Source: a virus
Lineage: Duplodnaviria; Caudoviricetes
Direction: 5' to 3' (one strand)
Virus record (IMG/VR): IMGVR_UViG_3300046710_000082
Coordinates: 1 to 35,689 of that record
Length of the DNA stretch: 35,689 bases
This document shows, in pieces, positions 1 through 35,689 of the stretch. The notes under the pieces were generated by a model. That model made no database searches. It was given only the letters and a program-made list of their open reading frames with translations, and was not told the DNA's origin. Both the position numbers and the translations under genes were made by a program. Position 1 is the stretch's first letter; each line of letters starts with the position of its first letter.

Positions 1-127
1 CAAAGGCGGTCTGGTGGACTGAGGACGAGCGCTACATGGCATTGTTCCGCAAGCATACGCACAATTGGCACGTCAAGGTGTCCATCATCACGCTGGATGA
101 AGCGAAGGCGCGTGTGATTGAGCGTGG
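1..127. repeat. Terminal direct repeat, left copy (assembly overlap of a circular or permuted genome)
   Basis: Bases 1-127 are identical to 35563-35689. 127 is a common assembler k-mer size and the repeat falls mid-gene. Confidence 0.95.
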
Positions 128-887
128 TTGCCCTTCGCCACAGGAACGGCTCAGAGCAATAGCGAACCTGACCAAGAACGGCATCCATGTCACCTTGCGG
201 CTACGTCCGTACATCATCGGCGCTTCAGAGGACTATGCACGTCTGATTGCGTCTGCTCACGAGAGTGGAGCGGAAAGCATCACGGCTGAGTATTTCTGCC
301 TTGAAGGACGAGCAGACCAGAAACTGTGCCAGCGGTATGACGCGATGAGCAAGGTGCTGGGCTATGACATCCACACCTTCTACAAGGAAAACAGCAAGCA
401 GCAGGGCTACAAGCGCCTGAGCCGAGCAATCAAACTGAGCGTGTTCCTCTCCATGCGCGAGATAGCACATTCGTATGGGATGCGCTTCCTCTGTTCGGAC
501 GCGCACGGGCGCGACCTGAGCGATGACGTGAACTGCTGTGGCGTACCAATGGCTTGGGGCTGTAGCCAGACGTGCCATTTCGGCGGCGCGATTGAGTTGG
601 CGAAGAAGAATGGAAGCGTGGCGTACTCAGAGATTGAGCCAGACATCAAGCGCCTGTTCTCCTTTGGTTGGGTACAGGCTGCGAACTTCAACACCAGCAC
701 GAATGAAGCACGGGCGGTGTTCTATGACACGCGCATGAGCGAATGGTTTCGGCACGTCTGGAACACCGTCAAGGACGGACGCTCTCCTGCGCGTGGCTAT
801 GGGCGTGTCCTTACGGCAAAGGGCAGAGACACGAATGGCGATGTCGTCTACAAGTACACGGGAGTGAACAATGCCAAAGAGGATTGA
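1..887 (+). CDS. C-terminal part of a radical SAM protein (spore photoproduct lyase / Rv2578c-like); continues from 35154 across the circular junction, 431 aa in total
   Basis: In frame with the ORF starting at 35154 via the terminal overlap. ERGCPSPQERLRAIANL..GIHVTLRLRPYI resembles the EPxAPSPxERL..GIxVxxxxxPII segment of SPL-like rSAM proteins. Confidence 0.85.
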   Translation, partial: KAVWWTEDERYMALFRKHTHNWHVKVSIITLDEAKARVIERGCPSPQERLRAIANLTKNGIHVTLRLRPYIIGASEDYARLIASAHESGAESITAEYFCLEGRADQKLCQRYDAMSKVLGYDIHTFYKENSKQQGYKRLSRAIKLSVFLSMREIAHSYGMRFLCSDAHGRDLSDDVNCCGVPMAWGCSQTCHFGGAIELAKKNGSVAYSEIEPDIKRLFSFGWVQAANFNTSTNEARAVFYDTRMSEWFRHVWNTVKDGRSPARGYGRVLTAKGRDTNGDVVYKYTGVNNAKED

Positions 888-1386
888 TTGGGTGAAGGTG
901 CTAGACACTTACAAGAAGCGCAATCCTAGGCCATCTCTCACCGACCTTGCAAAAGAGTTTGGCTGTTCACGGGAATACTTGACCCGTAAGGCAAACGATG
1001 AGGAATGGGCAGTAGAACGGCAGCGCTTCCAAGAGCGTGTCCTAGAGCGCAAGGACGAAAAGGACATAGAAAGTCTTGCTGAGGCAGGAAGCGCATTTGA
1101 CAAACATATGTTCCAATTGGCTCAATGGATTGCCGTGGAAGCATACAATGAACGCAAGGACAACCTTGGCAAGATATTTGAGGTTGCCAAGTCCGTTGAG
1201 ATTGCTCAGCGCGTGGGAAAGGCAGCGCTTGGCGACGTTGTGAAACCACCAGATGACCCACGGATGAAGGTTGTGGAGGAAGTGCTGATTGAATACGCAA
1301 GCGCAATTGGTAACGGCAAGGTATCTGACGGAAACAGTCCTGAACAATCCGTACATCCCTCAGAAACCAACGCCGAAACAGGCTGA
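871..1386 (+). CDS. terS: Terminase small subunit (putative)
   Basis: N-terminal HTH-like segment (SLTDLAKEFGCSREYLTRKANDEEW), helical body, directly upstream of and overlapping terL. Confidence 0.7.
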   Translation: MPKRIDWVKVLDTYKKRNPRPSLTDLAKEFGCSREYLTRKANDEEWAVERQRFQERVLERKDEKDIESLAEAGSAFDKHMFQLAQWIAVEAYNERKDNLGKIFEVAKSVEIAQRVGKAALGDVVKPPDDPRMKVVEEVLIEYASAIGNGKVSDGNSPEQSVHPSETNAETG

Positions 1387-2566
1387 GTTCCTGCTACTGC
1401 TTGACCTTGAAGCGTTGTATGGCGGCGCGGCTGGCGGCGGCAAGTCCTCCGCACTGCTCATGGGTGGTTTGCAGTTTGTCCAGATGCCAGACTACAGCGC
1501 TATCATCTTCAGACGCAACTATACGGATATGCTGCTCAGAGATGCCGTCATGGACAGGGCAAAAGCATGGCTGATAAACAAGGATTGCCGATGGTCAGCG
1601 GATGCACACACTTGGCGCTTTCCTTCAGGGGCTTCGCTTGCCTTTGGATTCTTGGACAATCCAAACGACAAGTACAGGTATCAATCAGCCGCATTTCAAT
1701 ACATCGGCTGGGATGAAGTCACACAGTTTGAGGAAAATGACTATCTGTTCATGTATTCCCGTCTGCGGAAACCAAAGGATTCACCGATTCCGTTACGCAT
1801 GAGGGCGGCAAGCAATCCTGGTGGGCGCGGTCATATGTGGGTGCGCGACAGGTTCATCAATCCAGAGACACGCAAGGCTGCATTCATCCCTGCGCTGCTG
1901 GATGACAACCCGTACATAGACAAGGCATCCTATGAGGAATCACTGAACCGTCTGGACGCTGTAACGCGCAGACAGTACAGGTACGGCGATTGGGATGTTC
2001 AGGCATCGGGCAATATGTTCAGGCGTGAGTCTTGGAAGTTGGTGGAGGACTATCCACGCAACGGAATGACGATTCGGGCTTGGGATTTTGCTGGAACAGA
2101 ATCTACAGGCAAGAATGACCCTGACTGGACTGTGGGAACAAAGATGTGTATGCTTGGTGGTCGGTATTGGATTCTGGACGTTGTTCGGGCAAGGCTGTCT
2201 CCTGCTGGGGTTGAGAACCTTATCAGGAACACAGCGCACATGGATGGCTATGGCGTGGAGATTTGGCTGGAACAGGAACCTGCGGACGCTGGACTCACAG
2301 TGGTTCAGCACTATGCCCGTGAAGTGCTGTCTGGATATTCGTGCTTCTATGAGCGTGCCAAGGACAGCAAGACCGAGCGCGCAAAGGGCTTCAGCGCGGC
2401 TGTGGAGAACGGGAACGTGAGCCTGTTGGAAGGGCGCTGGCGTAGAGAGTTTGTGGATGAACTCGCGTTGTTCCCGACAGATGGAGTACACGATGACCAA
2501 GAAGATTCAGCGTCACTGGCGTTCAGGAAGTTGTCTGAGTATGTGAACTCATCCGTGGTGAGATAG
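1289..2566 (+). CDS. terL: Terminase large subunit
   Basis: Walker A YGGAAGGGKS, Walker B IGWDE, ASNP coupling motif, nuclease motifs AWDFA and HDDQED. TTG start with GGAGG upstream. Confidence 0.95.
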   Translation: MNTQAQLVTARYLTETVLNNPYIPQKPTPKQAEFLLLLDLEALYGGAAGGGKSSALLMGGLQFVQMPDYSAIIFRRNYTDMLLRDAVMDRAKAWLINKDCRWSADAHTWRFPSGASLAFGFLDNPNDKYRYQSAAFQYIGWDEVTQFEENDYLFMYSRLRKPKDSPIPLRMRAASNPGGRGHMWVRDRFINPETRKAAFIPALLDDNPYIDKASYEESLNRLDAVTRRQYRYGDWDVQASGNMFRRESWKLVEDYPRNGMTIRAWDFAGTESTGKNDPDWTVGTKMCMLGGRYWILDVVRARLSPAGVENLIRNTAHMDGYGVEIWLEQEPADAGLTVVQHYAREVLSGYSCFYERAKDSKTERAKGFSAAVENGNVSLLEGRWRREFVDELALFPTDGVHDDQEDSASLAFRKLSEYVNSSVVR

Positions 2567-2575
2567 GAGGTTGTG

Positions 2576-4048
2576 ATGGACATTGGTTATTTCAAGGTTT
2601 CAGCGGATTGGCCGCCAAAAGAGGAACTGCCAAGGCTTGTAACCTATGAGAACAACAGGAAGTTGTGGGAAGGTGACCATGAGGAAGTGTTCAGGGCACG
2701 CTGGGAGAAACTGCTGAGAGCGCCAGAAGACAAGGAATACAGAATGAGTATCAATGCCCACAGGCGCATCACAACCCTCTTCGCAGACCTTGTGTTTGGC
2801 AGGGAGCCAACGTACAAGTCCAAGGAGACAGACTATTTGGACAGCCTCATCGGGCGCGATACATCGGAGCCGCTTCAACGCATCAGTTATGAGGTTGCTC
2901 AGGACTTCAGCCGCTATGGCGTTGGTATCTACAAGGTGTACTTTGACGGTGCACGGTCAAGGATAGCGGCTCAACCGCCTTGCTATTGGTTCCCTGTGGT
3001 GAACCCAATGAACATCAAGGAGATTGAGCAACACATCATCGCATATCGCTACAAGATGGCTGATGGTTTCTATCTTGCCGTGGAAGTCCATGAGCGTGGG
3101 AAACTCACACAAGAGACGTGGGCGATGAACCGTGATGGAACCAGAATCATAGCGCTGGAAGGTGAGCCGATTGAACAGGCGACAGGCGTTGATGACTTCC
3201 TTGTGTTCCCGTGCATCAACTCCACCACGTCTGATTCGCTGTTCGGCAAGGATGACTACAGCGACATCAATGAGGTTGTGTCGGAATTGGAAGTGCGCCA
3301 CGCTCAGGTCAGCCGTGTTCAGGACAAGAACGCAGACCCTGTGCTGACTGGACCGCGCACTGCCATCAAGATGAACCCTGATACGGGCAAGCCATTCGTG
3401 GACATCGTTGGTGGAAGGTACATTGGTGGAACCAAGGATGATATGCCGTACTCATACTTGACGTGGGATGGTATGATGTCTGCGAACTTCACAGAAGTCG
3501 GGAACCTCATGGAACTCATGTACTTCCTGTCTGAGACAAGCCCTGCTGCGTTCGGGAAGTTGGAACAGGGGCTTGCTGCGAGTGGTGCGGCTCTGCGGCG
3601 CATGATGATTCCAACGCTTGCGAAGGTTGACCGTATGAAAATGGCGATTGCTCCTGCGCTCCGTGGAGCCATGATTGCCGCAAGTTGTCTGGACAAGGAG
3701 CGCGTTGTGGCTGGCGCTGTGGAGTTGGAAGACCTCAGTGTGACCCTCAATACAGGGCTTCCGATTGACCCAAGCGAAGTGTTGGTCAACCAGACCACCT
3801 TGCTTTCCGCTGGTCTGACCACCAAGAAGCGTGCTGTGATGGAGTTGTTCGGGATGAATGAGGATGATGCTGAGCAGTTCGTTATAGAGATTGCTGCGGA
3901 AACCAAGGCAGAGCGTCCACCAGCACCTGAAGCACCACCCGTGACACCGTTCATTCAAATCAATTCTATTGAAAAGCAAAAGCCTGTGACACCGAGCGCA
4001 AACCTTGTAACAGAGCCGCAGACGGTTGAGCAGAAGTCCTTGAAATGA
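2576..4048 (+). CDS. Portal protein (SPP1 gp6-like)
   Basis: About 490 aa directly after terL, with FGKDDYSDI, YLTWD and SGAALRRMM segments typical of SPP1-type portals. AGGAGG RBS at 2565-2570. Confidence 0.88.
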   Translation: MDIGYFKVSADWPPKEELPRLVTYENNRKLWEGDHEEVFRARWEKLLRAPEDKEYRMSINAHRRITTLFADLVFGREPTYKSKETDYLDSLIGRDTSEPLQRISYEVAQDFSRYGVGIYKVYFDGARSRIAAQPPCYWFPVVNPMNIKEIEQHIIAYRYKMADGFYLAVEVHERGKLTQETWAMNRDGTRIIALEGEPIEQATGVDDFLVFPCINSTTSDSLFGKDDYSDINEVVSELEVRHAQVSRVQDKNADPVLTGPRTAIKMNPDTGKPFVDIVGGRYIGGTKDDMPYSYLTWDGMMSANFTEVGNLMELMYFLSETSPAAFGKLEQGLAASGAALRRMMIPTLAKVDRMKMAIAPALRGAMIAASCLDKERVVAGAVELEDLSVTLNTGLPIDPSEVLVNQTTLLSAGLTTKKRAVMELFGMNEDDAEQFVIEIAAETKAERPPAPEAPPVTPFIQINSIEKQKPVTPSANLVTEPQTVEQKSLK

Positions 4049-4872
4049 CCTTTGAGCGCATCATCAACCTGATAGATTCAGCGGTTGCGGCTCTCACGCT
4101 CAACGTCAAGAAAGGTGAGAACGCGCTGATGAACAACGTCATCATGGGATTGGCTGGTCATCAGTCGTTTGCGGACATCCAGCGTGAGACAAAGGCAACG
4201 CAAAAGGAACTGACCAAAGTGTTCAGCGCTTGGACGCAAGAGGAAGTACCAACCCTATATGGATTCGGGATGAAACGTGCCTCTGACCTGATAGGGCTTG
4301 GCTCTGTGGTTCCTGCGTTTGGCGTGATGCACAAGGAAGCCCTACAACTTGTGATGGACAACGCTTACAGCCACTTCATGGACGCAAGCGACTTCATCGG
4401 AAGGCGTGTCAACGACACGTTCAGAAAGATTGCGCTTGAACGTGTTGGTCAACAGATTGCTGGCGGCGCATCCATAGATACCACCAAGGAACTCATCATC
4501 AGCGACCTGCAAAAGCGCGGCTTGACAGGTTTCACGGATTCCGCTGGCAGGGAATGGGATTTGAGCCGCTATGCCGAGATGGTGGCGCGGACAACGAGTA
4601 TGGAAGCGTACACCACGGGAAGTGTCAACAAGTACAAAGAGGAAGGTGTTGACCTTGTGCGCGTGCTTGGCAGGGAGCCAGAAGAAGGTGTGTCCAGCGA
4701 TGCTGCGTTTGAGTATTTTGACAAGGTTCTGTCGCTGACAGGGGCAACTGAGGGCTTCCCGACCTTGGCAGAAGCAGAAGCGGCTGGACTGATGCACCCG
4801 AACAATTGGCGTGACCTTGTGCCGCTCAGTCCAAGAGAGGCAGAGGAATTGATTGGCAGCAATGGAGGCTGA
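4045..4872 (+). CDS. Minor capsid / head morphogenesis protein (MuF / minor capsid 2-like)
   Basis: Follows the portal. FTDSAGREWDLSRYAEMVARTT motif and C-terminal GLMHPN. Confidence 0.8.
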   Translation: MTFERIINLIDSAVAALTLNVKKGENALMNNVIMGLAGHQSFADIQRETKATQKELTKVFSAWTQEEVPTLYGFGMKRASDLIGLGSVVPAFGVMHKEALQLVMDNAYSHFMDASDFIGRRVNDTFRKIALERVGQQIAGGASIDTTKELIISDLQKRGLTGFTDSAGREWDLSRYAEMVARTTSMEAYTTGSVNKYKEEGVDLVRVLGREPEEGVSSDAAFEYFDKVLSLTGATEGFPTLAEAEAAGLMHPNNWRDLVPLSPREAEELIGSNGG

Positions 4873-4873
4873 G

Positions 4874-5068
4874 ATGAAGGACAAGACAGAAGCATACAAG
4901 GAAAAGAGCGCGGCAATCCTCACCATATTCAATCCTGCGGATATGAGCGCAGAAGGCAAAAAGGATGTGGTGAAGTGGTTGAAGCGGCAGGTGCGGTTCT
5001 TTGAGAAGTATGGAAACACAATGGCAAGCAGGTTCTGTGCAAGGTATCTATACAAGGAGCGTGAGTGA
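4874..5068 (+). CDS. Hypothetical protein (64 aa)
   Basis: GGAGG RBS at 4864-4868 and ATG at 4874; tightly packed between neighbours. Confidence 0.6.
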   Translation: MKDKTEAYKEKSAAILTIFNPADMSAEGKKDVVKWLKRQVRFFEKYGNTMASRFCARYLYKERE

Positions 5069-5069
5069 G

Positions 5070-5207
5070 ATGCCCTTGAAGAAAGGTTACAGCAGCAAAA
5101 CGATTGGCAAGAACATCAAGACTGAGATTGCGGCAGGAAGGCCACGAAAACAGGCGGTTGCCATCGCAATCTCTGTTGCAAAAAAGGCAAAAGGCAAGCG
5201 CAAGTAG
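5070..5207 (+). CDS. Small basic phage protein (MPLKKG..S.KTI..NI..E...G.P.KQAVAIA family)
   Basis: 45-aa Lys-rich ORF with AAGGAG RBS. The motif is a common phage head-region small protein. Confidence 0.75.
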   Translation: MPLKKGYSSKTIGKNIKTEIAAGRPRKQAVAIAISVAKKAKGKRK

Positions 5208-5209
5208 TA

Positions 5210-5233
5210 TTGACAACGGAAGTGTGCTATAAT
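5210..5233 (+). promoter_or_regulatory. Promoter upstream of scaffold/capsid genes (extended -10 TGnTATAAT; TTGACA only 12 bp upstream)
   Basis: TTGACA 5210-5215 and TGCTATAAT 5225-5233 in an intergenic gap. Confidence 0.65.
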
Positions 5234-5276
5234 ACAAGCGTTCACGGAACTCCAACGGAGACAGGAGGATGTTGTA

Positions 5277-5798
5277 ATGGCTGATGAGAACAAGACAGGC
5301 AAAGAAGTCATAGACGGCAAGGAAGCAACAACCACGCTCACTGACGGCGGCAAAGGTCAGGAACCCACCACATTCACACAGGCTGATGTAGACCGCATTA
5401 TCAAAGACCGTCTGGAACGTGAAGGAATCAAGGACTTGAAGGCAAAAGCCAAGGAACTTGATGACTTCAAGAAGGGTCAGATGACAGCAGAGGACGCTGC
5501 GAAAGCCACAGTTGCCGAACTTCAACAGAAGTTGGCAGTGGCAGACGCTGAGCGCGCAACTCTGCGGCTGGCTCAACTCAAAGACGATTTGCTTGATAAG
5601 GCTGGACTGCCGCGTGGATGGTCAAAACGCATCATCGGAACATCTGAGCAGGAGATTGTGGCTGACATAGATGCCCTGCGCAGACAACTGACTGAGGGTG
5701 GCGTTCAGACCGTGGGCGGCGCAGGAAATCCTGCTGACCGTGCAAAGGCTGGCAACAAGCCCACTCTGTCAGAGTTGCTCCAACGAGCAATCAGATAA
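5277..5798 (+). CDS. Capsid scaffolding protein (DUF4355-like)
   Basis: TFTQADVDRIIKDRLERE motif, coiled-coil, directly before the major capsid gene, AGGAGG RBS. Confidence 0.85.
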   Translation: MADENKTGKEVIDGKEATTTLTDGGKGQEPTTFTQADVDRIIKDRLEREGIKDLKAKAKELDDFKKGQMTAEDAAKATVAELQQKLAVADAERATLRLAQLKDDLLDKAGLPRGWSKRIIGTSEQEIVADIDALRRQLTEGGVQTVGGAGNPADRAKAGNKPTLSELLQRAIR

Positions 5799-5816
5799 CA
5801 ACAGGAGGTTGTTGCT

Positions 5817-6767
5817 ATGGCATACGCAGGTAGCGGTGTGGACAATGCAGATGTCCTTGCATTGCTCCGTGAAGAGTTTGCTCCACAGATTATAACAGGC
5901 GCTCTGGAAGAGTCGGCAGTTCTGCCTCTCTCCAAGCGTCTGCCTGACTTTTCCAAGTACAAGGAAAAGATGGCGGTGCTTGACACGCTGGTCACCGCAT
6001 ACTTCCCTGATGCCGCTAGCGATTTGCCTGGGGTCATCACGACCAGCACAGCGGCATGGGCGAACGTGTACCTGTACGCTGAGAAGATTGCCGCAATCGT
6101 GCCTATTCCCAAGGACGCGATTGAGGACAGCGACTATCCGATTGAGGATGCGCTGATTCCCGCAATCAAGGAAGCAATGGGCTACGCGATTGACTGCGCC
6201 ATCATCCACGGCACAGGCAAGCCCACCAACTGGCCAGCCGCTCTTTACACCACCATCAACGCAGCAGGGCAGGTGGTTTCTGAGGCTGGGTTCACCGACC
6301 TGTATGACGCGCTCTACAAGAGCACGGGCTGCTTCGGGTTGGTTGAGGCTGACGGGTTCTCAGTCACGGGCGCTCTGGTCATGCCTTCCATGCTTTCGGA
6401 GTTCAGGGAGTGCCGTTCTTCAACAGGCGCGGCAATCTTCATCCCTACTCCTGCTGAGAAAATCAAGTACAGCGTGAACGGTGTGCCGCTCAACGTGGAC
6501 AACCGTGGCGCTGTCGGAGCCGCCAACAGTCTCCTTGGAATCTTTGGAGACTTCAAGCAGTTGGTCTATGCCATCCGCAAGTCCATGACGTTTGAGGTTC
6601 TGAAGGAAGCCACGCTGGTTGTTGGCGGCGACACCATCAACCTTGCTCAGCGCGATATGATTGCCCTGAAGTGCACGGGCAGACTTGGCTGGGCGCTTCC
6701 GAATCCCGTCAACAGACTTCAGGTGACTGCTGCCAACCGCTGCGCGTTCTCAGCCCTGACGGCATAA
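5817..6767 (+). CDS. Major capsid protein (HK97 fold)
   Basis: 316 aa with KIAAIVPIP.DAIEDS, AIDCAIIHGTG, GDF and NLAQRDMIALK motifs; AGGAGG RBS. Confidence 0.92.
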   Translation: MAYAGSGVDNADVLALLREEFAPQIITGALEESAVLPLSKRLPDFSKYKEKMAVLDTLVTAYFPDAASDLPGVITTSTAAWANVYLYAEKIAAIVPIPKDAIEDSDYPIEDALIPAIKEAMGYAIDCAIIHGTGKPTNWPAALYTTINAAGQVVSEAGFTDLYDALYKSTGCFGLVEADGFSVTGALVMPSMLSEFRECRSSTGAAIFIPTPAEKIKYSVNGVPLNVDNRGAVGAANSLLGIFGDFKQLVYAIRKSMTFEVLKEATLVVGGDTINLAQRDMIALKCTGRLGWALPNPVNRLQVTAANRCAFSALTA

Positions 6768-6777
6768 GGAGGTTGAT

Positions 6778-7350
6778 ATGGGTTGGTTTCCATTCAATCC
6801 CAATATTGGTCGGTGGATTCAGGGCTTCAACTCATCCACATTCCTGTCACGACTGAAGGTTGTGGCTGAGTATCACCAGAAGCCTGTGCTTGGTTCCACC
6901 AAGACCGTACACGCAACGCTGACCTGTGGTGAAGCGATTGTCACGACCACAACCGCAATCACTCAGCCTGATGTTCCACGCAACCTTGTCCTCACTGGCA
7001 ATGTTGGTGCGAATGAGGTTGTCAGAGCCAACGGACTGAACGCGGCTGGTGTCGCGTTCTATGAGGACTTCACGCTGAACGCAACCACTCCGATTGTCGG
7101 AGCCAAGGCATTCAAGACAGTTGTGAGCATCGTCACTCCCATCGGCACTCACACGGTTGATATCGTGTGTGGCAACGTGCTGGGGCTGGCTCACAAACTG
7201 GCGTATGACAGTGCACTCCTGAAGCGCTTTGACAACGGCACGGATACAGGCACGCTGGCTGTTTCAGCAACTGTGCTTGAATCCAACACGTTTGCCCCTT
7301 CGGGAACGCTGAACGGTTCCAAGTACGTTGACCTAGCATACTTGGTGTAA
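6778..7350 (+). CDS. Putative head decoration / structural protein
   Basis: Thr/Val/Gly-rich beta-type protein right after the capsid gene, strong AGGAGG RBS, followed by a hairpin. Confidence 0.6.
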   Translation: MGWFPFNPNIGRWIQGFNSSTFLSRLKVVAEYHQKPVLGSTKTVHATLTCGEAIVTTTTAITQPDVPRNLVLTGNVGANEVVRANGLNAAGVAFYEDFTLNATTPIVGAKAFKTVVSIVTPIGTHTVDIVCGNVLGLAHKLAYDSALLKRFDNGTDTGTLAVSATVLESNTFAPSGTLNGSKYVDLAYLV

Positions 7351-7363
7351 CAACCAAGCCAAC

Positions 7364-7394
7364 GGAGCCGCTTGCGTCAACAACAGGCGGCTCC
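7364..7394 (+). terminator. Stem-loop after capsid/decoration genes (attenuator or mRNA stabiliser; no U-tract)
   Basis: GGAGCCGCTTG (7364-7374) pairs with CAGGCGGCTCC (7384-7394), with one G-U pair. Confidence 0.55.
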
Positions 7395-7414
7395 AATATC
7401 CATTGGAGGCATCC

Positions 7415-7645
7415 ATGCTTATCAAGTTCCTGAGACGCCACCTGTCCTATGAGCCGAACAGTGTTCACGACATAGAGGATGAGGTGGCGTTCCTGTATGT
7501 TCGGAATGGGCTGGCAGTTCCTGCTGAATCAAAGACACCGCCACCTGTCGTGACCGTTGACGAAGGCATGAAGTTCCCTGACCCTATCGTCACGGTGCTT
7601 GTGAAGAACAAGGGCGGCAGACCGCCAAACAAGCCAAGGGCGTGA
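7415..7645 (+). CDS. Small head-region hypothetical protein
   Basis: GGAGG RBS, ATG 7415, C-terminal basic GGRPPNKPRA tail; typical position between capsid and adaptor. Confidence 0.65.
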   Translation: MLIKFLRRHLSYEPNSVHDIEDEVAFLYVRNGLAVPAESKTPPPVVTVDEGMKFPDPIVTVLVKNKGGRPPNKPRA

Positions 7646-7646
7646 G

Positions 7647-8129
7647 ATGTCGTACACGTCTGTCCTTGTGGTTGGAACAAACTCCTATGTGACTGTTGCG
7701 GAAGCGGCAGCCTACTTCACCCTGCGCTTGGATTCGGCAGAGTGGACAGAAGCGACTGATGCCGACAAGGATGCGGCGCTTGCGATGGCGTGCAAGGCGA
7801 TTGACCGCTTGCCGTGGGCTGGGTACAAGTATCAGCCCGATTATCAAGTGCTGGCGTTCCCAAGGGTTGCCGCCTTCGCTGACGGAGATTCTTGGACGAT
7901 GCTTGGCGTTGTTCGGCAACAGGTGAGAGACGCTCAATGTGAGGAAGCCCTTGCGATTCTCAGGCATCAGGCTGACACACGGCTGGAACTGATGCGGATT
8001 GGGTTGACGGGCGCTATGATTGACGGCGCTTCTGAACAGTACAAGTCGGACGCAGGACAGGGGCTGTTGTCTGTTCAAGCCAAAGAACTCCTGCGGCCTT
8101 GGTCAACCGATGTTGTGGACATGATATGA
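7647..8129 (+). CDS. Head-tail adaptor (DnaT-like family)
   Basis: NSYVTVAEAAAYF, QVLAFPR and VRDAQCEEA motifs; neck position. Confidence 0.8.
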   Translation: MSYTSVLVVGTNSYVTVAEAAAYFTLRLDSAEWTEATDADKDAALAMACKAIDRLPWAGYKYQPDYQVLAFPRVAAFADGDSWTMLGVVRQQVRDAQCEEALAILRHQADTRLELMRIGLTGAMIDGASEQYKSDAGQGLLSVQAKELLRPWSTDVVDMI

Positions 8130-8623
8130 TTGAGACTTCTGACATCTCCAAACAGATAGCGGCAAGCGTGGCGGTGCTGCGAAAGACCCTGCCCGATGTG
8201 TGCTACGCGGCGCTGATTGACACGGCGATTGAGATTGAAGGAGCCGCCAAGACGAATGTGCCGCACAAGACAAGCAATCTTGCCAGAACCATAACGCATG
8301 AGGGCGATAAGCCGACTATGACCGTGATAGTGGGAACAAACACGGAATACGGTCCATATGTAGAGTATGGCACGGGCATCTTTTCCGAGTTCCCATCGGC
8401 TCCGAAAACGCGCATCGTACCAAAGGTCAAGAAGGCGCTTTCATGGCTCTCAGGCGGTGAGCGAATCACTGTGAAGTCTATCGCAGGAATGACACCAAGA
8501 CCTTTCCTCAGACCAGCCTTTCTTGCCAAGGGTGAGAACTTCGGCAAGAACGTGGACTATGAGATGACCAAGCAGAATATCGCACAGAACGCGCAAGAAT
8601 CGGCAAAGAAGGCATCCAAGTGA
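8126..8623 (+). CDS. HK97 gp10-like tail completion protein
   Basis: AKTNVPHKTSNLARTI, VGTNTEYGPYVEYGTG and GMTPRPFLRPA motifs. Confidence 0.88.
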   Translation: MIETSDISKQIAASVAVLRKTLPDVCYAALIDTAIEIEGAAKTNVPHKTSNLARTITHEGDKPTMTVIVGTNTEYGPYVEYGTGIFSEFPSAPKTRIVPKVKKALSWLSGGERITVKSIAGMTPRPFLRPAFLAKGENFGKNVDYEMTKQNIAQNAQESAKKASK

Positions 8624-8964
8624 GAACTGTTGATTTGGTCACAGCCTTGAAAGCAGGAACGCCACCTTGGGGCAATCGGGTGTATATTACAAAGCCCGAT
8701 GCGGTCAGGGTTCCTCTGGTCATGGTCTATCCGCTTTCCCGTGTGCCGAACAGCAACTACGCCAAGCCCGATGACAAGGAGTTCTTTCACAGGGCGCAGT
8801 TCCAAGTGGAATTGTACACAAAGGTTGAGACAGTGGCAACCGAAAAGGCAGTCATAGACAGTCTTGCGGCAGTCAAAGGAGTAGTGACCATATCGGGCGC
8901 TGTCTACCAGCACGATTCCGATGTGTTGAGAACCATCTATACAGTTGTAACAACAGGAGGATGA
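8620..8964 (+). CDS. Tail terminator protein (putative)
   Basis: 114 aa with FQVELYT strand, between the gp10-like gene and the tail tube gene. Confidence 0.65.
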   Translation: MRTVDLVTALKAGTPPWGNRVYITKPDAVRVPLVMVYPLSRVPNSNYAKPDDKEFFHRAQFQVELYTKVETVATEKAVIDSLAAVKGVVTISGAVYQHDSDVLRTIYTVVTTGG

Positions 8965-8965
8965 A

Positions 8966-9529
8966 GTGCCTATCACGAATCTCATAGAGAGTCTTGGCGT
9001 TGGCCCCATCATTGACGCTGAAGTCAAGGTTGGCGCAGTTTACACGGCGCTCCTACAGCTTCAGGACATCAAAGGCAAGGCCAAGTTCCTGAACGCAAAG
9101 GGTGTTGGCTTCAACACCTTCGCACTTTCCGCAAAACCCGACACGGTTGACCTTTCCATCATTCAGGGGTGTCTGGACGTCACAGCGCTCCGAGTTCTGC
9201 TAGGACAGGCGGCAATCGGCACGGCAGGAACCACGCCAAGCATCGTGGAAACACAGGCGTTCAAGGCAACGGCGCTCTGCCCGTACTTTGAGTTGTGGGT
9301 ACGCTCCACAGACATCACAGGGCTGGGAACGCTTGGCGTGTCTGACGCACTCCCTGCTGATATGTGGACGCACTTCCCAAAGTGCAAGGTCATGGATGTC
9401 GGCAACATCATCCCATCCGTCAAGGACTACGCAACGGTGGAATTGACCGTTGAAGCCATCGTTGATGCGTCTGATATTCTGTGGGAGTATGTGACCCACG
9501 AAACCAAGATGGCTCTGCCCTCAGCCTGA
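8966..9529 (+). CDS. Major tail tube protein (putative)
   Basis: 187 aa beta-rich protein with GGAGG RBS, preceding the chaperone and tape measure genes. Confidence 0.7.
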   Translation: MPITNLIESLGVGPIIDAEVKVGAVYTALLQLQDIKGKAKFLNAKGVGFNTFALSAKPDTVDLSIIQGCLDVTALRVLLGQAAIGTAGTTPSIVETQAFKATALCPYFELWVRSTDITGLGTLGVSDALPADMWTHFPKCKVMDVGNIIPSVKDYATVELTVEAIVDASDILWEYVTHETKMALPSA

Positions 9530-9828
9530 TGAACGCAGAAGATTACAAGCACCGCAAGGAACATCTGACCTTTCCAAGCGGCTTGGAACTGGACATCACT
9601 CCACCCTCAGCGCTGGATTTGCTTGACGCTATCAGTGACGCTGAGGGTGACGGGATGAAGCGTATCAAGTCCATCATGGAGTTGCTTGGCAAAGGATTCC
9701 CTGAAGGGTTCACACCCTATGACATCAACGACCCGAAAGATGTGATGTTCATGGTGGAGTATGTTGAGAGTTTTTTCGGAAGAATCGCGCCACCAGAATC
9801 CCAAGAGAGTTCAGAGAGTTCATCCTGA
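9529..9828 (+). CDS. Tail assembly chaperone (gpG-like)
   Basis: ATG overlaps the tail-tube stop (TGATG); acidic 99 aa; contains a slippery site near its end. Confidence 0.75.
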   Translation: MNAEDYKHRKEHLTFPSGLELDITPPSALDLLDAISDAEGDGMKRIKSIMELLGKGFPEGFTPYDINDPKDVMFMVEYVESFFGRIAPPESQESSESSS

Positions 9829-9992
9829 CCATGTTTCAGCAGTTCGGTGTGATGCCGCATGAGTTCCGAAGCCTGAGCGCTGATGACTGGGCTTTTGATA
9901 TGGAGATATTCACATCAAGAGCAGACAACCTTGAGAAGTGGAGCGAAGCGGCTGTAAAGCGGCTGGAAGAGAGGTTGCGAAATGGGCGTTGA
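9771..9992 (+). CDS. -1 frameshift extension of the tail chaperone (gpGT-like)
   Basis: In-frame slippery heptamer T TTT TTC at 9771-9777. The -1 frame is open to TGA 9990-9992 (..FREFILTMFQQFGVMPHEFRSLSADDWAFD..) and fills the gap to the tape measure gene. Confidence 0.8.
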   Translation, partial: FFRKNRATRIPREFREFILTMFQQFGVMPHEFRSLSADDWAFDMEIFTSRADNLEKWSEAAVKRLEERLRNGR

Positions 9993-11271
9993 ACAGACAA
10001 TAGGCATCTGGTACAAGATGTTTGGTGACCCCAAGGGCGCCAATGATGCTCTGGACAGTGTTGGCAAGAAGGGCAACCAAGTCGGAGCCATCATCAAGAA
10101 GGCGCTTGCGGTCATCTCCGTAGCGGCTGTTGGTGCGTTTGCAAACGCCTGTATCAACGCACAGGCTGAGAGTGACAGAACAGCCGCCATGCTCAACAAC
10201 ACCCTAAAAAGCGTGGGCGGCGCAACCGACAAGGTTGTTGCGTCCACAGAAGCGTGGGTTGACAAGATGGAGATGGCGAAGTCCTTTGATGATTCCCAAA
10301 TCCGTGCCGCGCTTCAGTCGCTGACAATCAAGTATGGTGATGTGGAGACGGCTCAGAAGGGCGTGACCGTTGCGATGGAAGCGGCACGCGCAAAGAACAT
10401 AGACCTTGCGACAGCCACACAGCAGGTGTATATGGGTTCACAGGGGCTTTCCAAGTCTCTGCGTGACTACGGCGTGGAAGTGGTGAAAGGAACAACCGCA
10501 TCGGGTTATCTGGATAAGATTCTTGGCAAAGTGGCTGGTTCCTCTGATACCTTCAACAAGTCTTTGGATGGCGCAAAGCAACGAATGGCGGTGTTGAAGG
10601 ATAATGTGATGGAATCAATCGGAAGCGCTCTCATGCCGCTTGCCACACTCCTGATGGAGAAACTGGCGCCTGTTGTCAAGAGTGTCATGGAGTTCGTTCA
10701 GAGGAACACGCCAGCCATCCAGAAGGGGCTTGCTTGGCTGGTAGAAACAGTGGGAAAGATGTATGTTGCCCTGAAGCCGACCATAGACGCCATCATTCAG
10801 ACGTTTGGCCCATACGTCAAAGACCTGTTCACATGGCTGGGAAAGCATGGCGGTGACCTTCAGAGTATTCTGGTCAAGGTTGCGGAAGCGATTGGTACTG
10901 CCTTCAGGATTGTCGCATCGGTCATCAAGGCAATCGTTGATTCCATCGCATGGGTTATCAACAACGCCAAGAAGGTCATTGACTTCCTCACACCAAACAC
11001 AAAAGCGGCAGACACAGCCTTTGGCGTGTTTGCACCGTCAACAAAGGGTGCAGTGCCACACGCTTCAGGCGGCTGGGCTGGTCTGAACGGGCCAGAACTG
11101 TCTCTGCTGGGTGAGCGTGGGCCAGAGCGCGTCATGAGCAACAAGGAAGTTGTTGACAACAGCGCTTCCCTGAACAACATCGCAAGGAAGTTGGACACGC
11201 TCATCTCTGTCACGGTTCAGATTCCGTATGGCATCGGCTCTGCCCTGAATGGGATAGGAAGGTCAATATGA
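9982..11271 (+). CDS. Tape measure protein (short, 429 aa)
   Basis: Ala-rich helical protein with periodic W/F repeats and C-terminal HASGG..GPE..GERGPE motif; canonical position. Confidence 0.88.
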   Translation: MGVEQTIGIWYKMFGDPKGANDALDSVGKKGNQVGAIIKKALAVISVAAVGAFANACINAQAESDRTAAMLNNTLKSVGGATDKVVASTEAWVDKMEMAKSFDDSQIRAALQSLTIKYGDVETAQKGVTVAMEAARAKNIDLATATQQVYMGSQGLSKSLRDYGVEVVKGTTASGYLDKILGKVAGSSDTFNKSLDGAKQRMAVLKDNVMESIGSALMPLATLLMEKLAPVVKSVMEFVQRNTPAIQKGLAWLVETVGKMYVALKPTIDAIIQTFGPYVKDLFTWLGKHGGDLQSILVKVAEAIGTAFRIVASVIKAIVDSIAWVINNAKKVIDFLTPNTKAADTAFGVFAPSTKGAVPHASGGWAGLNGPELSLLGERGPERVMSNKEVVDNSASLNNIARKLDTLISVTVQIPYGIGSALNGIGRSI

Positions 11272-13001
11272 GCATCGTAGTCAAGTACAGCGACCTCTCT
11301 ACCTATTCGTTTGAGGCATCCGTTGTCAAGGTTCACGATACACAGGACGTGACGCAGTACCACATCCCGTTCACACAGAGGAATCTGGCAATACGGCTTG
11401 GGCTTTCCTTTCAGGAGATAACCATAACCTGCGACCAGTTGAGCAAGACGGCGTGCAAGTGGTGGGATGTTATCGCTATATCTCTTGATAGCGGCACATC
11501 CTATCAGACCGTGTACTTTTCGTCATCCGACCTGAACGATGACCGATGGAGCGCCATCTATCCGTACAGCGTGTTGCTGATTGCCTCTCCGTTGAAGGAA
11601 CAGGCTGCTGTCCGCTATCCCACCACTGGCTACAAGTGGGGTCTTCAGAGCATCACAGGTATCAGCCAAGCGGGCAACGTCTCAGCCTTTCCAATCATCC
11701 ACTACTTGGCGCCTCTCTTTTTCGCACCGCTTAGCAACACGCTCATAGACTTCGCCGGACAGTCAGTCACCTTTACGCGTACAGCCTCAAAGGTACATGC
11801 TGGCGTAACCTATGGTGTCAACGTCCCCATCTTTGACAGTGGTCTGTACCTTGCCTCTGATACCGCGCAGGACGTGGCAACGTGGACACCTGTTGCTTCT
11901 ACGCTGAAGACCATCGCCATGCAAATCAAGTCACGGTATCCGAGTCTGTGGTCAATTGGTGGTGGCGGGGTCAACCTCCTGACAGCAAACCAGAGTAACG
12001 CAGAGACAAACACGACGGGAGTGGCGGGGAACATCGGGACACTCACACGCAATACGACCACACCGCTTGTCGGAACTGGCGATTTCAAGTTGGTTGCTGG
12101 AGCGGGTGCTGAGGATTTTATCGCAACGACGACAAAAGCAACCGTTACTGCTGGAGCATTGTACAACTTTCAAGCATTGGTCAAAACAAGTGGTATGGCC
12201 GCTGGAAGGTTGTTGGGAATAACTGCGGTATGGTATATGGCAGATGGGACAACAGTTGTTTCAGTCACAGGTGAGGGTGTTGGAAGGGTGGCAGTCTCTT
12301 CTTCATGGTCAACACCATACCGTTTTTCTGTCCACATGTTAGCACCAGCCCTTGCAGCAAAGGTTGTCATGCGCCTCAAAATCTACAATCCTGCTGCTGG
12401 TGAAATCGTCTATGCCGACAGTCTCATGGTTGAATATGTCCCGTTCAGCACAACCCTCTGGACCGCTGGAGCCAACACGCTGGCAGTCGGTCTTGGAACT
12501 AACCTATTGACTTGGACAGATTGGACCACAACGGTCTCTCTTGCCCTTCCTGCGGAATATGTGGCTGGTATGGTCATAGATGTAGTAGTGATAGAGAACC
12601 CCGCTCATGCCGTCACCATCGCAGTACATTCGGCTGGTGGGGCATGGACATCCGCATCTGGAACACTCGCGAACATTGTGTGGCCCCAGTTGACCCTTGG
12701 CAACCTTGAAGGCTCCATTGCCAACCTCGTCCAGTTTCCCTACGTCCTGTCCAGCGCAGAATATCAAGCCCTTGCGTATTCCTCACTGTCGCTGTTGTTC
12801 AATTCGTTGTACATCGGCAACAAGTACGCGGGTGAGGTCATCAAAGGCTCCAATGGAAGGCTTGTCAATGCCAGTGGAAGCGACATCAGTGCCTTACTCG
12901 GAGGTACCGACATTGCCATTGGTTCAGCAGCAGTCGCCATCGCACAGAGTCAAGGATTGTCAGCACGCTGGTACGTGGAACTCCAAAGGACGGACGTATG
13001 A
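11268..13001 (+). CDS. Distal tail (Dit-like) protein with inserted carbohydrate-binding-like module
   Basis: Directly after the tape measure gene. The internal NLLT.NQSNAE..VYADSLMVE segment resembles CBM4/9-type jelly-roll modules. Confidence 0.6.
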   Translation: MSIVVKYSDLSTYSFEASVVKVHDTQDVTQYHIPFTQRNLAIRLGLSFQEITITCDQLSKTACKWWDVIAISLDSGTSYQTVYFSSSDLNDDRWSAIYPYSVLLIASPLKEQAAVRYPTTGYKWGLQSITGISQAGNVSAFPIIHYLAPLFFAPLSNTLIDFAGQSVTFTRTASKVHAGVTYGVNVPIFDSGLYLASDTAQDVATWTPVASTLKTIAMQIKSRYPSLWSIGGGGVNLLTANQSNAETNTTGVAGNIGTLTRNTTTPLVGTGDFKLVAGAGAEDFIATTTKATVTAGALYNFQALVKTSGMAAGRLLGITAVWYMADGTTVVSVTGEGVGRVAVSSSWSTPYRFSVHMLAPALAAKVVMRLKIYNPAAGEIVYADSLMVEYVPFSTTLWTAGANTLAVGLGTNLLTWTDWTTTVSLALPAEYVAGMVIDVVVIENPAHAVTIAVHSAGGAWTSASGTLANIVWPQLTLGNLEGSIANLVQFPYVLSSAEYQALAYSSLSLLFNSLYIGNKYAGEVIKGSNGRLVNASGSDISALLGGTDIAIGSAAVAIAQSQGLSARWYVELQRTDV

Positions 13002-15757
13002 CCATAAACCTCACGACAACACAGGTTCAGGAGCGGCTCACCGTCACACTCACCTGTGCCAGTGCTGCCAGTCTGCCCTCTGCCACGATTGTTGTGGACG
13101 GCAAGGCACACACTGGTATCTGGATATCCGGTTTCTACGTCTTTTCCTATGACATTGCCTTGGAGCGCGGCTCGCACAGCATCTACGCTCAGGCAACCGA
13201 TTCAGGTGGTACGGTCACAACAAACCCGATTGTGTGCGTCATGGCGTATGAACTCACAGACTATGGAATTGACCTTTTCAGCAGCGATGCCAAACTGGAT
13301 GCGTTCAACATCGTTCTGCATGATGCGCTACTTCCGAATCTTCCAACTCTGAACTTTGCTTGCGCGGCTCTCCTGAGCGGAGCAATTGGCGTGGTCATCA
13401 GGGAACGCGGATTGAGGCAATATCAGTTCACCGTCATCACCGTGAACCTCTCCAATGGTCTGTATCAGTATGTTTGCGATGCCACAGAAAAGTATGCGTT
13501 GACTTCTGCAATTCTGGCACTCCAAACAGCCTATGGAAGCACAGCAAACGCCATTCGGCTGATTGTTCCATCATTGAACATTGTTGACATGAGGGCGTGG
13601 GTAGGTTCCACAGTGAACCTCATTAGCAACAGCACGTTTGAGACGAATATTGATGGATGGATAGGAGTTGTTGGCGCCATACTTTCTCGTGAGACAGCCG
13701 CTCCATTGGCAGGAACTGGCTCATTGAAAATCCTGAATACAATTGACAACGGGCAAACCTCAACTCCAATAACGACCATCCCAGGTCATCAGTATTTGGT
13801 GACTTGTCGTGCCAAGTCCACAGCGGCGGCAGGACGGGGCAGTTGTCTGATTGCAACGACTGGTGGAGATATCTTTGGGGAACCAGTTGATTGTTCTACA
13901 GAAGCAACACTCACCCTCATCTTCACTTCTGCTGCCGTGTCAAAACGCATAATAGCGATGCTGAGCGGTGGTGCGGCGGGTGAGAGTCTTGTTATAGACA
14001 GCGTTGTCTGTTATGACCTTACCATTGGGGGCAATGTAAATCTCTTGGAACAGACAACCTATCCACAGACGTACAGAAACATCCAGCCTGTGGACGTCAT
14101 TGACCAACTCATGATTCAGGCTCTCGCACAAGCAAGTGTGAGGAACGGCAACCTGTACGCTTATCCATTGGATGTTTCAGCACAGATACCTGATTCTCAC
14201 ATGCAGCGCCTTGTTCCGTTCACAGGTTGGCAACGTGATGACGATATTTATGGAGCGGTTGTTGCACACTACATTGTGGGGCAATACCCATTATCTGATA
14301 CAGTTCTGACGCTGAACGACGCTGGAAACTGGACAGGCACAGTCACGGATGTCACGGAAGTCGCAACGACCCTGCTTCCACCACCATCTGGTGCGCGTGG
14401 AATGCTCCACGCAAACGGGAACATATCACGGGCTGGATTGAACACGCTGTTTCAATACTTTGACAGAATTGAGTGCAACTGGAATCCTGTCACAGCAACC
14501 TCTGTAACCATCTCACTTCAGCAGGACGCAAATAATAAGCTGGAACTGACCCACACGTTCGCAGGGCAAACGGGTTGTGGCTTCATCCTGAACACTGGAA
14601 TCGCGTCAACAGATGTTCTCACAAAGAACATCGCGCTCAGTCCTGTCCAATACGTCACACAAGTCACAGGAACCACGACAGCCAACTGTTCCTATCGTGT
14701 GACCTTGCTCAATGCTGGTGGCGCGGTCATCTGGCAGGACGTGTGGCGTAATACCATCGGAGACACATTTGAAGTAGATGCACCCACGAACATCAGCCAA
14801 GCAACGACTGTCAGGATTGAGTTCACTGACTTGTACCTCATCGAAGCGAACTATGGTGTCCAAGCCATCACCTGCGTCATCACTGTGCAGACATGGAGCG
14901 CGGTTGGGTCACATGACCAAATTGTCTCTTCAACATCCAAGACAGTTGCGATGGCGTTCTCTGGTAGCGACTGGGGAAACGGAACTGCTCCAACGCTTCT
15001 TTTCATTGTTCCGACTCTCACAGGGAGCCAGTGGTATGAGGTCATCCCTGTACAGCCAACAAATACAACCTGCTGGCTGCAATTCTACATCAACTTTCCA
15101 CCGATAACAGGGATGCCACGACAGGCTTCAGGCTGGGGGCTGACAATCGCTGGCCCCTATGTGTATTGGTATGTTGCCTTTGGCGGCATCGCAAACTATA
15201 TGCTCATAGCTGGTGGTATCAGCGCAACGCTCATCATCCATGAAACCATCACAGATTATGCGTGGGTATCTTCTGTTTTCGCTTGGTCTGCCGCCTTCAA
15301 TCTCTTTGAGAGCATCAGCCTTCCGCTGAACATGATGGTACGCACTGGCAACCCTGTAACCCTTCAGGCGATTGTGTTGACCTTCAGTGGCGACAACTAT
15401 TTGGACACCTTGACGCTTGTGGCCGACAACCCTGTACCAATCACCGTCCAAGCAGGAACAGGGCGTCCATTTGTTGTGACGGATGACTTCGGCTCTCAGG
15501 CAGGAGCGTTGGCATACGCAAACGGGCTTTTACCCATCGTTTCAGTGCCACGGGAAGAATACACAAGGGATGTGTCTCTTGCAACAGACCTCAGTGTGGG
15601 CGATACTGTCAGTGGAGACGGCGTGAACTATACTGTCTATGCTGTGGATTACAGACCTGACGGGAAAACGATTGCGGCTGGACGGGCGATGGACACGCTG
15701 GTCACACGGCTTCAGGAACAGGCACGGCGCTTGGATATTCTGCAAAGGCAGGTGTGA
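12998..15757 (+). CDS. Tail tip / baseplate hub / host-recognition protein
   Basis: 919 aa, Thr-rich beta protein; N-terminal Ig-like segment, CBM-like NLISNSTFE..LVIDSV insert, C-terminal LSVGDTV OB-like end and short coiled coil. Confidence 0.7.
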   Translation: MTINLTTTQVQERLTVTLTCASAASLPSATIVVDGKAHTGIWISGFYVFSYDIALERGSHSIYAQATDSGGTVTTNPIVCVMAYELTDYGIDLFSSDAKLDAFNIVLHDALLPNLPTLNFACAALLSGAIGVVIRERGLRQYQFTVITVNLSNGLYQYVCDATEKYALTSAILALQTAYGSTANAIRLIVPSLNIVDMRAWVGSTVNLISNSTFETNIDGWIGVVGAILSRETAAPLAGTGSLKILNTIDNGQTSTPITTIPGHQYLVTCRAKSTAAAGRGSCLIATTGGDIFGEPVDCSTEATLTLIFTSAAVSKRIIAMLSGGAAGESLVIDSVVCYDLTIGGNVNLLEQTTYPQTYRNIQPVDVIDQLMIQALAQASVRNGNLYAYPLDVSAQIPDSHMQRLVPFTGWQRDDDIYGAVVAHYIVGQYPLSDTVLTLNDAGNWTGTVTDVTEVATTLLPPPSGARGMLHANGNISRAGLNTLFQYFDRIECNWNPVTATSVTISLQQDANNKLELTHTFAGQTGCGFILNTGIASTDVLTKNIALSPVQYVTQVTGTTTANCSYRVTLLNAGGAVIWQDVWRNTIGDTFEVDAPTNISQATTVRIEFTDLYLIEANYGVQAITCVITVQTWSAVGSHDQIVSSTSKTVAMAFSGSDWGNGTAPTLLFIVPTLTGSQWYEVIPVQPTNTTCWLQFYINFPPITGMPRQASGWGLTIAGPYVYWYVAFGGIANYMLIAGGISATLIIHETITDYAWVSSVFAWSAAFNLFESISLPLNMMVRTGNPVTLQAIVLTFSGDNYLDTLTLVADNPVPITVQAGTGRPFVVTDDFGSQAGALAYANGLLPIVSVPREEYTRDVSLATDLSVGDTVSGDGVNYTVYAVDYRPDGKTIAAGRAMDTLVTRLQEQARRLDILQRQV

Positions 15758-15758
15758 T

Positions 15759-16097
15759 ATGTACATCAGGGCAAAGATGGATGCGTTCCTTGACCCGTCT
15801 GCTGGTGGGCTGGACAGCATATCGGCAGAACCACTCAGGACATGGCGCGTGACGGGAACAGATGAGGCAATAGAGGCATTCCGTTCTGCGGTTGGCGGTG
15901 TCGTTGTTCCCGATGAGGACATTGTAGGAGTATTGGATGCCGCTGTCGTTGCGCAGCAGGTGGCAAAGAAACAAGAGCAGGTGGCAGTCCTACAAGCGAA
16001 CTTGGATGCGGCAACGGCAGAATTGACGGATTTGCAGAAGGTAGCGGCAGTCACCCTGATGATTCCAGTTGAACTGGTAGATGTGAAAGCGACATGA
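15759..16097 (+). CDS. Hypothetical protein with C-terminal coiled coil (tail-associated)
   Basis: AGGTG RBS, ATG 15759, packed after the tail-tip gene. Confidence 0.6.
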   Translation: MYIRAKMDAFLDPSAGGLDSISAEPLRTWRVTGTDEAIEAFRSAVGGVVVPDEDIVGVLDAAVVAQQVAKKQEQVAVLQANLDAATAELTDLQKVAAVTLMIPVELVDVKAT

Positions 16098-16183
16098 AGT
16101 TCCCAGTGTGGATGAAGATTGTGGCGTGGGCTGTTCTCATCGCTGTGGTATTGGTGGACGCGATGATTCTCTGTAACTTATAA
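16094..16183 (+). CDS. Small membrane peptide (29 aa, MKFPVWMKIVAWAVLIAVVLVDAMILCNL)
   Basis: ATGA overlap with the upstream stop, one hydrophobic helix, fills the gap before the lysis genes. Confidence 0.5.
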   Translation: MKFPVWMKIVAWAVLIAVVLVDAMILCNL

Positions 16184-16197
16184 ATGTGGAGGGTGTG

Positions 16198-16596
16198 ATG
16201 GGCGATGATGATGAGAAGTTCCAGCGCAACGCAGAACTGACAGAGGCAAACGCTAATGCCATTGCGATGTTCAGAAAAGACATGGCGGCATCTGAGGAAA
16301 AACGGGAATCAAAGTTGAACGGAATGACCGTCATTCTCAACAACGTGGTCAAGGTTCTCGACCAGATAACCTATCGGATGGACGTGCCACAACTCGGAAT
16401 CTCTGATAGGCTCAATGGGCTGGATGAAAGCCAGAAAACGATGGCAAAGATATTGGGTGAAGTTCAGGCTGTCCTTGGTCCATTGGTTGAAGCATCCAAG
16501 CAAACTCGGAAGTGGGTGGACTACGTTATTGGTGGTGTGGTCATCTACACTCTCACACGGTTGCTGCCATACATCGGGCAGTTGCTACAAAAGTGA
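16198..16596 (+). CDS. Coiled-coil protein with C-terminal transmembrane helix (lysis module, XhlA/holin-like architecture)
   Basis: GGAGG RBS; C-terminal WVDYVIGGVVIYTLTRLLPYIG; directly upstream of the endolysin. Confidence 0.6.
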   Translation: MGDDDEKFQRNAELTEANANAIAMFRKDMAASEEKRESKLNGMTVILNNVVKVLDQITYRMDVPQLGISDRLNGLDESQKTMAKILGEVQAVLGPLVEASKQTRKWVDYVIGGVVIYTLTRLLPYIGQLLQK

Positions 16597-16623
16597 CGGC
16601 TCACGGAGCCATAGGAGGCTGGT

Positions 16624-17319
16624 ACGAACATCATTCAGAAAGCATCACCCAACAAAGACGTTGGCAGGGATGGGTGGAAGCCCGACATCATCGTCTGCCA
16701 TATCACGGAAGGCTCCTTTGCAGGGGCTGTCTCGTGGTTGTGTACTCCAACGGCTCAGGTGTCTTCTCACTTTGTCGTGGCTCAGGATGGCAGGGTGACA
16801 CAACTTGTTCCGCTCAAAGACACGGCGTGGGCGAATGGCACAAGCGACAAGACATCGGATGGCAACTACTATGGTCACTCATCCATTCTTGCCGTGGTCA
16901 GCCGCAAGACCAATGCGAACAAGTACACCATCTCCATTGAGCATGAGGGTGTCTACGCCACAACGCACGGTGTCCTGACGCAGAAGCAGTTGGCGGCAAG
17001 CATTGACCTCATCGCTTGGATTCGTGCGGAAGTCAAGCGCATCTACGGCGTGGTTATCCCGTTGGACAGGGCGCACATTGTCGGACACAACCAGATTTCG
17101 CCTATCAACAAGCCGACCTGTCCAGGCATGGGCTTTCAGTTTGACAGCATCATCAAGGTGCTGAAGGACAGGGAAGCGGCTGTACCAGTGGTCACAATAG
17201 CGCAGGTGCAGAAGTGGTGCGCTGATGAAGGACTTATCGGATTGGCAGCCAAAGGAGATGCGCCTGTCACCTGTGACGTGCTTCGCTGGTTCGCATACAA
17301 ACTGGGTCACAAGACCTAA
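16624..17319 (+). CDS. Endolysin, N-acetylmuramoyl-L-alanine amidase (Amidase_2); apparent ACG start
   Basis: IIVCHITEG, SSHFVV, AWANG, ISIEHEG, IVGH and TCPG zinc-amidase motifs. The frame is closed by TAG at 16612-16614, and AGGAGG at 16613-16618 precedes ACG at 16624. Confidence 0.9.
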   Translation, partial: TNIIQKASPNKDVGRDGWKPDIIVCHITEGSFAGAVSWLCTPTAQVSSHFVVAQDGRVTQLVPLKDTAWANGTSDKTSDGNYYGHSSILAVVSRKTNANKYTISIEHEGVYATTHGVLTQKQLAASIDLIAWIRAEVKRIYGVVIPLDRAHIVGHNQISPINKPTCPGMGFQFDSIIKVLKDREAAVPVVTIAQVQKWCADEGLIGLAAKGDAPVTCDVLRWFAYKLGHKT

Positions 17320-17329
17320 AGGAGCAACT

Positions 17330-17659
17330 ATGAGTTCAGCATGGAATATTCTTGTGGGATTGCTTGTCACCGTCATCACCTTCCTGTTCTCTCAGTGGAG
17401 CATCAAGGGCAAGTATGAACCGATTGGAACCGCCTTGAAGGGTGTGATGGCGATTGTCGTTGCGTTCATCCTGTCCGTTGTTCAAGGGCTGGTCACAGGA
17501 GAGGTTGTCTGGAACACCGTTTGGGCTTCCCTTCCTGCGATTGTCGGATGGGCGATGGGCTTCTATGGTGTCATCATCAAACCGATAGACAAGGCGGTTG
17601 AAGCCGCCAAAGCCACCAAACCTACAACTGATGATTATATCAACCCGAAGACCAGCTGA
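17330..17659 (+). CDS. Holin (putative, three hydrophobic segments)
   Basis: AAAGGAG RBS, 109 aa, three TM-like helices, charged C-terminus, adjacent to the endolysin. Confidence 0.75.
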   Translation: MSSAWNILVGLLVTVITFLFSQWSIKGKYEPIGTALKGVMAIVVAFILSVVQGLVTGEVVWNTVWASLPAIVGWAMGFYGVIIKPIDKAVEAAKATKPTTDDYINPKTS

Positions 17660-17900
17660 CCGTGCAACCGAATGACCTTCTGCGTGAGGATGCCGACCAC
17701 AACCTGATAGACGCAGATGATATAGTCATCGTGGAACGTGCGAAGTTTACAGCCGTGTCGTGGGCTGCTTGCGACCTGTGAAACAAGGGCAAACGTGCTG
17801 AATGGGCTGACAGAGCCACGTTCATAGCCAGCGCTGAGGTCATCTCTAATAAGGGTGAACCCGTACCAGCATAAGGCGCTGGCAGTCACACACTCTCCGC

Positions 17901-17925
17901 AAAGCCCCTGTACGCCGGGGGCTTT
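17901..17925 (+). terminator. Intrinsic terminator ending the late operon
   Basis: AAAGCCCCTG-tacgc-CGGGGGCTTT hairpin between the lysis genes and the first early promoter. Confidence 0.7.
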
Positions 17926-18012
17926 CTGCTTGTCCTGAACAGCGTCTCATCAAATAAGAATATATTATGAAGGGCGTCCAGGGCTGTTGTCGGCTACAGG
18001 CGCGGTGAGGGC

Positions 18013-18040
18013 TTGACATAAAAACTTTATACGCTATTAT
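18013..18040 (+). promoter_or_regulatory. Sigma70/SigA-type early promoter
   Basis: TTGACA-N16-TATTAT in an AT-rich intergenic region at the start of the early module. Confidence 0.7.
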
Positions 18041-18045
18041 TTAGG

Positions 18046-18300
18046 TGTGGCTGATAACTGCAGCATCTGAAAGACGCGCCTTGAAAGGAACCGCGAAGGT
18101 CAAGAAGCCCAAAGAACCACCAAAGGCACCTTCTGAAGCGGCCAAGCACTCCGAGTGCTGGTGGAATTCCTGCAGTGAAAGCAGTGTGGGCAATCCAGCA
18201 GAGAGCGTGACGACCACGAATGAATTGAACGGAGCCGCTGTCCTGGGCAGTTGGCTCCTTTGAGTTCACTCGCAAGAGCGCTGAGGCGCAAAGGAGACGG
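18046..18300 (+). ncRNA. Candidate structured leader / ncRNA
   Basis: About 250 nt between the promoter and the first RBS, with nested stems (ACTGCAG/CTGCAGT, CCACCA/TGGTGG, long hairpin 18221-18268) and several GNRA-like loops. Confidence 0.5.
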
Positions 18301-18302
18301 TG

Positions 18303-18548
18303 ATGACACGCAACCAGTTGGTCAAGGCAATCAATATCACGCTTGATGAAGGGCTTGTTGACGGCAAGTTCTCTGACCTGTGGCTGGCGCGCATCCAGAC
18401 GTTGCATGGGATGGCGCTTGATTCCGCAGACTGTGTGGTGAAGGAAGGTGGCTGGAAGATGGTGGCGGCGATGAAGGCCTGGGATAAGGGCAACGATGAC
18501 ACGGCACTTGTGGCGGCGCTCAGAAGCGTCAAGGAGATGCTGATATGA
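18303..18548 (+). CDS. Hypothetical early protein
   Basis: CAAAGGAGACGG RBS; first ORF of the early operon. Confidence 0.7.
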   Translation: MTRNQLVKAINITLDEGLVDGKFSDLWLARIQTLHGMALDSADCVVKEGGWKMVAAMKAWDKGNDDTALVAALRSVKEMLI

Positions 18549-19093
18549 CCAGATACGGATTCAGGTGTACGCTTGCACGGCTTGGCTTTGACCTTGACCA
18601 CGACACTGATTCAGCGATTTGGGAGCCTTGGATTGCACAGCGTCTTTATGAGGCTGAGAAGTCCATCGGTCTGCAAAAGGCTGTCATCCGTGTGCGCTCT
18701 GCGATTCGGATGTACGACATGACCAAGGATGCACCGCACGCCAAGAACCACTTGGCAGCGGCAGTCCAAGCAGTGAACCTCAATCTGGCTCAGAAGTCCT
18801 GCACCACATTCGCAACAACGTCAAAGGAGACAGCCGTGAAGACAATCAAAGTCAATCTGTCCGTAGCACAGAAGCAGGAACTGAAGGACGCAATCACTGG
18901 TCTGAAGCGCCTTCTGAACAAGAGCGTTCCATTCACAGCCTACAGTGCCACATGGGAACTGTACGGTGTCTACAGCCACATTGGTTCAGTCTACTTCGCT
19001 GTGCGCGACACGGCAGAAGCGGACAAGAAGGCGATTGAGGCTGGTGTTGCCGCCATGAGGGTTGAGGACACGGCAAACCTCACGAGCAAGTAG
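18545..19093 (+). CDS. Hypothetical early protein (possible internal in-frame start at 18836)
   Basis: ATGA coupling; an internal CAAAGGAGAC precedes an in-frame GTG at 18836. Confidence 0.65.
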   Translation: MTRYGFRCTLARLGFDLDHDTDSAIWEPWIAQRLYEAEKSIGLQKAVIRVRSAIRMYDMTKDAPHAKNHLAAAVQAVNLNLAQKSCTTFATTSKETAVKTIKVNLSVAQKQELKDAITGLKRLLNKSVPFTAYSATWELYGVYSHIGSVYFAVRDTAEADKKAIEAGVAAMRVEDTANLTSK

Positions 19094-19100
19094 AGTATAA

Positions 19101-19146
19101 GAGCATCGGCTTCAGGGAGCCGCAAGGTTCCCTCAAACTGATGCTC
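19101..19146 (+). other. Long intergenic hairpin with GCAA tetraloop (possible processing/stability element)
   Basis: GAGCATCGG/CTGATGCTC outer stem plus AGGGAGCC-GCAA-GGTTCCCT inner stem. Confidence 0.65.
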
Positions 19147-19180
19147 AACGCAGGACATTCGTACCAAAGGAGATGGAGAG

Positions 19181-19492
19181 ATGACAAAGGCAGAACAGAA
19201 GCAGATGGAGTTGGACGCGCTGGAAGAAAAGAAGTTGACTACACCAGACGGTGAGAAGTTGGAATACCCAATGGTTGAAGGAGACACATACGTTATCGGT
19301 TCGCTCATCCCGTTCACGGGCGGCAGGGTTCATATCGTGGCTCAGACAGGGCTTCGCAGGATGGCGGTGTTCATCATGGAAGCACTTATCAGGGAAGGTT
19401 CAGCGACAGGCGCGAGCATCTATCACCTTGAAATTGTTGAGCATGAGTGGCGTTATGTGAAGTTGGCGCTGGGTGACGCAAAGCAGAGATGA
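19181..19492 (+). CDS. Hypothetical early protein
   Basis: CCAAAGGAGATGG RBS, 103 aa. Confidence 0.7.
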   Translation: MTKAEQKQMELDALEEKKLTTPDGEKLEYPMVEGDTYVIGSLIPFTGGRVHIVAQTGLRRMAVFIMEALIREGSATGASIYHLEIVEHEWRYVKLALGDAKQR

Positions 19493-19704
19493 GCATTGTC
19501 ATCGTGAGTGTGGTATTCGCTGTGCTGGGCGGTCTGACAGCGTTCTTTTGGGGTACATTCGGAGCAACCGTGATGATGATTCTGATGGGCTTCGGACTTG
19601 GACTGACCATCGGCTTCGGTATCGGAGTTGTTGTCGTATTCTTGAGACCACAATGGTTGGAGCGGATGGGATTCACTGAGGAATCATGGGGAGATGAGAG
19701 ATGA
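19489..19704 (+). CDS. Small membrane protein
   Basis: ATGA coupling; long Gly-rich hydrophobic stretch (about two TM helices). Confidence 0.65.
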   Translation: MSIVIVSVVFAVLGGLTAFFWGTFGATVMMILMGFGLGLTIGFGIGVVVVFLRPQWLERMGFTEESWGDER

Positions 19705-19874
19705 AGTGGACTGAGATGACGCCAAGGCAACGAGTATGGTTGGAAGGCTGGATTGTGACGGGAAGCCGCATCACGACAATCTATGTGGAACGACAACCAC
19801 GGTATGAGTTTGTGACCGTGTGGCAATCGGTCAATCGGATGCTTCATGTGAAGGTTGAGGCAAGGAGAGTGTGA
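19701..19874 (+). CDS. Hypothetical protein (57 aa, MKWTEMTPRQRVWLEGW..)
   Basis: GGAGATGAG RBS and ATGA overlap; fills the gap exactly. Confidence 0.55.
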   Translation: MKWTEMTPRQRVWLEGWIVTGSRITTIYVERQPRYEFVTVWQSVNRMLHVKVEARRV

Positions 19875-19875
19875 C

Positions 19876-20184
19876 ATGGGTAGAATCACAAGTTATGAAC
19901 TGAAGAAGATGGATTATCACAGGAACGGTATCAGTGGCGTGGGCTTCCATGTGGCGGTGTTTATTGACCATCACTCTGATGAGGGGAAGGCGATGATGAT
20001 GCTGGGCGTGCTGTTTGATAACGACAGGGAATGCTACTGCTGTGCATTCAGCCTGAAGAAATTGGCTGAGGGTAACATCAGTTTCGGTGATAACTCCTTT
20101 CGTGGTGACCACTATGGGGACATGATGCGAGCGTGGGCTGAGGACTACGACAACAACGAGAGCAAACTCTATGGAGGCAAGTGA
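19876..20184 (+). CDS. Hypothetical phage protein (HRNG motif)
   Basis: AAGGAG RBS; YHRNGISGVGFHV motif. Confidence 0.7.
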   Translation: MGRITSYELKKMDYHRNGISGVGFHVAVFIDHHSDEGKAMMMLGVLFDNDRECYCCAFSLKKLAEGNISFGDNSFRGDHYGDMMRAWAEDYDNNESKLYGGK

Positions 20185-20624
20185 TGGGAAACTCAGTTGA
20201 CCAAGACCTACAGGGCAAGTGCATCCTGCTGAAGAAATCCGTGATGAGCAAGGATTATCAAGGTGAGGCGGCACGGACGGTCAATGTCACAGGCGGCAAC
20301 GGCTCTATCGCAGCGGCGATGGGTCATTCGCTTTATGTACAGTTTGTCGTGGACGGTACAGACGGCACATTCTATGGTGAGGATGTTGAGAAAGTCCTTG
20401 GTGATGCGAAACCTGTAATCATCCACGCGATAGAGATTGGCGATTCGGTGTGCTGGAAAGAACAGAAAGACGAGAAGCACATGACGCTCCACCTTGGCTG
20501 GCATGTAGTCAAGATTGGCAGGAAGTATGTGTACATCACGCAGATAGCGTGTCTGGAAAAGAAGGTCAAGAAGGTCACTCTGGCAGAGATTGACGGTGTG
20601 ACGCGTACTAGCAAATACGCATAG
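20181..20624 (+). CDS. Hypothetical protein
   Basis: GGAGG RBS, overlap coupling, 147 aa. Confidence 0.65.
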   Translation: MMGNSVDQDLQGKCILLKKSVMSKDYQGEAARTVNVTGGNGSIAAAMGHSLYVQFVVDGTDGTFYGEDVEKVLGDAKPVIIHAIEIGDSVCWKEQKDEKHMTLHLGWHVVKIGRKYVYITQIACLEKKVKKVTLAEIDGVTRTSKYA

Positions 20625-20633
20625 GGGCCTGAA

Positions 20634-20810
20634 ATGAAGAAAACAGAGTTGGTTGTCGGCAAGGAATATTACTGTGATAACTCCATCAATTGGCAAAAGT
20701 ATGGTTACTGTTCCATTCGTTACATCCTGCGCGATGCGAACGCACCCGTGGATGGTATGCACACAGCGAAAGGGAATGGCAAACCAAATTATCTGATGGC
20801 TCCACGGTGA
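20634..20810 (+). CDS. Hypothetical protein (58 aa; may be the N-terminus of a split gene)
   Basis: ATG 20634 after AGGGG; TGA 20808-20810 overlaps the ATG of the next ORF. Confidence 0.45.
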   Translation: MKKTELVVGKEYYCDNSINWQKYGYCSIRYILRDANAPVDGMHTAKGNGKPNYLMAPR

Positions 20811-21181
20811 TGCTTGGCGGTGACATTCATTCCAGCGACAATGCTCGCGGAATGCTGTTCAAGGTTGTCGGGGATAGCAACGAAAAGTGGGCAGTGTTTG
20901 GACTTGGTTCCATCAGAGGCGAGTACGAACCAACCGTCGAACATCTGAAAGAGTTCAAGAAGGCAGAGAATAGACAAAGAGCAGAAGCGGAAATGACTTA
21001 CGCCAAGAATGTCAAGATTGTCGAAAAAGCAAAAGGAGTCTTGGTTGCGATGGGCTTGCCTGATGCCTATAGCCTCTACTCAATGGGAAATGGACGTTAT
21101 GATGTTGACGTGAGAATGTCGCGGACACAGTTGGAATGGATTGTCGGTAAGATGCTGGCGCTCAGCGCCAAAGGAGAATGA
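20810..21181 (+). CDS. Hypothetical protein (start uncertain; frame open from about 20680)
   Basis: TGATG overlap; part of the listed 20690-21181 ORF. Confidence 0.55.
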   Translation: MLGGDIHSSDNARGMLFKVVGDSNEKWAVFGLGSIRGEYEPTVEHLKEFKKAENRQRAEAEMTYAKNVKIVEKAKGVLVAMGLPDAYSLYSMGNGRYDVDVRMSRTQLEWIVGKMLALSAKGE

Positions 21182-21184
21182 GGC

Positions 21185-21390
21185 GTGTATACAGAGAGGA
21201 ACTTCAAGACCAAAAAGGAACTGAAGGAAGCAGTTGCCCGTGGTGTCATCGTCAACATCTTCGGCAATCCCAAGGGTGCGGCTGACTTCACGGGAAAACG
21301 GCAAGCGTGGAGGGGCCACACTATCCCAAGCCCCACACTTGGTACGCTGAGGTTGAGATGGTCAACGGCGCTGTCGTGAAGGTAAAGTGA
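21185..21390 (+). CDS. Small conserved phage protein interrupted by a -1 frameshift at GGGAAAA (21292-21298)
   Basis: MYTERNFKTKKELKEAV.. joins ..ASVEGPHYPKPHTWYAEVEMVNGAVVKVK only in the -1 frame, whose stop overlaps the next ATG (TGATG). Confidence 0.65.
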
Positions 21391-21668
21391 TGACAGACAC
21401 AGAGAAGAAAGTGCCTGTCATTGAACCTGTGGTGGAGCCAACCTTTGCAGAGTTCAAGGCTGGGATGATTGCGGCAAGGATTCAGATGCTTGCTCCGCAC
21501 AACGCGCACGGAATGACCAACTACATCACCAAACTCTACAAGATTATGAACGTGCCTGCTGCCCTTGCCACAAAGGAACAGACAGCGGCGCTCCTTGATG
21601 CTACGCTGGGAATCTTTGCCTACACACACGCGATGGCTCTGAAGCACAGAAAGGAGAGCAAGCCGTGA
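21390..21668 (+). CDS. Hypothetical protein
   Basis: Coupled ORF, 92 aa. Confidence 0.6.
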   Translation: MTDTEKKVPVIEPVVEPTFAEFKAGMIAARIQMLAPHNAHGMTNYITKLYKIMNVPAALATKEQTAALLDATLGIFAYTHAMALKHRKESKP

Positions 21669-21871
21669 GCATCCCGATGGCGTTCAAGACCCTGAGAGAC
21701 CACGGGTTTGTGTGTGACGTGACCACGGGCTGGTGTGAGAAGCATCAGCCCGATGGGGCTGTCCTGTTTATGAATCCGTACATTGTCACGGCTGAGGAAG
21801 TTCGTGGAGACGCTGTAAACGCTAAGGACTACGATGACGCGCTGAGGCGCGTAGAGGAAGGTGTGGCATGA
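21665..21871 (+). CDS. Hypothetical protein
   Basis: AAAGGAG RBS, GTGA overlap. Confidence 0.6.
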   Translation: MSIPMAFKTLRDHGFVCDVTTGWCEKHQPDGAVLFMNPYIVTAEEVRGDAVNAKDYDDALRRVEEGVA

Positions 21872-22935
21872 TTGTGTTTCCTGCTGGTGCGTTGAAGGCG
21901 GCAACCGCTGAAGCGAACATTGGAGCGCAGGTGCGGCTTGTCGGTGATGGTGAGAGCTTCCGCTTGGAAGCGACAAACAATGAGATGTGCGTTGTCTCTG
22001 CTGTCCTGAAGCACAACCCGTGTGACGTTCTTGACTGTGAAGTAGGTAGGGAGATGCTGGGAAAGGTTGCCGCAACGCTCAAAGGCGATGTGGAACTCAC
22101 AGCAACAGAGAGTGCCGTGACCCTGACGGCTGGCAAGGGCAAGTTCACGCTGAGTGTCCTGCAACCGATTCCGCATCCAACATATGAACCCGTGAAGGCT
22201 GGTGAAACGCTGATGCTTGCTCACGATGAGTGGGCTTGGATTTGTGACAACTTGGGAGCCGCAATCAAAGCGCGGCAGTACAACCCGTACAAGGACGTGA
22301 CGGTGTTCCCGAACAAGGAGAGTGTGGACATCGTGGGAACGTCTGGAACCTATATGTGTGGCGTTCACCTTGATGGCGTTCGTAGTCTCAGCGTCAAGCA
22401 CGACCTTCCGCTTGTCCTGTTCAGGAAAAGCCTGATAGACGTGACCCTGACCTTTGGTGAGGATGGTGTGACGGCTTCCGATGACTTCACCACGGTGACA
22501 ATGTTCTATGGCACAGCTGGCGTTCCCGATATGTACCAGACACTCCTTGACCCTGTGGAGTTCGCAACGCTGAAGTTCACAGCGGTTCAGGGTGAGAATC
22601 TGCTTGACCTGACCAAGCCAATCAGAGGCACAGCCAAGGTCAGTCTACGCTGGTACGGCTCTGACGCTGGCGGCTTCACTCCTTGTGTCCATGTGAGCAC
22701 GCTGGAAGCAAGCGACTTGGACGTGAGCGGCGATGTGGAACTTGATGGTCAGTTCGTGGTTTCGGGCATCGTGGAAGGCAACGCGCCTGTCTATACCAAG
22801 GGCTTGCTGAGGGCGCTGAAGGCGATGGAAGAGGCAGAGTTCAGGGTGCTGGTCAGCCCAAGCGCTCAGGTGGTGTTCCGTTCGCTTCATCGGTTCGCAC
22901 TTTTCATGAGGGCAACCGTGAAAGAGCCTGTATGA
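21868..22935 (+). CDS. Divergent DNA polymerase III beta sliding clamp-like protein
   Basis: 355 aa. LEATNNE, GDVELTA..VTLTAGKGKFTLSVL and IVGTSGTYM segments and the terminal ALFMR parallel DnaN (ATDLE, VATDGHRL, LxMP). Confidence 0.6.
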   Translation: MIVFPAGALKAATAEANIGAQVRLVGDGESFRLEATNNEMCVVSAVLKHNPCDVLDCEVGREMLGKVAATLKGDVELTATESAVTLTAGKGKFTLSVLQPIPHPTYEPVKAGETLMLAHDEWAWICDNLGAAIKARQYNPYKDVTVFPNKESVDIVGTSGTYMCGVHLDGVRSLSVKHDLPLVLFRKSLIDVTLTFGEDGVTASDDFTTVTMFYGTAGVPDMYQTLLDPVEFATLKFTAVQGENLLDLTKPIRGTAKVSLRWYGSDAGGFTPCVHVSTLEASDLDVSGDVELDGQFVVSGIVEGNAPVYTKGLLRALKAMEEAEFRVLVSPSAQVVFRSLHRFALFMRATVKEPV

Positions 22936-23330
22936 AACTCCTTGCCTATGACCCAAAGAAGCGCAAGAAGGTGTTGTGCGGCTTCGTGAAAGGAGACACC
23001 TTTGTACGATACGTCACCTCAGCCCACTTCCATCAACTGACGCAATCCTACGCCATTCAGGAGCATATCGTGCAGAAGCTGGTAGAGATGGACGTGAAGC
23101 ACGTTCACTTGCATACGTCTGTTGGTTATGTGCTGATGAGCCGTCTCAGCGATTGGCTGGAACCCGACATCAAGGTGCTGGACTATGGGAATGGCAAGCA
23201 GCGGTTCCTGCCCATCAAGCGGATGACCCGAAAGCCTGAGCGCGACATGGGGCAGAAGTCTCCTGATGCTGACTGGCAAGCAGAACTTGAAGCCCACAAG
23301 GGTGAGATTGAGTTCAGTCCCAAGGCTTGA
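22932..23330 (+). CDS. Hypothetical phage protein
   Basis: ATGA coupling, 132 aa, DYGNGKQRFLP motif. Confidence 0.65.
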   Translation: MKLLAYDPKKRKKVLCGFVKGDTFVRYVTSAHFHQLTQSYAIQEHIVQKLVEMDVKHVHLHTSVGYVLMSRLSDWLEPDIKVLDYGNGKQRFLPIKRMTRKPERDMGQKSPDADWQAELEAHKGEIEFSPKA

Positions 23331-23354
23331 CTTCCCGTAAAATGTTATTATAGT
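23327..23354 (+). promoter_or_regulatory. Sigma70/SigA-type early promoter
   Basis: TTGACT-N16-TATAGT (also TGnTATTAT) upstream of the 23393 ORF. Confidence 0.7.
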
Positions 23355-23392
23355 AAGGTAGCAACACACTCTGTACCAAAGGAGATGAGACG

Positions 23393-23773
23393 ATGAAGCA
23401 AGACGCACTGCACTTGGCTGTCAAGACCATCATTGACGACTGTACTTCAGAAGACAACCCTGAAGAAAAGAAGAAGTGGCTGGAAGACCTGCAACAGTAC
23501 GGCTGTGAATCGGGCATGGTTGGAGCGTTTGTTTACACCAGCGACTGCGTGGAGTTCTTTGACGAACACAAGGAAGCCATCAATACCATGCTTGCGCAAG
23601 CGATGGAAGATTGTGGCTACCACAGTCTCACGGAGATGTTTGGAGACAAGTGGTACACCGATGACCCGTTGTGCTTGGATGACCAGAACAAGAACTTGCT
23701 TGTCTGGTATGCCGTGGAGACAATCGGCAACGAGATGGAAGATACAGGAGATGATGATGAGGAACTCAACTGA
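23393..23773 (+). CDS. Highly acidic protein, possible DNA mimic (Ocr-like)
   Basis: By my count 32 Asp/Glu versus 8 Lys and no Arg in 126 aa; GCESG..VYTSD..FF motif; first gene after a strong promoter. Confidence 0.55.
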   Translation: MKQDALHLAVKTIIDDCTSEDNPEEKKKWLEDLQQYGCESGMVGAFVYTSDCVEFFDEHKEAINTMLAQAMEDCGYHSLTEMFGDKWYTDDPLCLDDQNKNLLVWYAVETIGNEMEDTGDDDEELN

Positions 23774-24092
23774 GATTCAGAAGAACGGAGTCATGCTTGC
23801 CGCTATTGATGATTACACGCTTCCGCACATCACCCTGAACGTGAACGATGGCGCGGTGAGCGTGTATGCTCATGTGAACGTACCAGCCACGCTAGACATG
23901 GACACTGACGAACGTGCGCTGTACAAGGTTGCCTACGCAGGAACCTATGTGGACTGCCGCTGTGTTGTCGGCGGCAACGATTCTGATTGGAACCGTATGA
24001 TGGAACTCCTGAGCCAAATCCGTTATCACATCAGCAAACTGGTGGAACTGTCACAGGATATGGATGTCCTGCGGCGCTTGAAAGGAGCGTGA
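23757..24092 (+). CDS. Hypothetical protein
   Basis: AGGAG RBS followed by an ATG run at 23751-23759; 3' part of the listed 23433-24092 ORF. Confidence 0.6.
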   Translation: MRNSTEIQKNGVMLAAIDDYTLPHITLNVNDGAVSVYAHVNVPATLDMDTDERALYKVAYAGTYVDCRCVVGGNDSDWNRMMELLSQIRYHISKLVELSQDMDVLRRLKGA

Positions 24093-24349
24093 GACACTTG
24101 AACACAATGCAGTATCGTGAAGCGAACCCACTCAGGAAGTGGCGCAGACGCAACAACGCCACGCAGGGCTTTGTCGCTTCGCAGATTCGCAAGACCATCC
24201 CACTATTGAGCAATTGGGAAAGCGGAGATGTGATGCCGACAGGGCAGAGTTTGGAGTTGCTGGCTGTGGTCATGGGTATGTCCACAGAATCGCTGAAAGA
24301 AGCATGGCACACGTGGCGCGAGATGCGACCAACCATCAAAAGGAGATGA
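24089..24349 (+). CDS. XRE/Cro-type helix-turn-helix regulator
   Basis: LRKWR..TQ..VA..I......LSNWESG...P......LA pattern; start could be 24089, 24098 or 24107. Confidence 0.85.
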   Translation: MRHLNTMQYREANPLRKWRRRNNATQGFVASQIRKTIPLLSNWESGDVMPTGQSLELLAVVMGMSTESLKEAWHTWREMRPTIKRR

Positions 24350-24353
24350 CCCT

Positions 24354-25064
24354 ATGGGAGACGAGCAGAGCAAGAGTGTGTTGACGACAGGCAGCCTGAA
24401 CGAACTTGGTACGGCGCTGGCTATCGCACAGGCTGAAGTCAAGAACGCGGTGCGCGGTGAGACAAACCCTGAGTTCCACAGCAGTTATGCTGACCTTGCT
24501 GCTGTGTGGGATGCTTGCCGACAGGCTCTCAGCAAGAACGGGCTGAGCGTTCTTCAGTTCACGGGAATCAGCGCTGAGGGCGCACCCGTGTTGTTCACAA
24601 CGCTTCTGCACAGGAGTGGTCAGGCGATTACAGGCACAACTCCTATCTATCTGCCACCGACAGAGCGCGTGAACAAGGAAGGCAAGACCATCCAGACCAA
24701 TATGTCGCAAGCGTTTGGAAGCGCCATCACCTATGCACGGCGCTATGCTCTTGCGGCGATGGTTGGCGTGGCGACTGAGGATGATGATGCGAACAGCGCG
24801 AACGGCGATGAGCAGAAGGCCAAGACCCACTCGCAACAGCCGTCCAAACCCGATGATGCCGCCACAGAAGCACAGAAGGGCAAGATTGTGGCGATGGCAA
24901 AGACTGTTGGCTACAAGTCCGACAAGATGGCGGCATTCTTTGCCGAGAACAAGATGGCGTGGGATGAACTGACCAAAGCCCAAGCGTCACACGCGATTGA
25001 CCTGCTGAGCAAGATTGAGAAGGCTGGCAAGGATGTTGCCGACAAGCAGGAAGGTGCGTCATGA
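24354..25064 (+). CDS. erf: ERF-family single-strand annealing protein
   Basis: NPEFHSSYADL, LLHRSGQ and QAFGSAITYARRYALAAMVGV..EDDDAN signature motifs. Confidence 0.93.
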   Translation: MGDEQSKSVLTTGSLNELGTALAIAQAEVKNAVRGETNPEFHSSYADLAAVWDACRQALSKNGLSVLQFTGISAEGAPVLFTTLLHRSGQAITGTTPIYLPPTERVNKEGKTIQTNMSQAFGSAITYARRYALAAMVGVATEDDDANSANGDEQKAKTHSQQPSKPDDAATEAQKGKIVAMAKTVGYKSDKMAAFFAENKMAWDELTKAQASHAIDLLSKIEKAGKDVADKQEGAS

Positions 25065-25747
25065 AGATTGACAAGAAGACAGGTGAAGTGCTGGATGAGC
25101 AGGGCAAGCCTGTTCCCGTCACCACTCCGAACGGTGATGTCAATTGGGATGCGTTCACAGGAGCGCCAATCAACAATATGACAGGTGAGCCGCTGACCAA
25201 GACTGACCTGCTGGACTTTGATGACAGCGCACCTGCTGCTGACATTCCTGCCGATGAGACACCGAAGGTTGCCCCTGACCCTGTTGAGGCTGAAGCACTC
25301 GCTATCGCCAAGGCGGTCAGCGTTCCCACGCCTGAGTTTGATTCCCTTGGTTCGCTGGCGCTGACAGAAGAGGAAGTGGCGCACCTGACACCTTCCAAGG
25401 TTCAATGGGCGTATCTCAAAGCGCAGGAACAGTTGGTGGCGCTGGTGCTTGAACATCGCAGGACAGGCTTGACCGCCATTGAACAGCGGCACGTCTATGA
25501 GCGTGATGCCGCCATGAAGCGCGGTGAGATTCAGTTCACGGCGACCAAGGAAGGCAAGAAGATGACCGTGGATGACCTGAAGGCATCAGTTGATATTGTG
25601 ATGGCATCCCGTGAGGCTATCGCTGAGACGTGGGAACTGATGGCTGGTGCAGGGCGTGAAGCGATTGAAGCCAAGAAGTATGAGTGTGATATGCTCAGAA
25701 GTCTCAACAGCGCTCTCCTTGCTGAATTGACCAAGGCTCAGGCATAA
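25061..25747 (+). CDS. Hypothetical protein (acidic linker plus helical C-terminus), recombination-associated position
   Basis: ATGA coupling after erf, 228 aa. Confidence 0.65.
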   Translation: MKIDKKTGEVLDEQGKPVPVTTPNGDVNWDAFTGAPINNMTGEPLTKTDLLDFDDSAPAADIPADETPKVAPDPVEAEALAIAKAVSVPTPEFDSLGSLALTEEEVAHLTPSKVQWAYLKAQEQLVALVLEHRRTGLTAIEQRHVYERDAAMKRGEIQFTATKEGKKMTVDDLKASVDIVMASREAIAETWELMAGAGREAIEAKKYECDMLRSLNSALLAELTKAQA

Positions 25748-25752
25748 GGGGC

Positions 25753-25780
25753 TTTACTTTCCTGCGAACGCACATATGAT
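25753..25780 (+). promoter_or_regulatory. Promoter for replication genes
   Basis: TTTACT-N16-TATGAT, followed by a 10-bp leader hairpin GACAGGCGCT/AGCGCCTGTC (25787-25823). Confidence 0.55.
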
Positions 25781-25844
25781 TGATAGGACAGGCGCTCATC
25801 CAGCCCTTGTTCAAGCGCCTGTCTGTTCCAAAGGAGACGGTGAT

Positions 25845-26792
25845 GTGACGAAACAGAAGTGCGTGAAGATTCCAAGCGATATTCTTCAAGCCCTTGCCCG
25901 TATTCCGTGGTTGGAGTATAGAGCAAGGGCTGTTTTGTTTCTATTGAGCAAGACTGAGCAGGATTGGACTTGCTTGACGCTCAGCGATTGGAGTTGCGGC
26001 ACTGGCATATCGCAATCGCACATGTCAGAGACCCTGAAACGCTTGGTACGACAGCATATTCTAAAAAGGACACTTCCCGTAGGTGGGAAGTCAAAACCTG
26101 CTAAGTATGGTTTCAACAGGCACTTTGAGCGTTGGCATGACTTCCCGTTAGTGGGAAGTGGTGGAGTTGGACTTCCCGTTAGTGGGAAGTCAAAAGCCGC
26201 AGAGCCTGAACAAAACAGGGCAGAGAAAAACAGCGATGACTTCCCGTTAGTGGGAAGTGGTGACCCTTCTTTTCTTTACTCTCTTGCACTTGCTTTTGAT
26301 TCTCCTAGTACAAAAGAAGAAGTACGAAAAGACGTAGTTCCTAGTACAAAAGAAGAAATACGAAAAGACGTAGTGAAAGGAATAGTAAATAAGAAAAAGA
26401 TTGTCAAGAAAAGGAAAGGACTCACTTGGGAAAGTGACCACTGGGAAGGTATCACACCTGAGTGGATTGCACTTTTGTCAAGGAAGTTCCCGACCTTGGA
26501 CGTACTAGCTGAGATTCACAGACAGGAAGCATACACAGTGACGTATCACAAGCACTATGTGAATGGTGAAAGGACAATCGGGTTCTGGCTGTTACAAGAA
26601 AGTAGCCATCACAAAGGAGATGAGAATGGACACAAACCTGAAGGACGCAATCAGCGCTTCACTGTTGCAAATCACACGGATGCGGATTATGACAATGAGC
26701 AGGATGTTATCGTTGCCGACACCGCCAGACCTCAACGATTGGACAGACCAACAGATACAGGACTTCATCAAGGAACACCAAGCGGCAGTTGA
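25845..26792 (+). CDS. Replication initiator (lambda O-like, N-terminal winged helix)
   Basis: VKIPSDILQAL..LSDWSCGTGISQSHMSETLKRLVRQHIL wHTH; internal iterons and AT-rich tract; followed by a DnaC-like gene. GTG start after CCAAAGGAGACGG. Confidence 0.8.
   Translation: MTKQKCVKIPSDILQALARIPWLEYRARAVLFLLSKTEQDWTCLTLSDWSCGTGISQSHMSETLKRLVRQHILKRTLPVGGKSKPAKYGFNRHFERWHDFPLVGSGGVGLPVSGKSKAAEPEQNRAEKNSDDFPLVGSGDPSFLYSLALAFDSPSTKEEVRKDVVPSTKEEIRKDVVKGIVNKKKIVKKRKGLTWESDHWEGITPEWIALLSRKFPTLDVLAEIHRQEAYTVTYHKHYVNGERTIGFWLLQESSHHKGDENGHKPEGRNQRFTVANHTDADYDNEQDVIVADTARPQRLDRPTDTGLHQGTPSGS
26072..26258. repeat. Four palindromic iterons ACTTCCC-N6-GGGAAGT (probable replication origin)
   Basis: Copies at 26072-26091, 26140-26159, 26171-26190 and 26239-26258. 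Confidence 0.88.
26303..26374 (+). repeat. Tandem 36-bp A-rich repeat (origin unwinding region)
   Basis: TCCTAGTACAAAAGAAGAARTACGAAAAGACGTAGT twice with one mismatch, inside an AT-rich tract next to the iterons. Confidence 0.85.
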
Positions 26793-27387
26793 AGTGGTTG
26801 AGAAGGCTCAAGCGGCTGTTGAAGCCAAGGTACGGGAGATAGATGAGCGCAACCGACAGGAGCTTGAACAGAAATTGTGGGTGCTGAAAGTGAACAAACG
26901 CCTGTCCGAGACATTGGGCGCAAGGTATCTCACCTATGACGATGCTGCTATCCCGAAGCGCGAAGCATTGTTGAAAGCAACATCGTTTGTCATCACAGGA
27001 CAGCGTGGCGCTGGCAAGTCAATGGCGCTCACATACGCACTCTACGAACGCGCTGTGGCGATGTGGAAGCATGATGTGACAGAGATTGAGGCATACAAAG
27101 CGCCTGTCCTGTTCACGCTCCTGCACAACGGCTCCTATCCAAAAGAAGATGCGGCGCTGTTCGCTATTGACGATTTGGGAACTGAGTATGGTGAGACGTT
27201 CGCACTCTCACAGTTCGGAGCGCTTGTGGAGTTCCGCTATTCGCACCTGCTTCCGATGCTGATAACGACAAACATGACCAAGGTTGAGTTCCTGAATCGC
27301 GTTGAATGGGAACGCATCTCAGAGCGCCTGTTGCAGATGTGCTCGTGGATAGTCTTCACAGGCGGCTCACGCAGGGGCTTGGCATGA
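26626..27387 (+). CDS. DnaC/IstB-like AAA+ helicase loader
   Basis: Walker A GQRGAGKS, Walker B IDDLGTE, ITTN sensor, ERISERL arginine finger; RBS CAAAGGAGATGAG before ATG 26626. Confidence 0.88.
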   Translation: MDTNLKDAISASLLQITRMRIMTMSRMLSLPTPPDLNDWTDQQIQDFIKEHQAAVEVVEKAQAAVEAKVREIDERNRQELEQKLWVLKVNKRLSETLGARYLTYDDAAIPKREALLKATSFVITGQRGAGKSMALTYALYERAVAMWKHDVTEIEAYKAPVLFTLLHNGSYPKEDAALFAIDDLGTEYGETFALSQFGALVEFRYSHLLPMLITTNMTKVEFLNRVEWERISERLLQMCSWIVFTGGSRRGLA

Positions 27388-27566
27388 GCGCTCTTGTGGT
27401 CATTGTGCTTTGCGTCTTGATTCTGGTTCTTGCCGTTGTGTACTATCGTGACGGATACAGAGACGGGCGTGAAGATGCTGAGGATGAGAAGATTGGGATG
27501 TTGCGCTGTTATCGCTGTGGCCCTTACAAGAAGGCGATGAATGAGCAAGACCGACAAAGGAGATGA
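27384..27566 (+). CDS. Small membrane-anchored protein
   Basis: ATGA coupling; N-terminal hydrophobic helix followed by GYRDG. Confidence 0.6.
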   Translation: MSALVVIVLCVLILVLAVVYYRDGYRDGREDAEDEKIGMLRCYRCGPYKKAMNEQDRQRR

Positions 27567-27570
27567 GACG

Positions 27571-28161
27571 ATGGATGTGAGAGACTTGATTGAAGAAGCA
27601 TTGACCGCTGGTGGCTTTGGCGGCTTGTTCAATGCAGAGATTCCGTGCGGTTGCCTGATTGGTGACTTGGCTCCGTGCGGTGATGAATGCCTGAATATAT
27701 CAGAGTGTCAGGCTGGCTACAAACATGACTGCGATGGTTGTTGGAAAAACGATGGAAGGCTCAACGTGAGCAATGAGTGTGATGTGGAAGGTGGTGGAAC
27801 CCAAGGCGGTTGGTGCGTGGCTCTCACAAAAGAGTTTCAGCCAAAGAAGGTTGAACCTGAGCTTGAAGATGACCCATTGTTCATACGACCTGAAGATACC
27901 AAGGTTGGAGACTACATCACCTTCAGGGCGCTTGGGAACCGCTTTGGCTCAGGGCGCGTATCCTTTGCGAGTGTCATCTGCGGCTTGGATGTGACGATGA
28001 GTGATGGCGCGATTGTTGCTTGCAATTGGTGTGACATCCTCAGCGTCCAGCGTCCACAATTCTATGAGCAACAGTTTCATGCGGAAGCCATGAGCGATTT
28101 GTTGGCGGCGATGGACTTTGCCGTGATTCAACGAGAAGTGGAGCAGGAGCGCAAACCATGA
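27571..28161 (+). CDS. Cys-rich hypothetical protein
   Basis: GFGGLFN..CGC..DLAPC N-terminal domain; RBS CAAAGGAGATGAG. Confidence 0.7.
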   Translation: MDVRDLIEEALTAGGFGGLFNAEIPCGCLIGDLAPCGDECLNISECQAGYKHDCDGCWKNDGRLNVSNECDVEGGGTQGGWCVALTKEFQPKKVEPELEDDPLFIRPEDTKVGDYITFRALGNRFGSGRVSFASVICGLDVTMSDGAIVACNWCDILSVQRPQFYEQQFHAEAMSDLLAAMDFAVIQREVEQERKP

Positions 28162-28352
28162 AAGACATGAAAGACTTGATGGAAGCAAGGGAACGGATGA
28201 ACCTGAGACGGCATCTGTGGTTCAGGTGTATGGATAAGGCAGCCCTTGCTCTTGGTACTCCGAAGGTTGGTTTGTACACAAAGGCGCTGTGGGTGCTTGC
28301 TGAAGCGTACAGCGTGTCGTGTGAGGAAGTACGGATGTTGGAGCAGACATGA
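28158..28352 (+). CDS. Hypothetical protein
   Basis: AGGAG RBS, ATGA overlaps at both ends. Confidence 0.55.
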   Translation: MKDMKDLMEARERMNLRRHLWFRCMDKAALALGTPKVGLYTKALWVLAEAYSVSCEEVRMLEQT

Positions 28353-28849
28353 AGCGGACAGTCTGGTGGAGCATCGTGATTGCTTTTATCATCGGGTTCC
28401 TGATTGGGTTCTTCATCTTGCCACAGCCCCACAGCGCCACAGCAGGTGACATCGTGAACTTCCGCAGAGAACGTCGTTTGGCTGCCATAGTCATTCCTGT
28501 TGAGAAGGTGACGACACGGGCGTCTGTGCCAGTCAAGGTTCTCTACATGGAGATTTCAGCATATTCGCCAACGGTTGCGGAATGTGATGGCAACCCATTT
28601 CGGACTGCTTCTGGCAAGACTGTGTATGTTGGAGGCATCGCGGCTGACCTGTCGGTGCTTCCTTTTGGCAGCATCGTCACCATCCCGAATTACAACGGCG
28701 GCAAGCCCTGCACGGTTATTGATACCGGCGGCGCGATTTGTGGAAACAAACTGGACGTGTTCCTATGGAGTTCACATGAGGCAATCCACTGGGGAAGGCG
28801 CAAGAATGTGAGGGTGACTGTTCTCTACATCCCAAAGAAGACACGATGA
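28349..28849 (+). CDS. 3D (Asp-Asp-Asp) domain peptidoglycan-active protein with N-terminal membrane anchor
   Basis: SAYS..TASG..IAAD..LPFGS..DTGGAI.GNKLDVF motifs. Confidence 0.9.
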   Translation: MKRTVWWSIVIAFIIGFLIGFFILPQPHSATAGDIVNFRRERRLAAIVIPVEKVTTRASVPVKVLYMEISAYSPTVAECDGNPFRTASGKTVYVGGIAADLSVLPFGSIVTIPNYNGGKPCTVIDTGGAICGNKLDVFLWSSHEAIHWGRRKNVRVTVLYIPKKTR

Positions 28850-29034
28850 GAAAACCTGCTTTCATTGATAACGCTCTTGCTCAGATTGTCGTACTGAACC
28901 GCGACAGGGAACGGATACGCAAATTGCTTGTGGACGTGCGAAAGGATGGCTATGAGGAAGGCAGGAAAAGGACTTTTGCCGACATAAACAAAGCGATGGA
29001 GACGCAGTACAAGCACAAAAAGGAGACGAAGTGA
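28846..29034 (+). CDS. Hypothetical protein
   Basis: Overlap-coupled 62-aa ORF. Confidence 0.55.
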   Translation: MRKPAFIDNALAQIVVLNRDRERIRKLLVDVRKDGYEEGRKRTFADINKAMETQYKHKKETK

Positions 29035-29366
29035 ATGACCTTGAATCGCTTGTTACTTCCAGAGAGTTGAGCCAGCAGTTGGTTGACGCTGGCATTGTGA
29101 TTCCGACAGCGCTTGTGTGGTGCGGCTCCGATATGTGGGGTCAGGAAACATGGTATATACAGGTCAGGCAGTCTTTTGAGGCAATGAGAGCAAAGCCTGA
29201 AGCCGACAGGATGGAGAATGGAGCAAGGATTGATAACCGTGGCGTGGTTGTCGTTCCTGCCCCTACGATGTCTGAACTCAAAGCGTTCCTCATGCCCGAT
29301 GACCGCACGACAACGGAGTGGTGGGCTGACGTGGTTCTGAAGGTCAAGAGCAAGAGGAAGCCATGA
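29031..29366 (+). CDS. Hypothetical phage protein
   Basis: VTSRELSQQLVDAG and PAPTMSEL motifs; AAAGGAGACG RBS. Confidence 0.7.
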   Translation: MNDLESLVTSRELSQQLVDAGIVIPTALVWCGSDMWGQETWYIQVRQSFEAMRAKPEADRMENGARIDNRGVVVVPAPTMSELKAFLMPDDRTTTEWWADVVLKVKSKRKP

Positions 29367-29467
29367 CCGCTGAGATTATTGTGCCACTCATCATTCTGGT
29401 TCTGTACGGAGCGGCGATGTTCTATGTTGGTTGGTACACGGAATACAGGAAACACCATGACACCTGA
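29363..29467 (+). CDS. Small membrane peptide (34 aa)
   Basis: ATGA overlap; MTAEIIVPLIILVLYGAAMFYVGWY hydrophobic helix. Confidence 0.5.
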   Translation: MTAEIIVPLIILVLYGAAMFYVGWYTEYRKHHDT

Positions 29468-29744
29468 TGAAACGTGGCGTTTCCGCAAAGCGATGTTCGT
29501 GTTGGAAGAACTGTCCATGTATGCTAACACCCATGATGTGCCGTTCATGGAAGGTAAGTTCCTGAACGTGTTTGGCAAGTGCGCGAGTGACATGGTGCAA
29601 CTGTTTGACCTGTTCTATCACCCACTCAGCAAAAATAGACACGCGCTGAAGATGTCAGAGACAACCTCACTTCGGGCAAACAGGGCAATCGTTCATGTCC
29701 TGAATGAGATGAACAAGACGCTTCATCCTGAGGTGAAGCCATGA
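29457..29744 (+). CDS. Hypothetical protein
   Basis: AGGA RBS before ATG 29457. Confidence 0.55.
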   Translation: MTPDETWRFRKAMFVLEELSMYANTHDVPFMEGKFLNVFGKCASDMVQLFDLFYHPLSKNRHALKMSETTSLRANRAIVHVLNEMNKTLHPEVKP

Positions 29745-30160
29745 CCGATACAGCATATACGGGCGTTCTGGTCAGTCGGGGCTTGGGTGATGTTGGGTTC
29801 ACCATCCTTACTGACCATGTTTGGTCACAAGGAATGTGGGGTGACGAAAAGAACACGTGGACGCTACAGCGCGAGAACTATCCAATGACCCACAAGCGTG
29901 AATGGTATCATGCGGCGGCATACAGAGCCGACCAACTTCAGGAGTGGCTGCTGACCGTGCCGCCATTCTCCAAGAGAGCAACGAGCATCTGTATTGAACG
30001 TGTTTTGCTCCATCGCAAAGATGAACTAGTGACCTATCGTGTGACGGTTACAACAGTCAGTGGCATCCATATCGGACTTGGTGGAACGCTCAGCGATGCG
30101 ATGGCTGATGGCGTGATGAAGATTTGGGCGATGATGCACCCGACAAAGGAGACGGGATGA
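29741..30160 (+). CDS. Hypothetical protein
   Basis: GAGGTG RBS, ATGA coupling. Confidence 0.65.
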   Translation: MTDTAYTGVLVSRGLGDVGFTILTDHVWSQGMWGDEKNTWTLQRENYPMTHKREWYHAAAYRADQLQEWLLTVPPFSKRATSICIERVLLHRKDELVTYRVTVTTVSGIHIGLGGTLSDAMADGVMKIWAMMHPTKETG

Positions 30161-30402
30161 GAAAGTTGAAGCGCACATTGGAATCAGCGCTCAGACAGGA
30201 GCGCAAACAGATGTTCCTTGGGGCTGACTATCATGTACGGCTCAGTGTTCTGTTCGTATCAGAGAACAAGACCGTTGAACTGTTTATGAACTGCTTTTGT
30301 AACGATGCGGCGCACATCTACAACAGGAACCGCGTGATGCTCAAAGCGGTCAGTCCAATCCTTATCCAATCAGCAACAGCCGATGGGCTGAAGGTGATGT
30401 GA
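30157..30402 (+). CDS. Hypothetical protein
   Basis: CAAAGGAGACGGG RBS, ATGA coupling. Confidence 0.6.
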   Translation: MRKLKRTLESALRQERKQMFLGADYHVRLSVLFVSENKTVELFMNCFCNDAAHIYNRNRVMLKAVSPILIQSATADGLKVM

Positions 30403-30737
30403 TGAGAAAGCAGAAGGCAGTCCACGACATCTTGGCTGATGCTCACTGGAAGATTGACCATCAAGCCTTCCACGGACAAGCGATGGAAGTGCTATTGAAC
30501 GTATGGCGCACGGCGATGCAGCGCGGCGAGATGCTTCAGGCTCATCGCATGGTCAACAACTACAATCACGGCGTGATGGCAGAGCGTGAGAGAATCAAAC
30601 AATTGGCAAGGCTCATGGATGTGAAGCGTGGCAATGAACCTGCAAAAGCGTGTTATGTCCTGCCAGCGGACGTATTTGGTGAAAAGCCCTTTGGCAAATG
30701 GCTGTTCGGACAATTCAATAACAAGGGCAAGCGATGA
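30399..30737 (+). CDS. Hypothetical protein
   Basis: Coupled ORF, 112 aa. Confidence 0.6.
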   Translation: MMRKQKAVHDILADAHWKIDHQAFHGQAMEVLLNVWRTAMQRGEMLQAHRMVNNYNHGVMAERERIKQLARLMDVKRGNEPAKACYVLPADVFGEKPFGKWLFGQFNNKGKR

Positions 30738-30943
30738 AGTTCACAAAGAAGAAGGCAACTGCTCCGCTGTGTCGGGAAGGCAAGAAGGTCTGTGGGCTTC
30801 TTCAGCGTGTGTGGGCTTCAGACTATTGCGTGAAGTATTGCGTCTTCCTGCCGAACGGTGAGCGAACCAAGCGATGCGTGGACGATGGCACGGGAATCGT
30901 GGACAGACCAACAGAGAGGAACTATGGACGTAAAGATAGATGA
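30734..30943 (+). CDS. Small Cys-containing hypothetical protein
   Basis: ATGA coupling; several Cys residues. Confidence 0.5.
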   Translation: MKFTKKKATAPLCREGKKVCGLLQRVWASDYCVKYCVFLPNGERTKRCVDDGTGIVDRPTERNYGRKDR

Positions 30944-31172
30944 CAAGATGGTTTTCCGCTATTTCTTGAGTTGGCAGAAAACGCTCCTGCTGGAAGGCGT
31001 GGTGGAGACGATAGAGTACAAACCCTACTATATTGTAAAAGTCATCTCAGCGGAATGGGAACATGCAATAGGCAGAAGGTATATGGTGATGGACAAGGAA
31101 GTCGTGTCAATCAATGGTATCTTGTCTGATGCTGATTCCGTGTCCATAGCGCAAAGAAAGGGCAAAGGTTGA
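30924..31172 (+). CDS. Hypothetical protein
   Basis: GAGGA RBS before ATG 30924. Confidence 0.55.
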   Translation: MDVKIDDKMVFRYFLSWQKTLLLEGVVETIEYKPYYIVKVISAEWEHAIGRRYMVMDKEVVSINGILSDADSVSIAQRKGKG

Positions 31173-31490
31173 GCCAAATGACAGCTCACACCCGTTTTCA
31201 CGTGCCTTGCGAACCAGACCTGAGCCTGACGCAAAATAGGAAGGGTAAGCAAGCCGTTCCGAACGGGTGTGAAAAGTCCGAAAACGACCGATGGAAGAAA
31301 CAGGCGGTCATTTCTAGGATGCTGTCGGGAACAGGTGTAGAGAGAAAAAAACAAGGAAGGGAAGGTGTCTGTGCGAACGGTCAATAAAAAGTTCTTATAT
31401 GCGTTATGAGCACGAAAACCACCAAGAACGCAAAATATGGAAGAAACACACGAATCTGGCGCTGGCTGACGGCGCCAACAACTGAGGTGG

Positions 31491-32015
31491 GTGATGGACA
31501 AGTCTTACTTGGATAAGGTTGAACAGGAAGATGAGAACCTACTAACACAATCAGACCAACTGCGGAACAGTCTCATCAAGGAAAACGATGTGTTGCTCAG
31601 GCTTGTCTGCATGGAGCGTGACGGCGGCTTGTGCGTAGTGTGCGGAACCAACCACACACTTCAGGTCAGCCACATCTATCCAAAGGGGCTGTACCCTGAA
31701 TTGCGCTGGAACATAGAGAATGTGGAGATGCGGTGCGTTGGGTGTCATCTGTATCGCAAGGGAAGCCCTCACATGGACCCTGCTGGGTTCGCAGACTATG
31801 TTGAATACACAATGGACAAAGGACGCAGAGACCGTCTGCACCGACTTTCCATCCAGCCGCAGGGTGGAAGCAAGGGAACCCTGTGGTTTACAGAGCAGAA
31901 TGAGGTTCTGAGACACCTGTACCTGTTGGCGTTTGGCTCTCCATACAAGGAACGCAGAGACATTGTGATGAAGGCAAAGAAGAAAGTGAGGACGTGGAGG
32001 AAAGGGAGATTATGA
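31491..32015 (+). CDS. NinG/Rap-like HNH-type nuclease
   Basis: RDGGLCVVCG, SHIYPKG..LRWNIENV..CVGCH motifs. Confidence 0.8.
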   Translation: MMDKSYLDKVEQEDENLLTQSDQLRNSLIKENDVLLRLVCMERDGGLCVVCGTNHTLQVSHIYPKGLYPELRWNIENVEMRCVGCHLYRKGSPHMDPAGFADYVEYTMDKGRRDRLHRLSIQPQGGSKGTLWFTEQNEVLRHLYLLAFGSPYKERRDIVMKAKKKVRTWRKGRL

Positions 32016-32527
32016 GCAGACCGATGAAGATGTGCAGCGTGTGCGGACATCCAGCATTCGTGCGTGGGATGCAAACAGAGAACGGTTGGGTGTGTGGCAA
32101 CTGCCTGATAAAACAACGCGATTCGTGGAAGCGGAAGTTGAGTGTGCCGATAACAGAGCAAGCGAATCGTATGCCGAGCACATGGTTCGCTGAGATTCGC
32201 GTGGACGCAATCACCGCAGACCTTGAAGCGAACGTATGGACGGCTCTGGAACTGGGCTGGCGGTTCCATCAACAACTTGTGGACGATGAGAACACCGACA
32301 AGCGTGCCGTTGGGTTGTGGCTCCTTGAAAACAACGGGCGCTGCGTCTCTGTCATCGTTGTCCTCAACCATGTTGAAGAAGGCAGGAACCGCGTTGGTGG
32401 CTATGTGTACGACCTTGGCAAGCATGGAAGGCACAAGACTTGGGTTGGACGAACCTATGGTCACGGCTGTACCTTCTACGCTGGACGCTTGGAAGTGGCT
32501 TGTAGCGAACAACAGTTGGCTGTATAA
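32012..32527 (+). CDS. Hypothetical protein with N-terminal zinc finger
   Basis: CSVCG..VCGNC; GGGAG RBS; last early gene. Confidence 0.6.
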   Translation: MSRPMKMCSVCGHPAFVRGMQTENGWVCGNCLIKQRDSWKRKLSVPITEQANRMPSTWFAEIRVDAITADLEANVWTALELGWRFHQQLVDDENTDKRAVGLWLLENNGRCVSVIVVLNHVEEGRNRVGGYVYDLGKHGRHKTWVGRTYGHGCTFYAGRLEVACSEQQLAV

Positions 32528-32528
32528 T
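32500..32528 (+). promoter_or_regulatory. Promoter for the candidate small RNA
   Basis: TTGTAG-N17-TATAAT (32500-32505, 32523-32528), about 20 bp upstream of a terminator stem. Confidence 0.6.
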
Positions 32529-32534
32529 ACTGTT

Positions 32535-32582
32535 GCTCGTCTCCTTTGGCTCCTGCTCTCGTCAAGCAGGAGCCGTTTTTTT
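32535..32582 (+). ncRNA. Candidate ~50-nt anti-Shine-Dalgarno small RNA
   Basis: 5' seed CTCGTCTCCTTT(GG) is the reverse complement of the early-gene RBS motif (CC)AAAGGAGAYGRG; bounded by a promoter and an intrinsic terminator. Confidence 0.6.
32548..32582 (+). terminator. Intrinsic terminator at the early/late boundary
   Basis: GGCTCCTGCT/AGCAGGAGCC 10-bp stem followed by G and T7. Confidence 0.9.
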
Positions 32583-32596
32583 ATGCCCTGATTCCG

Positions 32597-32648
32597 TGCT
32601 ATACTATGTATTAGGACAATATCACAGGGTGTGATAAACCTGTGATAT
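32597..32648 (+). promoter_or_regulatory. Putative late promoter (extended -10) and downstream inverted repeat
   Basis: TGCTATACT at 32597-32605; ATATCACAGG/CCTGTGATAT inverted repeat at 32619-32648 abutting the RBS. Confidence 0.55.
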
Positions 32649-32659
32649 AAGGAGATGGG

Positions 32660-33298
32660 ATGATACAAAAGACAGGAGTGGTTGTTGAGACCAAACAGGT
32701 CAAGTTGAAGGACATCCAACTCGCGGCATACAATCCACGAAAAGACCTGAAGCCCGAAGACCCTGAATATCAGAAGATTGCGAACAGCCTGAGAGATTTC
32801 GGCGTGATGGCTCCGCTCATCTGGAACAAGCAGACGGGCAATCTTGTCGCAGGACATCAGCGTCTGAAGATACTGCGGCAGGAGTTTGGGATGACTGATG
32901 AGTCTCATATCACCGTGTCTGTCGTAGACATGGACGAGACGCAGGAAGTGGAAGCCAACATTGCGTTCAACAAGGCGCAGGGCGCTTGGGATTTTGAGAA
33001 GCTGGGTATTGCCATGTTCAAGATTCCGATTGAGGAACGTATCAAGACGGCATTCGACCCACAGGAACTCGCAGTCATCTGTTCGCAGGTGCATGATGAA
33101 GCAGAAGCGTCCTTGAATGCGATAGCAGAGGAACTGTCCAACGATGATGCGGAACTGGCAAACGCAGGAGACAACGTCTCATATGTCATCATGCTCTCAT
33201 TCCCTGAAAAGGAAAAGGCAGAGACATGGGCGGTAGAGCATACGATGGATGTTCGGTTCAAGGCAAACAGCAGGACGCTTGTTGTTCGCATGGAATGA
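32660..33298 (+). CDS. ParB/Srx N-terminal domain protein
   Basis: YNPRKDL..YQKIANSLRDFG..PLIWN..GNLVAGHQRLK motifs. Confidence 0.9.
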   Translation: MIQKTGVVVETKQVKLKDIQLAAYNPRKDLKPEDPEYQKIANSLRDFGVMAPLIWNKQTGNLVAGHQRLKILRQEFGMTDESHITVSVVDMDETQEVEANIAFNKAQGAWDFEKLGIAMFKIPIEERIKTAFDPQELAVICSQVHDEAEASLNAIAEELSNDDAELANAGDNVSYVIMLSFPEKEKAETWAVEHTMDVRFKANSRTLVVRME

Positions 33299-33774
33299 TA
33301 ACCGTGGTGATTGGCGGCTCAGGCTCTGGCAAGACCACCTTTGTCAAGAGCAAGTTCCTTGACCCTCAGTTTCTTATCACTACAGACATCGTTGCTGTGA
33401 CATTGGTGAAAAAGACAAGAACGGCATTCATCGGGAAGTATGGCATCGGCATTCGCACGGAAGGCACAGATACCTTGTCCTATACAGCCATGCCGCGCAT
33501 CAAGCGACAGGTGGAGAAGTTGGACAGAGACGGCTGGAATGTCGTGCTGGAAGGTGATAGAATCAACAACAGGAAGTTCTTTGAGTGGCTTCTGATGAAG
33601 AAGTTTGACTGTCAGTTGATTCTGATGACGGCTCCGCTGGATGTCTGCCTTATGCGTCTGCGTCTCGCAGGTTCGCACATCACCAAGCCCTTTGCAACCG
33701 CAACCGCAACGAAAGCGCGGCATATGTTCCTGACATTCGGTTCGCAGATGAAGGGAGAGGTACATGGAACCTGA
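33295..33774 (+). CDS. P-loop nucleotide kinase, 5-hydroxymethyluracil DNA kinase-like
   Basis: Walker A GGSGSGKTT, IGKY..EGTDTLS and LEGDR motifs; adjacent to an aGPT-Pplase-like gene. Confidence 0.75.
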   Translation: MITVVIGGSGSGKTTFVKSKFLDPQFLITTDIVAVTLVKKTRTAFIGKYGIGIRTEGTDTLSYTAMPRIKRQVEKLDRDGWNVVLEGDRINNRKFFEWLLMKKFDCQLILMTAPLDVCLMRLRLAGSHITKPFATATATKARHMFLTFGSQMKGEVHGT

Positions 33775-34780
33775 TTATCGCAAGGAGCGCTGGGAAGGCT
33801 ACCTGAAGTATCATGCATTGATGTGTCGGACAGGAGACTGTGACCCTGCCTATCCGATGGTGATGTGGCTTGCAAAGAGATTTGCGCTCGACACGGAACA
33901 GCGGTATTGGCTTGCCTTCCTCTACTCCTGCTGTTATTGCCTTCCGACAGCATGGGCGATGTTCACGGCATTCCCATCCTATCAGGAATGTACGGAAGAA
34001 GCATTCGCACGCTATTGGCAATACAACAAGCCGACCCTTCTGTTTGAGACAGACCGCGCAAAGGTCAAGAACTTTGACGCAATCCTGCCAATGCTCGCAT
34101 CCTACAGGAAGATTGTCGGCACAAGTCAGGATGGATTCTACAGACGGGCGGCGTGGAGCGGTTCAGTCATGGGGATGTATGACCCGTATGTTGCCTATGA
34201 GCGTGTCTATGCTGCGTGTTCGCAATTCTACTACTTCGGGCGCTTCAGCTTGTTCCTGCTGCTGGAAGTTGTCAACCTTTTGACGCAACTTTCTATCCTG
34301 CCGAAGACAATGGATTTGCGGCTTGCAGAGAGTCCAAGGAACGGGCTTTGCTATGCTCTCGGAAAGGATGATTGGGTCACGCTTCACTCACGTCTGCCTT
34401 ACAGAAAGATAGATTACAACTATCTTCAGGAGAAGCTGTTGGAATTGCCCGATGCTGTTGCGAAGGCATATCCTGATGTGCCGAACACCATCTGGCGCAT
34501 TGAGACGAGTTTGTGCGGCTACAAGAAACTCTGGTGGGAATCACGCTATCTTGGTTTCTACATAGACCGCGCTCAGGTTGAACTCGCCACGGTTGCGGCA
34601 CGTTATGCCGAGATGGATTGGCAACCAGCTTGGGATTTCAGACGGCGCTATCACCCACAGGCTTTTCTTGGAGAGATGAGCGGCTGGTTCGGTGTGCGTA
34701 AAGAGAAGTTGAGCCTGTTTGCTACGACAGGGAAGTTCTGTCTGGATGAGCCGATTCCGCTTTACAGGGAGACGCTGTGA
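33764..34780 (+). CDS. Amino acid:DNA transferase-like protein (aGPT-Pplase2 family)
   Basis: GDCDP, EQRYWLAFLY, FETDR, FGRFS..LE, PRNGL, ETSLCGYKK and RYLGFYIDR motifs, matching my recollection of this HhH-glycosylase-fold family. Confidence 0.75.
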   Translation: MEPDYRKERWEGYLKYHALMCRTGDCDPAYPMVMWLAKRFALDTEQRYWLAFLYSCCYCLPTAWAMFTAFPSYQECTEEAFARYWQYNKPTLLFETDRAKVKNFDAILPMLASYRKIVGTSQDGFYRRAAWSGSVMGMYDPYVAYERVYAACSQFYYFGRFSLFLLLEVVNLLTQLSILPKTMDLRLAESPRNGLCYALGKDDWVTLHSRLPYRKIDYNYLQEKLLELPDAVAKAYPDVPNTIWRIETSLCGYKKLWWESRYLGFYIDRAQVELATVAARYAEMDWQPAWDFRRRYHPQAFLGEMSGWFGVRKEKLSLFATTGKFCLDEPIPLYRETL

Positions 34781-35181
34781 TAGTTGTGCCGCTGGACTTC
34801 GTGAAAGACCGCAAGGAAGTCAATCAACTCAGCCGTCATTCAGAGAACGCTTCTGTCCATGAAGCGGAGGCATGGATGCGTGCTGTTGAGTTCTATGGCA
34901 AGGCATTTGGCGGCATCATCCACGGCATCGGCTACTACTATGCGACACAGGCAAAGAATCACGTGCGTCTCCACGAGATTGTCGTGAAGGCGTCTCTGCA
35001 AGGATGTGGTTATGGCAGTCTGTTGTGGGAAGACCTATGCTCACGCTCTCGTCTGTTTGGCGTAGAGAGCATCACGTTGAAGTGCGAGTATGAGCCATCC
35101 AAGCGTTGGTTTCTCACACATGGAGCGGAATGCGCGGCAAGAAAAGGAGCGGTATGGGAAATGACGAAACACCTGAACTAG
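34777..35181 (+). CDS. GNAT-family acetyltransferase
   Basis: VRLHEIVV..LQGCGYGSLL acetyl-CoA binding motif A; 134 aa. Confidence 0.85.
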   Translation: MIVVPLDFVKDRKEVNQLSRHSENASVHEAEAWMRAVEFYGKAFGGIIHGIGYYYATQAKNHVRLHEIVVKASLQGCGYGSLLWEDLCSRSRLFGVESITLKCEYEPSKRWFLTHGAECAARKGAVWEMTKHLN

Positions 35182-35689
35182 CCAAAGACTACGCATCACC
35201 GCGCTGGTCAGCCGAGATACTTGACTGTTCCATGCCAATGACGATGGATACCTACAGCCTGTGTTCCTACAACTGCCAGTATTGCTTCTCGTGGTTTCAG
35301 AAAAGCCATGTCCTGACAGGCTATCTGAGCAGGGATGTGCGCGTTGTTGATACGGCAAAGGTCAAGCGACTGTTTGATGGAGCGCTGAACGGCGGCAAGT
35401 TGAACAAGACAGAGCAGCAGTTTGTTCCGTACATCCGAGACAGGAAAATCATGCAGTGGGGGGGCTTGGCTGACCAATTTGACGAGTACGAGCGCAAGCA
35501 TGGCGTAACGCTTGAACTGCTCAGGTATTTTGACAAGATTGACTATCCACTGTCGTTTTCAACAAAGGCGGTCTGGTGGACTGAGGACGAGCGCTACATG
35601 GCATTGTTCCGCAAGCATACGCACAATTGGCACGTCAAGGTGTCCATCATCACGCTGGATGAAGCGAAGGCGCGTGTGATTGAGCGTGG
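35154..35689 (+). CDS. N-terminal part of the radical SAM protein (continues at the start of the window)
   Basis: AAGGAG RBS, ATG 35154; MGNDETPELAKDYASPRW..DTYSLCSYNCQYCF contains CxxxCxxC, then QWGGLADQF and FSTK. Absent from the ORF track because it has no stop before the window end. Confidence 0.9.
   Translation, partial: MGNDETPELAKDYASPRWSAEILDCSMPMTMDTYSLCSYNCQYCFSWFQKSHVLTGYLSRDVRVVDTAKVKRLFDGALNGGKLNKTEQQFVPYIRDRKIMQWGGLADQFDEYERKHGVTLELLRYFDKIDYPLSFSTKAVWWTEDERYMALFRKHTHNWHVKVSIITLDEAKARVIER
35563..35689. repeat. Terminal direct repeat, right copy
   Basis: Identical to 1-127. Confidence 0.95.

Follow-up and report, generated by a model that had tools for sequence, protein, structure and literature searches.

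A candidate small RNA complementary to the ribosome-binding sites of early genes in a bacteriophage

Gene layout of the phage

The window, meaning the whole stretch of 35,689 nucleotides that was analyzed, is a complete circular phage genome of 35,562 bp with a terminal repeat of 127 nt. The genome is present in peat-metagenome runs, the best match among which may be its source; a Logan contig of run X1, with no differences from the window over 17000-35689, may be where this DNA came from. A search of GTDB found no prophage or host of the phage, and there are no RNA datasets among the listed holders of the stretch.

All genes with family matches lie on the plus strand of the window, as do the elements of the promoter-terminator locus and the target sites listed below. 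Genes for packaging, head, tail, and lysis extend from about 870 to 17,660, followed by an early/replication block (18,300-32,527) that includes genes for a clamp-like protein, a helix-turn-helix (HTH) protein, Erf, a DnaC-like loader, and a NinG/HNH protein, besides many ORFs with no family match. Beyond this block lies a DNA-modification cassette (32,660-35689, continuing through 1-887) encoding a ParB-N protein, a P-loop kinase, an amino acid:DNA transferase (ADDT, E 5e-17), and a GNAT protein. An ORF that begins at about 35154 crosses the origin of the sequence and carries a radical-SAM-like CxxxCxxC motif. There is no integrase among the listed family matches of the window proteins. The HTH protein is of the XRE type (24098-24349; Pfam HTH_3, E 5e-6), so the statement of an earlier note on this DNA that the phage has no CI-like gene was too strong.

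Two early promoters are predicted, at 18013-18040 and 23327-23354. Folding of the 259-nt early leader shows nothing out of the ordinary (z -1.2), and Rfam offers no noteworthy match to it. The leader does contain a hairpin with CTCCTTT (18225-18265), and a long hairpin with a GCAA loop (19102-19146) lies upstream of ORF 19181. Among the late genes, the endolysin frame (16613-16640) has no ATG, GTG, or TTG near its AGGAGG, in the window or in a related phage (G001, described below). In both, the frame reads ACG-AAC-ATC (T-N-I-I/V-Q-K), which suggests that the endolysin may have a conserved, noncanonical ACG start.

The last early ORF (32012..32527) encodes a protein of 171 amino acids with an N-terminal Cys motif, for which no match was found in annotated phages. 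In the ESM Atlas, the protein shares 167 features with clusters of Rep_1 (rolling-circle Rep) at a feature score of 0.93, a resemblance to be taken as a lead only.

A predicted promoter, single-stranded 5' end, and terminator

At the end of this ORF the earlier note had pointed out a promoter of the form TTGTAG-N17-TATAAT lying just upstream of a strong terminator, and both are there. The -35 element (32500..32505) matches the consensus at three of six positions, and because of this the promoter at 32500-32528 is missed by a promoter scan. The -10 element (32523..32528) overlaps the TAA stop codon of the ORF. Judging from the geometry of the promoter, transcription would start at G32535 and continue to the end of an intrinsic terminator (hairpin plus U-tract, 32547..32582), found by terminator scan and by folding. 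The terminator (32547-75 plus T7) is the top match of the terminator scan, with a folding energy of -19.9 kcal/mol (z -5.2). For the note's transcript of about 50 nt, the predicted length is 48 nt (32535..32582).

The predicted RNA consists of a 5' end of 13 nt, a stem of 10 bp, and U7. The 5' end (32535..32547), henceforth the seed, is predicted to be single-stranded (96% unpaired), and similar values (98% and 90%) are predicted for the corresponding RNAs of two related phages, G001 and G002. Within a longer 3'-UTR, the same seed is predicted to be unpaired to 35-64% as against 90-98% in the short RNA. Since the -10 element overlaps the stop codon, the small RNA could also be the processed 3' end of the early mRNA. 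Rfam gives no match at gathering score anywhere in the window, and matches at the locus are at the level of chance (E 0.8 or worse). The loop of the terminator repeats the CUCGUC of the seed (within 32548-32576). GGAGCCG occurs in several hairpins, with no telling enrichment.

Downstream of the terminator there is an extended -10 sequence (TGnTATACT, 32597..32605), predicted to belong to a separate promoter; one of the same class occurs at 5225 before the scaffold gene. It is followed by an inverted repeat of 10 bp (32619-32648) with a nested TATCACA/TGTGATA palindrome. The repeat, a possible operator or leader hairpin, lies directly 5' of the ribosome-binding site (RBS) of the parB gene.

An extended Shine-Dalgarno sequence at early starts

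The seed is complementary to AAAGGAGAYGR. This motif has 10 matches in the window (the mean in shuffled sequence is 0.11 and the maximum 1), nine in the sense orientation and one, the antisense copy at 32537-47, within the seed. Each of the sense copies lies just 5' of the start of an early gene, and these are the nine starts that the earlier note had named. They serve the first gene (18303) after the early promoter at 18013-18040 (motif at 18290..18300), ORF 19181 (19166..19176), a DUF7222 gene (23393) that is first after the early promoter at 23327-23354 (23378..23388), erf (24339..24349, where the TGA of the motif is also the stop codon of the HTH gene), a putative replication initiator (25845; 25830..25840), the DnaC-like loader (26626; 26613..26623), and ORFs 27571 (27556..27566), 29031 (29019..29029), and 30157 (30145..30155). 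The gene at 25845 does sit before that of the loader, but it has no family match, so it can be called an initiator by position only.

There are further sites of this kind. As the note had it, the RBS of the ParB-N gene (32660-33298), which is TAAGGAGATGGG (32648..32659), is complementary to the seed, and it might be paired both in trans and, in a read-through RNA, in cis. A target-type RBS precedes ORF 19701 (19687..19698), and weaker ones precede ORF 18545 (18530..18541) and the GNAT gene (34777) of the DNA-modification cassette (34765..34776). A second site within the first codons of erf (24356..24367) gives the strongest predicted duplex in the genome, at -22.4 kcal/mol.

A matrix built from 14 target-type sites, which were selected with a filter informed by the seed, scores the antisense copy at 17.2 bits and the next site on the minus strand at 11.9; only 0.024 matches scoring as well as the antisense copy would be expected on the whole minus strand. 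One high-scoring motif (17251) lies inside codons of the endolysin gene, away from any start. The antisense copy might have been the RBS of a minus-strand gene, but that was ruled out, as there is no start codon at Shine-Dalgarno (SD) distance from it.

The partition between early and late genes can also be seen when starts are called without reference to the seed (35 early, 23 late). The base following AGGAG is A in 12 of 15 early instances and never G, while at late starts it is G in five of seven and never A (p=1.6e-4 for A versus G). Consistent with the earlier note, all six sense copies of AGGAGG fall within the structural/lysis block, and there is none in the 14.5 kb of the early region, which has 18 copies of AGGAGA. 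The note's further claim that AGGAGG mismatches the seed has to be softened, since G.U pairs allow it to pair, but the pairing ends short and the predicted duplexes are weaker: seven late starts give -8.4 to -13.4 kcal/mol, the 10 named targets -14.6 to -19.3 kcal/mol.

The unit in related phages

Related phage records were reached through the 3D-domain gene and erf, and of the 31 that were searched, two (G001 and G002, 83% identical to each other over 32 kb) carry the unit of promoter, seed, and hairpin. In both it lies 3' of a homologue of ORF 32012 (25-27% identity) and 5' of a homologue of ORF 871, the latter a putative small terminase, judging from its position. Constant across the three genomes are the TTG of the -35 element, the 17-nt length of the spacer, TATAAT, the 6 nt from there to a G at +1, and TCRTCTCCTT, whereas the codons of the spacer and the sequence of the hairpin vary. 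The seed of G001 and G002 is GCGUCAUCUCCUU, that of the window GCUCGUCUCCUUU. The terminator scan does not pick up the hairpin of G001, and G001 and G002 both have short U-tracts. In all three genomes a separate extended -10 sequence lies 3' of the terminator, and the first start after it has a GGAGATG site. The first cistron is the ParB-N gene in the window, and in G001 and G002 it is an ORF of 17-18 codons that precedes the homologue of ORF 871.

Some further observations concern the same region. The ORF of 17-18 codons (MRRM.HKT...; 13469-13522 of locus L265 and 12591-12647 of locus L420) is conserved, overlaps the homologue of ORF 871 at its start, and has a seed-complementary RBS. The terminator stems differ, and the 3' arm of that in the window (32548-32576) resembles the 5' arm of those in the relatives (L265 13368-13389; GCRGGAGCCGT); CGUCA is found in the loops of all. 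Extended -10 sequences of the class TGnTAYAMT lie before late blocks (window 5225 and 32597; G001 24951, 31169, and 46869; G002 22010 and 28317, those of the relatives in oriented coordinates), several of them with a mis-spaced TTGACA upstream. They may be activator-dependent late promoters. Arrays of 8-9 DnaA-box-like 9-mers lie 5' of the early operon at about 5830-6140 of G001 and about 3830-4130 of G002 (again oriented), but there is no such array before the early operon of the window. The arrays may mark an oriC-like or plasmid-like origin.

Protein searches also brought up relatives with 82-92% identity. Pattern scans found the unit in 2 of 41 viral stretches (G001 and G002 only), a pattern scan of metagenomes in 2 of 62 stretches, these being a copy of G001, and a final scan of the clade in the same two records. 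Among ParB relatives and capsid relatives (144 loci), no unit of anti-SD sequence and terminator had a promoter on the same strand as the genes. Viral contigs scanned with a loose pattern (at least 120 stretches) gave only background, with no locus having more than two other copies of the motif. In two unrelated contigs (L056 and L057, 10001-10020), TATAAT is accompanied by a CAUCUCCUUU stretch and a strong terminator, with no nearby enrichment of the motif; possibly this is another small RNA. Reads from three runs mapped to the G002 locus revealed no variants.

For the earlier note, relatives that keep the motif but lack the seed would refute the idea. Enrichment for AGGAGAYGR is confined to the genomes with the unit: there are 12 instances in the window (11+1), 18 in G001 (13+5), and 16 in G002 (12+4), whereas the remaining 29 records have 0-5 apiece; all of these lack the unit, and several are fragments or near-duplicates. 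Shared ancestry could carry the motif and the unit together, as G001 and G002 are the closest to the window in their early-gene content.

Differences between seeds are matched at motif-type starts

If the seed reads the RBSs, then one might expect each to follow changes in the other, a check that the note had also recommended. Considering all starts with RGGAGANG, pairing is better with the phage's own seed than with the other (there being just two seed types to compare) at 11 of 14 in the window, 9 of 11 in G001 (p=0.001), and 7 of 10 in G002 (p=0.004). C, which can pair with the G of the window's seed, occupies the opposing position in 5 of 14 window sites, but where the relatives' seed has A, C opposes it in 0 of 11 sites of G001 (p=0.038) and 1 of 10 of G002. 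The RBS of ORF 27571 offers a swap between orthologues: it has G where the window's seed has C, and its counterparts in G001 and G002 have C where the relatives' seed has G. A C/U difference between the window and G001 at the putative initiator was considered as another such swap and was not counted, because the two proteins are not detectably homologous.

The agreement does not extend to all early starts. Over all that were called, there is no preference for the phage's own seed (p=0.49 and 0.34), so the covariation holds for the motif-type starts and the one orthologous swap. Early starts do pair better than late starts with the own seed (p=0.021, 0.071, and 0.022 in the window, G001, and G002), but in G002 a generic anti-SD sequence separates the two classes as well as the seed does, and the advantage of the seed over the generic sequence, early over late, is significant in the window only (p=0.015 vs 0.33 and 0.31). 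Moreover, AGGAGG is kept at 12 of 27 and 13 of 25 early AGGAG-type starts in the relatives, the erf RBS of the window is better suited to the seed of the relatives than to its own, and the orthologue of 23393 in G001 lacks the motif.

What might account for the motif and its reversed copy?

The unit is a real, conserved, and nonrandom feature. We consider it moderately probable that 32535-82 acts in trans as an anti-RBS small RNA that damps translation of early and replication genes, as the earlier note had proposed. Conservation of the unit, the unpaired state predicted for the seed, and the differences that seed and targets share between lineages speak for that part of the proposal, while the roles of switch and repressor attached to it have been weakened. 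The targets are likely to be about a dozen early, replication, and DNA-modification genes bearing a phage-specific extension of the SD sequence, AAAGGAGAYGR. At the level of sequence, the support comes from the partition of the motif, its single reversed copy, the conservation of the unit, and the matched differences between lineages.

Much of this might be had without a free RNA. Hairpins that hide an RBS are known from the late genes of T4, and the seed might do no more than fold onto the first downstream RBS in read-through RNA, so that the gene would be open to translation only in transcripts from its own promoter downstream, the early motif having some other cause. The pairing of seed with RBS is predicted at a probability of 0.99-1.0 at all four lengths considered in the window, at 0.97 at 125 nt in G001, and at 0.62-0.76 at three of four lengths in G002; the parB RBS is predicted to be 98% open in the transcript from the window's downstream promoter; GGAGATG is found at the first downstream start of all three genomes; and the terminators of the relatives are weak. 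Yet the terminator of the window is strong, pairing drops to 0.02-0.05 at longer lengths in G001, and 9-13 distant early starts whose motif tracks the seed between lineages are left unexplained. We therefore regard occlusion in cis as unlikely to be the whole story. A cis role on the next RBS is plausible, being no less feasible in silico than the trans role, and the two may coexist. Perhaps instead the reader of the motif is a protein: an RNA-binding repressor, a nuclease like RegB of T4, which cuts GGAG sites of early mRNAs (PMC3014915), or a protein bound to an asymmetric DNA operator, the reversed copy lying over +1. A change in the specificity of such a protein would shift all copies jointly, compatible with the observed covariation, and besides its HTH gene the phage has many early ORFs that match no family. 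Against this, the departures seen in the targets are those that G.U pairs permit, the reversed copy falls exactly on the 5' end that a short terminated RNA would expose, the RegB consensus (GGAGRAYARAA; PMC3014915) differs from the motif, and no RegB family appears among the best five matches of each of 52 proteins. A protein reader seems to us distinctly unlikely.

The remaining alternatives we deem improbable. The motif may reflect nothing more than ordinary SD variation or the 3' end of the host's 16S rRNA, the reversed copy being incidental. AAAGGAGATGA is one change from a full SD sequence, its TGA often doubles as a stop codon (as it does for the genes upstream of the motifs at 24339 and 27556), nearly all of the relatives' sites have the ATG form, and the canonical anti-SD sequence used here may not be that of the host, none having been found in GTDB. 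But AGGAGG is what this phage's structural genes use, a canonical anti-SD sequence mismatches the C form (5 of 14 sites), and GGAGATG occurs 32 times in 346 kb from 19 related loci without the unit, as opposed to 11 and 15 times per 20 kb in G001 and G002. The reversed copy, too, with its chance of 0.024 per strand, recurs at a syntenic spot. Least probable of all is an arrangement akin to that of lambda, whose late promoter pR' makes a short leader terminated at tR' until a Q-type antiterminator allows it to be bypassed; here the RNA would be a by-product. In all three genomes, the last early gene is indeed followed directly by a promoter and a short terminator, with the late block after them. 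However, all three have a separate extended -10 sequence past the terminator, of a class that recurs before the scaffold gene, the protein encoded upstream has no Q-like match, and the complementarity would go unexplained.

How the small RNA might act

Supposing that the RNA acts in trans, host RNA polymerase would initiate at G32535 from the outset of infection, and the RNA, protected by its hairpin, would accumulate. The seed would pair over the SD sequence and spacer of target mRNAs, preventing binding of the 30S subunit, and the translation of early and replication genes would be progressively capped: a delayed negative loop, confining early expression to a pulse. Structural genes would escape, as their AGGAGG sites pair more weakly by 4-8 kcal/mol. 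In read-through transcripts, the seed would hide the next RBS in cis as well. Because the targets include the first cistrons of both predicted early promoters along with erf, the putative initiator, and the loader, translationally coupled neighbors would be starved too.

Since the promoter should need no late factor, a delayed negative loop is the simplest timing. The earlier note had imagined an early-to-late switch, but a promoter resembling those of host sigma-70 would fire from the start of infection, the first gene past the terminator is seed-complementary in all three genomes, and in the relatives roughly half of the early AGGAG-type starts still have AGGAGG. Its other suggestion, a substitute for a repressor, loses force given the HTH gene. 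We lean modestly toward delayed shut-off over a repressor of a dormant or carrier state; what can be said for dormancy is that the first downstream cistron is a target and that G001 and G002 have DnaA-box arrays (the window has none).

The timing of phage gene expression is attributed to proteins: repressors, sigma and anti-sigma factors, antiterminators, and RegB. It is possible, though we advance it tentatively and with rather more doubt than the action in trans, that the phage has built a regulon that dispenses with protein, in which a private SD tag on early and replication genes, one that the ribosome can still use, is read by a 48-nt RNA that turns off the class as a whole while structural genes, with the standard SD sequence, escape, and that the same logic explains the start-associated sequences (SAS) with their reversed copy, discussed below. 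If so, then a tiny RNA that sorts classes of genes by one or two bases adjacent to the SD sequence would constitute a new kind of infection timer, and there would be a direct test for the SAS motifs. The two natural sets of seed and RBS amount to a ready-made compensatory experiment and to a minimal, potentially orthogonal translational switch. In the open full-text literature we found no phage RNA aimed at a class of the phage's own early RBSs.

Comparison with known systems

The nearest published layout is that of the SAS of cluster K mycobacteriophages and cluster EF Microbacterium phages, conserved asymmetric repeats that contain an SD sequence and occur at the starts of nonstructural genes (PMC3203893, PMC7302621). 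Pairing with 16S rRNA does not fully explain them, the authors allow for an RNA or protein partner, and in four K1 phages a single copy, not near any start, faces the other way (PMC3203893, PMC7302621); the motifs have lacked an explanation since 2011 (PMC3203893). AAAGGAGAYGR is likewise a one-way, SD-containing repeat at the starts of nonstructural genes, with a single opposite copy (32537-47) off any gene start. It does not conform to the 13-bp consensus given there, sharing only AGGAG with it, and the reversed copy of the window differs in forming the predicted single-stranded 5' seed of a promoter-terminator unit and in varying in step with its targets. Anaya has 14 sense SAS and one reversed copy within 33,000-60,835. 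The reversed copy (at about 26790-26900 of locus L442) is in the intergenic gap between genes 96 and 97, 3' of a long hairpin, and its CCUCCUAUCC core is predicted to form a 10-nt loop on a GC stem. Pixie (40,000-61,147) also has 14 sense SAS but no reversed copy at up to two mismatches, so by this check the RNA model does not extend to cluster K as a whole.

The c4 antisense RNA of P1 and P7 pairs in trans around an RBS in its own phage's mRNA and blocks translation (PMC12197685). c4 controls one antirepressor message by means of loops, while the 48-nt RNA would use a linear 5' seed against about a dozen targets. There is, moreover, no Rfam match to c4, nor any antirepressor family among the listed matches of the 52 proteins.

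C-rich anti-SD small RNAs of bacteria, such as RsaE of Staphylococcus aureus, expose an unpaired CUCC-type motif that would pair with the SD sequences of several mRNAs. The candidate RNA resembles them in that its seed is predicted to be unpaired and complementary to the RBSs of several separate mRNAs, and seed and target change together, as far as motif-type starts and two seed types go. The geometry of its predicted promoter and terminator is conserved in three genomes, the terminator being strong in the window and undetected in G001. The difference is that RNAs like RsaE belong to the host and have scattered targets, whereas here the targets would form one class, the early genes of the phage itself, which carry a private extension of the SD sequence. 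In the icaR 3'-UTR of S. aureus, an anti-SD motif beyond the stop codon pairs with the SD sequence and blocks initiation (PMC3868564). That pairing takes place in cis within one mRNA; here the motif would be released as a free RNA by a predicted promoter.

RegB of T4 is an endoribonuclease that inactivates early mRNAs as a class through the GGAG of their SD context, sparing late ones (PMC3014915). It is a protein, while the discriminator here appears to be RNA. By analogy, then, the 48-nt RNA would work in the manner of c4 and the C-rich anti-SD small RNAs and to an end like that of RegB, a member of none of these groups, and in its layout it stands closest to the SAS.

Follow-up and report, generated by a model that had tools for sequence, protein, structure and literature searches.

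Gene organization across the genome junction

The window, by which we mean the whole 35,689-nucleotide stretch of viral DNA that was analysed, carries the same 127 bp at its start and, as a direct repeat, at its end (positions 1-127 duplicate 35563-35689), and the phage genome is circular with a length of 35,562 bp. IMG/VR classes the record as direct-terminal-repeat and 100% complete, in line with the view of the earlier note that the genome is complete. A 35,592-bp contig from a metagenome run that is possibly the source sample carries 31500-35689 unbroken at its positions 6355-10544, which shows that the sequence continues past the window end. Window DNA is contained in peat metagenomes; two further metagenome runs contain short pieces of it only, and no RNA dataset was listed as containing it. 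The following features lie on either side of the junction.

32547..32575, + strand: terminator-like hairpin and T run with an 11-pair stem, parting the cassette from the upstream genes
32660..33298, + strand: ParB-like helper with an N-terminal ParB domain and a C-terminal domain (Pfam ParB_N, 1e-5; PHROG ParB-like, 6e-28)
33295..33774, + strand: P-loop kinase, predicted 5-hmdU DNA kinase (blastp to M6 gp54; family profile)
33764..34780, + strand: amino acid:DNA transferase (aGPT-Pplase clade 2, ADDT; PF18724, 5e-17)
34777..35181, + strand: GNAT acetyltransferase of a family related to PaMx11 gp48 (PF00583, 2e-6)
35154..35689, + strand: N-terminal part of an SPL-like radical SAM (rSAM) enzyme with CxxxCxxC (motif; homologue model against SP lyase)
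1..887, + strand: remainder of the rSAM gene beyond the junction (conserved C236, C315, C316)
871..1386, + strand: probable terminase small subunit (TerS), by position
about 1307..2566, + strand: terminase large subunit (TerL; Pfam Terminase_6C, 3e-15; PHROG 979, 3e-104)

The cassette is compact, with five genes in 3.8 kb. All of the ORFs overlap their neighbours and the contig spans the window end, so that the overlapping operon proposed earlier (ParB-kinase-ADDT-GNAT-rSAM-TerS-TerL, continuous across the junction) stands. The interval that had been assigned to it, 32660..35689, marks a real cassette but is too short, most of the rSAM gene lying at 128-887. The rSAM reading frame runs from 35154 through the junction to 887 as a stop-free 431 residues, with CSYNCQYC at residues 37-44. 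An ATGA overlap with the ParB stop favours 33295 as the kinase start, the alternative ORF start at 33226 being less likely, and the TerL start codon is ambiguous between 1289 and 1307. The ParB_N match of 1e-5 falls just below the curated Pfam cut-off, and TerS had no family match in the Pfam and PHROGs profile searches. The same gene order repeats in six divergent loci (L001, L006, L034, L084, L085 and L093) and is thus not a matter of chance. The terminator-like hairpin at 32547..32575 is weak (a single site, where 2.6 would be expected from shuffled sequence), a promoter scan of the window gave matches at chance level and no tRNA genes were found in the window.

The transferase, kinase and acetyltransferase

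The ADDT scores 62.8 bits against PF18724 (curated cut-off 26.2). Its motif ETSLC (E247/C251) aligns with the ETVLC/ETILC of M6 gp51 and PaMx11 gp46, and among 37 sequences E247 is nearly invariant and C251 invariant; the text of the published ADDT work describes ETxxC as containing the essential Glu/Cys pair that was mutated there. The model of the protein (pLDDT 95.6) has PaMx11 gp46 (PDB entry 8Z2N) as its top PDB match in Foldseek (E 8e-4, TM 0.54/0.62). The profile match, the motif and the fold together confirm 33764-34780 as an aGPT-Pplase homologue, as first proposed. By homology the enzyme is predicted to transfer a group onto 5-PmdU DNA; since the window is without a glutamine amidotransferase (GATase), several amines could serve as its nucleophile. 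When the single ADDT protein was compared with viral contigs no relative was found, and an alignment-based search did find relatives.

The kinase reaches 16.3 bits (E 0.007) against Ploopntkinase3, below the cut-off of 27. It is 28% identical to M6 gp54 over 130 residues (blastp, E 2e-5), its family profile matches PaMx11 gp49 at 1e-9 and M6 gp54 at 3e-7 in small test sets, and the motifs GxxGSGK[TS]T, G[TC]D and EG are common to it and both of these proteins. The GNAT family profile matches PaMx11 gp48 at 3e-14 among five proteins, and the direct pairwise comparison with gp48 was not significant.

The radical SAM enzyme

Residues C37, C41 and C44 of the rSAM are invariant in 90 sequences, and the CxxxCxxC motif is accompanied by a partial TIM barrel in the homologue model. 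Four cysteines outside the SAM cluster (C25, C236, C315 and C316) are 99-100% conserved in the same 90 sequences, a degree of conservation which suggests that they possibly form a second metal site. The fold was modelled on the homologue L041 in place of the junction-spanning window protein. Residues 1-307 of this model superpose on spore photoproduct (SP) lyase (SplB; PDB entry 4FHC), the closest solved fold, with Z 19.3 and an r.m.s.d. of 3.0 for 267 aligned residues at 14% identity. Thymine allylic radical chemistry on DNA is a further likeness to SplB (PMC3467042); unlike SplB, the family has a C-terminal extension of about 130 residues that includes a conserved CCG, lies in a phage modification context and is proposed to oxidize rather than repair. 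The spore photoproduct lyase model TIGR03886 had no match in either half of the window rSAM and gave 14.2 bits for L041, against a cut-off of 437. A PDB sequence search with the rSAM profile returned nothing significant and no SPL alignment, and the viral fold library returned distant rSAMs only. The ParB-like protein of the cassette is a putative activator of the rSAM.

M6 gp53 had no blastp match to the window rSAM at E 0.01; the window rSAM is 21% identical over 203 residues to the gp53 orthologue of L200, the two families are linked by a profile E of 1.5e-5, and both match PA0069-type models. Loci L243 and L200 carry a member of the present rSAM family together with M6 gp53 (43%), gp52 (47-48%) and gp51-like genes, and the occurrence of true gp53 orthologues beside the rSAM shows the two to be distinct. 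The rSAM family comprises at least 2,063 proteins at E<=1e-50 and is dominated by viruses; in the GenBank phage set it had two weak partial matches and no cultured phage.

Searches for a source of hydroxymethyluracil

None of the 72 window ORFs matched a thymidylate synthase, 2OG-Fe, PLP, flavin, methyltransferase or DNA polymerase family in Pfam or PHROGs. PF00303 (E<=1) had no match in the window and was matched in 10 of 14 control genomes. In six frames of the window, no match was found to the phage TET profile, to M6 gp52, gp58 or gp62, or to PaMx11 gp47 or gp51; the same TET profile matched a control record at 6e-99. The profile and six-frame searches thus bear out the observation that the phage has no recognizable dUMP hydroxymethylase, DNA polymerase, TET/JBP dioxygenase, PLP enzyme or flavin enzyme, and they found no hydroxymethylase among the hypothetical ORFs, a point on which the earlier note had staked its reading. 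A post-replicative ADDT/kinase hypermodification cassette without a known source of hydroxymethyluracil (hmU) is supported.

The same absence extends beyond the window. Of 47 rSAM-bearing virus records, at least 90% complete in 27 cases, not one had a thymidylate-synthase-family or TET gene, and the positive controls matched. A PF12851 search without a matching control was set aside in favour of the TET search with its control, and a TET-profile search of five assemblies without any match was excluded from the counts. The main text of O'Toole et al. (2026; PMC13229309) reports that many 5mYOX-like genes escape Pfam, which counts against the absence of a dioxygenase. Thirteen window ORFs are unassigned; as candidates for a hidden dioxygenase they were rejected, none recurring in the fetched loci and none being dioxygenase-like.

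Distribution of the rSAM, TET/JBP and their partners

The 85 groups anchored on the ADDT divide into 22 with the rSAM only, 39 with TET only, none with both and 24 with neither; where at least 3 kb is available on both sides, five of 40 have neither. For 80 loci anchored on the TET-associated glycosyltransferase (TAGT), the corresponding counts are 36, 32, 0 and 12. The reciprocal search found no rSAM in 24 TET-bearing records, nine of them near-complete. Hydroxymethylase homologues occur in three loci only, each without the rSAM and TET. Five of the 168 ADDT loci (L115-L117, L119 and L120) were dropped, no ADDT ORF having been called. The TAGT search was made from a nine-sequence subset, the full alignment being too divergent, and it is biased towards rSAM-linked TAGTs; many of the TET rows are giant-virus records. 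Fisher values for the exclusion are 9e-8 and 1e-6 for loci that are related and not independent, and they overstate the case because there are three changes on the ADDT tree and one on the TAGT tree, and an AU test does not reject TET monophyly (p 0.36). The exclusion may rest on one to three events, and it could reflect habitat alone.

Gene order also bears on the place of the rSAM. Loci L132 and L077 have the order GATase-ADDT-GNAT-kinase-rSAM where TET-type loci have GATase-ADDT-kinase-TET, and the ADDTs of L132 and L077 cluster with those of the TET-linked clade; the rSAM would thus appear to take the same slot as TET, in favour of its reading as an entry enzyme. The partners themselves vary. 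The 59 rSAM groups include 50 with ParB, 43 with TerL, 32 with a TAGT, 22 with the kinase, 17 with the ADDT and none with TET. Twelve switches between kinase/ADDT and TAGT are seen on the rSAM tree, enzymes with 88% identity can have different partners, and a tree with separate partner clades is rejected (AU p 1e-41). The 12 changes are fewer than with shuffled labels (minimum 14, median 20), so partner still follows lineage in part. The GNAT is present in 19 of the 39 TET-type groups and in none of the 28 rSAM groups with a glycosyltransferase as sole partner, and thus travels with the ADDT. The suggestion that rSAM plus GNAT is a new tailoring pair is accordingly not borne out: the GNAT goes with the ADDT and matches the PaMx11 gp48 family, and the rSAM behaves like an entry enzyme.

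Comparison with known systems

The closest known architecture is that of the cassettes near terminases described in the main text of O'Toole et al. (PNAS 2026, PMC13229309), in which a ParB-dependent T-dioxygenase (5mYOX clade C1) is combined with a kinase and an ADDT. The window cassette shares with them ParB, the P-loop kinase, the ADDT, the GNAT, terminase neighbours and the lack of a replication-level source of hmdU. Its ADDT belongs to the same subfamily, in which 39 of 85 groups have TET/JBP. It differs in having an SPL-like rSAM and no Fe(II)/2OG dioxygenase, and its lack of a GATase sets it apart from the TET groups (39/39 with a GATase; 11/22 for the rSAM groups). The window architecture is that of a ParB-dependent T-dioxygenase cassette with the dioxygenase swapped out.

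The M6 cluster, as described by Lee et al. (PMC8989533), similarly contains a kinase, a clade 2 aGPT-Pplase with ETxxC and an rSAM of the SPL superfamily; its pathway members are gp51, gp52, gp53, gp54 and the hydroxymethylase gp58. In contrast to the window, which has no PLP enzyme, hydroxymethylase or polymerase, M6 replicates with hmdU, and its gp53, which isomerizes glycinyl-thymine, is of a different family from the window rSAM (E 1.5e-5 only). PaMx11 makes 5-AcNmdU with gp46, the flavin lyase gp47, the acetyltransferase gp48 and gp49. The window resembles it in the ADDT fold and in the kinase and GNAT families, but has no flavin enzyme or hydroxymethylase, and its ADDT, at 12-13% identity, may use another nucleophile.

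Proposed pathway and alternatives

The rSAM is probably the missing source of hmU rather than an M6-type tailoring enzyme, because no known source occurs in the window or in any of the 47 rSAM-bearing records. Its complementary distribution with TET, in both the ADDT- and TAGT-anchored sets, and the interchangeability of its downstream partners (kinase/ADDT or glycosyltransferase) both argue for an entry enzyme. With reasonable confidence, we propose a four-step modification of thymine in replicated DNA in which the rSAM acts first, making hmU without oxygen where related phages use TET/JBP. The rSAM, probably helped by the ParB-like protein, would flip out a thymine, and hydrogen abstraction from its C5-methyl by the 5'-deoxyadenosyl radical would leave an allylic radical; this would then lose an electron, possibly to the second metal site, and water would add to give hmU. 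By homology, the kinase would convert this to 5-phosphomethyl-U and the Cys/Glu pair of the ADDT would displace the phosphate with an amine, most likely ammonia, a small diamine or an amino acid. The GNAT would finally put an acetyl group on the free amine. The product of this last step would be 5-acetylaminomethyl-dU, a base already known, or an N-acetylated relative of it; an undescribed base is possible but is not required. The overlap with TerS/TerL suggests late co-expression and modification around the time of packaging, and gene position hints at a possible coupling to packaging. Nuclease evasion is the likely purpose.

Precedents exist for parts of the first step. SP lyase flips thymine lesions, and its thymine allylic radical is trapped at the methyl once the H-donor cysteine is removed (PMC3467042); against the analogy, it abstracts hydrogen from C6 of the lesion and not from a normal methyl. 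BchE is an oxygen-independent rSAM that draws its oxygen from water and does the work of the O2-dependent AcsF (PMC10114771). The parallel is one of analogy only: BchE is B12-dependent with a small-molecule substrate, and the present rSAM has no B12 domain. For the virus-dominated SPL-like family as a whole, we lean towards an anaerobic counterpart of TET/JBP that hydroxylates the thymine methyl in double-stranded DNA with water oxygen, works with the help of ParB and supplies either kinase/ADDT or glycosyltransferase pathways.

Other roles for the rSAM have to be weighed against this. It could act downstream in tailoring, the reading of the earlier note, as an isomerase like M6 gp53 or as a replacement for the PaMx11 flavin lyase, releasing the amine on which the GNAT acts; hmU would then be supplied by the host, by a helper phage or by a phage gene that escaped recognition. 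Such a role would account for a GNAT without a GATase in the window, and the superfamily common to the rSAM and gp53 (profile E 1.5e-5; PA0069-type models) and the 24 ADDT groups without a recognized source speak for it. We nevertheless judge it unlikely, given the rSAM groups with a glycosyltransferase and no ADDT (31/59), the presence of true gp53 orthologues beside it in L243 and L200 and the 13 unassigned ORFs, none recurring or dioxygenase-like. Kinase/ADDT and TAGT both need a C5-hydroxymethyl acceptor, so a tailoring rSAM would need to accept sugar adducts as well as amine adducts as substrates. To our knowledge there is no host source of hmU in DNA. The SP lyase fold and the automatic name 'putative DNA repair photolyase' would instead fit a repair or packaging accessory beside the terminase, with the kinase, ADDT and GNAT as passengers or acting on rare damaged bases. 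The ParB-terminase spot does draw modification genes, such as methylases (L190, L197), and eight of the 59 rSAM groups have no recognized acceptor enzyme, three of them with about 10 kb upstream. The remaining 51 carry an enzyme that depends on a hydroxymethyl base and all lack the source of that base, the catalytic residues of the ADDT are intact and the SPL-family model matches far below its cut-off, all of which make an accessory role highly improbable.

Two further readings keep the rSAM as the entry enzyme and alter its chemistry. Radical SAM enzymes with extra clusters insert sulfur, and the four near-invariant cysteines beyond the SAM cluster could serve a similar end here: the rSAM might add a non-hydroxyl group to the thymine methyl (such as a thiol supplied by an auxiliary Fe-S cluster) or pass a reactive intermediate directly to its partner. 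For SP lyase, trapping of the allylic radical in the form of a sulfinate has been described (PMC3467042). On the other hand, the kinase and TAGT are homologous to enzymes whose acceptors are hmU/hmC hydroxyls, ADDT chemistry as described in PMC8989533 requires a leaving group at the C5 methylene, and the same partners stand beside TET or the rSAM; we therefore regard this variant as improbable. Entry chemistry as proposed, acting on 5-methylcytosine or another pyrimidine, is suggested by C5-methyltransferase genes near the rSAM in L100, L113 and L244 and by the action of phage TETs on 5mC (PMC8256090). It is very unlikely in view of the lack of a methyltransferase in the window, the presence of one in a single locus of 80 centred on the rSAM and the fact that the characterized kinase/ADDT pairs work on hmU.

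Implications and habitat

These families were reportedly defined by Iyer et al. in 2013. Our literature search, which did not cover that paper (it may mention the association), turned up no proposal that an rSAM substitutes for TET/JBP. The word 'radical' is absent from the main text of PMC13229309, the supplementary datasets of which may show the neighbourhood, as may Figure 2 of Lee et al., and a term search of the available text of the Pyle preprint (10.1101/2023.12.21.572611) gave no 'radical', 'rSAM' or 'TAGT'. In the papers cited here, hydroxymethyl-pyrimidines arise by a thymidylate-synthase-type route before replication or an O2-dependent TET/JBP route after it. The proposed pathway, if correct, would add a third route to these two and bring a new DNA chemistry, both O2-independent and post-replicative. 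It would explain how small phages of anaerobes that use the host polymerase shield their DNA from restriction and other nucleases, and would mean that many gut, rumen, digester and peat phages carry unmeasured hypermodified bases. Modified DNA would be predicted across a large uncultured phage family, affecting sequencing bias and phage-host models, and the enzyme could yield a cofactor-distinct labelling tool for thymine or 5-methylcytosine. Among four loci only, the rSAM was found in Selenomonadaceae and Prevotellaceae assemblies and TET in Saprospiraceae and Sediminibacterium assemblies; these assemblies and the presence of the window DNA in peat metagenomes are compatible with an oxygen-free route.

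Genome and cassette

The window genome is circular (35,562 bp, with a terminal overlap of 127 bp). The record is classed as having direct terminal repeats and as 100% complete, in line with the apparent completeness in the earlier note. A contig with a different opening point, possibly from the source sample, continues beyond the window end. The overlapping genes that it described across the junction were confirmed from the ORF coordinates; there are seven, all on the plus strand.

Genes of the cassette
32660–33298, plus strand, ParB
33295–33774, plus strand, kinase
33764–34780, plus strand, amino acid:DNA transferase (ADDT)
34777–35181, plus strand, GNAT
35154 across the junction to 887, plus strand, radical SAM enzyme (rSAM), 431 aa
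After the radical SAM gene, plus strand, TerS (assigned from position)
After TerS, plus strand, TerL

The rest of the genome consists of ordinary tailed-phage genes (SPP1-like portal, capsid, tail, amidase, ERF recombinase, DnaC-like loader and a sliding-clamp-like gene). Searches of the 72 ORFs and of all six frames turned up no gene for a thymidylate synthase family member, a TET/JBP, PLP or flavin enzyme, a methyltransferase or a polymerase, in agreement with the earlier reading that hydroxymethylase, polymerase, TET/JBP, PLP and flavin genes are missing. Side observations tied to 21868–22935 and 17640–18601 are the sliding-clamp-like gene (PHROG 947, 1e-7), present in a genome that lacks a polymerase, and several short ORFs on the minus strand that match no family. 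No integrase was recognised in the window genome.

The product of 33764–34780 is indeed an aGPT-Pplase homologue, as had been proposed: it scores over the Pfam cut-off, shares the ETxxC motif with M6 gp51 and PaMx11 gp46, and yields a structure model (pLDDT 95.6) whose top match is the crystal structure of PaMx11 gp46. Work by Lee et al. (PMC8989533) shows the Cys/Glu pair of this motif displacing the phosphate of 5-phosphomethyl-dU. Sequence and profile comparison relates the kinase to M6 gp54 and PaMx11 gp49; the GNAT belongs to a family related to PaMx11 gp48. The cassette therefore requires 5-hydroxymethyluracil (hmU) in DNA.

Among homologues, P0022 and P0039 are ADDT–GNAT fusions and P0090 is a 605 aa ADDT with an N-terminal domain. 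Five loci (L115, L116, L117, L119 and L120) have tblastn ADDT matches but no open ADDT frame in table 11, possibly through a recoded stop codon or frameshift.

Distribution of the radical SAM enzyme

An ADDT alignment search gave 168 loci, with ADDT callable in 163 (85 groups at 90% identity). rSAM occurs in 22 groups, TET/JBP in 39, both in none and neither in 24; among the 40 groups with at least 3 kb on each side the counts are 12, 23, 0 and 5. Hydroxymethylase homologues occur in three ADDT loci, each lacking rSAM and TET/JBP. In L132 and L077, whose ADDTs cluster with the TET-linked clade, rSAM directly follows the kinase in a GATase–ADDT–GNAT–kinase run, the slot of TET in many loci. This exclusion is weakened by kinship, since the ADDT tree has only three rSAM/TET changes and monophyly of TET is not rejected (AU p 0.36). 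Metal-binding proteins of the DUF2284 type turn up repeatedly near ADDT (L083:2868–4818, L008:6698–7357, L002:182–697 and L021:13705–14214), and three of these loci have no TET, rSAM or hydroxymethylase within the fetched flank; such proteins may represent an additional hmU source or a helper.

Of 339 viral rSAM loci, the best 80 form 59 groups, which contain ParB (50), TerL (43), TET-associated glycosyltransferase (TAGT, PF20691; 32), kinase (22), ADDT (17) and GNAT (8), and none has TET or hydroxymethylase. Eight have no recognised acceptor enzyme, five of these with short upstream flanks. A tree of 65 rSAMs shows 12 partner switches between ADDT and TAGT (median 20 with shuffled labels); rSAMs 88% identical can differ in partner, and separate clades for the two partners are rejected (AU p 1e-41). 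The strongest argument is thus that a single rSAM family serves two unrelated consumers, and a C5-hydroxymethyl pyrimidine is the sole acceptor that both are known to share. With TAGT as the anchor, 80 loci gave rSAM only in 36, TET only in 32, both in none and neither in 12, with just one change on the TAGT tree. In whole-record searches, none of 47 rSAM-bearing records (27 of them with a completeness of 90% or more) matched PF00303 or TET, while positive controls were detected; none of 24 TET-bearing records had rSAM.

Six ParB–kinase–rSAM–terminase loci (L181, L185, L190, L196, L224 and L236) have no nearby ADDT or glycosyltransferase; their end product might be 5-phosphomethyl-dU. A SAM-synthetase-like gene (PF00438) immediately follows rSAM in 8/80 loci (including L199:8243–9046 and L201:6243–7097), consistent with stoichiometric SAM use. 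In L210, L213, L233, L235 and L241 an APH-like kinase, often with a cytidylyltransferase, lies beside TAGT and rSAM and probably supplies an activated sugar or phospho-alcohol. Nine loci (for example L175:3870–4874) carry a further rSAM/SPASM gene alongside the cassette. An intein-like (Hint) insert interrupts the rSAM of L021 (5809–8582), and that of L077 (12077–14179; 700 aa) probably carries an insert as well.

The rSAM family numbers at least 2,063 proteins at E ≤ 1e-50 (7,996 scored) and is mostly viral, with no close member among 50,697 GenBank phage records. Window DNA is present in peat metagenomes, and four assembly titles beyond peat hint faintly at anaerobe hosts for rSAM loci.

Proposed activity

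The rSAM matches PA0069- and Rv2578c-type models far under cut-off. The structure model of a homologue (L041; pLDDT 88) best matches spore photoproduct lyase (Foldseek E 1e-8; Z 19.3 against 16.2 for the next family, with r.m.s.d. 3.0 over 267 residues), and four cysteines outside the SAM cluster are 99–100% conserved in 90 rSAM sequences. As described in PMC3467042, the thymine lesions bound by SP lyase are flipped out, and its route includes a thymine allylic radical, trapped once the H-donor cysteine is removed; PMC10114771 presents BchE as an rSAM able to use water oxygen, serving anaerobically as the counterpart to an O2-dependent enzyme. From the SP-lyase-like fold, the conserved cysteines and these precedents, we infer that the rSAM would abstract H from the thymine methyl, followed by one-electron oxidation and water addition. 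The rSAM is likely the entry enzyme in some form, and there is a reasonable likelihood that it hydroxylates thymine, making hmU without oxygen in place of TET/JBP.

A role as the M6 gp53 isomerase is ruled out by L243 and L200 (fragments, completeness about 25%), in which rSAM occurs together with orthologues of gp53 (43%) and gp52 (47–48%) and a gp51-like gene. Here rSAM adjoins a full M6-like set (gp51-like, gp52 PLP enzyme, gp53 orthologue and kinase-like; L243:331–6654, L200:9902–14912), which would yield the M6 base without hydroxymethylase.

Clusters with TET/JBP replacing the hydroxymethylase are noted by Lee et al. (PMC8989533). O'Toole et al. 2026 (PMC13229309) describe ParB-dependent T-dioxygenases that associate with GATases, P-loop kinases and ADDTs and often have terminases nearby; the ParB–kinase–ADDT–terminase layout is thus already known, and the window differs from those cassettes in its entry enzyme. 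The literature searched, which did not extend to Iyer 2013 or supplements, contained no report of rSAM in place of TET/JBP. The cassette is real, a known system in variant form with an enzyme activity that is probably new.

Final base and packaging

GNAT occurrence tracks ADDT rather than rSAM. GATase is present in 39/39 TET-type and 11/22 rSAM-type ADDT groups, which suggests that this ADDT subfamily may use ammonia to form 5-aminomethyl-dU, whose acetylation would give 5-AcNmdU, as has been proposed for PaMx11. With no GATase in the window, the candidate nucleophiles are free ammonia, an amino acid or a diamine. The undescribed acetylated base anticipated earlier is possible but not required. 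Gene overlap with TerS and TerL is the sole hint that modification may be coupled to packaging; some rSAM–ADDT loci (L003 and L110) adjoin polymerase genes instead of terminase.
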